Part shown: positions 1-64,000 of the stretch, piece after piece | How the letters are laid out: each line of letters begins with the position of its first letter | Numbering within the stretch: position 1 is the stretch's first letter | Assembly (NCBI GenBank): GCA_905178155.1 | Contig: CAJINV010000004.1 | Span: 5,477,711 to 5,541,710 of the forward strand | Source of the DNA: Amoebophrya sp. A120 | Taxonomy: Eukaryota; Protista; Dinoflagellata | Direction of reading: 5' to 3' | Length of the DNA stretch: 64,000 nt | Program-made: the position numbers and the translations under genes | The notes under the pieces: generated by a model | The model's input: the letters and a program-made list of their open reading frames with translations, nothing else | Database searches by the model: none | What the model was told of the DNA's origin: nothing

Positions 1-689
1 GATGAGAAGTTACTATCATAGGCGGACACCGCAGGAGTTTGTGTAGAAGGATAACCAGTTACCCTATTAGTCTCCTCTTTTGTGTCTATTTTCACCAGTA
101 TAGTATGTTTGTGGTCACGATGCACAAGTAGACATGCAAATCGGGTTTCTTTTGTTTCTTGGCTAGCACGCAAATGCACCTCACACAAGAATGCAAATCT
201 CGGCTATTTTTGTCTCTTTGTTTCAGGCCGTGTTTCACTAGAGAGGAAAGAACAGCGTTTGAAGCTAAGCCAACTTTGTTTCGGGCCTTGAGAGAACAGA
301 AAGTAGCAATACAATACACAAAGAGCCACTATGTAAGTCGGGCAGTTTGTTTTATTTCGTATTCGTCATTCACGCTGAGAGAACACTACTACTATCTCCT
401 TTGGAGCGAACATTTCTCGTTGTTGGGTGCGATACACCAGAAGTAAAGAAAAATGCAAAGACTTGAAACAATGTTTGCTTTCTTTTTCTCAATGCCTGGC
501 TGTTGGCTCAAGTTTCGAATTCCGATCTTGACGCTCAGCAGCCAGAAGATCAATCAAAAACTATAGGACAGGAAGCGAGTTTTGTTTGCGGAAAAGCAAC
601 AGTTTGTTCTAAGGTGATTCGAAGTTCGAGTTCTCACACTGTAAAGAAAGATTTGGATCAGCAAAACGACTTGAAGATCACGTTAGGAT

Positions 690-1040
690 TTCTAAGATTG
701 CCGGCGGGAGTCCCGATTTTTGCAAATCCGCCGGCGTAAATTGCAATTTTTTCCACATCCGTCAGCCCAAGTTGCGATTTTTTGCAAATCTGCTTGCATA
801 GGTTAGGTTTTTTGGCACATCCATCAGCGCCGGTTGCGATTTTTTTGCACATTCACCGGCGCAGGTTGCAATTTTTTTGCACATCCACCGGCGCGGATCG
901 CAATTTTTTGACACCTCTACCAGCGGAGATTGTCAGAATCCACCTGAAACTTTGGGAGGATTTTAAAACAGATCGCGATTTCTTGCCCATCCGCCGCGCG
1001 GATCGCGATTTTTTGCACATCCGCCGGCGCGGGTCAAGAT
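690..1040. repeat. Degenerate ~35-40 bp tandem repeat (tttttgcacatccgccggcgcggatcgcga-like)
   Basis: TTTTTGCACATCC..CCGGCGC..GCGAT recurs about 8 times just upstream of the satellite. Confidence 0.7.
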
Positions 1041-1084
1041 TCTTCTTTCCCCGGTGCCCGCGCCCGTTCTCCGGTGCTCGCGCC

Positions 1085-4000
1085 CGGGGCCGCAGCAAAG
1101 TACGGGGGGGGGGGCGGCCTCTGGTTTCTTCCTTGCTAGAGTCGCCCCCGGAGAGGAAGGGGGAAGCGCCCCAAACGCGAAGCAGGGCGGCGCTGCGGCG
1201 GCATGGCTTCGGGTGGCCCCGCGTTTCTTCTTGGCCAGAGGCGCCCCCAGGGAAGAGGGGGAGGCACCTCAAGCGCGAAGCAGGGCGGCACGGCGGCAGC
1301 AAAGTATGGGGGGCGGGCTCTTGTTTCTGCCTGGGCAGAGCCGCCCCCGGAAAGGGGGGGGGAAGCACCCCAAAAGCGAAACGCGAAGCCGGGCGGCACG
1401 GCGGCAGCAAAGTATGGGGGGCGGCCTCTAGTTTCTGCTTGGCCAGAGCCGCCCCCGGAAAGGAGGGGGGAAGCACCCCAAAAGCGAAACGCAAAGCAGG
1501 GCGGCACGGCGGCAGCAAAGTATGGGGGGCGGCTTCTAGTTTCTTCTTGGCCACATTCGCCCCCGGAGAGGAGGGGGGAAGCACCCCAAACGCGAAGCAG
1601 GGCGGCACGGCGGCAGAAAAGTACGGCGGGCGGCTTCTAGTTTCTACTTGGCCAGAGCCGCCCCCGGAAAGGAGGGGGGAAGCACCCCAAACGCGAAGCA
1701 GGGCGGAACGGCGGCAGCAAAGTATGGGGGGCGGCTTCTAGTTTCTTCTTGGCCACATTCGCCCCCGGCAAGGAGGGGGGACGCACCCCAAACGCGCAAC
1801 GCGAAGCAGGGCGGCACGGCGGCGGCAAAGTATGGGGGGCGGCCTCTAGTTTCTTCCTTGCGAGAGTCGCCCCCGAAGAGGAGGGGGGAAGCACCCCAAA
1901 CGCGAAACGCGAAGCAGGGCGACACGGCGGCAGCAAAGTATGGGGGGCGGCTTCTAGCTTCTTCTTGGCCACATTCGCCCCCGGAGAGGAGGGGGGAAGC
2001 ACCCCAAACGCGAAACGTGAAGCAGGGCGGCACGGCGGCAGCAAAGTATGGGGGGCGGCCTCTAGTTTCTTCTTGGCCAGAGCCGCCCCCGGAGAGGATG
2101 GGGGAAGCACCCCAAACGCGAAACGCGAAGCAGGGCGGCACGGCGGCAGCAAAGTATGGGGGGCGGCTTCTAGTTTCCTCTTGGCCACATTCGCCCCCGG
2201 AGAGGAGGGGGGAAGCACTCCAAACGCGAAACGCGAAGCAGGGCGGCACGGCGGCAGCAAAGTATGGGGGGCGGCTTCTAGTTTCCTCTTGGCCACATTC
2301 GCCCCCGGAGAGGAGGGGGGAAGCACTCCAAACGCGAAACGCGAAGCAGGGCGGCACGGCGGCAGCAAAGTATGGGGGGCGGCTTCTAGTTTCTTCTTGG
2401 CCACATTCGCCCCCGGAGATCACCCTGCGCCGCGCCTTGCGGAGGCGGCCCTATTTAAAGCCTAAAAAATTTACGGCCTTCGCCCTTTGCGGCGCAGGCT
2501 TTCGCTTCTGGGTTCGCCCCCTTTTACTCTTCCAGGGTCTCTGCTGCATTGCGGCCGCCCACCTGAGGCACTTCCGGACTTGGGAGAAAGCTGGCGGGGT
2601 GTCACCCTTGTGCGCGCGGCCTTTGTTTCGCTCTAGTAAGGGTCGCGCCCAAGCGCTTATTTTTTTGGCCCGTTTTTGTCTCTTACTTTTTGGTCTTACT
2701 TTTTGGTCTTATTTTTCGGTCTTATTTTTTGGTCTTATTTTTTGGTCTTACTTTTTGGTCTTACTTTTGTGTCTTACTTTTAACTCTTATTTTTTTCTCT
2801 TATTTTTTTCGCCTAAAATAACTCTTACTTTATCTCTTATTCCCCCGCCTATTGCGCGCCCGGGCACGGGCCGGGGGGTCTTATTTTTTTTCTTATTTTT
2901 TCTCTTATTTTTTTGCACACTGAAATCGCACACGAAATCGCAAAAAAGGCGCCCGGCAATTTTCGGGCCGTGAAAATAAGCCCGCCGATAGTGGGTGGAA
3001 TAGGCGGCCTCAAGGGCCCGCGGCCCGGCTCCTTGGCGCCGTCTTATTTTTCCCCGACTCTTAACTTCGCGAGGCCCGGGTGAAGGATGGCGCGTTCGCG
3101 TGGACCACGCCCCGGAGCACCGCCCTGACCCTGGGCTGGGTGTGTTGCCTTTTCCCCCTTCAAGGCGGCCGCGGATTTTGCTAATTGTGTCCGGTGCCGC
3201 GCCCGCCTCTTTGCCCGGGGCGGGCGTGCCTGCCCGCTTGGCCTTTGCCGGATAGCGGCCGTCGTTCTGCTTCGATGCCGACCCCCGGGCGGGTAGGCGC
3301 GCCCTGTGGCCAACTTTGAGGCCGCTCTCGCAATGTGATGATCCGGCTGCTTGGGCCCCGGCTTTTGGCGCGGCCCGTAAAATTTTTAGGCGTTTTTTAG
3401 CAAAAGCCCCGCAGGGCGCGGCTCCGGGTGACGGAGAGGAGGGGGGAAGCACCCCAAACGCGAAGCGCGAAGCAGGGCGGCACGGCGGCAGCAAAGTATG
3501 GGGGGCGGCCTCTAGTTTCTACTTGGCCAGAGTCGCCCCCGGAGAGGAGGGGCGAAGCACCCCAAACGCGAAACGCGAAGCAGGGCGGCACGGCGGCAGC
3601 AAAGTATGGGGGGCGGCTTCTAGTTTCTACTTGGCCAGAGTCGCCCCCGGAGAGGAGGGGGGAAGCACCCCAAACGCGAAACGCGAAGCAGGGCGGCACG
3701 GCGGCAGCAAAGTATAGGGGGCGGCCTCTAGTTTCTACGAGGCCAGAGTCCTTCGGAGAGGAGGGGGGAAGCACCCCAAACGCGAAACGCGAAGCAGGGC
3801 GGCACGGCGGCAGCAAAGTATGGGGGGCGGCTTCTAGTTTCTACTTGGCCAGAGTCGCCCCCGGAGAGGAGGGGGGAAGCACCCCAAACGCGAAACGCGA
3901 AGCAGGGCGGCACGGCGGCAGCAAAGTATGGGGGGCGGCCTCTAGTTTCTACGTGGCCAGAGTCGCCCCCGGAGAGGAGGGGGGAAGCACCCCAAACGCG

Positions 4001-6530
4001 AAACGCGAAGCAGGGCGGCACGGCGGCAGCAAAGTATGGGGGGCGGCTTCTAGTTTCTTCTTGGCCACATTCGCCCCCGGAGATCACCCTGCGCCGCGCC
4101 TTGCGGAGGCGGCCCTATTTAAAGCCTAAAAAATTTACGGCCTTCGCCCTTTGCGGCGCAGGCTTTCGCTTCTGGGTTCGCCCCCTTTTACTCTTCCAGG
4201 GTCTCTGCTGCATTGCGGCCGCCCACCTGAGGCACTTCCGGACTTGGGAGAAAGCTGGCGGGGTGTCACCCTTGTGCGCGCGGCCTTTGTTTCGCTCTAG
4301 TAAGGGTCGCGCCCAAGCGCTTATTTTTTTGGCCCGTTTTTGTCTCTTACTTTTTGGTCTTACTTTTTGGTCTTATTTTTCGGTCTTATTTTTTGGTCTT
4401 ATTTTTTGGTCTTACTTTTTGGTCTTACTTTTGTGTCTTACTTTTAACTCTTATTTTTTTCTCTTATTTTTTTCGCCTAAAATAACTCTTACTTTATCTC
4501 TTATTCCCCCGCCTATTGCGCGCCCGGGCACGGGCCGGGGGGTCTTATTTTTTTTCTTATTTTTTCTCTTATTTTTTTGCACACTGAAATCGCACACGAA
4601 ATCGCAAAAAAGGCGCCCGGCAATTTTCGGGCCGTGAAAATAAGCCCGCCGATAGTGGGTGGAATAGGCGGCCTCAAGGGCCCGCGGCCCGGCTCCTTGG
4701 CGCCGTCTTATTTTTCCCCGACTCTTAACTTCGCGAGGCCCGGGAGAAGGATGGCGCGTTCGCGTGGACCACGCCCCGGAGCACCGCCCTGACCCTGGGC
4801 TGGGTGTGTTGCCTTTTCCCCCTTCAAGGCGGCCGCGGATTTTGCTAATTGTGTCCGGTGCCGCGCCCGCCTCTTTGCCCGGGGCGGGCGTGCCTGCCCG
4901 CTTGGCCTTTGCCGGATAGCGGCCGTCGTTCTGCTTCGATGCCGACCCCCGGGCGGGTAGGCGCGCCCTGTGGCCAACTTTGAGGCCGCTCTCGCAATGT
5001 GATGATCCGGCTGCTTGGGCCCCGGCTTTTGGCGCGGCCCGTAAAATTTTTAGGCGTTTTTTAGCAAAAGCCCCGCAGGGCGCGGCTCCGGGTGACGGAG
5101 AGGAGGGGGGAAGCACCCCAAACGCGAAGCGCGAAGCAGGGCGGCACGGCGGCAGCAAAGTATGGGGGGCGGCCTCTAGTTTCTACTTGGCCAGAGTCGC
5201 CCCCGGAGAGGAGGGGCGAAGCACCCCAAACGCGAAACGCGAAGCAGGGCGGCACGGCGGCAGCAAAGTATGGGGGGCGGCTTCTAGTTTCTTCTTGGCC
5301 AGAGTCGCCCCCGCAGAGGAGGGGGGAAGCACCCCAAACGCGAAACGCGAAGCAGGGCGGCACGGCGGCAGCAAAGTATGGGGGGCGGCCTCTAGTTTCT
5401 ACTTGGCCAGAGTCGCCCCCGGAGAGGAGGGGGGAAGCACCCCAAACGCGAAACGCGAAGCAGGGCGGCACGGCGGCAGCAAAGTATGGGGGGCGGCCTC
5501 TAGTTTCTACTTGGCCAGAGTCGCCCCCGGAGAGGAGGGGGGAAGCACCCCAAACGCGAAACGCGAAGCAGGGCGGCACGGCGGCAGCAAAGTATGGGGG
5601 GCGGCCTCTAGTTTCTACTTGGCCAGAGTCGCCCCCGGAGAGGAGGGGGGAAGCACCCCAAACGCGAAACGCGAAGCAGGGCGGCACGGCGGCAGCAAAG
5701 TATGGGGGGCGGCCTCTAGTTTCTACTTGGCCAGAGTCGCCCCCGGAGAGGAGGGGGGAAGCACCCCAAACGCGAAACGCGAAGCAGGGCGGCACGGCGG
5801 CAGCAAAGTATGGGGGGCGGCCTCTAGTTTCTACTTGGCCAGAGTCGCCCCCGGAGAGGAGGGGGGAAGCACCCCAAACGCGAAACGCGAAGCAGGGCGG
5901 CACGGCGGCAGCAAAGTATGGGGGGCGGCCTCTAGTTTCTACTTGGCCAGAGTCGCCCCCGGAGAGGAGGGGGGAAGCACCCCAAACGCGAAACGCGAAG
6001 CAGGGCGGCATGGCGGCAGCAAAGTACGGGGGGCGGCTTCTAGTTTCTACTGGGCCAGAGCCGCCCCCGGAGGGGAGGGGGGAAGCACCCCAAACGCGAA
6101 ACGCGAAGCAGGGCGGCACGGCGGCAGCAAAGTACGGGGGGCGGCTTCTAGTTTCTTCTTGGCCACATTCGCCCCCGGAGAAGAGGGGGGAAGGACCCCA
6201 AACGCGAAACGCAAACCAGGGCGGCACGGCGGCAGCAAAGCATGGGGGGCGGCCTCTTGTTTCTACTTGGCCACATTCGCCCCCGAAGAGGAGGGGGGAA
6301 GCCCGTTAAGCGCGAAACGCAAACAAGGGCGGCGCGGCGGCAGCAAATAACGCGGGCGGCCTCTAGTTTCTTCTCGGCCAGAGCGCCCCCGGGGAGGGGG
6401 GGAAGCACCCCAAACGCAAAGCGCGAAGCAGGGCGGCACGCCAGCAGCAAAGCACGGGGGGCGCCCTCGGGTTTCTTCTTGGCCGGAGTCGCCCCCGGGG
6501 GGGAGGGGGGAAGCACCCCAAACGCGAAGC
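1085..6530. repeat. 108-bp GC-rich tandem satellite in three arrays (~1085-2418, ~3431-4082, ~5095-6530)
   Basis: Unit ggagaggaggggggaagcaccccaaacgcgaaacgcgaagcagggcggcacggcggcagcaaagtatggggggcggcctctagtttctacttggccagagtcgccccc, period 108 (5421 to 5529). Copies degenerate at both ends. Confidence 0.97.
2419..5094. repeat. ~1-kb spacer duplicated at 1664-bp offset (2419-3430 and 4083-5094), with an internal (ggtcttatttttt)n tract
   Basis: Near-identical copies; the ORF track gives identical ORFs 2787..3494 and 4451..5158. Confidence 0.95.
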
Positions 6531-6792
6531 CCGCCGGGCCGCAACAGGAAGGAACGCGGAGCGGGCTTTGCGCCCTCCCATGGCGGAGCCGCCGCCGGAG
6601 GATAGGGGGGAAGCGCCCCACTTGCGGGGCCCGCAGCAGGATGGAAGTGCGGGCACAAAAGTGGGAAGCGGGGAGGCGGGGCGCCAGGCTGCCCAAGGGG
6701 GCAAAAGGGCAGGTCCCCGGAACGCGAAGCCCATAGCTGTGCCGCGGCCCGATGGAAACAACCGCGGGCCCGGCGCGCCCCGGGGAAATAGT

Positions 6793-7386
6793 GGACGTAG
6801 GCCGGATCACCCCCCTCAAGATAAGACCACCCCCCTCAAGTTTCCAAGACCACCCCCCACAAGGGCGTAGGGTTTTTGGGCTTAGGGTTTAGGGTTTCGG
6901 CGACGTCGCGGCGGCTGGCCCAGGCGCTTCCCTCTTGCCCCTTCCTGTTCCGGGCCGGAGGCACGCAGCGCCTTGCCGCCCTCGCCCCCCCCCCCGTGTT
7001 TGTTTCCCCCTCCCGCCCCGCCGGGCTCCCCCCTAGCCGCGCCTTCGCTGGTTTGCCGGGACCCCGCTCGGGAGGGCACGCTCACTGTGCCGCCTTTGTT
7101 GCCTCGGTGGGCGAGGCGCTAGGCGCTCCCGGGCTTCCTCGGGTGGCTGCCCGCCTGTAGCGCATCTTGAGCCAGGTAACCTATTGCAAGGCCTCCCAGC
7201 AAATACCAACGCCGTCCCGCCCTGCCCCCGGTCGGGTCTGCCTGCCGCCGCCCCGCCTGCCCTTGTCTCTCCCCGTAGCCTGGCTGCCTGCCCCCGGCCT
7301 CGCTCGTTGCCCCCTTCGTGCCCCCGGCCCACCCCCTGGCCCCCCTCGACCCCCCTAGCATCTTAAGGGGGGTGATCCCTATGTCC
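6793..7386. mobile_element. MITE with 9-bp TSD (Mutator-like) carrying telomere-like repeats
   Basis: TSD ggaaatagt at 6784-6792 and 7387-7395. TIR ggacgtaggccggatcacccccctcaaga vs reverse complement of the right end ggacatagggatcaccccccttaaga. tagggtttttgggcttagggtttagggttt at 6868-6897. Confidence 0.8.
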
Positions 7387-8488
7387 GGAAATAGTGGGGG
7401 GGGGCCCGGCACGCCGGGCCTCAGGCAGGCTAGCAAGGGGGCGCGCCCTCTCCGGCGCCTGCAAGGGAAGCAAGGGCGCCCGGGTTCGTTTTGCGCCGGT
7501 TACCGCGACGGGGCGCGGGGCTCGCCTCTGAGGGACCTTGTCGGCGCAGCCGGCGACGGCTTGCAGCCGGTTCCGGCGGCGCCACAAGGCAAACGAAGGC
7601 GGCCGGGAGTCGCTATGCGCTGCTTTTTAGGTTGCGCGAAGGCTTTCTGTTTTTGCCGCCATTGCGAAGCCGGCGCGCCCGCGCTTGTGGCCCCGGGCCT
7701 GGTGTTTATTACCTATCGGCCCCGCCTTGGCGATGGGGGTGTGGTGCGTTTCCTGACTCAGGCCCAAAGCGATTGGGTGCGCTTGCGTCCACGGGGCCCG
7801 GCCGTGGTCGCGTCAGCTTTCCGCCCCAAAGCGCAGCGGCGGCGCGGCCGGGTGGTGGAAACCGGCCTTGTGGCGGTGCGGCGTTTGCCTGCTTCGTGTG
7901 CGCGCCTCGCCTTTGGGGGCGCAGAATGCGCAGGGGCGCCAGCGGCTGTACCCTTCGGGAAGCCAAAGTAATGGCCCGCGACTTTTCCGTCTAGGCACAT
8001 GCGCGCATCTGGCTCCAGACTGAATCGGCATACCCACGGGCCTCCACCGCAACGCGGCGACCATAATGCAAAGCCGTGGGCCTGCAATGCCCGCGACCGC
8101 CTTCCACATACCGCAAGGGACAGGCGCACGAGACTGGCGCCCAGGGGGAAGCCCCTCCAATGTTCCGTTGCCCTGATATCTCTCACGCCTCCGCCCCCGC
8201 GCGCTTTGTCCGAAGGGTGCGACTTGGGGGTAGCCCACAGCGTGGAGAAGTTGCATGCTGTTGCCCGCTGTTCCGATGTTAGGAGTGGCTTGCCTTAGCA
8301 GAATCTCTCACGGCCTCGGAGATGAAACAGTGAAGAGAAAGGGTAGGACGGTGCCCCCCCGGTTCGCCAAGCTCTTGCGCGACGTCTTACAGAGATCATT
8401 GCGCAGTCTGATGAAGTCCATTGGTGTCTGAAAATAGGACACACAAGCAAGAAGCACGCTGCGCGCTTTCCGTGTAGCTGATGATACC

Positions 8489-11400
8489 ATGTCCACCGCC
8501 GAGTCGCCGCCGCACCGTCGCGAGACGAGCAGCCATGGCGGCGCGCCCGAAAACATCGGCGCCGCACGACGGCCGCCTGTCCCTGGCGGTCCCGACATCG
8601 CCCTCCGCAGCCCCGCCGTGGGTAGCGGCACGCGGCCGGCGAAGCACATCAGCACGCGGGGCTTGTTCGCCTTCTGCTTCTGGTGCGCGGTGTGCGGCGG
8701 CAGCATCTACGCGTTCGGGAGCTTTGCGGTAGAGCTGAAGCAGCGCTGCCAAAACTGGGGCGTGGCGCAGACCAACCTGATCTACTCGCTCGGCCAGTTC
8801 GGGAACAGCGGCCTGGGGCTGCTGGTCGCCCTGCTCTACCGGTACAGCGAGCGCGGCGCCCGGAACTGCATGGTCTACGCGGTGACCTGCATCCTGGCCG
8901 GGACGTTCCTGTTTCTCTTCGGCGTCCGCTGCTTGACAACAAACCACCGCGCAACAACTACTGGCGCGGGGGCCAGCACACCACCGGACAGTGCGACGCC
9001 GGGGCTCTTCACAATCGAATTGCTTCGCTATTACGTGTTTGGCGCCGGTGGTGACGATACAACAGGCGATTTGGATTTACCTTCTTCTTAATACATGTAA
9101 ACATGTTTCTTGGGTCGCCTGAGTACTTACTTGTGAAGAAGAAGATGCTAGTTTCTGAATACTGAAGGGGGCATTGCAATTATGCACAGCCGTGAAAAGT
9201 TTGTGGGGGGCTAGGTGTTGCGGACTATTCCGCATGACAAGTCGCGCTCGCGCCCTTGTACGTCAAACAAAAATACGGTTGATGTACTTCACAAACTCCA
9301 CAGGCATCTAAGAGCAGCATGAAAAATCTCGTAATCTTCCAGAGGTCCCAAACAGATTTGCACTGGACCACACTGCCCGCAGTTCCCACTTTAAGCCCGT
9401 AGCAGACGACCACCCGGAAGACTCCAGCGGCAGTCCTGCCCATCCCATTCCACGGTGGGGGACCGCGCCGGAGGTGGAACAACTCGCCGCCGATCCAGAG
9501 TCCGACACGGCACTCAGTGCCACTTTGAACGACCTCTTCGGGCAGAGCCAGCAGTGCACCTGCGCCGAGAACAGTTGGGTGGCGGCCGTCGGCTACTTTC
9601 TGATCCAGCAGGGCGGCTGTGCCATCTACCAGTGCGGCTTGTTTTACCAGCTCGGCCAAGCGAAGCCCGAGCGCGCGGCCATGCTGAGCGGCCTGATCAC
9701 GAGCGGAAACGTATCCTGAGTAAAAACGTCCCCACACCAGAGTCAGGATGGGGATTTAGCAACACAAACCTAGGAGTTTTGGGAGTCACGCGTGACAAGT
9801 TGCACTCCGCAGTGTAGTGCAGATTAGCAAGTGCAGCCGCGTCACAGATTCGTCTGCTCATCCTGTTCACAGCATCACAAATTCCAAAACACGACTGGAA
9901 ATGGCTCTCATGGGGATGCGCATTACAAGTCTTCCTGTCTTAGCAAATCTGCATTACAACTCTGGTGTGGGGACGTTTTTACTCAGGATAAAACGGGCTG
10001 TCGGCGTTCATTTGGTCGCTTTACTTCAAGTACGAGAGTTGTTGTTGGCGGGCACGACCTTCCCATTCGTTTTGTGGTCATGCAAAAACGCAATCTTTTC
10101 AGCGCAATCTACTTCATGATCGGTGAGAAGGCACAACACCACCCCAAACAGCGCTAAGACCCTTTTGTATCAATGCAAAATCTGTGATGTTTATTATCAT
10201 GTTGCAGACCGTGCATTTCTTATTCTTTTTCTGCTACCCGTAGAAAGTAAGTCTTTTCCCTGCTGTCCTCGTCCTACCTTCTAAAGAAACGAGGGGGGGG
10301 AGGATGTGGTCTGACTTTGACACTCGCATACCATTTTTGTTTGTTTTCAGTCCACGTTTGCGTTCTTCGTCAGCACCGCGGCGCTATCAAATGCAAAAGT
10401 GTCTGGGTCTGGAACAAAGCAACTTGTCATGCTAAATCTGAATCATGTAAAAATCTGTGTTGCGTGATTGCCTAAAGCTGTCAACTTTTGACCTAATCGA
10501 GAGGCAGTTTCTCATGCAGGATAGACATGATAGAACTCTCGCTGAATCTGTAATGCTATGTCCTACGGGCCAGACCTCATGGGTCAGGGAAAACCTAGTA
10601 GCCAAAACAAACTGCCACTATAAAAAAAAAAAACCTGCATGACAAGTCTGGCATTCTTCCAGGAGACCCAGACAATTTTGCAGTTGATAGGCGCTCTGGA
10701 TCGGCACCGCACTGCTCGGCCTGGTGCGCGTATTCCAATCCGCAGAAGAAAGAAGGAACAATGGGAGCAGCGGTGGTAGTCCCAGTCCTGCATTTCAAGA
10801 ACCGGAAAGCAACACGCGGATCAGCGTCCCGGCGACGTATGGTGAGCAAAAACGTCCCCACCCCAAAGTCAAGATGGGAAATCTGCTAGACAAAGCACCA
10901 GGCTTTGGCTGTTGCGCGTGACAAATTTGGGCCCGTGATGTAGTCGCTGTTAGCTAGTGCAGCAGCGTCACAGATCTAGCGGAGCATGCGTATTGGAGCA
11001 TGATAAATTTCGAAACACCATCAGAAACTGCTCTTCGTGGGTCTTCGCATGAGAAACATTTTCAGCGTGCAGACTTGCATTACAGCTCTGGGGTGGTGAC
11101 GTTTTTACAAATGATACGACGACCTTCTCCATCACTCCAACCGGGAGAACGTCGCTGTCCTCCTCGTCCGCGTCGGTGCACTATGCATTGCAAAAGTATC
11201 GTACTCGTATACATGCATTACAAATTTCCTCAGCATGAGAAATAAAGTTTGTAAAAAAATGCGGATTTAGCTTAAGAAAAAAAATGCATGACTGCAATTA
11301 CTACGACTGCGATACTTTTGCACAGGATATGCACAATCGACAACTGGGAACTGCAGCCGCGGAGCACCATGCTGCGGATGGTTCCGAGGATAGTACTACA

Positions 11401-14400
11401 CGTCCGGAGAAAAATCATGTTGTACACGACAGAAACGGCTCCAGTAACGTTTTCAACCAGCGAAATAGTACTAACGAAGAGCGACTGTATGCCGATGTCC
11501 GTAATTTCGATGGTGCGCCGCCTCCGGAGGAGGACGTGCAAAACACCCGGTCCTCCTCTTCGTCCGCCGTGACTACCGGGAGCGGCGTGCCCCTGGACGC
11601 CGCAGACGTCGAGAATTACAATTATAATCCGGCGACCCTGCAATTCCGCTCGGTATTGCAAGGGAAAATGGTCCTCCCTAGAACAAGTGCTCCTATATTC
11701 GAAAGTGAAGTAGTTGTCTGTGAAAGCACTTCGTTTTGGATATAGGGGCGTCCTCGAGTGGGGATAATTTTTCATTTTGATACTCGACCTCCGGAACGCT
11801 GAGCGCGGTGCCGCCGCCACCAGTGCCGCTGTACACCAGTTCCTCCGACGAGCAGCGACTCACGACGGGGAACAGTTTATCCTGTGTAAAAGCGTCCACA
11901 CCCAATGGTTGTCATGCGAATCTGCTGCATGGTGAAAATTAAATGTTGTCTCTCATGCGGAGCCCCATGAGACGCATTTTCGAGCGCTGTTCGATGAAAT
12001 TTGTGATGCTACAATCAGCATGAGACACTAGACTTGTGATGCTGCTGCACTAGCTAAACGGGATTACATTCCGAGCCCAAATCTGTCATGCGAAACAGCC
12101 AAAGCTTGCTAATTTGTCTTGCAGATGATGAAGATTTTCCGACTGGACTATGGGGTGGGGACGTTCTTTTTACTCAGGATACAGTTCACCAAAAAGCATC
12201 GCCGCCTTCTCCAGCGAGGATATGGGAGGTGGGAGTGGCATATCCTGTGCAAAAGTATCGTACTCGTATGGGAATCATGCATTACAAATCTTTTCCTTAA
12301 GGGTAATCAGCATTATTCATGCTGAGGAAATTTGTAATGCATTTATACGAGCGCGATACTTTTGCACTGCATATGGCAACACCGCTTACACCGTCCCCTT
12401 GTTGCAGAAGGAACACCAGCCGTTATCAAATGTAAAAATGTCTGGGTCTGGAAGAATGCCAGACTTGTCATGCAGGTTTTCCATGACCCATGGGATCTGG
12501 TATATAGGACATAGCATGACAGATTCTGTGAGAGTTCTATCATGCCTATCCTGCATGAGAAACTCCCTCCCGACTTGGTCAAAAGTGGACAGCTTTTGGC
12601 AATCATGCAACACAGATTCTTACATGCTTCAGATTTAGCATGACAAGTTGTATTCCTCCAGACCCAGACATTTTTGCATTTGATAGCCGTTGCCGCGACA
12701 CCACTCGGACTCTTTCTACGCGCAGCACCTGTTGAAGCAGAGCACGTCCGCCCACCTGTTGCCGCCGGTTCCGGAGGACTTTTGTCGGCAGACCTCGGAC
12801 CCGACCGAAGTCTTTTCCTCCTACCCCCAACAAGTCGTCAGGAGACGGGCGATTTCTATGGAGTATATATTGAGCGTCAGAAGATACTAGATGCCAAGCT
12901 GATGATTTTTTGGGTTCTTCAGCGAATGTTGCAAAAAACTTGTCAAAGCTTTGCCTGAGTAATTTCTTTCACTTTGATGGTGCACTTCTATGTGGTGCGG
13001 TACTAGCTACTTTTTCTCGTAGTTTCGTGTTCATTTTTTTCCCTATGCAAAGAGTCGTTCCTCTACAAGAACAACTCCAGGCTTCCGCGGCAGCAGTCGG
13101 AGGGGCTTTTCAAAGCCATTGCGCGGGAAAGTCTGGCGCGTTTGGTGGAGGTGAGCCCGTTTATCAAATGCAAAAATGTCTGGGTCTGGAAGATTCCGAG
13201 ACTTGTCATGCAGATTTTCCATGATCCATGTTATCTGGAGTGCAGGACCTAGCATGACAGATTCTGCGGGATCCCTATCATGCGTATCCTGCATGAGAAA
13301 CTTCCTCGCAACTTCGTCAAAAGTGGGCAACTTTTGGCATTCATGCAACACAGATTTTTGCATGATCCAGAATTAGCATCACAAGCTCCAACCTTCCAGA
13401 CCCAGACATCACATTTTTACATTTGATACCGTTGGAGGACGCGCTGGTGGTGCGCAGACGAGGTTCCGCGCCGTCCCGCCCGCTGGAAGTTTCCACCACC
13501 GAGATGCTTTCTTCCGTCTGCTACTGGTGCGTGGCGGGGCAGTTTGCGCTGCTGCAGGGCGTATCAAATGTAAAAGTGTCTGGGTCTGGAAGAGTGCGCG
13601 ATTTGTCATGCAGCTTTTCCATGACCCATGAAGCCGGGAATGCAGGACCTAGCATGACAGATTTTGCGCGATCTCTCTCGTGCCTATCCTGCATGAGGAA
13701 CTCCCTCCCGACTTGGTCAAAACTGGACGACTTTTGGTAATCATGTGTAACAGTTGAAACGGAGCCCCCGGAAAGTCCGGAACCCTCCGTACAAACCGGC
13801 ACCTGAATATAATTTATGCTATTGGAAAACAACGACATTGTGCATTTTTTATACAAATGTAGGTTTTGCAGGGGTACCCATTCACACCGTACTGGGTTAC
13901 AGATTACACAGTACGGGCCCGGACGAATCAGGTCAGCCCGTTTGAAACAGGTCAGCCCGTACCCGAAACAGCACAAAATAACCTCGGCAGCCGGGTGCGC
14001 TTCGCGCTGCCGCGGCGCCCGTCAAATTAAAAGACCGCGCAAGCAGCTCGGTTACGCGCCGCAGCCTCAGCCTCATTCGCGACAAGCTGCATATAACTGG
14101 GTCAGCTAGCCCACAACAACATGTCGCCGCGAGTCCGCTTGCGCACGCTATCAATTCGTTTGAGTTGCGCTGAATGTCCGTCGGTTGGTCCAGCGAACCA
14201 CTGTCAAAGCGCCGCTACGGCGCCAACGGTGCAACCGCCAGCAGAAACATAACAAAGCCGGCCCTTCGTTCCGCATAGTCGCTACTGCCTCATCGCGCGC
14301 GCGCGCGCTATGTCGCCAGCTCGTCGCCCGCCTCTCGTCTCCCATGTCGTGTCGGCCGACAGGGCGCGGGCGTGGCTGCGGCACATGACAGGCACGCGCC

Positions 14401-15940
14401 CTCGTCGCTCGGTCTGCACACCTCCGTCGCGGTCGCCGCACCTTCTCTACTTTTTGCGGTACGGAGGTACCGATTTTCACACTGGCTTTATGTATGCTTT
14501 CTACATTTCCCAGTGTGTTTTTTTGAGAAATCATACTTTTCTTCCATACATATTGCTCCTGGAGGTACCCGATTGTCCAGGGGTACCAGTTTGATCAGTT
14601 TCACATGCAACACAGATGTTTGCATGCTTCAGATTTAGCATGACAAGTTGCATTCTTCCAGACCCAGACACTTTTACATTTGACAGGGCGTCTGCTCCGG
14701 CTTTTTCCTCGCGAACGGCGACAACCTCGCGCTCGTGTACCATTACGACGAGGACGTTGCGCAGCTGCTGCAGGCCCAGTCGCTGGTGAACTCGGCGGCG
14801 CGCATTTTTTTCGGGTTTCTGATGCAGGCTGGCATGCTATGAGATTGTATACTTAGCCCCCCCCCTCGTCCCTCTAATTTGATGTACTATGGCATGAACA
14901 GCAATACAACCACCAGCGCACGTGGGGCTGAAGCATGACAAATTTATGCACCTAATGCAAGTAGAAGTACTGTTTGGGCTTCCGAAATTTGTCATGCAAA
15001 CAGTGCCACCAGGCAGCGACAGGATTCAAAATTTTGCATGACAAATAAACGAGAGGGGGAGTTGTGCCAGTGTCATACGTGCGATCGGAGTGGCGCGTGG
15101 AGTTCGCGCGGCACCTGCTGCTCACCATGTTGGCCTGCTACCTCTCCCTGCTCTTTGTCGAGACGCGACCGCTGCTGAGCTTTTCGTTTCTGGGTATCGG
15201 GTTCGGGGGCAATTGGGCGATCCTTCCGGCGATTTTGACGTCATGGTACGGCCGAGGGAACGTGGCGGTTGGCTTCAACGTCGCCTGTCTCGTGTTCGTC
15301 CTGCTGGGCATACGTCGGAAAAAAAGCATTTTGTTAAGTGTAGTAAGGCTGCCATCCAGAAAAAGAATTATGCAAAATCACTCAAACAGTACCCACAACT
15401 TGTCATGCCAGACAACCACGAAAAAATCCTCTTTTCATATAATGTTGGCACCATCTTCATGTACGAGCGCAGTGCACGATAGGTTTTGGCATCTCTGCCC
15501 TGCAGAGCAAATTTGTGATGCTGTCGCGCGAAGATGACGCCTCTACATTAGCATGCCTACTTGTTTTTTCCTTGGATACTGCAACCTGTTGGCCGCGCTC
15601 TTTGTCTACGTGGATCGGGTGATATGAGAGTGCACAACTCCCCCTTCCCCTCATTTGTAATGCAAAATACCAATGGCAATCGCAATGCCACACCTTGCCT
15701 CTAAGCACAGTTTGCATGACAAATTTTGGATCCTTCATCACTACTACAATCCGCGTGCAGATTTGTCATGCAGAAGCCACATGTCTGGCGTTGCTTGTGT
15801 TGCTGCTCATGCCATGGAGGGGTTGTGCACTCTCATAGGTGAAAAGTATCGAGGCCGGCGTCGGCTTGATGCACAAGGGGTCTCTGGCCTTGGTCTACGC
15901 ATTCGCAAAAGTAAAAAATATTGTCGTACCAGTGTACTAG
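8489..15940 (+). CDS. Nodulin-like/MCH1-like major facilitator superfamily transporter, ~14 introns
   Basis: N-half GGSIYAFGSFAVELK...LGQFGNSGLG and GLSAFIWSLYF; C-half SLVNSAARIFFG and LGIGFGGNWAILPAILTSWYG. Removing each TIR element plus one TSD gives a continuous frame to TAG at 15938-15940. Boundaries of the introns near 9.06-9.36 kb and 10.03-10.35 kb are unresolved. Confidence 0.85.
9712..9990. mobile_element. Introner family B
   Basis: TIR tatcctgagtaaaaacgtccccacaccagagt; TSD aaacg; excision gives TSGN-GLSAF in frame. Confidence 0.93.
10386..10689. mobile_element. Introner family A1
   Basis: TIR tatcaaatgcaaaagtgtctgg; TSD ggcgc; frame restored (STAA-LWIG). Confidence 0.92.
10838..11116. 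mobile_element. Introner family B
   Basis: tatggtgagcaaaaacgtcccc...gacgtttttacaaatgata; TSD cgacg. Confidence 0.88.
11182..11329. mobile_element. Introner family C
   Basis: tatgcattgcaaaagtatcg...cgatacttttgcacaggata; TSD tgcac. Confidence 0.9.
11654..11782. mobile_element. Degenerate introner
   Basis: tattgcaagggaaaat...atttttcattttgata; TSD ctcgg/ctcga; frame restored (QFRS-TSGT). Confidence 0.7.
11878..12181. mobile_element. Introner family B
   Basis: tatcctgtgtaaaagcgtcc...ggacgttctttttactcaggata; TSD cagtt. Confidence 0.88.
12241..12373. mobile_element. Introner family C
   Basis: tatcctgtgcaaaagtatcg...cgatacttttgcactgcata; TSD tggca. Confidence 0.9.
12424..12685. mobile_element. 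Introner family A1 (opposite orientation to 10386)
   Basis: TIR tatcaaatgtaaaaatgtctgggtctgga; TSD gccgt. Confidence 0.93.
13162..13428. mobile_element. Introner family A1
   Basis: Same TIR; TSD ccgtt. Confidence 0.92.
13562..14685. mobile_element. Introner family A1 carrying a nested element
   Basis: TIR tatcaaatgtaaaagtgtctgggtctggaaga...tcttccagacccagacacttttacatttgaca; TSD gggcg; frame restored (LLQG-VCSG). Confidence 0.92.
13746..14603. mobile_element. Nested non-autonomous TG...CA element with 4-bp TSD
   Basis: TSD catg at 13742-13745 and 14604-14607; imperfect ~43-bp TIRs; removal restores the A1 core sequence tcatgcaacacaga. Confidence 0.85.
14838..15077. mobile_element. Introner family D
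   Basis: tatgagattg...gggagttgtgccagtgtcata; TSD catgc/cgtgc. Confidence 0.82.
15623..15837. mobile_element. Introner family D
   Basis: TIR tatgagagtgcacaac; TSD ggtga. Confidence 0.93.
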
Positions 15941-17186
15941 GTTGAATAAAAAATCAAAATCGAGTTTGCCAGCATGCTAAGAAAGGGAATTTGCTTAACA
16001 GAGATTAAAAACAACAAACATACCTGTCTGGTCTAGGCATGATAGACTGTGATGAGTACGGCTGCGATGGTAGTACAACTTTTGTGGTGCATACGCTCGG
16101 CTGTTCCGCGGCCCTCGGGGCCGTTCTTGTCCGGTTGCGACCCTGCCGCACGCAGGACGGGCAAACGCTCACCACCGTGCGGGTGCCCAGCTGTGCGCGA
16201 ACCTGAGGAGGCATTCGGAAACAGCTCCGAAGGTGGTGTAGTGGTGATGGGCTGTTGATATCCATGAAGACGAGCAGGTCATCAACCTTTTGTGAACGCT
16301 GGAGCGGGCGCGGCGCAGCCAGGTATTGCGGTCCTCCTGGGCGGGTCTCAACTGGATTCTGTTGCGCGATGCTGGTTGATAGACTTGAGGATTTCATTGC
16401 GCCGCCGTCCCCCACCTGTCTCCGGGACGAGGCATGTGTGTAGGTTGAGGTCTGATCAAGACGAGAATAAAGCAATTCGCTGTTGTAGAAATTGTTACGT
16501 AAATAAGGTGAATCAAACCGAAGGCACGCGAAGAGAAAGCCCTCCTCATTTGTGACACAACTCCGCATAAGTAGAGACAGAATCGAAAAGTAGATGCAGG
16601 GTAGGCACAAGAAGATGAAAGAGGCAAACAAGGGGATTTATTTTCGAAGTTTCTGTTTCGCCGTTCTTCATCTCGACGCATTGAAAGCAAAGACGTTGAT
16701 TTGTGCATCAATCTCGAACGTATTTCAAAATACGTGTCTGTTTCAAATGCAGAGGCAAATGCACAACTTCGAACCTTCACCGCGGTATAGCTCATCTTCG
16801 TGGACACCTAACATCGTCGGTTTTTTTTTGCGCCTTTTACTAAACTTGTTTTCTAATACTTCTTACTTGCTGAGAGAATACGATATCCTTCGTTCTATCT
16901 CTCTTGGTTCAAACCTATTGAGGCACGACTAGAAAAAGCTGCAAATCACAGAAGCGTTCTGCAAACCTCCAGGATCGTGGTCCACCCACAGTTTTTTACT
17001 TCCCGGAAATAGTACACCGGCCATGCCGAATGGCTCGGTTCATGGCGATTGCGCACCTGATGCTTGTCGACGATTATTCAGGCCCAGGGTCGTCCTCCCC
17101 CGAAGGGAACTTCTAGTGCAGCCCCGGACCAGCAGTGCCACCGCCTCGCAGCAAGACACCCGTAGAGGAAATCCACCCTCAGCGAA

Positions 17187-20100
17187 ATGTTTTACCCAGA
17201 CTACGCGTCGCCGACCGCGTTTTCATCCCATGCGCAGTGCCACTCACAGCCTCCAGAGTGGCAGCTCCGGGACGTGGACGGACGCCGGATTGGGCGACGG
17301 CCGGTTTTCAACAAGCACGACCCGAACACCCAGCGACGGTGGTTGGAATTGCAGCGGGGGCTGGTGAATGAACATGCTGGTGCGGAGGTCTTGCTTCCTG
17401 CCGTCGGGGGGCCTGAACGAGTGGACGCCGCAAGTGGAAGAAGATCTGTTTTTACGCAGTACGACGAGAAAGGAGGTGAGGACACTACTAGATCGGACAA
17501 GGATTCTGCTTTCGTGACAGAAAATTACGGGACCCGCGCGACGTGTCTCAGTCGTAGTAGAGGTAAACCTCCTCCGTCTGCCGACGTACTGGAGAAAGCG
17601 GGGTTTGATACACGGCGATTTTGTTTGCGTAGAAAGCCCGACGATGATGGGCAGCTGCAGGAGGCTACCTCCGGAAATAAGAGCGTGCTGCTGGAAGAGC
17701 AGGTTGTTCCCGCTGTTCGTTCCAGTGCGGGTACGACTACACAAATCTTCGCTGACCAGCCGAAGCCGGAATTTTACGAAACGCCGGACGATGTTGGGAG
17801 TATCAAATGCAAATATGTCTGGGTCTGGAAAGTTGTAATGCTGAGCGGGGAGTAGTGAATTCTCGGCAATGCACAGCCAAGCATGAGAAATATTTGCGCT
17901 GCTTAGTATTGCCTATTGCGCTTTCCGCATGAAAAACTGCGCTTTGCATGACAAGCAGAAGGGTCCCTTCTTGGGCGCGCATCACAAACTCTACAGTCAT
18001 GCCAGATAAGCATGACAAATCTTGCAATCTTCCAGACCCAAACAAATTTTTGCATTTGACAGGGAGGCCGCGGTTGCGATTCACCTCGCTCTTCGAGTCG
18101 GGCAATCTGGCTTACGCGACAGAGACGACAGAAGGGGGCTGCAGTTCACCTAGAAGTCGTCCCGCACCGACGCAGGAACAAGTGGATCTTCGGACCACAA
18201 GCAGAACCCGTGGCGCTGCAGAGCCGGACCATGGCGGGCCGCTGCGGTGCACAACGCAGCCTTTATCATCTGGGGGCACAGCTAAAAGTAGTGCTGCGAA
18301 AAGCAGCAGTAGCAGCAGCAGCAGCCCAAAGACGGGGAAAAAAGCGCGGTCAACAGGAGCACCACCAGTTGGCTCTTCTACTAGCAGTACTGACCGACAA
18401 GAAAACAATTTTCACCATGAGAAGTTGTATTCGCCACCGGCCGTCGAGGTCGACCCAGACCACGGTGGCGCGGCAGGAGCCTGCAATTATGTGGACGGAC
18501 AAACAAGTGGGCAAACGCAAATTCCTCCTGATCCAGATGGTTCATTTGTAGCACGTGCGAGGACGTCTTCGCCTGTGGACCTGCAGTACGACCTCTACCT
18601 GGACTACGACCTCGGAACTAAAGGGTATACCCAGTGGTTTTACTTCGCCCTGCAGGGTGTGAACGTCAAGCGCGGGTCGAGGATTCGCCTCCGGATCCGG
18701 AACTTGACCAAGGTGTCCAAGATGTACAGCCGGCAGGATCTTCTTCTGGATGGTAGAGACCGGCGCACCGGCCCGACGGGGCAGTCACCTCCACACGGCG
18801 TCGGACCAGCTCCTGCTGGTACTGCAAGAGGAAGTAGTGATAAAGATGCTAGCAATGTCGCTGGACGAGCAGCTTGTTCAGAGGAAAATGCAAGGGCAAG
18901 CACCCAACAACAACAGCAGAACCTCCCTTCGACTGCACCTTTTTATCGCCACCCAATGACACCGGTTACCTGGAGCTACGCGATGCCCGAGCTCGGCTGG
19001 ACAAGAGGGGCTGCGAATATAGTGGTACAGCCTAGCTACGGGACCGCCACCGCTCCGAGCAGCGAAAGGGCGCGGGGTCGAAATTCTGGGGCGGGTGAAA
19101 CCCCTCTGGTGGCGGTGCCGGCCGTGACTCCCTGGGTGAATCACGACGTAGCGTTGTACAACGCATACTGCAAACATCTGGACCTGCTGCAAGAGCAAGA
19201 TGCAGAGTCTAATCATACGTTGAATGCACGAGGACCTGCTCAGATGAATTATACTGTTTCAGCATCAAATGCTTTTGCTTGTTCATCAAGTACTAAGCAG
19301 AGTTCTTCCGTACCTCGCACGACGAACCGCCAGAAGGGACGGGATCCGCGAAACTGGACCACGCTGCAGTTTGACTACCTGTTTGAAGCAGACGACGACA
19401 CCGTGGCCTTTGCCTTCCACTACCCCTATACCTACACGCAGTGCCGGGAGTGGTGCCGGGAAATCTGCAAGATCGTCAAGAAACGCGAGAAGTCTTCGTC
19501 TTCCTGTTTAGTGCGGGACGAGGATCATTACTGTCCTGGTAGTGCCACTGCCAGCAGGTCTAGGCATGCTGCTCAAGGCCACCCCGGAGGAATAGGAAAC
19601 ACGAGCAGTCGTGGGGCAAGCCGGGACAAATCTGGTGCGCTGGTGACGGCGTGCAAAACGAATTTGTGTAGTAGTACGACCACACTGACAAACCACCGCG
19701 CTGCTGCGCCCGGTACTTCTACAACTAGAAGCTTCCAGCACACAACTTCCCCAACATCCCCACCTTCGCAGAGGAAATTTACCTCATCTATTGCGGAACC
19801 ACAAGTGAAGACCACGGTCAAACTCCGGACTCTGTGTCACACGCCGAGCGGATTGCCGTGCGAGCTGTTAGAGATCAGCGACGACGTTGTTCTGGACGAG
19901 TTTGATGGAAGTAGATCTGGGACGAGGAGTGCAGAGAGTTCTTCCGCACAGAAGGTGAAGTCCTCTGCCAGGGAACAAGACCGGAGACCGTTTATCTTCG
20001 TCAACGCTCGTTGTCATCCGGGGGAAACCAACAGCAGCTTCATGCTGCAGGGCTTCGTCTCCTGGCTGTTGGGGCTACATGTTCCAAGCGAAAATTGTGG

Positions 20101-23100
20101 TGATGAAGGTAGTACGGACCCCCGCACCCTAGGTGGTGGCTCCACCATCTCTGCAGCGGAACTGCGGCGGAAATTTCGCTGGTTCATACTGCCCATGCTG
20201 AATCCGGACGGCGTGGTCGCGGGGAACACGCGGTGTTGCCTCTCCGGCTTTGACCTCAACCGCAGCTTTGCGCACCCGCACAAGCAGCTGCAGCCGACGG
20301 TCTGGGCGCTGAAGCGCCTTTGGCGCACTTTGGTGGTGAAGGAAAAGCGCAGGTTTGCGTTTTTCTTCGATTTTCACGGCCACGCAAACAAGGAGGGCGT
20401 GTTTTTCTTTGGAAACGAGCCGTCTTGTAGTAGTTCCTTCGGGAGTGATGTTGTAGAACCTTTCAACGACGCAGGGAGTAGTTGTACCACTAGTGGTCTT
20501 TGGATGAACAACCTTATTTCACCTTCCACGGCAGCAGTTGTTGTGTCCTCTAGTTCATCTGCGGCCAACAAGCAGATTCTCGGAGGGGTTGGAGCACAGA
20601 GGCATGGTTCACCAGGAACATTTTCAAATGGCGGAGTTGCCACAACTGCTGCCTCATCTTCTCATCACTTTCGGGGAGGCTTGCGGGACCCGAGCGGAGG
20701 GCGGTTAATATGCGGAAGTACAACAAGAAGTGGTACAAGAAATCAGCAGAAGGAGAACCATGGAAATAATAAATCCGCCTCGTCTGGCGCAGCTTCGGAG
20801 GTCGCAGCATTTTCATTATCGGCATTCTCATCATCTTCCGCTACACCGCCATCCGCTTGCGTGTCTGCCGCACTGCTGAGCGCCCGGATCCGGCTGTTGC
20901 CGACTCTGGCAAGTTTTGCCTCGACCGACTTCGTCGCGGGAAGCTGCGCGTTCGAAAACAAGCCGGGAACCGCGAGATTTGTGGTGGCCGCGGAGTTCGG
21001 GTGCTTTTTCAGCTACACTGTAGAAGCGTCGTTCTGGTGTATGGACGTGGCGCAGAGGCGGCTGGAGGACGAAAGAAAGGCTTTGCTTTTTTTCGGCAGT
21101 CACCGCACCGATCTTCGCGCGAGCGCCGCTGGGCGAGTCGACCAGCGAGCCTTTGATACAGGCCCTAAAACCGCGGAGCAGGGGGATGGTACAACTACCA
21201 CAGAAGTCCAAGCCGCGGGCGTGGGGAGCCGGCGGGTTGCAGCTCCGGCGCCGCAAGAATCACTATGCCTTCAGGCCGGAGTGACGACGATGCGTTCAAG
21301 TTCATCTCGCGAAGATGCTAGGAGCCCGGACGGTGGTGAAAGAGGAAAAGCGACACCAAGAAAGGAATGGGCCGCTGCAGTACAAGGGCTACCTCGCGAG
21401 CAGGAAAACGAGGAAGCAGCTCCACACAGTGTTACTGTACCTCCTTGCGGAGGAGCGCGGGCAACAGCGGCGCAAGTTGTTGCAAGTGTAGACCTATGCA
21501 TTGCAAAAGTATCGTACTAGTAGAAATAGCATGACAAGTCTTGCCAAGAAAGAAAGGGGAATTTGTAATGCTGATTTACCTAAGATCGGAGATTTGTCAT
21601 GCATCATTGCGATTACTATCAGTGCGATGCTTTTGCAATGCATAAGGCCCGCCGATTGATGTTGTTCCGGCAGCCGAGGTCCAGCGGCTCAAGTCCGCCA
21701 AGGCGGCGGAGCGACGGGCCCGGCTCGCGGTCCGCGAGGAGCGGGTGGAGAACATCCGCATTATGCAATTACAAAAGTAGCGTACTACGTATGAATTGCA
21801 TCACAAATAATTTTTGCTGTAAAAGGAACAGGAAGTAAGAAATTTGTAATGCTGATCAGGAGATGAAAGGACAAGGAGGTTTCGTTTGTAATGTAGAACC
21901 CGAACTACGTGGGAGTACGCTTATACTTTTGCAAACCATTCGCCTGGTGTTGCGGCAACTGCGGCTCGGGGTGCCGGTGGCCCGGTTGCCGGAGGAGGTT
22001 CCCGTCGCGGAGCTGGACACCGTGAACAAGGTGCTTCTGGAGTTGGATCGACGGGCGGTGCGAAGTTTTATGAAAGACCACCCGCAGCCGGACCGAGAAC
22101 ATCAACTTGTGTTTAACAAGAACGGGCAGGATGAACAGGTGGAGCTTCTTGACATACAGATTCCAAACACGAGTGCTGCAGGAGCTCCACTCGTGGTCCG
22201 CCTGGCCGACACGCAAACGGTATCGCCGACGGGTGGTTGTGCAACTGCAAGAACCTCTATGCAATACAAATTTCCCGTACATGTACAAGATGCATCACAA
22301 AGTTCACCACTCTGGGGCGTAAAACTTGTCATGCCAAACTAGGATCGAAGCCAAGTTTTGTCATGCAGAGACCGCATTTGTACGTGTACAGGAAATTTAC
22401 TGTGGATAACCTCTCAGTGGATCGACTTGGACACCACAACGAACTCCCCCTCGAGCGGGGCGACGATGAAAAACTCCAATCACAAGCACAGAACTACCTC
22501 CTCTGCTGCAGATAGAGATGCGGCCAGCTGCGCGACTGAGAACATCAAGCGAGACCACGACGACACTGATTTAGAAGCAACACTAGCGGGCTGCAGCGAG
22601 TGGCTCCGGTCGAAGCACGTGGAAAGTTTAGGGAAACCGACGTTGCCGCGCCCGTATTTATTGTGTGATAGGGACGACGTCGAAAGCACACCACTGGTGG
22701 GCCGCGAAGACGAGGGCTTATTTCATCTTCCGGCATTCGAAGATGCAACGGAGCAGTTAGTGAAAAGCCAAAACATCTACTTTTCGCCGCACCGGTTAGA
22801 ATCTGTGGGAACAGCGTTGGGCCACGCTCTGGCATCGTTCCTGCAATGCACGGATGTTGATCAACAGTACGAGCGAGGAACGACAAAGGAAGGGAAAAAA
22901 GTAGATGCTCCGCAGGTGCGAATGTTGGCAGAGAAGCGGCTGGAGGAAGCGAAGTTGGTGGTTGGGGGGAGCAATAACAACGACCGAAACGACGAGAACT
23001 ACGGCCATCTCGGAGTCGTACACGACCACGATCGCAAAGTAGAAGTCGTCTCAAAAAAACACGACGTCTGGGCGAGCTGCGAGGAGAAACTGCAAGACGC

Positions 23101-26100
23101 GTGGAATGCTGCGCTCGAGGACTACTTTCTGACTCTTCCCGCCGACCACCGAAAACGGGCACTGGCGATTGCGCGAGCAGGAACAAATTGTTCTGCAGAA
23201 GAACTTGTTCGTCCCACCGCGATAAATCATCGATCCGTCGAAGTAGATTATATCAGAGTCGCAAACAACACTCGCGGTCGTGGTCAACAAAATCGTACAT
23301 CACAGGTAGACCAAGCAACTCCCGGCAGCGTGGGCAATTCTACTATTTCCGCGCCCGGAGGAGCAGTTGTACTAGATTCCATTACACGCACGACGTCCAG
23401 CAGCGCCGCGCCGAACCAGGGCGGCAGCAGTGCGGGGCCCGGGACGGGTAGCTGTGGAACCGTTGTGTACCGCAGCAGCAGTACTAGTAGCAACCACGAG
23501 ACCAGCTGCACCACGGGGCCGGTGCACGGGGCGGGGCGCCTCGTGGGGTACCGCGCCGTAGGGTCCGGGTACGGCCGCCCCGCGAGTGTCGCCTCCGCGG
23601 CGTTTATCAGATGTAAAAATGTCTGGGTCTGGAAGAATGCAGCTTGTCATGCTAATTCTGAAGCATGCAAAAATCTGTGTTGCATGATTACCAAAAGTCG
23701 TCCAGTTTTGACCAAGTCGGGAGGGAGTTTCTCATGCAGGATAGGCATGAGAGAGATCGCACAGAATCTGTCGTGCTAGGTCCTGCATTCCAGACCTCAT
23801 GGGTCATGGAAAAGCTGCATGACAAATCGCGCATTCTTTCAGACCCAGACACTTTTGCATTTGATAGCGTTGCGCGGCGCGGATGATGCGTGCTCGGTGG
23901 TGAGCGGTTATCAAATGCAAAAATGTCTGGGTCTGGAAGATGGTCATGCTTGTCTGGCATGACAAAAAAGTTTGTGATGCGTGTCCAAGAAGAGACCTTT
24001 TTGCCTGTCATGCAAAAACGCAGTTTCTCATGCGAAAAACGCAACACAAAGAAGCGCAGATATTTCTCATGCTTGGCTGTGCATTACAGAGCATTCACTA
24101 TCCCCAACACAGCACTACAAGTTTCCAGACCCAGACGTATTTGCACTTGATAGTGGTTACGCGACGACCATCGCGGGGGGCGGCGGGGGATTTCTGTTGC
24201 ATCATGGGGACCACGACGAGAGGAGGTACTATCACGACACATATGTTTTCGAAGACCACGAGAATTTTTACGGAGTAGAACTGCATCAAGAAGCACAGTC
24301 TCTCTCTCAGCCGGGTGGTGACAGAGAAATGAAGCGGAAAACACCTCGTCAGGAAGGTGAGGTGCTAGTATCTTCGCACGGAAGAAACAACTTTTCTTCC
24401 ACGACAACTAATCCGGTAAGCCACGTAAACTCCAATTCGTCTGCCTCATCGGGTAATATTCAAACCTCCTCGGAGGACGAAAATGGAACAGCGTCGAGAG
24501 AGCAGAAGAGCTGCTGCCCTACTGCGGTGTTGCCACCACTCCCGCAGCCCTGGATGATCGCCTTGGCCGCGGAATACAAAACTAGTACCAGACAAGAAAA
24601 TTGTAACAGCAACGGGCGGCCGCTAGATAAAGCGCAAGCGGTTTCTTGTTTGCAACGACCCCTAGAACAAGTTGAACACGGCGGAGCCCTTATCTCTTTA
24701 AACCGGCAAAGCTTCGAGAACATAATCACGTTGGAAAATATTCTCCTGCGGCAAAATGACCTAGATTTCGAACCGCTGTACTTCTTGACGGGAAGATCAT
24801 CCTTGGCGGGAACAACGACCTCGCTGCTTCGGAGTGCGGCTGTGAAAGCCTTCGTGGAGCAAGTGAACGGGAAAAATATTAAAGACGGGAGCGGTGTTTA
24901 TAATTTTGCAGACCTTTTTTATTCTTCTCCAGTGGGCAGCGATGTTGCTGTTGGTCTCGGCGGAAGGAAAAGTAGCGCAACTACAAGTTCTTCTACTGAA
25001 CAACGTTGTAATTATTCTTATCCGTCATCGAACAATTATCCGGGGGCGCAAATCAGATCGACCACTGCGCCGACTTTTCCGCTTGGTCGCGCCGACGTCG
25101 TCGGGCCGTTTCACAATCGAGCGGAATCGGACAGCGAGGAGGACTCTCGTGAGGACGGACAGGAGGGGTTGCGTTGTTTTGAAGACAAAGATGCAGCTCT
25201 GGGGAATTATGCTGGTGGTTACAAGTTGCATCACAACAACCTAAGCAGGAGGCCAAGGTAATTTATTCTACAAAAAATCTTATTCATCTGCTAAATTAAA
25301 AATTGAACGAAAATTTTATCAAACTGTGACGTAGTCTCTTGCACTCTTTTTCGTTTTTTCGATCCCTTCAGCTGTCTGCACAGTCGTTCCACCAATTTTT
25401 TTCCCATGACATCAGGTCAGTGCAGCAGTTTCGCAGAAAGGCTCCGCTAATCCAACGCGAAATCTGCTTTTCGCCGCCAGATTTAGAAGAAGTGACGTCT
25501 TCAACTACTACGCAACACGGGGAAAAAATAGCGGCGACGGTGCGTAGAACTTCTTCTGCAAATGCAACCAATGATGGCTGCTCGAATGAACAGCCTGAGC
25601 AGGTCTATTGTGTGGAGAGACCACGAGGACAGGCGCAATTATCGGGCAGTAGTGCAAGTATTCATCAAAACCCCGATATGATTTTTGCCAATCGCACGAC
25701 CTCCGCGTTTGAGCCTGTGTCACGAAAAATCCACCTGCAGCCGAAGCTCCCCGTGCAGAGAAGGCGTGGTCATGATGAAGACGACATCAAAGCAGGGGAC
25801 TTCTCGCTTCAAGATTTGATGGAAACAGGAAAAGTGATTAAAGCGGTGGAGAAGAAACAAAAAGAAGCCGTGGCTGCTGGCGCACCAACATCCCGGGTGG
25901 ACGACGAGGTGCAAGAACATCAAAAGCTCTGCTCCTCCTCCCGCAGAATTGTCGAAGCCGCAGCTGGTAAAAATTGGGTTCTAGATCCGAAGTCGCAGCA
26001 TGTTAGTATGGTACAGAAGCAGGCACAGGAACTTCGGTCGCCTCGCTCCAAAAAAGGAGATCGTGAGAAGGGCCATCAAACAGAAAGTGGTAGTAGAAGG

Positions 26101-29100
26101 CGAAACAAAGGAGAAGCACGGGTCGTGCCAGGTGGTCATGACGAAGAAAAAAGTGGGTGGGGGCTTTATCGTCCAGAACAAGAAGTGCTAGTAGATCATG
26201 CGGCCCCGCCCGCGCCGAAGAAGCTCCATGACGTGCGCAATTTGCTGCTCCTGAAAGAGGATCTGGAGGAGCGGAAAGTTTTGTCGCGGTTGTACGACGG
26301 GCTAGCGGAATATGAAAGTGCACAACTCCCCCTCTCCCTCATTTGTATTGCATGAACAGCAATACAAGGGTCAGCAAGAATACAGGCTTAACAAATTTGG
26401 ACAGGAGTGTAGGGCTATTTGGGCTTCCAGAGCTTGTCATGCAAACAGTGCCAAAAGCCAAGGCGTAAATTAGGTATTTTGCATGACAAACGACGGGGAG
26501 GGGAGTTGTGCAGTTTTATACGGAAGCGATCGTGAATGCGGATAGGAAAACTCCGGGCATTTTTGCGACAAATAAGCAACAGCAAAATGAGTATGCGACC
26601 TCCACTGCTCTCGATCTTTCGTCGGCTCCTTGCAAGAGAAAAGAAGTAGGCAAGAGAACAACTTCTGGGACCAGAACAGCAGGAGTTCCTGCCCCGAGGA
26701 TGAAATCTTCCGAAAACAGAAACGCGGGGGTCGACGACCGTGGTGCCCACAGCGAGAGTAGTGACTTCGGGGTGGATCACGTTGACACAATCGACGAAGA
26801 AAGCTGCGAAGGTCTTGCAAGCGGTTGTTCGCACGAGGATGGCAACGCAGGTGAGGAGCAAGACAGATCACACGATCCGGACATGATCTTCAGAGATGAA
26901 GTAAAAAAAGGGCAGGACGTGCTGAACTCGTGGCTCGGGGACTTCGCGCTGCCCATCGACTATTACAATGAAAAATGCCCCCACCCCAGAACTTGGCGCA
27001 TTTGTGTTGCAAACCTTTCCAATGGAAACACTCCCTGTGTTGCATGTATCAGCATCACAAATTTTCCATGCTGAATACTAGCTCAAATTTGTGTTGCACA
27101 GGAGCCCAGCAGCAGCCAGATCTGTTATGCAAAAGCTACCGTGCGTGCCTAGATTCCACATCACAAAGGCTCCTAGTCCTTTCATGCAAGACAAAAAGCT
27201 TTCATTTGGAAACTTTGCATAAGAAACTTTTTCAAATTCCGGGGGGGCATTTTTCATTGTAATATCGACCCGCGGGCATTCGACCAGTGCCTAAAGGAGA
27301 ATTTTGCGGCGCAAGTCCATCATCAGCGCCGCGGCGCGGTGGCCAGCACTTCGGATCGTCCCGGGGCGGAGAACGCGAGGTGTTTATTTTCTGGCGCGAA
27401 TCAGTACAGCCACCCGTCCAGGAATTTGCTGCTGCTGCCCAACGTCGTGCGCATTCTGGGGCGCAACGAGCGGAAAGAAGTAGAAGTGGCTGCTGGAGCA
27501 TCAAGACCTTCTTCGGCACAACGACAGGGCGGCGCAAAGCAGGAAGTTGTAGATGAATCTGCCAATAACTACAACTTCGGCAACATCACGAGCCGTAAAA
27601 CGTCGGCTTTCCCCCTGTTGCAGGAGAAGCGACAGAAGCTGCGAGACGCCTTCCTTGCCTGCGGCGGCGCGCAGCAGCGGGGAGCGGCGGTGATGCCGGC
27701 GGCAAAGCCCGGGGTGGTAAGGAGGAAAGAACCGGGTCTACGGGAAAACAAACTGTACGAAGAGTTGCGAAAAGCCGGGTCGTCGTCGTGTGTAGTGGTG
27801 GAAGGCGGAGATGATGAGACCACAAAGGCAACATCAAACAAGGCACGCACTGGTGCACGCGTGCCAAGTACAAGAAACCAAGGAATAAGGATGAACAAAG
27901 AGAGCCGCAATTCTGCCTACAACAGCATCCCGGTCGCCGTGGACTCTGACATCGTAGGACAGTCGTGGAGCAGTCTGACACGACCGAGGAAGACTACGCA
28001 CGTAGCCGAGGCCAAGAACAGTACCAGCTCAAAGGTTCTTCTTGGAACGAAGGGCGGGAAAAGCGAGAAGGACGCCGACGCCGTTACAAGCAGCAATAAC
28101 GACTTACGCGGCGCGCCGTCGGCGCAAGACGGATCTGACGGGGCCAAGAAGCGGGAAGTAACCGAAAAGGCAGGTCACGGTGGTTGTTCGCAGGAGTTAG
28201 AACAAAGGGCAGTTCGTCCTGCACCAAATCTGACCTCCGCGCCAAGAACTTCATCTTCGCGACCTCTTCCTCACACGATCCACCTGAATCGCGCAAGACC
28301 CTCCTCTGCGCCATCGACCTGTTGGATGCTGTGGGATGAGCACGAACCAGGGCGAAGACTAGGGCGGAAGACCTGTGAGGGTGAAAGTGCAGTAAACGAG
28401 GAAATAGATGTAGATGTGGTTGAAACTACTTCTAAAACTTCCGGTGTAAAACTCGCGGAGAGTAGAGACCTGCAGAGCCTGCTGTTCGTGCGTCGGATTC
28501 CCTTGGACGTCGACTCGGGTAATTGTAGAAGCAGTCAAGAACACCATCACGCGGCAAGAACATCTTCTGGCCGACGTTTCCACCGAGAGAGCACCACGGG
28601 GAACAACAACATCTTCAGTAGAAAAGACAATTCGCGGCCCTCTACCGCACCGAGTGGCGGTGAAAAGCTCTTCTTGCAGGTGGATTTGTTTTCATCCACG
28701 CTCGGCGGAGGACAATCGAGTAGTTCCGGCAGGAATGATGGTGTTGAAAAAACTTCCGGCTCTTCTTGTGGTGCAACAACGTGTGATGTTCCGCATCATG
28801 ATGATCGGCCAGCTGCACCTCCTCTGGTACGCCTGCTGCCCTACAAAACCTCGGTCCTCCGCGGCTTCTCGCAGTGGAATGACAAGTTGTGGACGCCTTT
28901 TTTCCCCAGCCAGAAAAGCAACCCGCTGCGACGGACGGAGGGGCTAGAAATTCGTGCGGAGGAGCGGCCCTTCGTCGTGCCGCCAAACTCGCCGCGGGGA
29001 GAGGGAGAAGAAGCATGCTTGGGAGGAGATGCAACGGCGGGTGGAGCTAGCCCCGGGAACAAGAAGGAGACAGTCGATGAGCTTGAGCAGCAGGAGAGAA

Positions 29101-29141
29101 AGCGGTACCCTTTGTCTCCGATCGTTGTTTTGTGGCAATGA
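17187..29141 (+). CDS. Cytosolic carboxypeptidase (M14D, CCP/AGBL/Nna1-like tubulin deglutamylase), about 3300-3400 aa
   Basis: Motifs FESGNL, QWFYF, YPYTYT, ARCHPGE, PMLNPDGV, DLNR, DFHGH, GTAR, YTVEAS. Eight introners and one GT-AG intron (25258-25415) join the listed ORFs in frame to the stop at 29141. Start codon uncertain. Confidence 0.9.
17801..18061. mobile_element. Introner family A2
   Basis: A-type TIR; TSD gggag; frame restored just before FESGNL. Confidence 0.92.
21495..21644. mobile_element. Introner family C
   Basis: tatgcattgcaaaagtatcg...cgatgcttttgcaatgcata; TSD agacc/aggcc. Confidence 0.9.
21762..21936. mobile_element. Degenerate introner family C
   Basis: tatgcaattacaaaagta...tacttttgcaaac; direct repeat catt; frame restored (NIRI-RLVL). 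Confidence 0.75.
22258..22408. mobile_element. Introner family F
   Basis: tatgcaatacaaatttcccgtacatgtacaa...ttgtacgtgtacaggaaatttactgtggata; TSD acctc. Confidence 0.9.
23605..23866. mobile_element. Introner family A1
   Basis: A-type TIR; TSD gcgtt. Confidence 0.93.
23909..24152. mobile_element. Introner family A2 (opposite orientation to 17801)
   Basis: A-type TIR; TSD gcggt/gtggt. Confidence 0.92.
26311..26520. mobile_element. Introner family D
   Basis: tatgaaagtgcacaactcccc...ggggagttgtgcagttttata; TSD cggaa. Confidence 0.93.
26961..27264. mobile_element. Introner family E
   Basis: Perfect TIR tattacaatgaaaaatgccccc; TSD tcgac. Confidence 0.94.
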
Positions 29142-30121
29142 AGGGGTGACGTGATCAAGAAAGGAGACAGCACGAGGGGCGTGCGATACTAGTTTTACTT
29201 TATCTTGTAGTGGGCAAACAAAGTGAAATTGTACGATGTGATGTAAAGAGTATGTCCTGTACGAAGAAGTTTGTACATACAGCCGCATTCTTGATCATGA
29301 AGCACGGGCTAAAAGTACGAGAATACTCAAGTAAAAGTAACATTTACCATGCGTTGTAAGATGAATTTAAGTGATGCAATCAGAATCAGTGCAATGCGTC
29401 GTTCAAGTCCCGAAGAAAGTACGAATTACCTGCCTCAAGTGAGTGCAAGCATGCAAGTGATATAACCGAGCAAAATAGAGTGTAGAATAGGCACCCACAT
29501 CGCAGACTGTGTGTCGGAAAAATGCAAATCTCGACAGAATTTCAAAAGCACGACGATGGGCTGAAAAATTGTTTTTACTTTTGTTTCGTTTCGGCACCAG
29601 ATGCGCGGCTGCGGCTGCTCCGCGCAATATTATCGTATCGCACAACATGCATGCAATTATATCACAGAGGATGAAGATCTTTCGCTGTTACAGACTCCTG
29701 TCCGTCGCCAGACTTCGTTCGTACGTACACAGGGGAGCGATAATGATAAAAACGGCTGCATGGAAATGATTCAATCGATCCGCGGCACTAAAAAGCGTGA
29801 AGAAAATGCTGAGAGAGGAGCTTGAGGAAGACGCTGCGAGCGTGCATAGATGTTCTTTCCTCCTGGGAAGAGGTAAGCGACCCTCACGATCAGGATCGAT
29901 CTCGAGAAGGATCTTCTTCTAGTTTGTGCCAAAGCCCGCGCTCTTACTTACGCTAACCATATTAACCAAAAGTAGACAACGTTTTCGGATAGCGCTCGTT
30001 GCTCCTCATGCAAGCGCGACGATTTATTTGCACTGCCACTACTGTAGATTTTGCAATTATTTGTGTATTCCTAGAATACCTCCTTCATCTTTTCGTTGCG
30101 ACAACTACACAAGAAGAACCC

Positions 30122-30625
30122 ATGCCAGTTTTTGAGTTGTTTACTGCCTTCTTGGACCAGACGGGGTCCTTCCTACTGGGAGCGCACCACCAGCACGAGG
30201 ATGCAGCACAGCTGGGAACAACAACAAGTGAACATGGGACCACGACGACGCGGGGTCATCTTCTCATGCAGGAGCTGCCATGTGGAGCTGCTGCAGCTCC
30301 GGTACAGCATCAGCACTGGCATAATTCTTTACCAGCCCCGCCGTTCTCCCACCATATCAGTACTAGGGGTGGAGCCACGTCGTTGGCGATGCGTACAAGC
30401 TTTCTCGACCCGAAAAATGGAAGTTGCAAAGCATACGCGGAGGAAGGGGATATTCACACTTGCTACGTGAATAAAATACCGGCGGATTTTTGGGAAAAGT
30501 CGGGCCAGGGTGCGAATACGGTGGATATCGACAAGCCCGGCTGCCGGTGCCCAGATCGAGTAAAGATGTACAACGAGAATTCCGATGCGAAGGACAAACC
30601 TCTAAAATGTGTAGAGGGGAAATAG
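30122..30625 (+). CDS. Hypothetical protein with Cys-containing C-terminal part
   Basis: Open frame from MPVFELF with coding-like composition; no recognised family. Confidence 0.45.
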   Translation: MPVFELFTAFLDQTGSFLLGAHHQHEDAAQLGTTTSEHGTTTTRGHLLMQELPCGAAAAPVQHQHWHNSLPAPPFSHHISTRGGATSLAMRTSFLDPKNGSCKAYAEEGDIHTCYVNKIPADFWEKSGQGANTVDIDKPGCRCPDRVKMYNENSDAKDKPLKCVEGK

Positions 30626-31465
30626 GAGCAGGGGATAATCGATGAAATCGTGAGTAAGTCCTTCCTATCGTCCTCGAGAAGCCAATTCGAACCACCAACA
30701 TTGACGAAGCAAGAACTTACGTGCAAAAATTTCGTGAAGATCAGCAACGCTTGGACAGCAACGTGAAAAACAGGTGGGGACTTCCAGACCACGCAAGAAG
30801 TGATGATGGATTAGGCAGTAGGACCGCAGTACACGAGTAGTAAATGAGAACATGTTCCACCTCTTATCGTAAATGAGTAAATTCCAGTACTTACGATCAT
30901 GTGGTCATTTGTGTCGATCAAACCTTGGTGTGATCAGTACCAAAGTGATGAAGCTGTGGCACGGAGGAACGCTCAGATCAAGATCCCAGTTCTCGTGATG
31001 GAAGGTGTGACTGTCTAGAATTCCGAAATCCAGCACGATCGTCTCTTTGGATCTGCCGAAGAACATGATGCAACGAACGGGCGTAGCGGTGGGCATGTAA
31101 ATGCGTGACCCTGCTGGACGGTTCTATTCTTCTTAGCCGTAGAGCGATTGCGTCAGAGGACTGGGCTGGCACAATTCGCAACGAGTTGCTGTATCAAAGT
31201 TTTCTCACCACTGATGCAGGCTATCATATATTCTTATTAGTAGTAAGTGTCTCGGCTTGCGAGATAATTGACAATTTCTTCAGTACCGTATAGCTCGTCG
31301 AGCAGTTCTTTTCATTACGCTTTTATCGCGCTTTTATTGTATTTGTAGCAAGCATAAGAAGCCCCAATAGTTTTACACCCACCTTCCTCCCACTACTTTC
31401 TGCCATCCTTAGTACACCTTACTTTATCGCATCGGCGTCACCAACACAGTCACAATTACCTCACA

Positions 31466-32080
31466 ATGCCCGTCGTGAAGCAGGCGCACCCCTTGCACCT
31501 GCGCGGCCTGCAGTGCCGCACCCGCAACGCTGATGAGCTCGCGGGGAAAGGGCAGATTGGCGCCTTGGTCGGCAAGTTTTACACCGAGGACATCGCGAAC
31601 GAGAAAACTACAAGCCGTGTGAATCCCGGTGTTGTGTACTGCGTGTACACAGACTACGCGTCGGACGAAACGGGGGACTACACGTTCTTTATCGGCGAGG
31701 AAATTGCGGCGGCCAGTGTCCCCACCAACTTTATTGCAGCCGATTCCGTGGGGGAGCACCAGGGGAAGGGGGAAGTGGAGAAAAAAGATGTTGGTCGTCG
31801 CGTGAACACCGTGCAAGAGGAAATGAATAAAGATGGAACTACGAGTGCTGGTAAAAAGAACGTGATTGCCTACGTCACCGTGGAAGCTGGTTTGTACGAG
31901 AAGCGCGTCTCCGAAAAGGGAAAACTGCCGGACTGCGAAGTTGCCTTGTGGAAGCAGATTTGGGGCGATGCGGAGTTGAAGGCGCGGCGCGCGTTTGGGA
32001 CAGATTTCGTGGTCTACGACAAATTGAATCCGGCGGAAGACACGGAAATTCCCATTTTCCTGCAACTGGCAGCTGAGTAA
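31466..32080 (+). CDS. GyrI-like / AraC effector-binding (Cass2/YdeE-like) small-molecule-binding protein
   Basis: GLQCRTRNADE..G.IGAL, VYCVYTDYASDETGDYTFFIG, W.QIW...RAFGTDFVVYD; intronless. Confidence 0.88.
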   Translation: MPVVKQAHPLHLRGLQCRTRNADELAGKGQIGALVGKFYTEDIANEKTTSRVNPGVVYCVYTDYASDETGDYTFFIGEEIAAASVPTNFIAADSVGEHQGKGEVEKKDVGRRVNTVQEEMNKDGTTSAGKKNVIAYVTVEAGLYEKRVSEKGKLPDCEVALWKQIWGDAELKARRAFGTDFVVYDKLNPAEDTEIPIFLQLAAE

Positions 32081-33241
32081 TTATCTGGGGCGTCAGTGTG
32101 AGGAGGAGAGCAGGGGTGTTGCTAGGAGTGAGGGGAAAGGAGGTGGCTGTTGGTGTTGACCACGAACTCGAGGGAGAAAATAATGTACGCAAAGAAGTAC
32201 TAGTACTAACTTGAGGACACCGCGCGGCAGCACATTGCTGGAGATATTTCGGCACAGATTTCGGAGTTGGAAATGCAGAAGAATGGAAAAAGTGAACCGC
32301 TGCTGCAAAAAGATGAAATTGGATAGTTCCAGAACCTAGGAACCTTATCTTGGCATTCGATAGAAGACCTACTTACTACGCTTGGAAACAACTGACCTCT
32401 GGAATATTATAGAAAATTACTTTATCGGCAAGCATTGGTATCACCTGCAAAAATCCACGATGAGTGCAGTGGATTCGCAGGGTAGACCGTCACACTGTAG
32501 TTCAATATGAGTTGTAACATACAGCTTTTTTTCTTCTTGTTTTTAACATTTACTACGAGAACTGCCAGGGCACTTTGTTTCACTACACCGTTGCAAGGGC
32601 AAGCAGCGAGGGGGATAACCAATGCGCCGCATTAGAAGCTGCTGCAAAGCCAACGCCACACGGGGTCTCACGAAGGCTTGGTGGAAGAAGGTGATCGGCT
32701 TTTCGTTTTCTATGTTTTTCTTTTGACGTTTTGACGCGACATTAACACGGCAAAGAGGCCAATATACTTGATCTGGAGGACGAGATGGAGCTGCGCGCGC
32801 TTGGGAACGAAACTGCGTTATTGAAAAACCATCAAGGCAAAAATAAAGATTCCCGTCTTCTAGACGTTCGGAATTGCATAGATTTTCTAAAGTAGCTATG
32901 GTGTTCGTCTATCTGGTCTAGAAAAGTGCACCACGGCCACGATCTTTGCTCGTCGGAGATTAAAAAAACAGGTCAGATACTTTGAAGTAGGAGCTGCGAT
33001 CATCAAAAATTCCAACCACTACATAAACGAAGATCCATCCGTTTCATTGCTAATATCGTTTAATTTTTGGTACAGCGATCGATTCACGGTAGAGATTTTA
33101 TACATCGACTAAGCAAGGAGAAACTCCGGACAGTTTTTTACTTGTACCTCTACAAAGGTGCTGAAAGCTTAGAATAAAAGGCTTTTTTTCTTTAAATTCT
33201 TGTTCCGTATAATTTACAGAAAAAGAAACAGCCGAGCGAAA

Positions 33242-33535
33242 ATGTCGCGCTTTTCATCCCTCCTGCTTTTTTCTCTGCTGCAGCTTTTCGCGCACTACAG
33301 CTTCACCGTAGCGGAGGCCGGGCCTGCAGCGGCGGTGGTGACTTATGGTGTCTGTCAGACAGGCTGCAACACGGCCTACGTGGCTTGTTGCGCAAGTGCA
33401 GGAACGGTTGCGGGCACGTTCACCTTGGGCCTCGGCATCCCCGCGGCGATCGCTGCCTGCAGTGCGGCGCAAGGGGTGTGCATGGCGGGGTGTGCCGGAA
33501 TGACGGTGGCAGCGACCGGAGCGCCGACGCCGTAG
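33242..33535 (+). CDS. Small secreted Cys-rich protein (fungal cysteine-rich / Chlamydomonas zygote-specific class V-like family)
   Basis: Signal peptide followed by YGVCQTGCNTAYVACC..AG...GT...PAAIAACSAAQGVCMAGC...APTP. Confidence 0.85.
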   Translation: MSRFSSLLLFSLLQLFAHYSFTVAEAGPAAAVVTYGVCQTGCNTAYVACCASAGTVAGTFTLGLGIPAAIAACSAAQGVCMAGCAGMTVAATGAPTP

Positions 33536-34949
33536 AGAAGAGACCCGCAGCCAAAGCTGGGACACCAGGGAGGGCTTGCGCACACAAAGAGACCCGAGAT
33601 GGTCGGGGCTACATGTATTGATCAATGCTGAAGTTCTGAGTTTTTGCAAAGGCATATAAAAAGTTGGTAGTTTCAGCAGGAGTGATGTCAACATACAAGA
33701 AGGAGGAAAAGCTGTTAGCTGTAAATAGCACAAAACGCCAATCGAAACTTGACGCGTCATCCGCTTCCAGGGCGGACTCATTCTAACTTCACAACTGGCG
33801 CAGTCGCATTCTCATTCCAAATGTCAGAATTGATAGAAGATTTTCACCTATGCATCATTCGAAGTACGGAAAGACAATAGACTTTGACCGCACAGAAAGT
33901 TACAAGCGAGAACTCTATTGTGCCGCGACAGTGAGCAAACCTTCGTGCAGGTACTGTCTGTGTCTGTTCAGCCGTTCGCCACTGTCGGGGACAGCGCGAA
34001 AAAGAAACACCTCCACGTCGGTAGGCCTGAACGTGTTGATGCCCGACCTTATTTCGAATTCGACAAGGATCTCTCTTTGACATTGACTTTATAAAGGTTT
34101 GCTGTGCGAGCGCCTGTGCGGATCTAGCTTTTAACGCCGTCAGAATTTTTTTTCTCTGATCAAAATCTTTGTACTCCTACTTGTCTAAACTATAAAACGC
34201 GCTGCGCCAAGCGTGGTTCGTCGTCGTGCATACAAGTAGATCTAGAGATTGTTTAGTGGGGGCTCACAAGTGGCTCGAGATCTCGCTTATCGCATCGAAT
34301 TAGCACATTATTATAGAATTTTTTGCCTAATTTTCACTTGTTTTTGCCTTGCGTGCACGCCAATTGATTTTGCGTTTTTTCCCAATCAAATCAAAACACC
34401 CCAGTCAGAGCGAGGAATATATATGGGCCTAAATTGGTTCTTCCCCAACTCTTGATTCTGCTTTTTCAATTATTGTCCGCAAAATCGAATTCTCGGCAAC
34501 GTATGTAAAGTGCATTGTCCAGTCTGCGTTTGTTTTTTCGAACAAGTAGAACTTCAACTGAAAATAGACCTTTATTCTTTTCATTCACGACTACCGATAA
34601 AACACGAACTGCAACAGGTGCTACAGCAAGAGTCTAGTACTCAAGCTCAACACAACGCTTGCGGTGTTTGTTATAAATTATACTAACGTGTACTATTAAA
34701 GACCTGACCAAAGTAGAAGCTTCTTCTACCTGTACCTCCTGTTTCCGTGCAATAAAAATCACACCATGACTCGCAACCCTCTAATAGAATTGATAGCCGG
34801 AAAATTTCCCCGGAGACCTTCGAGGGACCGATGCGCGATAATTTGGCAAACGAAGAGCCTCTGAAAAGTAGCTTCCGAAAAGTGCATCTGAGGTGCATCT
34901 GAGATGAAATAGTGTTTGAAAAGCGGAAAGTCGCTAGCGAGAAAAAATT

Positions 34950-35790
34950 GAAATTCTCGAAAAGTGAAAAATCAGTGATTTTTCACTCTCTGAAAATTTT
35001 CTGAAGTCGATGGAGCGTGCACTCTTTTCAGGTTGACAATTTTCGAAAAGTGGAAATCATTTAGGAGTGAAAAAGCACTGACTTTCTACTTCTCAATGAT
35101 TTCCATTCTGGAAGAGTGAACACGGCCTCGACTCCCGAAAATTTCAAAAAGTGAAAAATCACTGACTTTTCACTTTTTGAAAATTTTCACACACTCTGAG
35201 AAACGCGGCTTTGACTCCAAAGTGAAAATGTTGCAAAAGTGAAAAATCTTGCGAATTTTCTGGAGTCGAGGCTCCACAGTGAAATTGTTTCAAAAGTGAA
35301 AAATCAGTGATTTTTCACTTTTTCGCGTTCAGTCTTCTCAGAGTGAAAATTTTCAAAAAGTGAAAAATCACTGATTTTTCACTACTTTTCTCGAAGGTAC
35401 CCGTGGCCACGAAGGCCTTCGTGACAACGGGTACCTTCGAGAAAAGTAGTGAAAAATCAGTGATTTTTCACTTTTGAAAAATTTTCACTTTTGAGGCGAA
35501 GCCGCGTTTCTCAATTTTTTTCAAAAGTGAAAAGTCAATTATTTATATTTTTCACTTTTGAAAAAAATTGAAACTCACTGTGGGGCCTCGGCTCCAGAAA
35601 ATTTCCAAAAAGCGAAAAGTCACAACTGATTTTTCACTTTTTCAAATTTCTCACTCTGGAGCCGAAGCCGCGTTCACTCTTCCCAGAGCGAAAATTTTCA
35701 CAAAGTAAGAAGTTAATGACTTTGCACTTTTGAAAAATTCCCACTCTGGAGCCGAAGTTGCGTTCACTCTTCCCAGAGTGAAGCAAGGCC
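34950..35790. repeat. Foldback/palindromic repeat made of aaaagtgaaaaatcagtgatttttcacttt subunits
   Basis: Near-perfect loopless hairpin 35342-35489 centred on gaagg|ccttc. Imperfect symmetry continues outward (35255-35300 vs 35551-35602). Confidence 0.85.
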
Positions 35791-36356
35791 GTTTGGCAGG
35801 TCGGCAAGTTTGTGAAAGCGCCTCAAGCTGCTCTTCCGCGATTTCTTAATTATGATCGAGCTGTAGGACGAGGCTTTGAGTTAATTTGAGCAGCGGCTCC
35901 TGTTCATGCGATGAAGCTTCAGATTTGCAGTGTCCCTCCGATCCTCGCATTGTTGGAAAGGCTTTCTGAGTCTCAGACGAACGAAAAAGCGCGTACAAAC
36001 TATCGAACTTGCGCGATTTTTGTCCCTCGAAGTCGTTCGGAGAAGTTTTCCGGCGAAGAGGGGGGGGCTTTTGCGAGTCATGAATCACACCTTATGTCGT
36101 TTGATAACTTTATGGCCCCACTGCATCCTGCAAACGACCTGTGCTGACTTCATCCCTCCGGGCCTGTGTCGACCGATCGGAAAGAGCAGCAGAAGCAGTG
36201 TTTATTGCACTTACCTCACATAATCTTATTTCCTTCACTTCACCTTTACGCGGACTAACACCTTCGCTACTTGCATACTGCAATTATTGCATCACCACCT
36301 TTTTGAAGCGGCAGCATCTATCTGTTCCAGGCGATCTATCTGAATATAGAAAAAGA

Positions 36357-38678
36357 ATGTCCGCCCCAGTTCCACAAAGAAACGCGGCTTTTGCCTTCAC
36401 AGCCGCGTGCTGTTTTCTCAGCAGCACCGCGGTCGTCCTTGGCGGCAAAGTTGGCAGGACAGCAAGCGGGCCGACACCGCGCACGATCCGAAACCCGCGC
36501 TTGACGAAGGATGTTGCAACTACATCGCGGAGCACAGGAGGAGCGGCCTCTTCAGGCTCTACTGCAGTAGATCACGAGCAAGAACACCCTCTTCAGAGCA
36601 ATGTCGCACCCGCCGGGCGTCGTCGCACGCAGCCCCACCAGCAGCACAAGCCGAAAAGTGCAGCAGTCTATGCGAGTTCCACCGCTGCGTCGGCGATGGC
36701 CGCAGCGGTAGAGGAGGAGAACCTTGCAGTTGGCAATTACAGCCTTAACATTATCCCTGCTTCCGCCAATTATGCTGCCACGAACGACGTCGGCGCTCCC
36801 TCGTCGGACAGCAGCGCCGCCGCAGTTCAGACGCCGCCCCAAGTAGGAGGACCGCTGCGAGGAGGAGGACGCGCGGCGAGCAACAAATGGCCTGTTGACC
36901 TACAACCTTTACCAACTACTGGAGGACAACCCGAGGACCCCGCAATGCAGATTCCGCTACAGGCACACCAACTGCCACAGCTCCTCGTCGCGCAAGATAC
37001 TTCTAAACCGACGTCGGTGCACCAGCTGGACCCTCACCGGGTCGCGGCTGGACACCAAGAACACTCCTCGCCGCAGCAACACGCCTCCGCGCTGCCGGTT
37101 GTTACGAACGACCTGCGAAACATGCGCCGGTTTTTACCAGCGCATGCGCAAACGAAACAGCAGGAGGAGCGCAAGGACCTCTCTGGCATGATGCAAGAGC
37201 TGGCGGAGCGGAGCCAGGCTTGGCTGAAGAACCCTGAAGCAAACAACTACTTCGATTATGTGCCGGTGGACGAGAGTCAACATGATGCAAAAAAATGGTA
37301 CCATGAGATGACTCTGGAGTATGAGCTGTCTGAGCCCACATCTTATGGATTGTAAAAGTGTCTGGGTCTGAGAGGTTGGAACTTGTAATGCTAGCTTTCC
37401 ATACCTAGAAAATCTGTATTGCATAACCAACAAAAGTCGCAGACCCTTTTGTACATGCAAAGACGCAGCTTCTCATGCGGATTTCCTATGAGAAAGCGTT
37501 CTGGAAAGTTGTCATGCTGGGTTGCATTCGGAACTGTTTCCATCATCCACCTTTTAGCATCACAAGTTTCCAGACCCAGACATTTTTGCAATGCATACAT
37601 CTTCCTTGCCAGACGAGGCTTTGGAACTGCCCCCGGCCGCCGATATCAAATGCAAAAATGTCTGGGTCTGGAAAAGTGTAGGCTTGTCATGCAGATTTTC
37701 CACTACCCTTGAGGTCTGGAATGCGGGACTTGGCATGACAGACTCTGCGAGGTCTCTGCCATGCCTATCCTGCATGAGAAACTCCCTTTCAACTTGGTCA
37801 AAAGTGTACAGCTTTTGGCACTCATGCAACACAGATTTTTGCATGATTCAGATTTACCATGACAAGTTGCAATCTTCCAGACCCAGACATTTTTGCATTT
37901 CATAGCCGAAACCCCACTACAACAGCAGCAGAAAAATCAAAACCAGAAGTCGCCCTCGTTTATGCCCTCGGATATGCGGTTTGACGAGCGTGGCCTCGAA
38001 CCGCAGCTGGTGAACGCCCTGAGCCAGGCTTTGTCGCCGCAACACACGCCGTATCACTGTGCACAACTTCCCCTCTTCCTCATTTGTCATGCAAAAGCCC
38101 AAATCCAAATGCTTCCCTGCGGCACTGTGTGCATGACAGATTTTTCCGGAAGCCCAAACAGTACTACACTAGGCGCATAAACTTGTCATGCACAGGCTCC
38201 ACGTGTGCTGGTGTGTGTATTGCTGTTCATGCAATACAAATGAGGGGGAGGGGGGGTTGTGCACTCTCATACGCCGATGAGTCTTGGCGGGATCAGCAGG
38301 ACCAGTCCGGCGGCCTCCAAATATGCGAGTCCGGCGCAGGGACCAGTGATGTTCTGGCCCGGCGCGGGTGGTGGATTTCAGATTTCCTCGAAACATTCCA
38401 GTCCGGCGCAACGGCCAGCCCACCTGAATACTCCGCCGCCGCCGGGGCTGCCGCCTCCGTCGCTCCGGAGTCGATTCCCCTTGTCAACGGGGTCGCCGCA
38501 ATCGACAAACGCGTCACCGGCACAAGAGTTGGCTTTTGGGGGTGGATTGGAGGACAAGGAGGAGCTCGAGTTGCTGCAGGCTTTCTCGCTGGGGGGCGCG
38601 TTTTCTCGGGCCACCAGTCAAGAGGCAGACGAAAGTGCGGAACAACCAGAACGCCAAGTCGGTGCGTATGCATTGTGA
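36357..38678 (+). CDS. Hypothetical low-complexity protein with hydrophobic N-terminus; three introners
   Basis: Removing 37344-37597, 37644-37904 and 38052-38271, each with one TSD, gives one frame to TGA at 38678. Confidence 0.75.
37344..37597. mobile_element. Introner family A (variant)
   Basis: tatggattgtaaaagtgtctgggtctg...cagacccagacatttttgcaatgcata; TSD catct. Confidence 0.92.
37644..37904. mobile_element. Introner family A1
   Basis: A-type TIR; TSD gccga. Confidence 0.93.
38052..38271. mobile_element. Introner family D
   Basis: tatcactgtgcacaac...gttgtgcactctcata; TSD cgccg. Confidence 0.92.
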
Positions 38679-38763
38679 GAGTAGTTGTATATCGAAATGG
38701 CATTTTTGCAAGTGCGGTGATGCTTATGCAGGTTATCATGCCTTAAATTTTGGCAAATAAAAA

Positions 38764-41700
38764 ATGGCGACTTGTAAAGGAAAAATATACAACTTGTTGT
38801 CAAGTAGAACGAAGTACCAGTACGAGTGCGATTATACAACTTGTTTTGCAATGCATAGTGCAGATGTTGATCAGATGTCAATTGGCGTGCCGTCTAGTAT
38901 GCAACAACACCCTGCGTGGACGACCACGACGGGGCGAGATTTGAAAACTACTTCGGGTTTTAGCAGCTTGTGCCGCGGTGCCTCCGGTAGCTTTGACTCC
39001 ACCGTCCGCTCGCCTAGTGCCGCCACGGCCAGCACTCTGACGCCCGTGCCTTCGCTGCCAAAGGTGGCGTCCTGGTGCACCACCACCAGCGACGGAGCAA
39101 CGGATCAGATGTTTGCAGCATCGAGCACCAGAACTCCTGTTGGCAAGGGGAATGCCGTGCCGCACAGCCAGCGCTCCTCGCCGAAGCAGAAGCCCGCTGC
39201 TTCTAGCGGCAAAACCGCCGGGGCCTGGGGGGCGGCCTATAGTTCTACTGCTTCGTCGCAGAGTGGTCCCGTCATGACAGGATCTTCCGACACTACAATT
39301 ACACCGAAGGCGCCTGCTCCGCAGTACCAGCCGTCCGCGGCTGCGCCATCCTCCAGAGCAGGGGCCGACGGGCTACCGGGGCGAAATGACGGCTGGGAAA
39401 ACATGCACTCCAAAACGCGCATTTGTAGCTTTTGGATGAAGGGGCTGTGTTCGCGGGGCTCTGCTTGCGGGTTTGCGCATGGTCGGGCGCAACTGCGACA
39501 GCAACCGGACCTCTACAAAACCAAGCGCTGCGCGTACTTTTGTTTTATAATTTGCAGCGGAGGAGGAACATATGAAAAGCACAACTTCTAATATCGTACT
39601 CATCAACCAAAGCCTACGCCTAAATGTTGGTTTATGAAACGCAATAGCGAATCCAATTTTTACGGTCGTAAAAAGTGAACCAATATTACAAGACTCGCTA
39701 CATGGTTTCGGTTTGTAAAAGACAACGGAACGCAGGAATGTTGCCTAGTGATATTATTTTACTGGCAAAAAACAACAGGACTTTCGACCGATATGGCCAC
39801 TGCCAGGCTGGAGAAAATTGTAGATTTGCTCACGGTGGTGACGAGCTGCGACGTATAGCTCCAAAAATTTTTCTTGGGTTCTTTATTTTTTTTTTCCCCA
39901 CAGCACCGCTCTAGCGACTGCGACGAGACCATGGAAAAACATAGTTGCTTGTGGAAGAAAAAAAAAATACTAGCGTAGAATAGAAGCTGCAAACCACGAC
40001 CGCTAGGATGAGCTCGTGAACAACCACTCAATCAATTTTCCAACGCAATAATTATGATATACAACTCACAAATCAAATCAAAATCTACAATTTAGGACCC
40101 TCCTTTCCGGGTGAAACATTTCCCCACCCGCCCGCTTCGGAGCCCGACCTGGATACCGGCTATAACACGCTTGCCAGCCCCGGCGCCAGTCCTCCGTTCA
40201 CGTTCTCGGGCACAGGACCGGCCCCCTCGCATAGAAGTGCCGCGTCGTTTTATTTATGGATTGCAAATTATATTTCTGGGTCTGGAAGATTGCGAGATTT
40301 GTCATGCTTGTCTGGCATGACAAAAAAGTTTGTGATGCGTGTCCAAGAAGAGACCCTTTTGCCTGTCATGCAAAAACGCAGTTTCTCATGCGAGGAAAAA
40401 AATAACACAAAGAAGCGCAGATATTTCTCATGCTTGGCTGTGCATTACAGAGCATTCGCTATTCCCAACACAGCATTACAAGTTTCCAGACCCAGACATT
40501 TTTGCAGTTGATATTATTCGCAGCAAGACCACCACCCGCGAGGCTTGGGGATGCGCCGCAACGCGCAGTCCGCGCCGAGCGCTTTGCACACTTGGGACGG
40601 CGGCCAAATGGGGGTCATGAACGTTATGTCACAGCAGAATTTGCAATTGCCAGCTGGTGGAGTTGTACCAGCAGCAGCATCCTCCGGGATCGGCTCCGCA
40701 GCGCAGTACAACACCCTCCAGCCGCTCTCCGGCGCGTCTAGAAGTCTTTCTCAGGATTTGCCGACTTTGCAGCACTATGTGGAACAAGCCGCGGGCAGTG
40801 CAAATAACGGTGGGGCTGCTGCTGCTACTGGTGCTGCTCCCGCGCACTCTTATCCTCGGCGCCGTTCGAATACCCTTCCGTCCTCGCCCAGCCTGATTCC
40901 GTCCTTGGTTAAAAGCCCGGCAACTCCTCTTGGACTCCCGGTTGGGGCCGCTCCTGCGTGGGAACAACTACAACCGGCATTTTGCTGTTCTTCATCTTTC
41001 AGGGCCGCGCACGCCAAGCAGACCGAACTGCACCTTCTCGAGAAGCATCAGCGTGTTCTCGACTGCATTCAGAATTTGGAGATGCTGCAGAAACAGTTGC
41101 TCGATCAGGAATCGGCCGCGCGCGGCGAAGCCGGAGTTGCACCGCCTTCCACAGCAGGATCTTCGCACCTTCAAGGAGATCCGCCTCAGCTGCCCAATCC
41201 ATTGAGCAAGCCGCATCTGCTGCGTCGGGCGAGCATGTCCGCGCCGCACGGGCTGTGCACACTGGCCGAGGTATCGCAAGAAAAAAGTGTTACAGTTACA
41301 CATTGTGTTGCAGGCCAAGCAAGACAGACCAGCTCTGTCATGTCGGATATGCATAGGAGCTTCGTTTCATAGGCGTTTTCCCTTAGGATTTCTGCATTGC
41401 AAGTTTTCTCTCTAATCCAGAGAAATTTGTGTTGCTAAATTGACAACAAATGTGTAACACTTTTTTCGTGGGATACGAGGAAGTTGAGCCTTTCGTCGAG
41501 CAGCAGGAGCAGCACCCCTTATCCCCGGCCCTGACATCGGCACTGGCACAGTGCGCACAGCGAGCAGCGATTAGCGGCTCGCTACCCAACCAGCCACTGA
41601 AAGTGGTCACGTCTGACGGGGATCTGCAGCGGTACCAAGTAGAGGATCCCGAGTATGGTACAGAAAAAAGCTAGCAGAGGTTGCATATTTTTTGTAAAAA

Positions 41701-43179
41701 GTAGTACCCAAAAATAGTTAGGTAGGTACATAATTTGTTGTTGCCTCAGTAGTTGGTTTTGCACTAGTACATCGAATGTGCTGCCCTCCTGCTAGTTTTT
41801 TTCTCTGGGACACGGAGCTGGAGCAGCTGCGGGCGGGTCTGAGAATGCTGCAGGTCAATAAAACGACGTCGACCACAAGCAGCAGTTCGTGGGAGGGGCG
41901 ACAGCCGCAACAGGAGGCACAACAGCAGCGCCAAGTTGCTCCGCACAGCGATGTTGTTGCACCAGGAGCCGGCACAACGACAACGACTCCAGTCGTGCAA
42001 CATGAAAATACACGACAGCCCGCCCACCTGTCTCGCAGCGCGTCAAGCGGATCGCTTTTACAGCAGAAGAGCATGCGGCTCGACGTTGCACCCGAAGCGG
42101 GGGAGCCCCGCCCACGCGCGCGGACGCACGATCACTTAGGTCCCATGTTGCACGACTACAGGGACTATGCAGGAGACTCAGGAACAGCAAGCACAGGGAC
42201 GACTACAACAGCACGGGACAACGAGCATATATCAAGCACGCCTGGAGTTGCACAACAAGATCCACATCAGAGTCGCTTCTCCGACTTTTCCCTGAGCGAA
42301 TCCCTCTCCAACGTGCTGAGTGACCTAGGATGCGGCACGGCGGGCGGTCGGGCCGCAAAGTTGGGAGGAGGAGGACCTTGGGCGTCGCTGGGTGGAGCAG
42401 ATGGTGCTAGTGGTATTTTGTCCGCAGCATCTCCTTGTTCCGACATCGCGAATCACATGAGCATGCTGTGCGGCTTCCAACCGCGGAAAGCACCGCAGCC
42501 CTTCGTGGGCGTCGATCCCGACGGAATCAGGAAGGGGGTAAGAGTATTATACAGAAGGATTGACTTGACAATAGTTATGAAGATTGTTTGATTATTTTGC
42601 GAGATTTTTACTACTCGTCATCTTCTCCATGGAGAACACAAACAAACAATCTTTGTGTGGTCGTCCTACGCACGAGATGACAATCGCATTTGAAAACATA
42701 ATGAGTCAACATTTTTCATCCCAGCCTGTGCACAAGAACGCGCACCCGATCTACATCGTCCCGCGAGAGGGGCTCGTCGAAGAGGCCAAGAAGATCGAGT
42801 ATCAAACTGAAAAATGCCCCACCCACGAACTTGGCAGCATTTGTGTTGCAAACCTTTCGAATAGAAACATTCCCCGTCTTGCATATATCAGCATCACAAA
42901 TTTTCCATGCTGCATACCTAAAATTTGTATTGCAAAGAGCCCAGCTTCAGTCGGATCTCTTATGCAAAAGATACCTTGATCGCCTAGATTCTGCATCAGA
43001 AAGAATCGTAGTCCTTCCATGCAAGACAAAAACTTTTCTTTCGGAAAGTTTGCATCAGAAACTTCTGCAAGTTCTGGGGTGGGGGCATTTTTCGTTGTAA
43101 TATCCAGCAGGAGATGTTTAAGGAACTCAAGGAGCAGGGGATGTTGAAGCTCCCCGAAGCCGCACCTCCAACTCCGTAG
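38764..43179 (+). CDS. Tandem CCCH zinc-finger RNA-binding protein (TTP/ZFP36-like fingers)
   Basis: KTRICSFWMKGLCSRGSACGFAHG and YKTKRCAYF|DRYGHCQAGENCRFAHG, the second finger split by an intron at ~39.54-39.78 kb. Later exons run to TAG 43177-43179. Start and several junctions are uncertain. Confidence 0.78.
40255..40513. mobile_element. Introner family A2
   Basis: A-type TIR; TSD ttatt; interior nearly identical to the 23909 element. Confidence 0.92.
41272..41475. mobile_element. Introner family G
   Basis: tatcgcaagaaaaaagtgttaca...tgtaacacttttttcgtgggata; TSD cgagg. Confidence 0.88.
42800..43102. mobile_element. Introner family E
   Basis: tatcaaactgaaaaatgcccc...ggggcatttttcgttgtaata; TSD tcgag/tccag; homologous to the 26961 element. 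Confidence 0.9.
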
Positions 43180-45552
43180 CAATAGTATCTATTTTTCAGA
43201 CTCACTAAGGATTACACGCAAGAAATATATCGCAATCTTGAACGCAAAGAAAAGCGCAAGTTGCAGCGAATCGCGGCCGACGCAGGACCGATTCGAGGAG
43301 CTTGGCGTGAAAGAAATGAGGCCATAAACGAAATCCGTGAACTTATCGATAGTCAGCCCGAGTATGCTCATCTCAAAGAGCAACAGCGCCAGCGAATCGC
43401 CCAGGATTTGTTTAGTCAGGCTCAGATCGATCCCGAGGGGCCGATCGAGCAGGATGAAGAACTTAGCAACTTAGTTTATCCCTTTCTGTGTCCAGACTGG
43501 GAAAAGCATGAAGTAGCTTTTTGCTTCAAGGCTACCATCGCGTCAGCTTCTGTGAAAGATTCGGAAGTTGATAATCAGCCCGACTGGGTTGCAGCGATCG
43601 GTAAAGAAGTGCAAGCGCACTCGCACGTATTCCGAGCCGCCACCAGTGAAGAAATTCAAAACTGGATGGCTGAAGGCAATAGATTTATTCCTTGCCGCAT
43701 GATTCTCAGCGTGAAACGCGACCAGAGAAAGAAATGCCGGATCGTGTGCCTGGGTTACATGGGCTATGTTTCCAGCCACGAAGGAAAATTTGCAGAAGTG
43801 CCGGACCTATGCATTTTGCGTCTGCTTGTCGCAATCTGCTGCCAGAATCCGAATATCTGCATGCTGCCCGCGGATGCCCGCAATGCATTTTTGCAGTCGC
43901 GTTGCCCTGCTTTTGTTTTAGTAGCGTTAGACGAACGATTGCAGAAACAGCTCGGATATAAGTACGCCGTTGTTTTGTATGCCCTCAATGGCTTGCGCCT
44001 CTCGCCCGTTGCTTGGTCGAGACATCGCGACGAAAAGTTGCTGGAAGTAGGATGGGCTCGCAACCCATGCGAGCCAACGCTTTGGCATAAGCAGGATGTA
44101 ATCTTAATTGTCTTCGTTGACAATTTTTGGTTCTTCGGCCCGCGCGCCTCCTGTGAAAAAGCCAGGCAAGACCTAGAAGTGCCTCTTCGTCTGTTTCTTG
44201 AAGAAGTTAAAGAAACAGCTACGCGCCGTATCTATGACTTGCTCAGTATTGCGCTGCTGCAGGACAAAAATACTGGCGATATTACTTTATCCCAGGATGC
44301 GTACGTGACTAAGGCTTTAGAGCGGTTCGGCGGGAATATAAATGGGAAGCCAGCACTGAGCCCCATGTCAACCGCTCCAAACCCTTCGAACGAAGAGAAG
44401 CCCGCACTTTTAAAGTTAAAGCAGGAATACTGTGGCACTTTGAACTACCTTGCCACTAGCACGCGCCTTGACATCGTAGTAGCATTGAAATTCTGTGCAA
44501 AAGCAAAAGCGAACGAAGAAACGCTGACCGCGTTGAAGCGTATCTTTCGTTACTTGCGTACGCGCCGAGTTCTTGTCTACAGGAACAAGCAAGAAATCTT
44601 GAAAGGCAAGCTCACTCTAAGCGGTCTTTTGCTCCCTGTGTACTTTGAATCTGCCTCCAACAAGTCAAACGGATTGACAAAAGTTTGCGTTGGAGTAGAG
44701 CACACAGCATTTTGCCGCATGAATGGAATCACTGAAATGCAGTAAAAAACAACTATACTTTCAGGAACGTCGTAGCGGAAAACTGGATTTGAAGAATCTA
44801 ACTCCGATGGAGTTCCGGTCTGACGAAGACGGAACGCCGGAAAATTAAATTCCAAAACCCGAAGAGGAGAATGCACACCATCAAAAATTGGGTGATGTAG
44901 CTCCACGGGTATCAAGACCGTAAAAGCACGAGGAGAGCGGTGGATGTAGAGTCGATACGATTTGAACTGTAATCGTCTACCCTTATCTAGCATGCCACCG
45001 GGCTTCACTCGTAGCAACAAGTTCTTTCTTCTAAAAGTACACTGTCGATACACATTCTAGTACTATAATTTTGAAGAAAAGAAATCAATTGTAGATACAC
45101 GAAAAAAGAGTTTATCGCTCTGTTTCCATTTTCTGAAGGACATTCTATTGGACTAGGAGCCGGGGAGGTTATTGCGCGGTAATCGCCTAGTGCTCCAAGA
45201 TCCAATGTGAATGATCCAAGTATACGATGACACAGGATGGAAATCAGATGAGTGATCATGTGCATAAGATTACACCTAATCGTATGATGCACACAGAGAC
45301 AGTATAAGAAACTGTATGAGAAACTAAGTGGTTTGTAATGCATGTGATGCAACACAACCCTACAGAGACCAGCCTTAATGGCTAAAGAATAAGAAAATAA
45401 ATTTCCGTGACACACAAGCAAAGCTACCCACACAAGGTACCAAATAGGCATTACAGATTGTTCTACTTGGATCGTTTCTTGTTTGGGTCTTGGTCTTCGC
45501 ACGTTCACACTCCCCGAAGCCACACCTCCAACTCCGTAGCAATAGTATCTAT
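43150..45552. repeat. 43-bp direct repeat (43150-43192 and 45510-45552) bracketing the copia-containing insert
   Basis: ctccccgaagcc(g/a)cacctccaactccgtagcaatagtatctat, one mismatch. Confidence 0.95.
43261..44745 (+). pseudogene. Ty1/copia reverse transcriptase fragment (no gag, integrase, RNase H or LTRs seen)
   Basis: KCRIVCLGY, DARNAFLQ, ALNGLRLSPVAW, FVDN in place of YVDD, LSQDAY, TRLDI, LKRIFRYL. Confidence 0.88.
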
Positions 45553-45871
45553 CCGTTGCAAATACAAGTCTGGGTCGGCGTTGATGCAAACTTGTGATGC
45601 GAGCTCTGCGAAGATTGTCGTAAAAATTTGTCTTGCACGAACAGCGGAATTATATGTGCGTCGATTGGTTGTCAATCTCAATCTGAGAATTATGGACGAT
45701 TTCGCATGCGGAATCGGGATGTTGGGAGAGCACCGTCATGCGCGATGCCTGTGATCATGTTCATGCCAGGTTCTCCTGCATTCCTGACCTCTTGGAGCAT
45801 GAACAAGCTGAATGACAAAAAACTCTGCAGTATTTTTCCAGACCTAGACTTATTTGCATTTTTATTTTATA
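45550..45871. mobile_element. Degenerate family A introner, probably in the 3' UTR
   Basis: tatccgttgcaaatacaagtctgggtc...ccagacctagacttatttgcattt; A1-like interior; ends approximate. Confidence 0.7.
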
Positions 45872-48800
45872 GTAAGCCACGCCTCCTCACGCCTTGGTTT
45901 TGTTCGTGTGCAGTTCCACCATAAAAGTGCAATGCCATGAGCGAACGTCTTGAATGCTACATAGCATGCCGATAATTCTATATATGATACTTTGTATTTC
46001 TCCCCAACGGGATCTGTATGTAAAAGCAACATTTTATATTTTCAACCTTTCCGCTACGCAAAAATAAGGATCGACTACTGATGCACTCTTTTTGAAAAAT
46101 GAAACACGACCAGCACCAAGTGCATCATCTCCCGTGAAGACCAGCTTGAATGAAAAACTTCCGCACATGTTGCTTTTTGCAATGTAGTTTTGCACACGTC
46201 GATACTGAATAACAACAGATCTATGCAACAAACAGTCTTGTAACTATCCTTCTTTTATTTTCCCGTGCAACCAAAATTGTTTGACACCACGAAAGAGTGG
46301 CTAAGAGTGGTTCCGAAAAGTCGGAAACTACGAAAAAAAACAAAATTGCAACTTCTTTTGACTTCTATCTGTAATCACACCTTCTACTTAATGATGATGA
46401 TCTGTATTTGTATGTGGTATTGGCGGGCCTGATTAAAAAGCGTTACAACAGAAGCTATTTTCTTGTCTTTTTAATTACTTGACGGCATTCCTATCATGCT
46501 GTCATGACCACCTTCCCAGCGGCGCCGGCGAAGCTCGACTTAGAGTTTTCGTAGCGGTTCATGTCCGTTGGAAAGACCCAGCCAAAAAAAAGTGGGGCGA
46601 AAACGAAACCGCGCGTGAGTAGAAGTTTTTGCTTGTAAGAACTACAAGGTGTGCTCTTTTTACGAGTATGTTTAAGGCGGTTCCATTTTCCTTGTTCTGC
46701 TTCGGCAACGACAAAACAAGCGAGCTACTTCTGCGAGTACTCAAGAAAGCCTTTTGAGGACTTGGTAACTAGACTGAGGTGCCGCCCATGCTGTTTGGTC
46801 TGATGGGTGTTTACGCGCGTAAGCGGTCTCGACGAATTGGTTGGACATACTGTGTGGCTCAGCCGCACTCGTTGTCGTGTCGGTTTCGACCCTCACGCGG
46901 CGACAGCTGCCTGTCTGGCAACCTGTCACCGCCTCTTCGTGGCCTTCGCCACCGGTCGTTTGTGCTCGACCCTGCCTCCTTTCGCTGTGCGACTGGGGGT
47001 GGGTCTCGGGTACAAAACGACCGTCCCACCTCGGGGGAGAGGTCAACTTCTCTTGTCCTGGATGACAAAGTTACCACCTCTTGGTACACCATCGGTTCAT
47101 CTGCGATGAATCTGTGCCCGTCGGCACTGTGGCTGCGTCTTCGCGCCACGCTGCACCTCACGCAGCGCTGCACCTCACGCAGCACCGTCGCGTCGATGCG
47201 ACTTTGTGTCCCTCACGACACGCGTCTGTGGTGCGCGAGCACCCCTTCGCACCCAGTGCTGCCTCTGCAGCACGCGTTCTTACGCTGCCAGCTTCCCCGA
47301 GGGGAACCGAGCAACGTGCGGTTGGACACCGCAAGGCGTGTGTGTTATGCTCCACCGGTGTACAGGCTAGAAGACCTGTGCACGCGTCGGTGTCGGCACT
47401 CACACTTCATGCCTAGGGGGCGCTGCTCTGGCAGCTGCCGCGCCCCCGCCGCCTTGCACTTCCCCGTCTGGTCCAGATAGGGTTGTGTAAGTGCATAGGC
47501 CCGTGCGTCGTGCGACCTCGTAGGTGAGGGTCGGGCGCATGGGCCTCCCGCCCGCACATCCAAGTGCGGCGCGGGTGGCGTCGTGGGTCCAGCGCACCGC
47601 TCGTGCGCCTGCGATCCTGACGTCCTCCCGGGGGGCGCGCGTAGCGCTCCCCGTCCACCTCTCGTGCCACCCGTGGCACCGGCGTGTCCCTCCACTGTGA
47701 TGTGGGACGACACGCCGTCCTTCCCCCCTGCACTGCACGGTCGGGCAGCGGCGGCAACGCCTTGTTGCACTCGCACGACCCGCCCGTCCTGCCCTGCGCG
47801 ACCTGCGCGTCACGCAGGCGTGCTCGCGTGGTTGCACAACCGTGTGCACACGCTCTCGACCCTGCCTCGCACGCATGCCAGCGGGCATGCGCGCGATCGC
47901 CGGCCTGCGCGCGCACGTTGGCGCACATGCGTGTGCCAGTGCGCACGGCTCGGCACAGAGGCAGCTTCACTTGTTGGCGCGCGCACACGGTCGTGCCCGC
48001 CAGCATGAGTGCAGTTGTACGTGCGGGCTCCTGCGCCCGCACGGCCAGCTCACAGTACCGCACGCGCAGATCCCACCTGCACGTCCGCGTGCGAAGGCCT
48101 GTGTGCCTTTGCACGCGGTAAATCGAACCTGCCCCCTGGGGGTGCCGTGTGTGCACACATGCAGGTCACGGCGGCGGTGACGCCGTGTTGCAGCGAGCGG
48201 TGTCCCCCCTGGCACCACACGCCGCTCTCCCGCACTACAACGCAGTGACGGCTCGCCTGGAGCTGTGTTGCAGTGCCGCCCTGTATGGGCTGCCGGTTGT
48301 CGTTGGCTGCGAGCCACGACAATCGGCTCTCGCCCTGCTGGTGCCGTGCAAGGCACCAGCAGGCGGTGTTTCCCCTTGTTGCATAAGCAGGACAACACCA
48401 CCGACATGGACGTGACTGGCATCGTCGCATCACGCGCTGACGACCCTCGCGAACGACCTGCACCCGCCCACCGTGGACAGCGGACAGGTACAGTACTACG
48501 CTATTAGTTAATCATGCAGCAGGACGTGTTTCTTGAGTTAGCACACTAAGCCCGACGCATAAACCACAGCACAATCATCAGGTGACACCCGCTACCGCCA
48601 CTCGCCCGTGACCATCATCGACATGCACGCAGCCACGAACGAGATTTGCAGTCAAGACACCTTGTGTAAATCGCTCCCGAACTCACTTTGTACAGCAGCA
48701 CAGGAACTTATGCGCACTAGCTTACATCTGCCGCTTCAGCTAAGCACTCGCCTCAAGGTGTGCAGGATCTTGCAAGAGGAAAAGCTTGATGTTCGCTCTT

Positions 48801-49009
48801 CCGTTTTTCGCACTGAGATCACGATCACTTTTTTGACTTTTTGTTTGCTTTGCGCACCAGAAAGATCGCGATCTGTTCCATGCTACCACCAAGAGCACGT
48901 CGCGTGCCCGCGGTTTGGATCTCGCAGTGCAGCGTGCGCTGACAGCGATCACCCTGTCCGATGTTCTTCTACATTGTTAGCAGGATCGCCCCCTCTTTAG
49001 CATCAGAAA

Positions 49010-49270
49010 ATGCCGATTAAGGTGCACAGCGAGCACAACGCTGTAAGGATCGTGGAACTTACATGCCAGTCGACCCTATGCTGGGAAAGAATCGAAAGTG
49101 ATGCGTTACGGACCGCGCACGTGGTCGCAGGCCAGCGTGTCGCGATCACGTACTACCGAACCACAGGAGCGTTGTTGTTCCAGGGTGGTGCGGCGCAAAA
49201 TCATCTCTCCGAGACGGCCCAGGCCTTGATAGACACGCTCAAAAAGGCAATGCCGGCCGCCACGCTGTGA
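49010..49270 (+). CDS. Small element ORF with ITYYxTTGxLLxQG motif (resembles TBP-like / RNase HIII N-terminal fold)
   Basis: VAITYYRTTGALLFQG motif; ATG to TGA, 86 aa. Confidence 0.55.
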   Translation: MPIKVHSEHNAVRIVELTCQSTLCWERIESDALRTAHVVAGQRVAITYYRTTGALLFQGGAAQNHLSETAQALIDTLKKAMPAATL

Positions 49271-49356
49271 TCTTGTCCTTTTCTCGCTCGCTCGGCACAA
49301 TGAACAATCACCAGAAACATAGGAGAACTTGTGTAATGCCTTCTCATCAATTCAAG

Positions 49357-50207
49357 ATGGACTTGTACAGTATGGCCCAGCGGCAGTACATAGTGGAGCA
49401 CCACACCAGAACCGACACCAAGGAGAAGTGCGATCGGTTCATGAGCGACTTGCTCGACACCGAGTCTATCGAGGACTTCGTTGACGCCGCCGCAGAAGCT
49501 GCCCTGGGCCGAGAGTTCGGGAGCATGCCAGAAAGGTAATCTTACTGCCCTAGCCGCAAAAGAATACGGCGCGTTTGTGCGAAAAGCCCCCTCATTTGTG
49601 TGTTTTTTCAGCCCTTTCTGTGAAGCCATGTTGATGCTGTGCTCGGTATGCCAGGAAATTTTTAACAAGCAAATTGCCATTTATTTCTTGCTACAGGTAC
49701 ACTGCGAGTCGCCAAGCGAAGCGCAACAAGAAGTCGCCGGCGCGCTCTCCACCGTTGGCCCTGTGCAGCCAAAATTTGCGACGACTCGAGCAGCAAAATA
49801 CGGGCGAGAAACAGACTCTGCACAGAAATTCCGTCGTGGTGAGAGGACCCTCCGACAAGCCACATGCTGCCGCCCCCGAGCTAACCAGCGAGCAGAAGTG
49901 CGACTTACAGAATTGCGTCTCTGGCGCTGGCGGTTCTGGTTTTTATAACCAGCTCGACTTTGATGAGAAAGTGAATGCTTGGAGCGATCGATTTAATGAG
50001 CTCGCAGCGAGAAACTCCTTAGAGCTAGCAAGTGTGCCGCTAGAGCAGCTGAGCGAAGGCATCGAGAAGCGTGTTGCTCTGATGCATAAGGCAGGACACA
50101 GGCCCCGTTCTTGCAACATCGAATTGGATTACTTTGGTCAGTATCGCTTTGCAGTGCGGTACGACCAAGGCGAATATAGATTCCGCCCGGCGATCACCGA
50201 GGACTAA
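49357..50207 (+). CDS. Element accessory ORF, two exons (intron 49536-49696)
   Basis: ag|gtaat...ctacag|g joins MPER-YTAS in frame; start could be 49300. Confidence 0.65.
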
Positions 50208-50613
50208 GTAATTATAGGACTTTGTAATTGTGCAGTACGTCACTGCTGCCCCTTTTTTGTGATCCACTGCTCTCGCACCCTGTTCGCCCGCAGTTCCACA
50301 TTGATCAACCATGGGCCATGCGGCAACGCAGCAGCTTGCCATGCAGCCACACACCCAACAAGAAATAGATCTCATCGCGACGCAGCAGCTCGCAGAGAAC
50401 AAGTTCCGCGATGATCAAACAGCGGGATCAATGATCCAGCGACTCGGCAGGATCAAGCAGCAGGATCAAGCAACAGGATTGAGTCGGTTCTTTCTTTGTT
50501 GCTTGCGTTATTGCGTGCAGGCCCGAATTACACGTAATTCACCCACCAATTAGGCTGTTTATGACGGGAAGCAAACTACTATTCACAAACTCAAAGTTAA
50601 ATTATCAACAAAG

Positions 50614-53600
50614 ATGGCCAAAAACAAAAAAAAGACCGCGACACCCAAAGCCGGCGCCGCCGGCAGACGAAAAAACAGTATGGCGCTTTCTATAGCAATT
50701 TGCTGTTGCACGCTGATCAGCGCGCGCTTGTAGAAGGAAAAAATTGTTGTAAGCAATCTGTCCTGGAATATTGATTCGCCCCTACGATCAAGCCACTTGC
50801 GTCAGAAAAAATTATCAATCTCTTTCCTTCAGGTAAAGAAGATAAGCTGCAGCTACAAGAGGAGATCCGAGTAGACGAGCCAGCACCAGCGGACCAGAAG
50901 GCCGCGCACGACCCCCCTGCCACAACCCCCTTTGCCGAGCGCATGGCCGTATCGGACGAAGCAGCCGTGTACAGCGCCAAAATTCAGGAAAAAGCCGTGG
51001 ACTACGACAAATCTCAGGAAACAGCCGTGCACACCGATGCCGCTGCTACAAGCCAGCCTGCGACCGTCGAGAAGGAAACAGCCGTGCGCACCGTGGTCGA
51101 CACAGCCGTGCATCTGGCCCCCCTTCGCACCGACCCCCAACCCAACGACAAGGACGCCTTACCGCCATTAAGGAGAAGCCAGGAATTTCTGTACCAACAC
51201 CACCCGCAATTCCACGCCCCAGCGACAGGCAACATTTACAAATAGGGACGTAGTGCAGTGATTTGTGAGTGAGAGCTGTTTTTGTTTTTGGCGTGTCTTG
51301 TCCGCCCTGTGTTTGTGCTGTCCCGACTTAGTCTTGTCCACTACATCACGGCGTGTCGCGTCCGCCAGCTACCAACTGTTGTCGACGAACAACAGCTGAT
51401 GTGAGAAACAGTGTCAAGCAACAAATCTCGTTGTCGGTCCACAGAGCGCTTGCAACGGAGAATTAATTGACAGATACCCCGCTTCTCGCCCGAGACGCAC
51501 CTACGCCGTCGTCACCGAAGGTGACCAGCCTTCTCCATCTCGTACGCCCACCACCCGTATTTGACCTCCCGCTCCTGCCAAGACGCACTGTTCCAGGCAC
51601 CCCTCCGCGAACGAGCGTCGCCCTCGTGCCCCCCAAGGATCTGAGCCCAGACCCGCCATCTGAGTTCAGAATCACCGAATCCGAACTTAGCCACAGCGTT
51701 CAATTTGATCCAATGGACCACGCGATGCTACAGGAAGCGATCGACAGCGAGGACGCCATAGGTAAGGAGACCGAGGACAAGAAGACAGTGAGACTCCGCA
51801 TGAATCCCACTTCGCCGTCTACAGCTGGTATAAAAAATCGACTCTGTGTTAATCAAAATCGACTCTTGCATGCGAGCAAGGATGTATCGCATGGAATGAA
51901 ACCCGCCTTGCCTGTCATGCAATCCCCCCCCTCCCATGGTGGGCCCACGTGGCACCCTGCTACACGATGGTGTGATAATATCAAGCGCTTGGCTTTGCAG
52001 GTATCATAGATGAGCAGCCACCAGCTGAAACGCAAGAAACCGAGGCTGGCGTGCCCCCATTACCGCCTTCAGGCGACACCAAGAACAAGCTTCCCGCCCC
52101 GACAGAACCAGAGGCGCCGAAACAAACCACGACCATCGGACCGCACGATCGAGAAAGGATGGACAGCATAGTGAAGAAAATCAAAGCACAGCAGGAGGAG
52201 CGTGCGCGGGAGAGAGCCAAACAGCAACAAGCTGCTTCCTCTTCTCTCTTCGGTATCAAGAGCTCGTCGGTGCCATTTGATCAGTCGCATCCCCCGGTAC
52301 TAGGAAACTTCATCAACAGGGAAAAAACAGCTACGGCGCTCTTCCTCGGCCCGTCCCCAATCAAGAAATCTTCCTCGCCGCGCCGAGTCACCTCGACGCT
52401 CGCCGACTACAAGTTCGACCCATCACAACCGAGCATATTCGATCTGGGAAAACAAATCCGGAGCGACCAAGGAACAACTCGCAATCGATGCTCCTCGTTG
52501 GCGCCGCAGGACGACGAGTTCGACCTGTTCGGCAAACAGAGCAGCAACAAAAGCGACCACACAGCAAAGAACACAGCGACCAGCAGTACCTCCCAGCAAA
52601 AAGGCAAGGATGAGGAGGCCAAGCCAGCGACAAGCAAGGCCAATACCGAAAAGAAAACAACCGCTCGCAGCAAAAAGGCGGACACAGGAGAAAAAGCCAG
52701 CACAGGCAACAAGCGATCACGCAGCAAAAGCTCGGACCAAGAAGACGCGTCCAAAAAGTCCAGAGGACGGCCGAAGAAGCATGCGGCCCCCCCAGCGGAT
52801 AAACAGCCAGCAACATCCTCTGTCTTCGCACAACCCGCGGCAGCACTCCCACCGGTGCCGAAAGCGGAGGAGCGCACAACAGCGGAGGTACTCCCGCGAG
52901 GCATCCTGAAGAACGCCATTGCAGCCGACAGACCCACGATGCAACCCTTCAAGGTCCCGCCGTTGAAAATTGACCCAGTCGGTGATCGAAGCAAGCTCAA
53001 CAGGTTTCAGCTGGTCACAGCGCGTCTACGTCGACAGCCACCGCATGGACTACTGGGGCCGATTGCAAGAACGAGTACCAAAAGGAGCTGATGGCTACAG
53101 CATCACATTTAGCAGTGGACTCCCGTTCCAAGAAATAATGCGTCGATTCGAACTAGTACAAGTGCAACTTGACCGAGCACCATCGGCGTCGGCTCTCCGA
53201 GACCTGCAATCCAAATTGTTCATCAACGTCCACAAAGACAGGTGCCCAGCGTCCCTGGACGCTGGGGACTGGGGAGTAAGATGCTATCCGAAGAATGCGG
53301 GATTAGCACTTTTGACAGGAGCGACACGACGACCCGACTTCACCTATCCACAGCACCCAGGTGATGATGCACTTGGGCACGCGTTCACGAACAAGCATTG
53401 CAGTGACCGATACTGGAAAAGGTATATCCCCCCCCTCCCCTCTCTCTACTCTTTGTCTGTCATGCAGATCCGTGTCATGCGAATGCCACTAATGAGAGCA
53501 GACCTCTGAGCGCACATTATTGCAATATCAACCATCACACACTAATCACAGCGTGGTACGCGGCGACATACTGAGCGACGCAGTTTGCTTATCCGCCCCG

Positions 53601-56340
53601 GCGAGAGACCAGACGTCACTAACGCTAATGACGGTGATACCGAAAGACCTCAAACTCCCAGCCCACTCAGTACGATACGCCTGGTATCATGCAAAACGAG
53701 CAGGATGTGTCCCGAACTGGCTAGCAGAACACATAGAGGGACGCTTCGCGCGATATGCACAAGTGCCGATGCAAGGCGCCGTCATTGATGAACTCCACCA
53801 ATTTCCGGAAAGCCCCATGCAGTTGGAACCAACTTTGTACCTGATGTACCTCGACTGGCTGGAATTCTGCCGCATCATATGGCCGCTACACAAGGATCTC
53901 AACAGCCGGACGATGAGGGAGCACGCGAGGCACTTCCACAGGGCGGCCGTGCACCTGGGGCAGACCAACCGAAAAAGGTATTACCAGCCGAAGCATTGCA
54001 AGCCAGCAGGCGCTGAGTTCACAAAACAAAATGACCTGCTCCGGAAACTTCTGGTGGAGAATGACATGCAGGCCATGCAGCACTACGACGATCTCCATCC
54101 CATCCATCTGGACCAGCGCAAAGAAGTCCCCTTTGATCAGGTCGAAGCAACCACGTCCGAGGACGAGGACGAAGAGGATGATGGCGAGGAACTCTCGGAC
54201 GACTACATCGAAGCAGAAGAAACCAATGCCACCAGCGCAGCAGAATCTACTGCCCAATCCGAGAAAGAGGAGCCATCGGCGAAGAAACCGGTTAAGAAGC
54301 GTACATCAACAGCCGCGCGGTCCACATCTCAGCCTCGAAAAACCGCCGCTGCTACCACACGGCGCAAAAAGACGGACCCCCCGCAGGCCTCCTCGACCAC
54401 GGCAGCAGCAGTGCCCACCGTGTTAGAACAAACCACGGGTACGGCGCCCAACCGGCGACGCCGCGACAGCAGAGGCGACAGTCGCGGAAGACGACAACGC
54501 AGAAGAGACAGCAGAGGACGCGGAAGCAGAGCAACGGCTCCACACAGCAGACCAGTCCAACTAGCCGCCAACATCCTCCCATCTCATCGCACCTGCAGCC
54601 GATCTGTGTCGCCCGGCGACCCAGTCGATCGGTACAGGAGATCCTCCTTCTCGCCAGTACAAAGCACGACCTTGCTCCAGCAAACGAGTTCCAAAGGAGC
54701 TGGAAAAGGAGGAGGCGACCCATTCTCATTCACCAGGGATCGGCGACCAAGACAGCGACAACGATCACCCATAAGCATATCGTCGGCATCGCAGTCACCA
54801 GCCCAGTCCCCCAGTCGGCGCCGGCGTCACGATCGCAGCCGCCAACGACGGAACAATGAGCAGGATGATCAGGATCCGATCAGCCGCCTCATCACCGCGC
54901 TTACTGGTCGCGCCGAGTCAGCTACAGACTCGGCGCCAAGGGAGCGGTGCCGTCTCACCAACCGGAGATATTACAAAGAAGCAATCGGCATAAACTACGA
55001 CCACTACAACAACAAGACCCCGCACTTTGAAGCTGACTCCGCGCACTTCTACGTGACGGTGGGCAGTGTGACAGTGAAACTCAGCCCAGTACTGTTCTGC
55101 CACCTCATGCAAGTTGTCGACGGCCACCGCTCTTGGACCGCGGAAAAATATGCAAAGGTGAGCAACATATTCCACACATTGCACGAAGGCTCCTCTCTCA
55201 TTTCCGGAGACGACAACGATGAGCGGATTCAGAAACAAGCACTAGTAGCAATCGCGACGAATCAACCGGCCCTCGACGTGCCCTACACGCGCGCACAAGC
55301 GAAAACGAAGGTAGAAGACATGTGGACTGCCCCGATTATCGGCGCCCAGCACAAAGACCAGATGATCAGCATCCTCGTCGCCCTGTCTCTCCGACAAGCG
55401 GTCAGCGGTGCTGGACTACAACCATCGTTCTTCGGCGTCACGTATGAACTCCTCTCCACGGCCAAAAAGGAGTTCCAGGCAGCAGTGCAAGCAAGCGGCT
55501 ATCTCAACGTCTCAAGTAACTGGACAAGAAGTCGCAGATGAGCCGACATTGAAGAAAACGTTAAAAGACTTCAGTGTCGCCTCGATTGTACTGCTAACGC
55601 CTTACGTGTTCAAGCTCTGGAACCAGGATTACGAGCAATGCCACCGCATGCGGGCGTCAATCTGCAAAATTCCCAAAGCGGGGACCTGGGTGAAGATCAA
55701 CCCGGTGGTCGCATTTCACGAGGTCATCAACTTCTTGCTGCTAGAGAACCCATCGAGCAAGCCGTCCCCGGCGCAATATGTGAAGTCGTTGCAACACCTA
55801 CACATTCATTGCGGCACGGGCCACGCAGGCGGCGTCCCCCCGTCCTTCACCTCGGATTTCTCCTTCGGTACATCAGTGAGCAACACCGCAGCAGCGTCTA
55901 CTACAACAACAAAAGCTGCTACGACTACGACCACAACCACCACGGCTAAAACTAAAGCGGAGCGGCTGCGGGAGCAGAAAGCCAAGAAACAAGCCAAGAA
56001 AAAGGCGGAACAGGAGAAGAAGAAATCGTTTAAAGAACGAGGCGAAGCTCGAGCCAGCACTTTTCATGAAATTGAGAATCAGGTTATCTGTCAAATAGCT
56101 GATAGTTTTGATGGACCAGATCCAAAAGTACGGCTGCGCCAACCTGGCGTGTGCATATGCGATGTAGCTAGAGAAATGGGCTTGACACGCACAACCAAGG
56201 ATGGCAGCGAGCAGTTGACTCAATGTCGACCCAAATCTAAGCACGTCAAGGGCAAAGGCAAAGTCGCAGTTTCTCGACCATGCGAGTCACGACATAAAGA
56301 AACCAAAAAGATTGCTGCTCTGTACAAGGTGAAGGCGTAA
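50614..56340 (+). CDS. Long gag-like/low-complexity element protein region (four introns, two +1 junctions), Cys/His cluster at C-terminus
   Basis: Introns 50678-50832, 51229-51473 (GC-AG), 51828-52000 and 53422-53551 all restore frame; +1 junctions near 53.0 and 55.5 kb. May be 2-3 separate genes. Confidence 0.6.
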
Positions 56341-56661
56341 ATACCCCATCAGAACACAATATCGCCAGCGTCTTCGCGCGCAGCACAGTTGTTTGCAACC
56401 TCCGCCATTGGCTGTGGCTTTTTGTACAAAGACAAAGTAAGCAAGTGTTCCCAGCATTCAATCGCGTGTCGTGGTCATTCGGAAAATGCAGCTCTGTTAC
56501 ACGTTCGTCATCGGATCCACGAGCCCAGATCTCGTTGCACCTGTGTCGAAGCGCCAACAGTTGCAAAATAGCAGCAGCAACTCGCCATTTACGCTAGTAC
56601 TTTACCCCAAAAGCAAATGAAAATGCCACGCCTCGCCCTCTCGTGTCTCGCTGCAGTCACC

Positions 56662-59124
56662 ATGTCGCTTCTTGCCCCGACCCCGGAGGAAGTCATCGCA
56701 GACTTAGCCAAATACGCCGCGCCGTCCGATCAGGTATAAGTACAGCGCTCATGTTGGTAATCGGAAGACCTACTATGCATATCTCAGCCCCCTTCATAGG
56801 CAACGCATACTACCACCCACCACAGGAAAAACTGGAAAGGGTGGAGCGCCTCCAGATGGCCCTGGAAGACGTCCGCAGCAACTCGGTGCGACCCGAGCAA
56901 CAGGATCTCCTCGCGCAATATGAAGCAGAGCGGGCCAAGGTGCCTCATTTGCAAGCACTACACGAATTCTACGCGCGGGATCGGCCAGACATATGCAAGA
57001 CCAAAACATATGTCAAGCAGCCTCTCATGTGGTGGAACCTCGCCAAACGCCACGACTACCTCCAGCACGCCATCACGATCAACAAAGTAGTACTCGATCA
57101 GCTGGCGCCGCCCGGTCCGGAAGACGAACCACCGCTCGAAACGATGGCAGATCGGGTATATGGTCCCAAAGGTTACCTCAGCACGGGATTTCCGCACCGC
57201 GGACCGATTGAGCTATACAAAATCTGGCACAGAGCCAAGGACATGACCCCCGACGAGACCGTCCGCTACCTAAATTGCCCCACCACGCAGGAAGCAACTG
57301 ACGACGCCCTTGCCAAGCTCAATTTCACAAGGACAACTCCGCACACCTTCGAGACGCCGGAGATGCTCCAGCGCGGCTGGGACGAGCTCCAAGGCAACAT
57401 ATTCAACCCAGACGACCCGAACTCTGCCCCTGTTCTCATGCGAGCCGATGCAACACCGGAGCAGATGCTAGGGAAAACAGTCATCCCCATATTCCACATC
57501 GGCCAAAGATGGGACCACGAGAAGCAGCACTTCTCCAAGATAAGAGGAATCGCCAACGAAAAACACGCGAACAAAGTGGCGTCGGCCTACGGAGAACACA
57601 TGACGATGCCCCACCTCCCAGTCTGCATTGAGAGATGCCGCGCATGCCTCTGCCCTGGACGGGCCCCGCCCCTGGTCGAACTCAAGAAGCACCTCAGGGA
57701 ACAATTGGAGCAGGAAAGAAAGCGATCCGGCAACTGGCAGGATTGGAAGATGGTGGACGTCAACATCAAAGGGCGCACCAAGCGAGTAGGTGGCTTCACG
57801 CCATTCATCAGCAAAATTGACAAATGGCAGGCATATTTCCAACTCCCCAATAACAAACCCAGCGAATACTACATGGCAGCGTGGAACCCAAAGGAACAAC
57901 GCTACAAATTCTTCATCAACAACGCCATGTCCTTCGGCAATCTCCATTCGGTATACCATTACTGCGGAGCAGTCAGCGGCTACGTGGAAACAATGATAGA
58001 GCGATGCCTCGGCATCAGCTGCCTGCGCTATGTGGACGACGTCATCCTGTTCACCCCTGAATGGATGGCCCCAGCAGCGCGCCAGGCAGTCAAGCAGTTT
58101 CTCGGCCTCCTCGGACTCGCATCGGCCGACAGGAAAGACATCATAGCGCAACGGAATGTGCCCACCGATGTGCTAGGCGTCGACGCCACCAGCTCCGCCG
58201 ACGACGTCTCATTCGCAATGGCACCAGAAAAAGTCGCCAAAGCAGTGACCACAGTCACACGGATGCAGAGCGCGATCCTCGACAGATCGTGTGCCCTCCT
58301 CGACGTACAGCAAGCACTAGGAGTCACCTGCAGTCACATCTTCGCCAGAAGATGCCTAGACCACAGCCCCGCTGTGCGCCTACTAGCCAAGTACACAGCC
58401 CCGCGAGTCATCTCCAACCTCATCACGCAGGGCACCGATTCGCACGTGCTAGCAGTAGCAGCCATGGTTGAAGAGGCGAAGCAAGCTATCAAGGAAAATA
58501 AGCCGCTATCTCTTGCGGCGCGCCTGAATGGAGCCGCGACTGTAGAAATCTTCACTGATGCAGCAGCAGAAGGCAACGATGTATATGTTGGGGGAGTCAT
58601 CTTCACAGCCGACGAGCCAGTCCCTCTCTGTTTCTCGTACCACTTCACGCATGGCCCGAACGGGCCTCCAGGCAGCACCCAGCTTCCAGTTGGGCTTGCT
58701 ACGTGACGAGAAGATTTTTGTGTACGAACTGCTTGCAGTCTATCTCGCAGGAGAGTTCTGGCAAAACTACATCCGACACGCGAGAGGAATCAGCCACATC
58801 GACAATTGTGGCTCGGCATACGCTATCATTCGCGGAGCATCATCGGCTGTCGCCGGGTCAGTCCTGTCTTCGATGATCGCTCAACTATGGAGGGGGCTGG
58901 AATTTACTCCAGTCATTCACTACATCAACACAAAGCGCAATCCAGCGGACGCGCTGACGCGACTATCTCTGATGCAAGCATTCTTTAAGCTAACATCCGC
59001 CGATAACAGGTCCGCTGAATATGGTGAATTACTCAGGCAAGCGATCGACAATGCCGCTACTCGCATCCAAAACTTCAAGCTCAAGTACGAGGAAGCCCTC
59101 GTCAGCAAATCCACCACGGGCTAA
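56662..59124 (+). CDS. pol: Reverse transcriptase + DIRS1-type RNase H
   Basis: KIDKWQAYFQL, AMSFG, YVDD (58029-58040), VLGV; RNase H FTDAA, YELLAV, HIDN, NPADALTR. Intron 56734-56825; +1 shift inside RNase H near 58.65-58.70 kb. Confidence 0.9.
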
Positions 59125-59185
59125 AAACATAGCAAGGGACCCCGATGCACGCCTCGAGTATCAAGACCAGCTCTGGGTGTGGCCG

Positions 59186-60183
59186 ATGGAGGCGAGCTTT
59201 CCCCATCAATCTGTCAAGCAGCGGGAAGCTCATTGGACGTCGTTCGTTAGCTGGTGGAATTCATTAACCACCACCAAACCCAGCGACCGAATCTACATCC
59301 CGAAATACGGCGAACCGATGACGCACCTCCAGTGCCCCACGTTCACCTACCTGCGAGAAATTTACAGCGTCTCGGAGTTCCTCATCGAGATGGACATGAG
59401 CCGAAGCCAGGCAAATTACACCTGCGCGGTCATCTCCAGACTAAAGCAAATAGGTGCTTTTTCTTTCTTTTCGTGGCACCTTGCGTCGCTATGTGTCTTG
59501 CATCATTCGACAACTCGTGATCAAACGCATCCTCTGAATCAACAACAGGCAAAATGGAAGTCACTGACAACATGAAGCTGCTCACCAACTCCGTCAATCG
59601 GCTACGGGAGCAATTCTCTGCCGCAAAAGCCAAACCGGTGACAGCGGCCAGGGTGAAACTACTCAACCAAATAGACAAGAACATTGCACGCTTCTGGGTT
59701 TGCTCCGGACTGCGAGCTGCCTCAATGCAGTCAATCGACATCGTCAAGCCCAACACAGACGACCCAAAGTGGGCGACCGCGTTGGTGACAACCAAGTGCA
59801 GCTCAACGGTATCGCAGGTCCAATTTCCCTCCTACGTCCCAGCGAGACTCAGCGGCATGTCACTCCCCTACACCGCCGCCAAGCTAGCGCTAGCGGCCAA
59901 ACACGCAGGAACCACAGGACATGGCCCCAGAAGAACGCTTGCGTTAGTGGTACGCAAGGCAGTGGCACGTTGCAACATCAAAGAGCTCAATCAAGTTCCA
60001 AATGAGACACAAAAGCGCATTTCTCTCCATTTTGATTGGAGCAGCAACAACTGGATGACCAGTTTTCGTGGGTACACACTCGACTACAAGGATCATCTAG
60101 ACGCACCACTATTTGTGGCCAAAGAAGCCTTCAATTATCTCACAGAAGAACTTCACCAACCGATCGACAAAGATGAATATTGA
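59186..60183 (+). CDS. Tyrosine recombinase, two exons (intron 59454-59548)
   Basis: Catalytic set SGLR, TTK, HGPRR, W, FRGY. atag|gtgctt...caacag|gc joins KQIG-KMEV in frame. The frame is open from 59021. Confidence 0.82.
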
Positions 60184-60339
60184 TGGAAAAGAATTTTTTC
60201 AAAAACAAAGAGGTCAGTTTCTGTCGAACAGCGCCGACTTCGAGCGCGCTTTGCTTTTTCTTCCAAAAAAAAAATGCTCTGTCTTGTTCTTGAGCAGGGA
60301 CCACAGCACAGCGACACATCATAGGACCACGTAGTAGCC

Positions 60340-61063
60340 ATGTTGCCCTTTAAGAAGGAAAGCAGTCCGATGACGCCAGAAGAGTTCTCTCAGGATTTTG
60401 AAAAGAGTGCCGCCATCTTCTTTTACAACTACGTCTCCATGCAGAAAATAATCTCACATGATGCGTTTGTTTGTGTCCAGGCGCAGAGCGATAAATTATG
60501 GAGAGACTCGTATCGCGAGGCTATCTCTGCGTGCAAAGATGAGAAATTGAAGAAAGCACTCAATGAGCGCGCCAGCAAGATATTCCTCCGGAAATGCCTG
60601 TCCGAAGAGGAGTGCCTCGACACCACGCTTGCGCGGCTCTCCGCGTCCCGTGCCCGCTACGACGATCAGGCGACCAAGCCCGACCGGCTCCCTCTACCCC
60701 TGGACCGACGGCCGGGAAGCCGTTGACTTCATTCTCTTCTGCGACGACCGTGAATCTGCCCCCTCGCCCTCGACGCCCGCGTCTTCATCCTCCTCCTCGA
60801 AGACAACTATCGGGACCAGCGATGACACCAAGAAACAGGACACCGAGAAGAAGTATTCTTATTTTTTCTTAGGTCTTGGCCTGTTGTTGCCTGTGTTTTG
60901 GTATGCGCGCAGTCACATGCGATGCATTCGATCAGCTCAAACTCGAAACACAGGTAATTTGGCGCCCGCCCGATCACCACCGGTACCAACGGCACAACAC
61001 ACACCACAAGCACCCACCCCACACAAAAAAGGTATAGTCTCTCCCTATTTTGTGATGTCTTAG
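60340..61063 (+). CDS. Post-recombinase accessory ORF(s) with +1 junction near 60.7 kb
   Basis: ORFs 60340..60726 and 60563..61063 overlap; helical, coding-like composition. Confidence 0.5.
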
Positions 61064-61443
61064 TGATGATGCAGAACTTCACTTCTAGTTCCATGCCCCC
61101 CTCCATAACCATGCATAAGCGAAAGAACACTACAGGTGCCGACACACCGACCTACCGTGTAGTAGAACACTGCGTGTCGCCATGGTGCCTGGCAGCTGTG
61201 CCACCGGTGGAGGAAGATGTAATCGGTCGTCTCCTGGAGGATGCCAAAAAACGACTGCAGTGCACGCGAGATCTACTGAAAGAACATGCGTCGAGACTCA
61301 GCAACACTGACTCGCGCGCGCTAGTAGAAGACTTTCTCGCGATCACAACGGAAATGCGCTACTTTTTAGACCTCGCTGACCACGTCTCTCTCGTGATCCA
61401 AAAGCGACAAACCCGGACCTCAGCCTGTATGTTGTGTTTCTGA
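61063..61443 (+). CDS. Post-recombinase accessory ORF, predicted helical
   Basis: 126-aa ORF with amphipathic pattern (RLLEDAKKRLQ...ALVEDFLAITTEMRYFLDL). Confidence 0.5.
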   Translation: MMMQNFTSSSMPPSITMHKRKNTTGADTPTYRVVEHCVSPWCLAAVPPVEEDVIGRLLEDAKKRLQCTRDLLKEHASRLSNTDSRALVEDFLAITTEMRYFLDLADHVSLVIQKRQTRTSACMLCF

Positions 61444-63344
61444 AAGTGCCGTATTGCGAACTGCCGTCAAACACGGCTCAGGTAGAAGAACCTCAGACAG
61501 ACAAATCAAGCTGCTCTGTTTCTGAATTCCAAGAAATATTATCGTGGGATGAGTCCCATCGTCCAGATTCTTTTCAAAAAATATATATTTCTTCGATCGA
61601 GTACCCATTTCTCTCCCTGCATCTGATTTGAGCGATTCCTTCTAGTCTCGATCTCCATCAAATTCGAATGATGATTCGTTTCATTCTGATCCGCAGATGA
61701 GTGATGCAATTCAACATCGGTTGAAGGCACACACGCTTACCCAAATGAATGAAACCGCATGCAGCAAACCATGCGTCCCGGACGATTCCGTGGCCCCACA
61801 GTTACCACAGTGTTCTGAAAGTATGGCACTACCATAGCCCCGCAAAGGCATCACAACTGGCGGGAGGGCGGGCCTCAGGCAGCACGATTGGGAGTATAGT
61901 CTAGCTCACATCAGAGCCGAAGGCTATGTGTGCTCTAGGGGTGAGGCCCACTGCCCGCCCCGCCACTTCTGAAGGACGCTCGCGGTGCGTTTCAGCGTTC
62001 GGGTGTGTGCTCGCGCACCACCAAACGGCGACCTTGCCCCCCTTCGGGGGCGGGGGCCGCTGTAGGCACCCATCGGTCCGTGAACGGACGAAGACCATAC
62101 AGTATGGGCATTGGCACCTGCATAATAGTTAAGATACTAAAAACAAAGTGGGGGCGCCACTAGAATCCATCGCGGTGTTTCTTGTCCTTTTTGTGAGTAT
62201 TTATCGCAGAAAGGAAGCCCCCGGGTCGTGTATTTGCTTTGCCACTGCATTTTTGACAATTCTGCCCGATTACTTTTACTGCCACAAGTTCTGCACGACT
62301 GCGCCGGAGAAATAGATTGTAGCGATCCGCACTACGATTATAGTGAGTTCCGGCCAGCTTGTCGGTGATGTGTATTTTTCGCTGACAGCCAGGAGAGATG
62401 ATTCTAGAAGTAGAAGCAAACACCTGATTGTCAGTAGGAATACCAGAACAGCTGGCTGTGCAGCAGTCCTGACTAATTGAAATGAGTTTTATTGAGCAGC
62501 AATAATATGATTATAAGATATCCAGGTTGAATAAAACGAGAATACAGTAGGCGAGAAGTCAAGCTTTTGAAAAGTTTTTTTGGGTTTCCAATATTTTGGG
62601 CGAGCAAGAATTGCAGTTCATTGTGTGGTTCGCTGCTGACAACAGTCTATTTTTACTGAGAATAATTATTCTGTTATTTAAGCAAAAAATATTTCTGTAG
62701 CAGCAATGTTAGTTTTTTCGAGGAGTAAGAAACGCAAAGGTGTACAAAGGTTATTCAAAAACAGTGCATTTGATGTACTTGTGGAAATGAAATAATCGCA
62801 TGACTAGGCCGATTTCCACAGGTACACTCTAGAAGTGCACGTTCTTGGGAACGAGGAAAAATACGTAGGACATTACAACGCAGTATGTCGATACAACAGA
62901 AAAAAGAGAAAACTCAGACACGTACGATAAGGTAATTTTACGACGCATTGAATGCCGTATCTTTCCAATTTAAAACTTATGTGTTTTATCTGGATGTGGG
63001 CGAGCAGACGAGTCCTGCATTTGGTTGAGGCGAGGTACTGAAAGAACTGATCAGGACAAGGAGAATAAAGTCATTTGTTTTGATATCACACGCGGAAAAA
63101 CAAAACAACCTGCGTGGCGGTGTCTCGAAAAACATCGTATAGAAAACTTGTTGGCCGGGGCCCGTGCGCGAGCAACTCAACGAGGACCTGCACTCAATCA
63201 CGTCGAAGAGGTCCTATTTTCGTGTTCAGTACAAGGGAAAAAAATCACGTGATTCTATTGCCCAAAATTGCACGACTTCAGCCCGCTCCGAGCGGATACG
63301 GCCGTAGAGTAGAATCATGCAAGTGAGTTGTACGGAAATCTGTC

Positions 63345-63548
63345 ATGCGCCGTCTCCGTCCGGTCTTTCCGTCGTTGGTATTGCTATGGAGCGCCAGATT
63401 TCTTTCACTTCCCTACCAGCACGCTGGGCCAGTGACGGAGGCCGCGCAGTTGCACGCACCGGCGGGGAAAAATAAATCCTCCACTTCCGCTGATAAAGGA
63501 GCTCCTGTTACTGCCGGGGATAAGCACAAAAAAACTGCGTTAGTGTAG
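63345..63548 (+). CDS. Possible first exon of a secreted protein
   Basis: Signal-peptide-like N-terminus MRRLRPVFPSLVLLWSA; downstream exons not resolved. Confidence 0.3.
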   Translation: MRRLRPVFPSLVLLWSARFLSLPYQHAGPVTEAAQLHAPAGKNKSSTSADKGAPVTAGDKHKKTALV

Positions 63549-64000
63549 GTGTCGCAAAAATCACTACTTTTTTTGATATGCAAAACTAAACAATTCTCAA
63601 GCTGCGGCGCAATGCCCGACCTGGTATGTGTTGACGTTTATGAGGCGAATTGATGTAGTCAAAACTAGCTACGGCTGCTTCGGTACATGTGAATAGTTAA
63701 GGAGGCAGGACTCCAAAAGCCCGAACGCTGAAAGTATAAGGAGGCCGAAAGTTCCAGAACCCGCGCGAGAATGGCGCTGACTGCAATTCGGGCAGGGAAA
63801 ACAGAACAGTGAAAGTGTAGGCCACATCCCGGAAAAGGGAAAACGACGAGTGTAGCAGAGAAACTCTTCTCCTTGGGGGGCTCAAAAGGACCCCCAGAAA
63901 TTGCACTACACTCATTCGGATCACTTTTCCAAGATGGCCATTTACACTGCTTCTTTTTTCTTTTTATAGGTGGGGATTAGGAAAGAGAAATTTGCGAGTG

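Follow-up and report, generated by a model that had tools for sequence, protein, structure and literature searches.

Ngaro retrotransposons were reportedly defined by Goodwin and Poulter in 2004. They have the structure A1-[ORFs]-B1A2B2, and in Cafeteria, where they measure about 6 kb, isolated AB repeats occur as well (PMC8547959). DIRS elements combine inverted terminal repeats (ITRs), an internal complementary region (ICR) and a methyltransferase, with a tyrosine recombinase (YR) open reading frame (ORF) that is often frameshifted or overlapping (PMC3783388, PMC6681497); DIRS-1 is 4.8 kb long, and a trinucleotide at the circle junction defines its integration sites (PMC7192593). The Pfam profile Phage_integrase is reported to detect the recombinases of both DIRS and Ngaro (PMC3783388).

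The window analysed here is a stretch of 64,000 nt on contig CAJINV010000004.1 of Amoebophrya sp. A120. Its positions 46751–62131 very probably represent an old, inactivated copy of a YR retrotransposon of the order DIRS, broadly defined, with a family architecture that is Ngaro-like in gene order and split direct repeats (Table 1). A preliminary description had recognized a tyrosine-recombinase retroelement at this locus, in agreement with the motifs and predicted structures of its RT, RNase H and YR.

Table 1. Features of the element, in window coordinates
Feature	Position	Strand	Remarks
T-rich target half-site and crossover core	46751–46757	+	reads CTTTTGA in this copy; almost every other insertion has TTTTTA (11 left junctions compared)
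Nearly invariant 5' region	46751–47500	+	1–10 variable sites per 300 nt
Repeat A, left terminal module	46758–46913	+	~87% identity with 618-bp solo A-x-B units
8-nt spacer GGACTTGG	46758–46765	+	between right and left inverted arms in head-to-tail (circle-type) junction
Left inverted-repeat arm, imperfect	46766–46826	+	alignment score against shuffles
Hypervariable segment	47650–49000	+	variable at about 35% of its sites
Gag-like gene, exon ORF A	51979–53421	+	frame broken by private 4-bp insertion near 52986–52989
Intron 1	53422–53551	+	130 nt, GT..AG, kept in 3/3 copies
Gag-like gene, exon ORF B	53552–56337	+	frame broken by private 4-bp insertion near 55473–55476
RT-RNase H gene	56598–59121	+	frame broken by private 4-bp insertion near 58691–58694
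YR exon 1, N-terminal DNA-binding domain	59021–59453	+	ATG shared with C2 relative; overlaps end of RT-RNase H frame
Intron 2	59454–59548	+	95 nt, GT..AG, kept in 3/3 copies
YR exon 2, catalytic domain (R, K, HxxR, W, Y)	59549–60183	+	motifs, fold, purifying signal
3' region	60184–61891	+	ORFs 60325–61060 and 60958–61440, without support
Repeat B, right terminal module	61892–62131	+	95–97% identity with solo A-x-B units
Right inverted arm	about 62057–62131	+	ends ...GCATAATAGTTA

Copies, boundaries and insertion sites

Comparison between copies identified 46751–62131 as a repeated element with two further full copies (C12 and C1), which are 92–96% identical and end at the same terminal bases as the window copy. 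These outer ends are also common to a 2.3-kb derivative and to solo A-x-B units. The preliminary description had placed the element at 46766–62131; the left ITR does start at 46766, but inter-copy homology begins 15 nt earlier, at 46751. The upstream ORFs are present in all copies and are therefore not host genes. At 15.4 kb, the window copy is, as first described, far above the usual size (DIRS-1, 4.8 kb; Cafeteria Ngaros, about 6 kb), and an intact relative on a separate contig (C2) has 17.5 kb between its repeats. Four private 4-bp insertions (near 52989, 55476, 58694 and 60688) break the reading frames of the window copy, and all three full copies are broken. The window copy is degenerate and decayed, so the earlier label of a multi-gene element does not describe an intact unit. 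It has the layout A-interior-B without a trailing A-B unit; C12 likewise has no split direct repeats, which leaves C1 as the one full copy with A2-B2.

Insertions occurred at TTTTT-R sites without target duplication and with a TTA core at both junctions; TTA or TT is found at both junctions in the window family and in that of the C2 relative. Two insertions occupy the identical position in different copies of one abundant repeat. Empty paralogous sites (n = 8) read CAGACATTTTTGCAGTTGATA (...ATTTTTGCAGTTGATA), and occupied sites read ...TTTTTA[element]...AGTTA-CAGTTGATA, which together with the flank comparison upholds the earlier observation that a target duplication is absent. The target base is G in all eight empty copies versus A at both junctions of occupied sites, a discrepancy that would call for heteroduplex repair or for rare targets with an A. 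The 618-bp A-x-B units, five in number and dispersed over different loci, are 95–99.5% identical to each other and appear to be a mobile non-autonomous partner of the element.

Gene content

The gag-like gene consists of two exons with third-position excess, ORF A and the K/R/S-rich ORF B, which are intact in C1 (508 and 946 aa) and in C2 form one 1098-aa frame that is gap-free collinear after skipping intron 1. Identity to C2 is 29% for the C-terminal part of ORF A and 24% for the N- and C-terminal parts of ORF B; no known domain was detected in ORF B. The gag-like product has about 1,400 residues, and the gag-like region, initially put at ~5.7 kb, contracts to about 4.4 kb of supported coding sequence, the two exons being joined by the intron. 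Extra ORFs had been described on both sides, but coding support is absent from about 5.2 kb on the upstream side and from 2 kb on the downstream side. Within the nearly invariant 5' region, which is probably cis-acting, a 235-codon open frame (46773–47477) has neither coding support nor a Pfam match. In the segment 47650–49000, the window copy and C12/C1 have for the most part different sequence in place of each other's. At the other end, the ORFs of the 3' region show no third-position bias, no C2 homologue and no Pfam match, and the 3' 1.4 kb of C1 are 11–14% diverged and therefore mosaic.

The variable flanks without coding support would fit a composite in which an ordinary core of about 8–9 kb (gag-like, RT/RNase H, YR) gained unrelated DNA on either side, its giant size then reflecting cargo or junk and not a new design: 47650–49000 is hypervariable or replaced, 60250–62131 lacks a coding signal, C1 is mosaic at its 3' side, and protein-level similarity to C2 is limited to 52967–60180. 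We regard this as extremely improbable, since the solo units and the 2.3-kb derivative have the same outer ends as all three full copies, C2 is equally large (17.5 kb between repeats), and gene models of Amoebophrya AT5.2 include >1100 residues upstream of the RT. A composite origin is in any case compatible with, and not opposed to, a YR retrotransposon.

The RT and RNase H of the preliminary description were both recovered and, like the recombinase, lie on the + strand. ORF 56598–58703 carries YVDD at 58029–58040 and matches Pfam RVT_1 with an E value of 5.8e-6, weaker than the gathering cut-off. RNase H motifs are located at 58551–58565 (TDA), 58720–58737 (E), 58795–58812 (DN) and 58939–58962 (NPADALTR), and Pfam gave no match for RNase H. 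An AlphaFold model (pLDDT 88.5) of the RT-RNase H ORF of the C2 relative, in which both domains are intact, aligned to HIV-1 p66 over model residues 1–555, a stretch that takes in RNase H (Z 16, about 400 residues), and Foldseek matched it to the RTs of CaMV, MMLV and Ty3 (E 1e-14 to 1e-10). The modelled folds thus point to RT and RNase H of the LTR/retroviral type. A search of 1.84 billion proteins gave only 131 matches to the RT, all distant and with one from Amoebophrya AT5.2 as the best; protein matches comprised AT5.2 and metagenome proteins, and the AT5.2 gene models also contain RT-RNase H followed by YR. No methyltransferase was found, as the ORF ends about 30 disordered residues past RNase H and Pfam gave no match at E <= 1, and no ORF matched the Pfam profiles for rve or protease.

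The recombinase motifs R-K-HxxR-W-Y reported earlier were located at 59704–59724 (R), 59788–59799 (K), 59920–59934 (HGPRR), 60028–60042 (W) and 60067–60087 (Y), and are kept in eight paralogues. C2 encodes the YR in one 371-aa ORF, and once intron 2 is skipped the conserved RL motifs lie 20 residues apart, as they do in C2. Both GT..AG introns are supported because C2 has uninterrupted, collinear ORFs of matching length; intron 1 is not a multicopy introner, and intron 2 is not multicopy either. Both domains of the C2 YR model align with Cre (Z 11.3, 225 residues); the model also matches the lambda, XerH, P2 and HP1 integrases and shares with Cre a Trp at the third 'His' position. Pfam Phage_integrase gave no match at E <= 1, whether in seven paralogous ORFs or in the ORFs of the two window exons. 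Compared with C1, exon 2 has 26 synonymous and 11 non-synonymous differences, a strong purifying signal, and purifying selection between copies is also seen on ORF A, ORF B, RT and RNase H. The element is predicted to use a YR in place of a DDE integrase and to have no protease. Cryptons, which are YR DNA transposons without RT, are ruled out by the presence of RT and RNase H under selection; the VIPER gene order (gag, YR, RT/RNase H) is ruled out as the recombinase here follows RT/RNase H.

Terminal repeats and proposed mechanism

The imperfect ITRs of the preliminary description are real: local alignment of the left end with the reverse-complemented right end scored 35 against 15.5 ± 2.1 for shuffles (z about 9; 36 nt left, 40 nt right), and extension across a 17-nt gap to about 61 nt left and 75 nt right scored 45 against 20.6 ± 3.7. 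In the repeat layout, it is A and B that supply these ITRs, each at its outer end. C2 has split direct repeats, A1-interior-B1-A2-B2 (A1 and A2 99.3%, B1 and B2 99.6% identical), with B1 and A2 abutting on a TT that recurs at both outer junctions. C1 has the same layout with a diverged A2 (87% identity to A1), as does a deleted derivative, L014. The tandem junction of C1 reads ...TAGTTA-GGACTTGG-TAACTA..., and this head-to-tail arrangement of arms around an 8-nt spacer resembles a lox or FRT site.

The preliminary description had equated RT, RNase H and YR within ITRs with DIRS-type elements. A giant new DIRS1-like lineage, in which ITRs and an ICR rebuild the ends, would account for the inverted termini, the three enzymes and the missing target duplication, but is very improbable and the wrong subgroup. 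Termini and junction compared with the interior in both orientations gave Smith-Waterman scores within the shuffle range, with no ICR, and blastn-short found no match of the termini to the interior; there is no methyltransferase, as only about 30 disordered residues follow RNase H and Pfam gave no match; the recombinase lies downstream of RT/RNase H; and C2 and C1 have split direct repeats.

For the favoured Ngaro-like retrotransposon, we propose that the full-length unspliced transcript would serve as genome and spliced forms as mRNAs for the gag-like protein and recombinase. RT/RNase H would make the cDNA, and the terminal redundancy of the canonical form (A1-interior-B1-A2-x-B2) would allow complete ends to be rebuilt and a circle to be closed at the B-A junction. 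The recombinase would then bind the inverted arms and recombine the junction with a T-rich target through the 2–3-nt core. If a circle had two B-A junctions, the same enzyme could split it into one circle with the full element only and another with a solo A-x-B unit, which would explain both the full copies without trailing A-B (window, C12) and the dispersed 618-bp units. As it has no terminal redundancy and carries four frame-breaking insertions, the window copy would be a dead end. As A1 and A2 of the window family share only 87% identity, the C1 array may have arisen when a full element integrated next to a solo unit already in place, and not by replication.

Purifying selection on RT and RNase H lends indirect support to an RNA intermediate; three RNA-seq runs had zero reads on 56132–62131 and are uninformative. 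Both introns are present in every copy, which fits an unspliced genomic RNA and equally movement at the DNA level. We consider it improbable that the element is Crypton-like or a lox-site cassette, its recombinase excising and reinserting double-stranded circles with the RT a passenger or in another role. Besides the kept introns, such movement would suit the lox-like junction, the missing ICR, the two of three full copies without terminal redundancy, and the 618-bp derivatives, which like MITEs retain ends only and were apparently mobile recently (99.5% identity) while all three full copies are broken. Yet RT and RNase H are under purifying selection between copies and intact in C2, Ngaro-type retrotransposons have the same gene content and the same repeat layout, and the C2 repeat pairs are 99.3–99.6% identical, as expected if regenerated at each retrotransposition. 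Intron retention is, moreover, known for retroelements that package unspliced RNA.

A more speculative extension, which we think unlikely on balance, is a Syndiniales-specific YR retrotransposon lineage with a dual lifestyle. Its 15–17.5 kb units would replicate through unspliced, intron-bearing RNA; its Cre-like recombinase would resolve 'full + solo' circles at lox-like B-A junctions and mobilise the 618-bp A-x-B cassettes at the DNA level; and where integration aborted after one end, a 5' fragment between target duplications of 38–61 bp would remain. If so, the element would be a working hybrid, part retrotransposon and part site-specific DNA cassette system.

Comparison with known systems

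With DIRS-1 and DIRS1-like elements, the Amoebophrya element shares RT/RNase H and YR, an overlapping YR frame, inverted termini that meet at the circle junction and a short junction core matching the target. It differs in lacking ICR and methyltransferase, in having the recombinase downstream of RT/RNase H, in being three times larger, and in its inverted arms of about 40–75 nt, whereas DIRS-1 inverted repeats span several hundred bp. VIPER of kinetoplastids has a short non-autonomous partner, SIRE, with the same ends as VIPER, which parallels the solo units here. VIPER (PMC6681497) and PAT-like elements also have split direct repeats, but VIPER has the order gag, YR, RT/RNase H, PAT-like elements have a methyltransferase, and neither shows sequence similarity to the Amoebophrya element beyond domain folds. 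SymbioDIRS-Dnmt3 of Symbiodinium (PMC5890265) is likewise a dinoflagellate YR retrotransposon; its layout is A-coding-B-A-B and its RT, too, has diverged beyond the reach of the Pfam seed alignments, but it has a cytosine methyltransferase within pol, absent from the Amoebophrya element, and a recombinase recognised as Phage_integrase. The match of the YR model to Cre over both domains, the Trp at the third 'His' position and the substrate-like junction with inverted arms around an 8-nt spacer recall Cre/loxP and FLP/FRT; here, however, the arms are imperfect and multipartite, and the genomic target shares with the junction only a T-rich run and the 2–3-nt core.

Ngaro elements such as those of Cafeteria burkhardae have the same order of gag-like, RT/RNase H and YR genes, no methyltransferase, no target duplication, the A1-[ORFs]-B1A2B2 layout seen in C2 and C1, and isolated AB units across the genome. 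In contrast to them, the Amoebophrya elements are 15.4–17.5 kb instead of about 6 kb long, their gag-like and YR genes contain spliceosomal introns, the gag-like product reaches about 1,400 residues, the A2-B2 spacer x measures 215–231 bp, and their recombinase and RNase H are missed by Pfam (PF00589 for the former). A2-B2 is absent from two of the three full copies, and the solo units form a diverged, mobile lineage of their own. The suggestion of an undescribed lineage holds: RT and YR are very divergent and the literature searched contained no description of them. The class itself, DIRS/Ngaro-type, is known, and what appears to be new is an unusually large, intron-containing Amoebophrya lineage within it.

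Copies, termini and insertion sites

A genome search with the RT region of the element, a 15.4-kb decayed tyrosine-recombinase (YR) retrotransposon copy, identified two more copies at 96% identity on contigs C12 and C1 and one 67% identical relative on contig C2. Alignment of 20 kb around each copy showed that homology of the C12 and C1 copies to the window spans 46751/46752 to 62131, with none outside; both stop where the window copy does. The left end reads [C/A]TTTT[G/T]A-GGACTTGG-TAACTAG... and the right end ...GCATAATAGTTA. Against the reverse-complemented right end, the left arm (from 46766) scored 35 (shuffles 15.5 +/- 2.1), and with a 17-nt gap allowed the alignment lengthened to ~61 nt of the left end and ~75 nt of the right. 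The coordinates and inverted terminal repeats (ITRs) of the preliminary description are therefore correct, except that its left boundary marks the ITR at 46766 and the true element start lies 8-15 nt farther left.

Element copies, derivatives and sequence features (window coordinates unless a contig is named)
Feature	Position	Number or size	Details
Full copies	window, C12, C1	n = 3	
Deleted derivative	L014	n = 1	2.3 kb
A-x-B units		n = 5, ~618 bp	163 nt left end (A) at 87%, ~215 nt other sequence, 240 nt right end (B) at 95-97%
Diverged A-x-B unit	L018	n = 1	short segments 79-88% identical to window ends
5'-only fragments		n = 3	1.0-1.25 kb
ORF A, gag-like exon	51979-53421		
Intron between ORF A and ORF B	53422-53551	130 nt	AG/GTA...CACAG/C
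ORF B, gag-like exon	53552-56337		
Intron splitting YR	59454-59548	95 nt	AG/GTGCTT...AACAG/G; C2 has single ORF
Private insertions, window copy	~52986-52989, 55473-55476, 58691-58694, 60685-60688	4 bp	
Insertions, C12 copy	window-equivalent 53108, 54939, 61625, 58831		5 bp at 58831
GC-rich palindrome	47884-47937		
Pfam RVT_2 ORF	43261-44745 (+)	494 codons	Copia-type RT, E 6e-9
CCCH zinc finger ORF	38764-39591		
C2 repeats A1 and A2	C2 excerpt: 3766-3904 and 20652-20790		99.3% identity
C2 repeats B1 and B2	C2 excerpt: 20403-20653 and 21022-21272		99.6% identity

The five A-x-B units, composed of left (A) and right (B) terminal modules, are 95-99.5% identical to one another, and their loci all differ. 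On C1, one unit lies head-to-tail directly 3' of the full copy, with the junction ...TAGTTA/GGACTTGG/TAACTA... and an 8-nt spacer between the inverted arms. Units L011 (C20:1049148-1050165) and L012 (C6:3947862-3948879) differ at only 0.5% of positions yet lie in unrelated flanking sequence, which suggests recent mobilisation, although all three full-length copies are broken. The element adjoins another retrotransposon remnant, as the RVT_2 ORF lies 2 kb upstream of it; a CCCH zinc finger is encoded elsewhere in the window.

Left flanks (n = 11) carry TTTTTA at nearly all sites, the exceptions being the window (TTTTGA), L015 (GGATTTA) and the diverged L018 (TTTTTC). Two separate copies of one abundant repeat (2642 first-look candidates) are occupied at the identical position, one by the C6 unit and the other by the C1 array. 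Empty copies of this target repeat (n = 8) read CAGACATTTTTGCAGTTGATA, and occupied copies read ...CAGACATTTTTA[element...AGTTA]CAGTTGATA; the initially reported absence of a target-site duplication is thus borne out. Both junctions of occupied sites have A where the empty target has G, and the crossover lies in or beside TT(A/G). The repeat itself (L012:819-1018 on C6, L019-L026) has the 3' end ...CTTCCAGACCCAGACATTTTTGCAGTTGATA and was struck twice at one position by the family. Two 5'-only fragments on the reverse strand, L015 (C12:2771101-2781100) and L016 (C20:994001-1004000), have a canonical left junction, right junctions at differing interior points, and flanking exact duplications of the upstream target (61 bp and 38 bp, respectively) that both stop at the ...TTTA crossover core. 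They possibly represent abortive, one-ended integration; the third such fragment, L017 (C5), is without duplication.

Reverse transcriptase, RNase H and recombinase

Pfam, run on all larger ORFs of the element, returned as its sole result a weak, sub-threshold RVT_1 hit on the RT-RNase H (RT-RH) ORF, and the YR had no match by Pfam or PDB sequence search. A homologous-protein search with the 759-aa RT-RH ORF gave no match, and PDB sequence searches with this ORF and a YR profile as queries returned nothing relevant. A full HMMER scan recovered 131 matches to the RT among 1.84 billion representatives, the best of which (28-31% identity) came mainly from Amoebophrya AT5.2 gene models and from metagenome proteins of marine origin. 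Several AT5.2 gene models have a YR-homologous region downstream of the RT, and the linkage of RT/RH followed by YR is therefore a lineage trait. The RT-RH alignment consensus contains YIDD, TDA, E, DN and N.AD..TR. For the RT-RH ORF that is intact in the C2 relative, structure prediction with an alignment of 66 matched sequences as input reached a pLDDT of 88.5; the model resembles the RTs of CaMV, MMLV, HIV-1, foamy virus and Ty3, and HIV-1 p66 aligned to its residues 1-555, RNase H included.

Eight paralogous YR ORFs share W..TGLR..S, a hairpin K, HxPRRT, HFGW and xYTxDY. The model of the 371-aa C2 YR ORF was matched by Cre across both domains (Z 11.3), and the integrase cores of P2, HP1 and lambda matched its catalytic domain at 3.3-3.5 A. 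In C2 the YR start codon (ATG, 59021) is conserved, as is the overlap of YR with the RT-RH frame end; RT-RH/YR gene overlap is usual in YR retrotransposons (PMC3783388). With copies that have fixed ends and structures that match, the element first described as combining RT, RNase H and a tyrosine recombinase is real.

Reading frames, introns and constraint

Programmed +1 shifts between ORFs were rejected for four of five cases because these are private 4-bp insertions of the window copy that the other copies do not have; independent read contigs, too, contain forms lacking the 4 bp. The RT-RH-to-YR overlap is conserved, and the shift inside the YR gene corresponds to an intron. The C12 and C1 copies carry indels of their own, and naturally intact frames exist for ORF A (508 aa, C1), ORF B (946 aa, C1) and RT-RH (759 aa, C12); the analysis drew on such natural ORFs and on the exons. 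In seven of nine copy-specific indels, a 3-nt direct repeat encloses one added base (XYZ-N-XYZ, e.g. CAG-G-CAG, GCT-T-GCT, CTC-C-CTC), and most depart from an exact 4-bp tandem duplication. The insertions look like excision footprints of elements making 3-4-nt duplications; in A120, introner elements carry direct repeats of 3-5 nt (PMC7789003).

Two discontinuities common to all copies behave as introns, their junction codons being judged by eye. Skipping the YR segment restores the 20-residue spacing between conserved RL motifs seen in C2, where ORF A and ORF B are also fused in one 1098-aa frame with gap-free collinearity. Genome-wide, both segments are present in the three element copies only, and an introner origin was rejected for this reason. 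A 1727-bp stretch open in all frames, inserted into the C1 copy past window-equivalent 56769 with CTAC(T) on each side, was dismissed since it is 85% N, either an assembly gap or withheld sequence. No reads from three RNA-seq runs labelled as the organism mapped to 56132-62131, a result uninformative on transcription.

Among the three copies, third codon positions show an excess of differences within ORF A and ORF B as well as RT, RNase H and YR (YR exon 2 versus C1: 26 synonymous, 11 non-synonymous); this bias is absent in 60250-62131 and most of 47500-51400. Protein similarity to C2 is restricted to 52967-60180, and when the upstream ORFs (49102-52986) were compared with this relative by relaxed tblastn, only noise resulted. 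Taken together, the selection pattern and the range of similarity delimit a supported core of ~8.2 kb, and the ~5.2 kb 5' and 2 kb 3' of it are lineage-specific. ORF A and ORF B are assumed to be gag-like by position and composition only; ORF B had no usable match in the ESM Atlas, and neither phmmer nor blastp linked ORF A, ORF B or the 5' and 3' ORFs to any of the 131 RT matches. Scanning the element with Rfam and for tRNAs returned nothing, hence no ribozyme or tRNA-like feature.

The first 750 nt (46751-47500) are almost invariant between copies and 92-93% identical in truncated fragments too, in sharp contrast to the 1.3 kb at 47650-49000, which are hypervariable, mostly replaced from copy to copy, and include a GC-rich palindrome. 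Within the hypervariable region, the C1 copy has an ~800-bp insertion after window-equivalent 48636-48645 with TIRs (TCACCCGGACAGATCCCGGGCGG...), a MITE- or introner-like DNA element. At window-equivalent 60700-62131 (1.4 kb), the C1 copy shows 11-14% divergence from the window and C12 copies, against 3-4% over its remainder; it is therefore mosaic, which implies recombination between sub-lineages.

Family architecture, movement and known systems

The interior of the window copy has no match to its own termini or junction, and thus neither an internal complementary region (ICR) nor split repeats. The C2 relative (contig C2, about 9865766-9883272) is single-copy, spans 17.5 kb and has intact RT-RH and YR frames; its B1 and A2 abut via a shared TT, A2 and B2 are 231 bp apart, and TT is found at each outer junction. 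Its outer A/B ends are also inverted repeats (score 27 versus 15.4 +/- 2.4), and the two families resemble each other at their right termini. The full + A-x-B layout recurs in the C1 copy and in L014; the window and C12 copies are accordingly full-only and the 618-bp units solo forms.

To the parts, junction, target and selection documented here may be added a mechanism in which an RNA genome would be the intermediate, circles would form and the recombinase would resolve two-junction circles. The main alternative, movement at the DNA level, would agree with intron retention and with the MITE-like solo units, seemingly mobile recently, but selection on RT/RH, the intact RT/RH of C2 and its near-identical A1/A2 and B1/B2 repeats count against it. 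The predicted introns show that Amoebophrya retroelement genes can apparently retain spliceosomal introns while propagating, which bears on intron-transposon interplay in a genome famous for introner invasions.

YR retrotransposons are, to our knowledge, the least understood retroelement order, with integration chemistry and the function of the odd repeat layouts so far known largely as models. The natural evidence from this family is unusually clean and comprises empty and occupied sites, a lox-like head-to-tail junction, a strict T5 target, element forms that are full-only, solo-only or full + solo, and apparent abortive integrations. As for the suggestion of an undescribed lineage, the class is known and the element is not categorically new, but its lineage, size, introns and set of natural recombination products make it a novel variant that merits specialist attention. 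A literature search found no paper linking Amoebophrya and DIRS for such elements. LTR and non-LTR elements are reported in the A120 genome paper, which leaves most repeats unclassified and does not use the word recombinase; the family adds YR retrotransposons, a class unmentioned there (PMC7789003).

The A1-[ORFs]-B1A2B2 layout of C2 is that of Ngaro, PAT and VIPER (PMC6681497, PMC3783388, PMC8547959), and the solo units are comparable to the isolated AB repeats reported for Cafeteria Ngaros (PMC8547959). The junction and target core agrees with the published idea that DIRS integration sites are defined by a short junction core (PMC7192593), and among dinoflagellates, divergent DIRS-like elements with an A-coding-B-A-B layout are known from Symbiodinium (PMC5890265).

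Follow-up and report, generated by a model that had tools for sequence, protein, structure and literature searches.

We analysed a window of 64,000 nt from Amoebophrya sp. A120 (assembly GCA_905178155.1, contig CAJINV010000004.1, positions 5,477,711 to 5,541,710, forward strand), and all positions given here are those of the window. As shown in Table 1, it contains an element in which an A repeat is followed by two upstream genes, a gene for RT/RNase H, a recombinase gene overlapping it, a further ORF and a B repeat. Only three full copies were found in the genome by an RT protein search and a DNA search, one in the window and two others (C1 and C12), which are 93-96% identical. In the alignment of the copies the element ends are identical and the flanks differ. 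The 5' junction of the window copy is TTTTGA/GGACTTGG and its 3' end is ...CATAATAGTTA. Comparison of the copy flanks revealed no target-site duplication at the element ends beyond a shared TTA.

Table 1. Coordinates of the element and its features in the window.
Feature	Position	Strand	Remarks
Whole element, A1-genes-B1 form, 15.4 kb	46751-62131	+	Alignment with both other full copies ends exactly here
A repeat A1, ~108 nt	46758-46865	+	Near-identical to A in five A-X-B units
Gene 1 exon 1	49300-49535	+	ATG 49300, frame 0; codon-frame score +11.7 vs -18, -35
Putative intron 1, GT-AG, 161 nt	49536-49696	+	160 nt in other two copies; 1-nt change tolerated
Gene 1 exon 2 with stop	49697-50207	+	Frame 2 only, score +19.5; pN/pS 0.35
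Gene 2 exon 1	50614-50677	+	ATG 50614, frame 0; frame arithmetic with intron 2
Putative intron 2, GT-AG, 155 nt	50678-50832	+	156 nt in C12; composition trough
Gene 2 exon 2	50833-51228	+	Frame 2 only, score +32.6; pN/pS ~1
Putative intron 3, 245 nt	51229-51473	+	GC-AG in window and C1; GT-AG in C12
Gene 2 exon 3	51474-51827	+	Frame 1 only, score +16.8; pN/pS 0.31
Putative intron 4, GT-AG, 173 nt	51828-52000	+	Read-through frame score -5.3
Gene 2 exon 4	52001-53421	+	Private 4-bp insertion 52989-52992 breaks window copy; pN/pS 0.24-0.32
Intron 5, GT-AG, 130 nt	53422-53551	+	CACTAAT 4 nt before AG; C2 ORF continuous here
Gene 2 exon 5 with stop	53552-56340	+	Private 4-bp insertion 55476-55479 breaks window copy; pN/pS 0.37-0.54
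Candidate 39-codon leader exon of RT/RNase H gene	56617-56733	+	ATG 56617, frame 0; score +10.1
Putative intron 6, GT-AG, 92 nt, ambiguous	56734-56825	+	RT frame open through segment, score +1.4
RT/RNase H coding region with stop	56826-59124	+	YVDD and RNase H motifs; private 4-bp insertion 58694-58697
Predicted recombinase exon 1, N-terminal domain	59021-59453	+	C2 YR aa 45-157 align to 59111-59452; pN/pS 0.18
Intron 7, GT-AG, 95 nt, phase 1	59454-59548	+	Between N-terminal and catalytic recombinase parts
Predicted recombinase exon 2 with stop, catalytic part	59549-60183	+	GLRAAS ... HGPRR ... YTLDY; 49% identity to C2 YR; pN/pS 0.16
Further ORF	60325-60726	+	Frame 0 only, score +27.3; private 4-bp insertion 60688-60691 shortens ORF
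B repeat B1, 240 nt	61892-62131	+	97-98% identity to B of A-X-B units

The complete form extends beyond B1 with A2-X-B2. C1 has this structure (A1...B1-A2-X-B2), with B1 and B2 matching at 240/240 positions, and the window and C12 copies are exactly A1...B1, without A2-X-B2. Four of the five A-X-B units are isolated in the genome and the fifth sits directly behind the C1 copy, head-to-tail, with a precise ...GTTA/GGACTT joint. In C2, a relative, the two B repeats of 251 bp share 99.6% identity and lie 619 nt apart, with the same spacing in C1. The family also includes partial derivatives, 5' fragments and one nested insertion besides the solo A-X-B units. None of the three full copies is free of disruptions. 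The window copy carries four private 4-bp insertions, the source of the apparent +1 shifts in this stretch, and since every disruption is confined to a single copy, all are younger than the common ancestor.

No family match was found for gene 1 exon 1 by the ORF family search. In gene 2, exon 2 is without sign of constraint because its pN/pS is about 1. The ORF of exon 4 is continuous in C1 (51979-53506, 508 codons), as is that of exon 5 (946 codons), whose product is a long low-complexity basic/acidic protein for which the Pfam search found no family. The score of the candidate leader exon is reached by 0.04% of off-frame windows, and its pN/pS is 0.69, from few sites. The RT/RNase H product matched RVT_1 just below the Pfam cut-off (E = 6e-6), and phmmer against representative proteins gave 253 matches (best E = 1.8e-63), the top ones carrying RVT_1; it is 55% identical to that of C2, with a pN/pS of 0.24-0.26. 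The end of the RT/RNase H ORF is shared, in the +1 frame, with recombinase exon 1, an overlap that also occurs in C2. The R/HxxR/Y columns are invariant in an alignment of four family members, and 22 of 30 ESM neighbours of the recombinase are PF00589 clusters, at 0.95; Pfam and PDB profile searches gave no match, and the AlphaFold model, with a pLDDT of 44, is of too low quality for a structure search. The product is thus a predicted tyrosine recombinase (YR) on the basis of motifs and language-model neighbours. The further ORF has 244 codons in C12 and no match in the family search. Most coding exons are under purifying selection: for RT, RNase H, YR and the gene 2 core pN/pS is 0.16-0.37, exons past frame-breaking introns included. 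The intervening segments were meanwhile kept in all copies.

Like the Ngaro elements of the DIRS order, for example in Cafeteria burkhardae (PMC8547959), the element has upstream ORFs followed by RT/RNase H and a predicted tyrosine recombinase with HxxR and Tyr, no methyltransferase domain, insertion without target duplication, split direct repeats (A1-ORFs-B1A2B2, seen in C1 and in C2) and scattered isolated AB units. Unlike them, it measures 15.4-16 kb compared with about 6 kb, possesses two large genes upstream and one additional ORF downstream, carries the X spacer between A2 and B2, encodes a predicted recombinase too divergent for Pfam PF00589, and has coding sequences broken by up to seven GT/GC-AG introns. 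The family search detected no methyltransferase in any element ORF, and the recombinase ORF starts inside the end of RT/RNase H. SymbioDIRS-Dnmt3 of Symbiodinium (PMC5890265) is likewise a dinoflagellate YR retrotransposon with A-coding-B-A-B repeats, but it is intronless and carries a DNMT domain. A DIRS1-like identity was rejected, as such elements have inverted terminal repeats and an internal complementary region and the present element contains no inverted or internal repeats. A non-exhaustive literature search gave no mention of introns in YR retrotransposons. The statement of the earlier note that the segments lie inside a retroelement is borne out, and the element, with RT/RNase H, a predicted recombinase, split repeats and identical ends at different flanks, is a mobile one. 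For the full reading, in which the window holds a retrotransposon of the Ngaro type with a tyrosine recombinase, with introns in its genes and with new copies made from an intron-holding template, we find the balance even.

The earlier note had described seven GT/GC-AG segments, each joining neighbouring ORFs in phase. All seven are present, with correct coordinates and frames; the frame arithmetic holds for 7/7, the exon upstream of intron 2 being a frame-0 ORF with its own ATG. The donors of introns 1-7 are GTAATC, GTATGG, GCAACA, GTATAA, GTATAT, GTATAA and GTGCTT, and the acceptor is CAG in each. As a criterion, however, in-phase joining proved weak: enumeration gave 60-251 in-phase GT/GC..AG pairs per junction, so that such joining alone is no better than chance, and 2-37 pairs when GT(A/G)...CAG was required. 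Sequence alone thus does not fix exactly where introns 1-4 and 6 begin and end. The splice dinucleotides are kept in all three copies, the sole change being GC to GT in intron 3, and length differences of a single base among the copies are confined to introns 1 and 2 and the spacers. Whether dispersed copies keep the segments, a question raised in the earlier note, is answered by C1 and C12, both of which retain 7/7. No intronless copy was found by the RT protein and DNA searches of the genome, and since these gave three copies only, there is no processed copy.

The C2 paralogue (55% RT identity) gave independent support, as its uninterrupted ORFs meet at introns 5 and 7, within one residue. 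At intron 5, C2 aa 421-580 align to 52934-53422 and C2 aa 584-772 align to 53562-54131, and the two blocks are separated by the same number of residues in both sequences. At intron 7, 12 aa in C2 stand against 11 window codons after removal of the 95 nt, and nothing interrupts the YR ORF in C2 (371 aa) or in three more distant lineages, the C5, C46 and C6 relatives. Absence from collinear homologous coding sequence is demonstrated for introns 5 and 7 only, and by this comparison of sequences we grade these two as certain intervening sequences. The cactaat that the earlier note had seen just before one AG was confirmed, in intron 5.

The codon-frame model was trained on 52001-60180 only. Each untrained exon had a positive score in the predicted frame and negative scores in both others, and introns 1-4 scored negative; the exon at 50614-50677 (21 codons) is too short for the model to separate frames, and intron 1 has a coding-like score in a third frame. 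Troughs of GC and AT skew occur at introns 1 (deepest), 3 (second) and 7 (third), and also at intron 2. In intron 1 a stop lies 1 nt past the donor and the downstream frame opens just 65 nt before the acceptor. Intron 2 has a 41-nt gap between the stop and the next open frame, with negative codon scores in all frames, and intron 3 has stops 14 nt past the donor and 10 nt before the acceptor. The read-through score of intron 4 is seen in 3% of true in-frame windows, and in C12 and C1 the read-through stops 137 nt past the donor, the next frame opening after a gap of 11 nt. From the codon-frame model, the composition troughs and the stop-codon gaps, introns 1-4 are likely intervening sequences.

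Intron 6, the weakest of the seven, is a doubtful one. It is unneeded for an open frame, shows no composition trough and leaves the composition unchanged across the segment; the single point in its favour is the coding-like 39-codon leader exon, after which it lies, upstream of the RT domain. C2 RT homology starts 12 nt past its acceptor, and C1 carries a nested multicopy element at 56769, inside it. Of the introns that the earlier note had assigned to the RT and recombinase genes, intron 7 in the recombinase is thus well supported and intron 6, before the RT domain, is ambiguous.

Of A120 introns (median 247 nt and 46.5% GC), 30% are GT-AG and 3% GC/GA-AG (PMC7789003), and the element introns fit them in size and GC. 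Amoebophrya introner elements occur in multiple copies and carry terminal inverted repeats of 8-20 nt and direct repeats of 3-5 nt (PMC7789003). The terminal complementarity of our segments is no better than in shuffles. In the DNA search the sequence of introns 1-5 and 7 was present only in the three element copies, and no extra copies of intron 6 were found by a whole-element search. An introner origin was rejected, as neither terminal inverted repeats nor multiple copies are present.

Retrotransposition normally removes introns. In DIRS-1 a sense intron is removed in this process (PMC7192593), and retention here therefore needs special explanation; the introns may have survived because new copies are made from unspliced RNA or because the element moves as a circle of DNA. 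Tentatively, and at somewhat less than even confidence, we suggest that a Ngaro-type lineage gained introns in its structural, RT-leader and recombinase genes and may still be reverse-transcribed from the unspliced primary transcript. In the evenly balanced reading given above, the proteins would be made from cis-spliced mRNAs, and the template for new copies would be an intron-holding molecule, most likely the unspliced full-length transcript. Reverse transcription of this template would be followed by closure into a circle with the B/A joint ...AATAGTTA/GGACTTGG..., which the recombinase would insert into T-rich DNA at a TTA without duplicating the target. Intron 7, at least, would have been gained in the lineage after its split from the intronless sister family.

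Like Penelope-like elements, which keep introns after transposition and have been called highly unusual among retroelements for it (PMC8557442), the Amoebophrya element is a retroelement retaining introns. Penelope-like elements, in contrast, have their own RT clade, a GIY-YIG endonuclease and pseudo-LTRs, all absent here, and their introns mostly occur singly, in the 5' UTR, whereas several lie within coding sequence in the Amoebophrya element. A Penelope-like identity was rejected because no ORF has a GIY-YIG domain and the repeats are of the split direct type. In Ogre, EVADE, Cer1 and retroviruses the unspliced RNA is the genome and spliced RNA serves expression, and Cer1 even codes for a factor that exports its unspliced RNA (PMC12786077). 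The likeness to these LTR retrotransposons and retroviruses lies in intron carriage and would extend to an unspliced genome with spliced expression; theirs, however, is one functional intron giving a subgenomic mRNA, with a DDE integrase and LTRs. Several introns break the frames of separate genes in the Amoebophrya element, and therefore every protein would need splicing.

It is possible, though in our judgement unlikely, that the introns are real and the element moves as a DNA circle via its recombinase without an RNA step, RT having another purpose or being used only occasionally. An A...B unit would be excised via flank/A1 x B1/A2, or B1/A2 x B2/flank, and then reinserted in the manner of Cryptons, and the introns would never be at risk because no RNA step occurs. 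Retention is thus explained without extra assumptions, in keeping with the exact A1...B1 units of the window and C12, the isolated A-X-B units, the one placed head-to-tail behind C1 and the lack of target duplication; YR DNA transposons with introns are also known (PMC13465315). Split repeats and solo AB units are, however, also expected from homologous recombination in ordinary Ngaro (PMC8547959), cut-and-paste alone cannot raise copy number, and purifying selection on RT and RNase H is as strong as that on the recombinase. Like Crypton DNA transposons (PMC3212892, PMC13465315), the element has a predicted tyrosine recombinase, a presumed circle, introns in its genes and no long terminal repeats. 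It was rejected as a Crypton, as Cryptons are without RT/RNase H, which is present and constrained here.

We consider it improbable that the segments are unspliced, being shared insertions or decay in three dead copies that were duplicated or trans-mobilised, with short ORFs using their own starts. RNA over 51100-57099, which covers introns 3-6, gave 0 reads in three runs, and one run of uncertain type gave three short contigs, all within exons and none junction-spanning. In-phase GT-AG pairs are common by chance, every copy is disrupted, the RT frame is open through intron 6, and ATG 59554 just past intron 7 could start a separate catalytic polypeptide. The disruptions are, however, younger than the common ancestor, and exons downstream of frame-breaking segments are under purifying selection. 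The uniform CAG acceptors, the conserved splice dinucleotides, the AT-skew and GC troughs, the intron-like size and the upstream coding frames, which switch exactly across the segments, also argue against this reading. Domestication, which the earlier note had offered and by which a host gene cluster from a retroelement gained introns as host genes do, accords with the multi-intron structure and purifying selection but is scarcely credible for three copies with defined, identical ends at unrelated sites, private frame-breaking insertions in each, and a family with split repeats, solo and partial derivatives, 5' fragments and a nested insertion, and was rejected.

Intron loss is the classical proof of movement through RNA, and intron absence serves to separate retroelements from DNA transposons, Cryptons among them. 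This rule is broken by an element that encodes RT, inserts by a recombinase and has frame-breaking introns in all copies, under purifying selection; the value of the case is limited by the RNA runs with 0 reads and by the precedents of Penelope-like elements, Ogre, EVADE and retroviruses. In the Amoebophrya genome, exceptional for intron gain on a massive scale, the case also shows that the genes of a mobile element are not spared such gain. Either the replication cycle runs through unspliced pre-mRNA or Ngaro-type elements are also able to move as DNA, and whichever holds would be relevant to the mechanism used by the DIRS order. If the template is unspliced, YR retroelements would join Penelope-like elements as a second order of retroelements in which introns are systematically kept.

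DNA searches of the A120 assembly (115.5 Mb in 401 contigs) found two further full copies of the element, on contigs C12 and C1, besides the one in the window (C4:5477711-5541710). Identity to the window copy is 95.9% across 13.4 kb for C12; for C1, which aligns in two parts, it is 95.4% in one and 92.6% in the other. In both cases the alignment runs from window position 46751 to 62131, with unrelated flanks on either side. The earlier note had raised the question of whether other copies keep the introns. Both other full copies hold all seven segments, and no intronless copy is present in the assembly; searches with the RT protein, and at the DNA level with introns 5 and 7 and the upstream region, found only these three closely related copies. 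Window 47925-48780, which separates the first gene from the conserved kilobase at the 5' end, is hypervariable among the copies (about 74% identical or unalignable, with many indels and about 800 additional bases in C1), while the remainder of the element is about 95% identical. Partial pieces of the element were also found, as listed in the table.

Locations of the segments, insertions, read contigs and partial copies discussed in the text (A, X and B are the repeat, spacer and repeat parts of the element ends)
Feature	Location	Remarks
Intron 1	window 49536-49696	
Intron 2	window 50678-50832	
Intron 3	window 51229-51473	
Intron 4	window 51828-52000	
Intron 5	window 53422-53551	
Intron 6	window 56734-56825	doubtful
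Intron 7	window 59454-59548	
Private 4-bp insertions, window copy	52989-52992, 55476-55479, 58694-58697, 60688-60691	
Insertions of 4-5 bp, C12 copy	window-equivalent 53108, 54939, 58831, 61625	plus a 10-bp deletion
Contigs of older run	window 52164-52426, 52910-53118, 53177-53327	exact match to window copy
Isolated A-X-B units	C3:6545827-6546443, C20:1049348-1049965, C6:3948062-3948679, C14:1590794-1591413	loci L007-L010
Head-to-tail A-X-B unit	C1:13963809-13964421	behind the C1 full copy
Solitary 5' pieces	C20:1002564-1003778, C12:2779857-2780885, C5:2906441-2907408	loci L012-L014; first 1.0-1.2 kb of element only
2.3-kb derivative	C1:12306039-12308368	locus L011; 5' parts of element, then A-X-B unit

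The RT is supported by a match to RVT_1 (E 6e-6), a YVDD motif and 253 phmmer matches to RVT_1 proteins (best E 1.8e-63), and RNase H motifs lie downstream of it. The candidate recombinase, in the +1 frame and overlapping the end of the RT/RNase H ORF, has the R...HxxR...Y pattern of tyrosine recombinases, and Phage_integrase clusters make up 22 of its 30 nearest language-model neighbours. Pfam searches of all ORFs, including the continuous recombinase of the C2 relative (an intronless paralogous element), gave no recombinase match, and a PDB profile search with the recombinase gave chance matches only. Its AlphaFold model, built from a four-sequence alignment, had a pLDDT of 44. Homologous-protein searches with the RT and with the YR alignment gave zero matches, which carries little weight.

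Neither internal nor terminal repeats occur in the window copy. In the C1 copy the B end is followed by A2, which spans about 108 nt and hardly differs from A1, then by the spacer X and by B2; B2 and B1 agree at 240/240 positions. In the C2 relative, a 251-bp repeat occurs at the same 619-nt spacing, and its copies are 99.6% identical. A-X-B units of 617 bp, which share ~108 nt with the start of the element and 240 nt with its end, were found isolated at four locations, and a fifth follows the C1 full copy head-to-tail. They correspond to the solo AB repeats known from Ngaro elements. Ngaro retrotransposons have the arrangement A1-[ORFs]-B1A2B2 and also occur as solo AB units (PMC8547959; definition also in PMC13465315); the element family shows both, and the element was filed as Ngaro-like. 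Compared with Ngaro, it is unusually large, with additional genes and a recombinase that has diverged strongly. It has no methyltransferase domain and no target duplication. Insertions lie behind TTTTTA, and the sequence at the tandem joint is ...AATAGTTA|GGACTTGG.

The window holds all seven segments, with the starts and ends that the earlier note gave them, and each links the preceding ORF to the following ORF in phase, as it had claimed. The donor is GT in six and GC in one, where the C12 copy has GT; the acceptor is CAG in 7/7, and AG precedes the donor in five. Joining in phase has little weight alone, because each junction offers 60-251 in-phase GT/GC..AG pairs, of which 2-37 start with GT[A/G] and end in CAG, and independent evidence is therefore required. 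At this low divergence, splice-site positions showed no added conservation when compared with other intron positions (5/84 vary). About 30% of A120 introns are GT-AG, about 3% are GC/GA-AG and the remainder are non-canonical; their median length is 247 nt and their GC content 46.5%, compared with 56.3% in exons (PMC7789003). Many of the non-canonical introns are introner elements, which have terminal inverted repeats and direct repeats, most commonly of 4 nt (PMC7789003). An introner origin of the seven introns was rejected, since they lack terminal inverted repeats and have no other copies.

The C2 paralogue has 55% RT identity to the element and uninterrupted ORFs. Amino acids 45-157 of its recombinase map to window 59111-59452 and amino acids 170-371 to 59581-60180, and the 12 residues between the two parts compare with 11 window codons when 95 nt are excluded. 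Likewise, amino acids 421-580 of its large upstream protein map to 52934-53422 and amino acids 584-772 to 53562-54131, and the residue counts between the two parts are equal. By this protein alignment, introns 5 and 7 are true intervening sequences, essentially with the borders first proposed. Since the recombinase ORF is uninterrupted in C2 and also in three further, more distant lineages, gain of intron 7 in the element's lineage is the simpler history. An ATG six bases 3' of intron 7 could allow a separate catalytic polypeptide.

We scored the genes with a codon-frame model whose training set was exons 52001-60180 only. The untrained upstream exons scored positive only in the frame predicted for them (+11.7, +19.5, +32.6 and +16.8) and negative in the other two, and the 39-codon RT leader (56617-56733) scored +10.1 with the other two frames negative. 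Off-frame windows of the same length attained these exon scores in at most 0.04% of samples. The first exon of gene 2, a large upstream gene, is too short (21 codons) for the model to tell frames apart. Scores were negative for introns and spacers; intron 1 had a coding-like score in a third frame. The deepest GC and AT-skew troughs of the entire coding region are in introns 1, 3 and 7, followed by spacers and intron 2. Stop codons separate the two open frames at introns 1-3, and at intron 4 in the C12 and C1 copies, so a frameshift would be unable to bridge them. Within 49102-60180, length differences of 1 nt among the copies are confined to spacers and to introns 1 and 2. The pN/pS among the three copies is 0.26 for RT, 0.24 for RNase H, 0.16-0.18 for the recombinase exons and 0.24-0.37 for the gene 2 core, and the differences show purifying selection. 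The exon downstream of the frame-breaking intron 7 is under the strongest constraint. Exon 2 of gene 2 showed no selective constraint among the three copies.

Intron 6 is doubtful. The earlier note had placed an intron in the RT gene, and segment 6 is indeed present, but it precedes the RT domain and the RT frame is open throughout it. Its composition is unchanged, and the C2 RT begins at its acceptor position. Translation starting at a conserved Met near 56856 could proceed without any intron here. In the C1 copy, a nested multicopy element (locus L002:8775-9013) followed by about 1,470 N is located at window-equivalent 56769, within putative intron 6; it has at least five other copies with 86-99% identity. 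A 1.7-kb in-frame RT extension in the C1 copy was rejected, as it consists of this N run and nested element.

The four apparent +1 shifts between ORFs of the window copy are due to its private 4-bp insertions, and programmed +1 frameshifting at 52989, 55476, 58694 and 60688 was rejected for this reason. The C1 equivalents of the broken window ORFs run on for 508 and 946 codons. The RT-to-recombinase overlap at 59021-59121 consists of two overlapping ORFs and is conserved in the C2 relative. Each frame-breaking insertion is found in a single copy and is 4 bp long, with one of 5 bp, and nearly all have the form XYZ-n-XYZ (for example AAGC/AAGC, CAGG/CAGC, GCTT/GCTA and GCGGA/GCGGA). These insertions are reminiscent of the direct repeats (4 nt) in A120 introners, and excision of introner-like elements could have left them behind as footprints.

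At least ten more RT/RNase H and recombinase lineages, mutually distant and with 26-33% RT identity to the element, occur genome-wide (loci L015-L025). Their RT and recombinase ORFs are mostly uninterrupted, and the C5 family has RT, RNase H and recombinase in a single frame. In one such element, on C13, about 774 nt (C13:909481-910254; L015:4481-5254), bounded by GTAAAT...TTTTCTAG, separate the NPxxG motif of the RT core from its FGxxxS motif. The central 600 nt are a repeat with at least ten other copies (89-95% identity), and the interruption is either an introner-like insertion or a plain disruption.

Three raw RNA runs with the same species label had 0 reads on 51100-57099 (introns 3-6), which carries no weight on splicing because the runs may lack the strain or not express the element. 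An older 2020 run of uncertain type, guessed to be RNA, holds 5% of words. On the same region it gave three contigs at depth 3-4, all inside gene 2 exon 4 and none spanning a junction; one includes a private 4-bp insertion of the window copy. If the 2020 run is RNA, the broken window copy is weakly transcribed.

The element is mobile and Ngaro-like, its genes hold intervening sequences, all copies keep them, and the coding exons are constrained. Its proteins would be made from spliced mRNAs, and new copies from a template still holding the introns. The sense intron of DIRS-1 is spliced out in retrotransposition, and unspliced cDNA is also observed (PMC7192593), so for introns to be kept, the element must either draw selectively on unspliced full-length RNA or take a DNA route. 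We give about an even chance to unspliced full-length RNA being selectively used as the template, the reality of the introns included. Unspliced RNA is used by retroviruses, Cer1, Ogre and EVADE (PMC12786077), and also by Penelope-like elements (PMC8557442). Movement as DNA, with excision and reinsertion of the A...B unit by the recombinase, is rather unlikely; it agrees with the A1...B1 copies, with the isolated A-X-B units and with the precise joint of the tandem, but homologous recombination between repeats fits these as well. The reading that the segments are not spliced at all is improbable. Domestication is very improbable indeed.

Introns are already known in some retroelements, namely Penelope-like elements and a number of LTR elements. 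The DIRS elements so far described from dinoflagellates are intronless (PMC5890265), and no introns in YR retrotransposons are reported in the literature examined, a non-exhaustive survey. An intron-bearing YR retrotransposon would be of real interest to transposon biologists.
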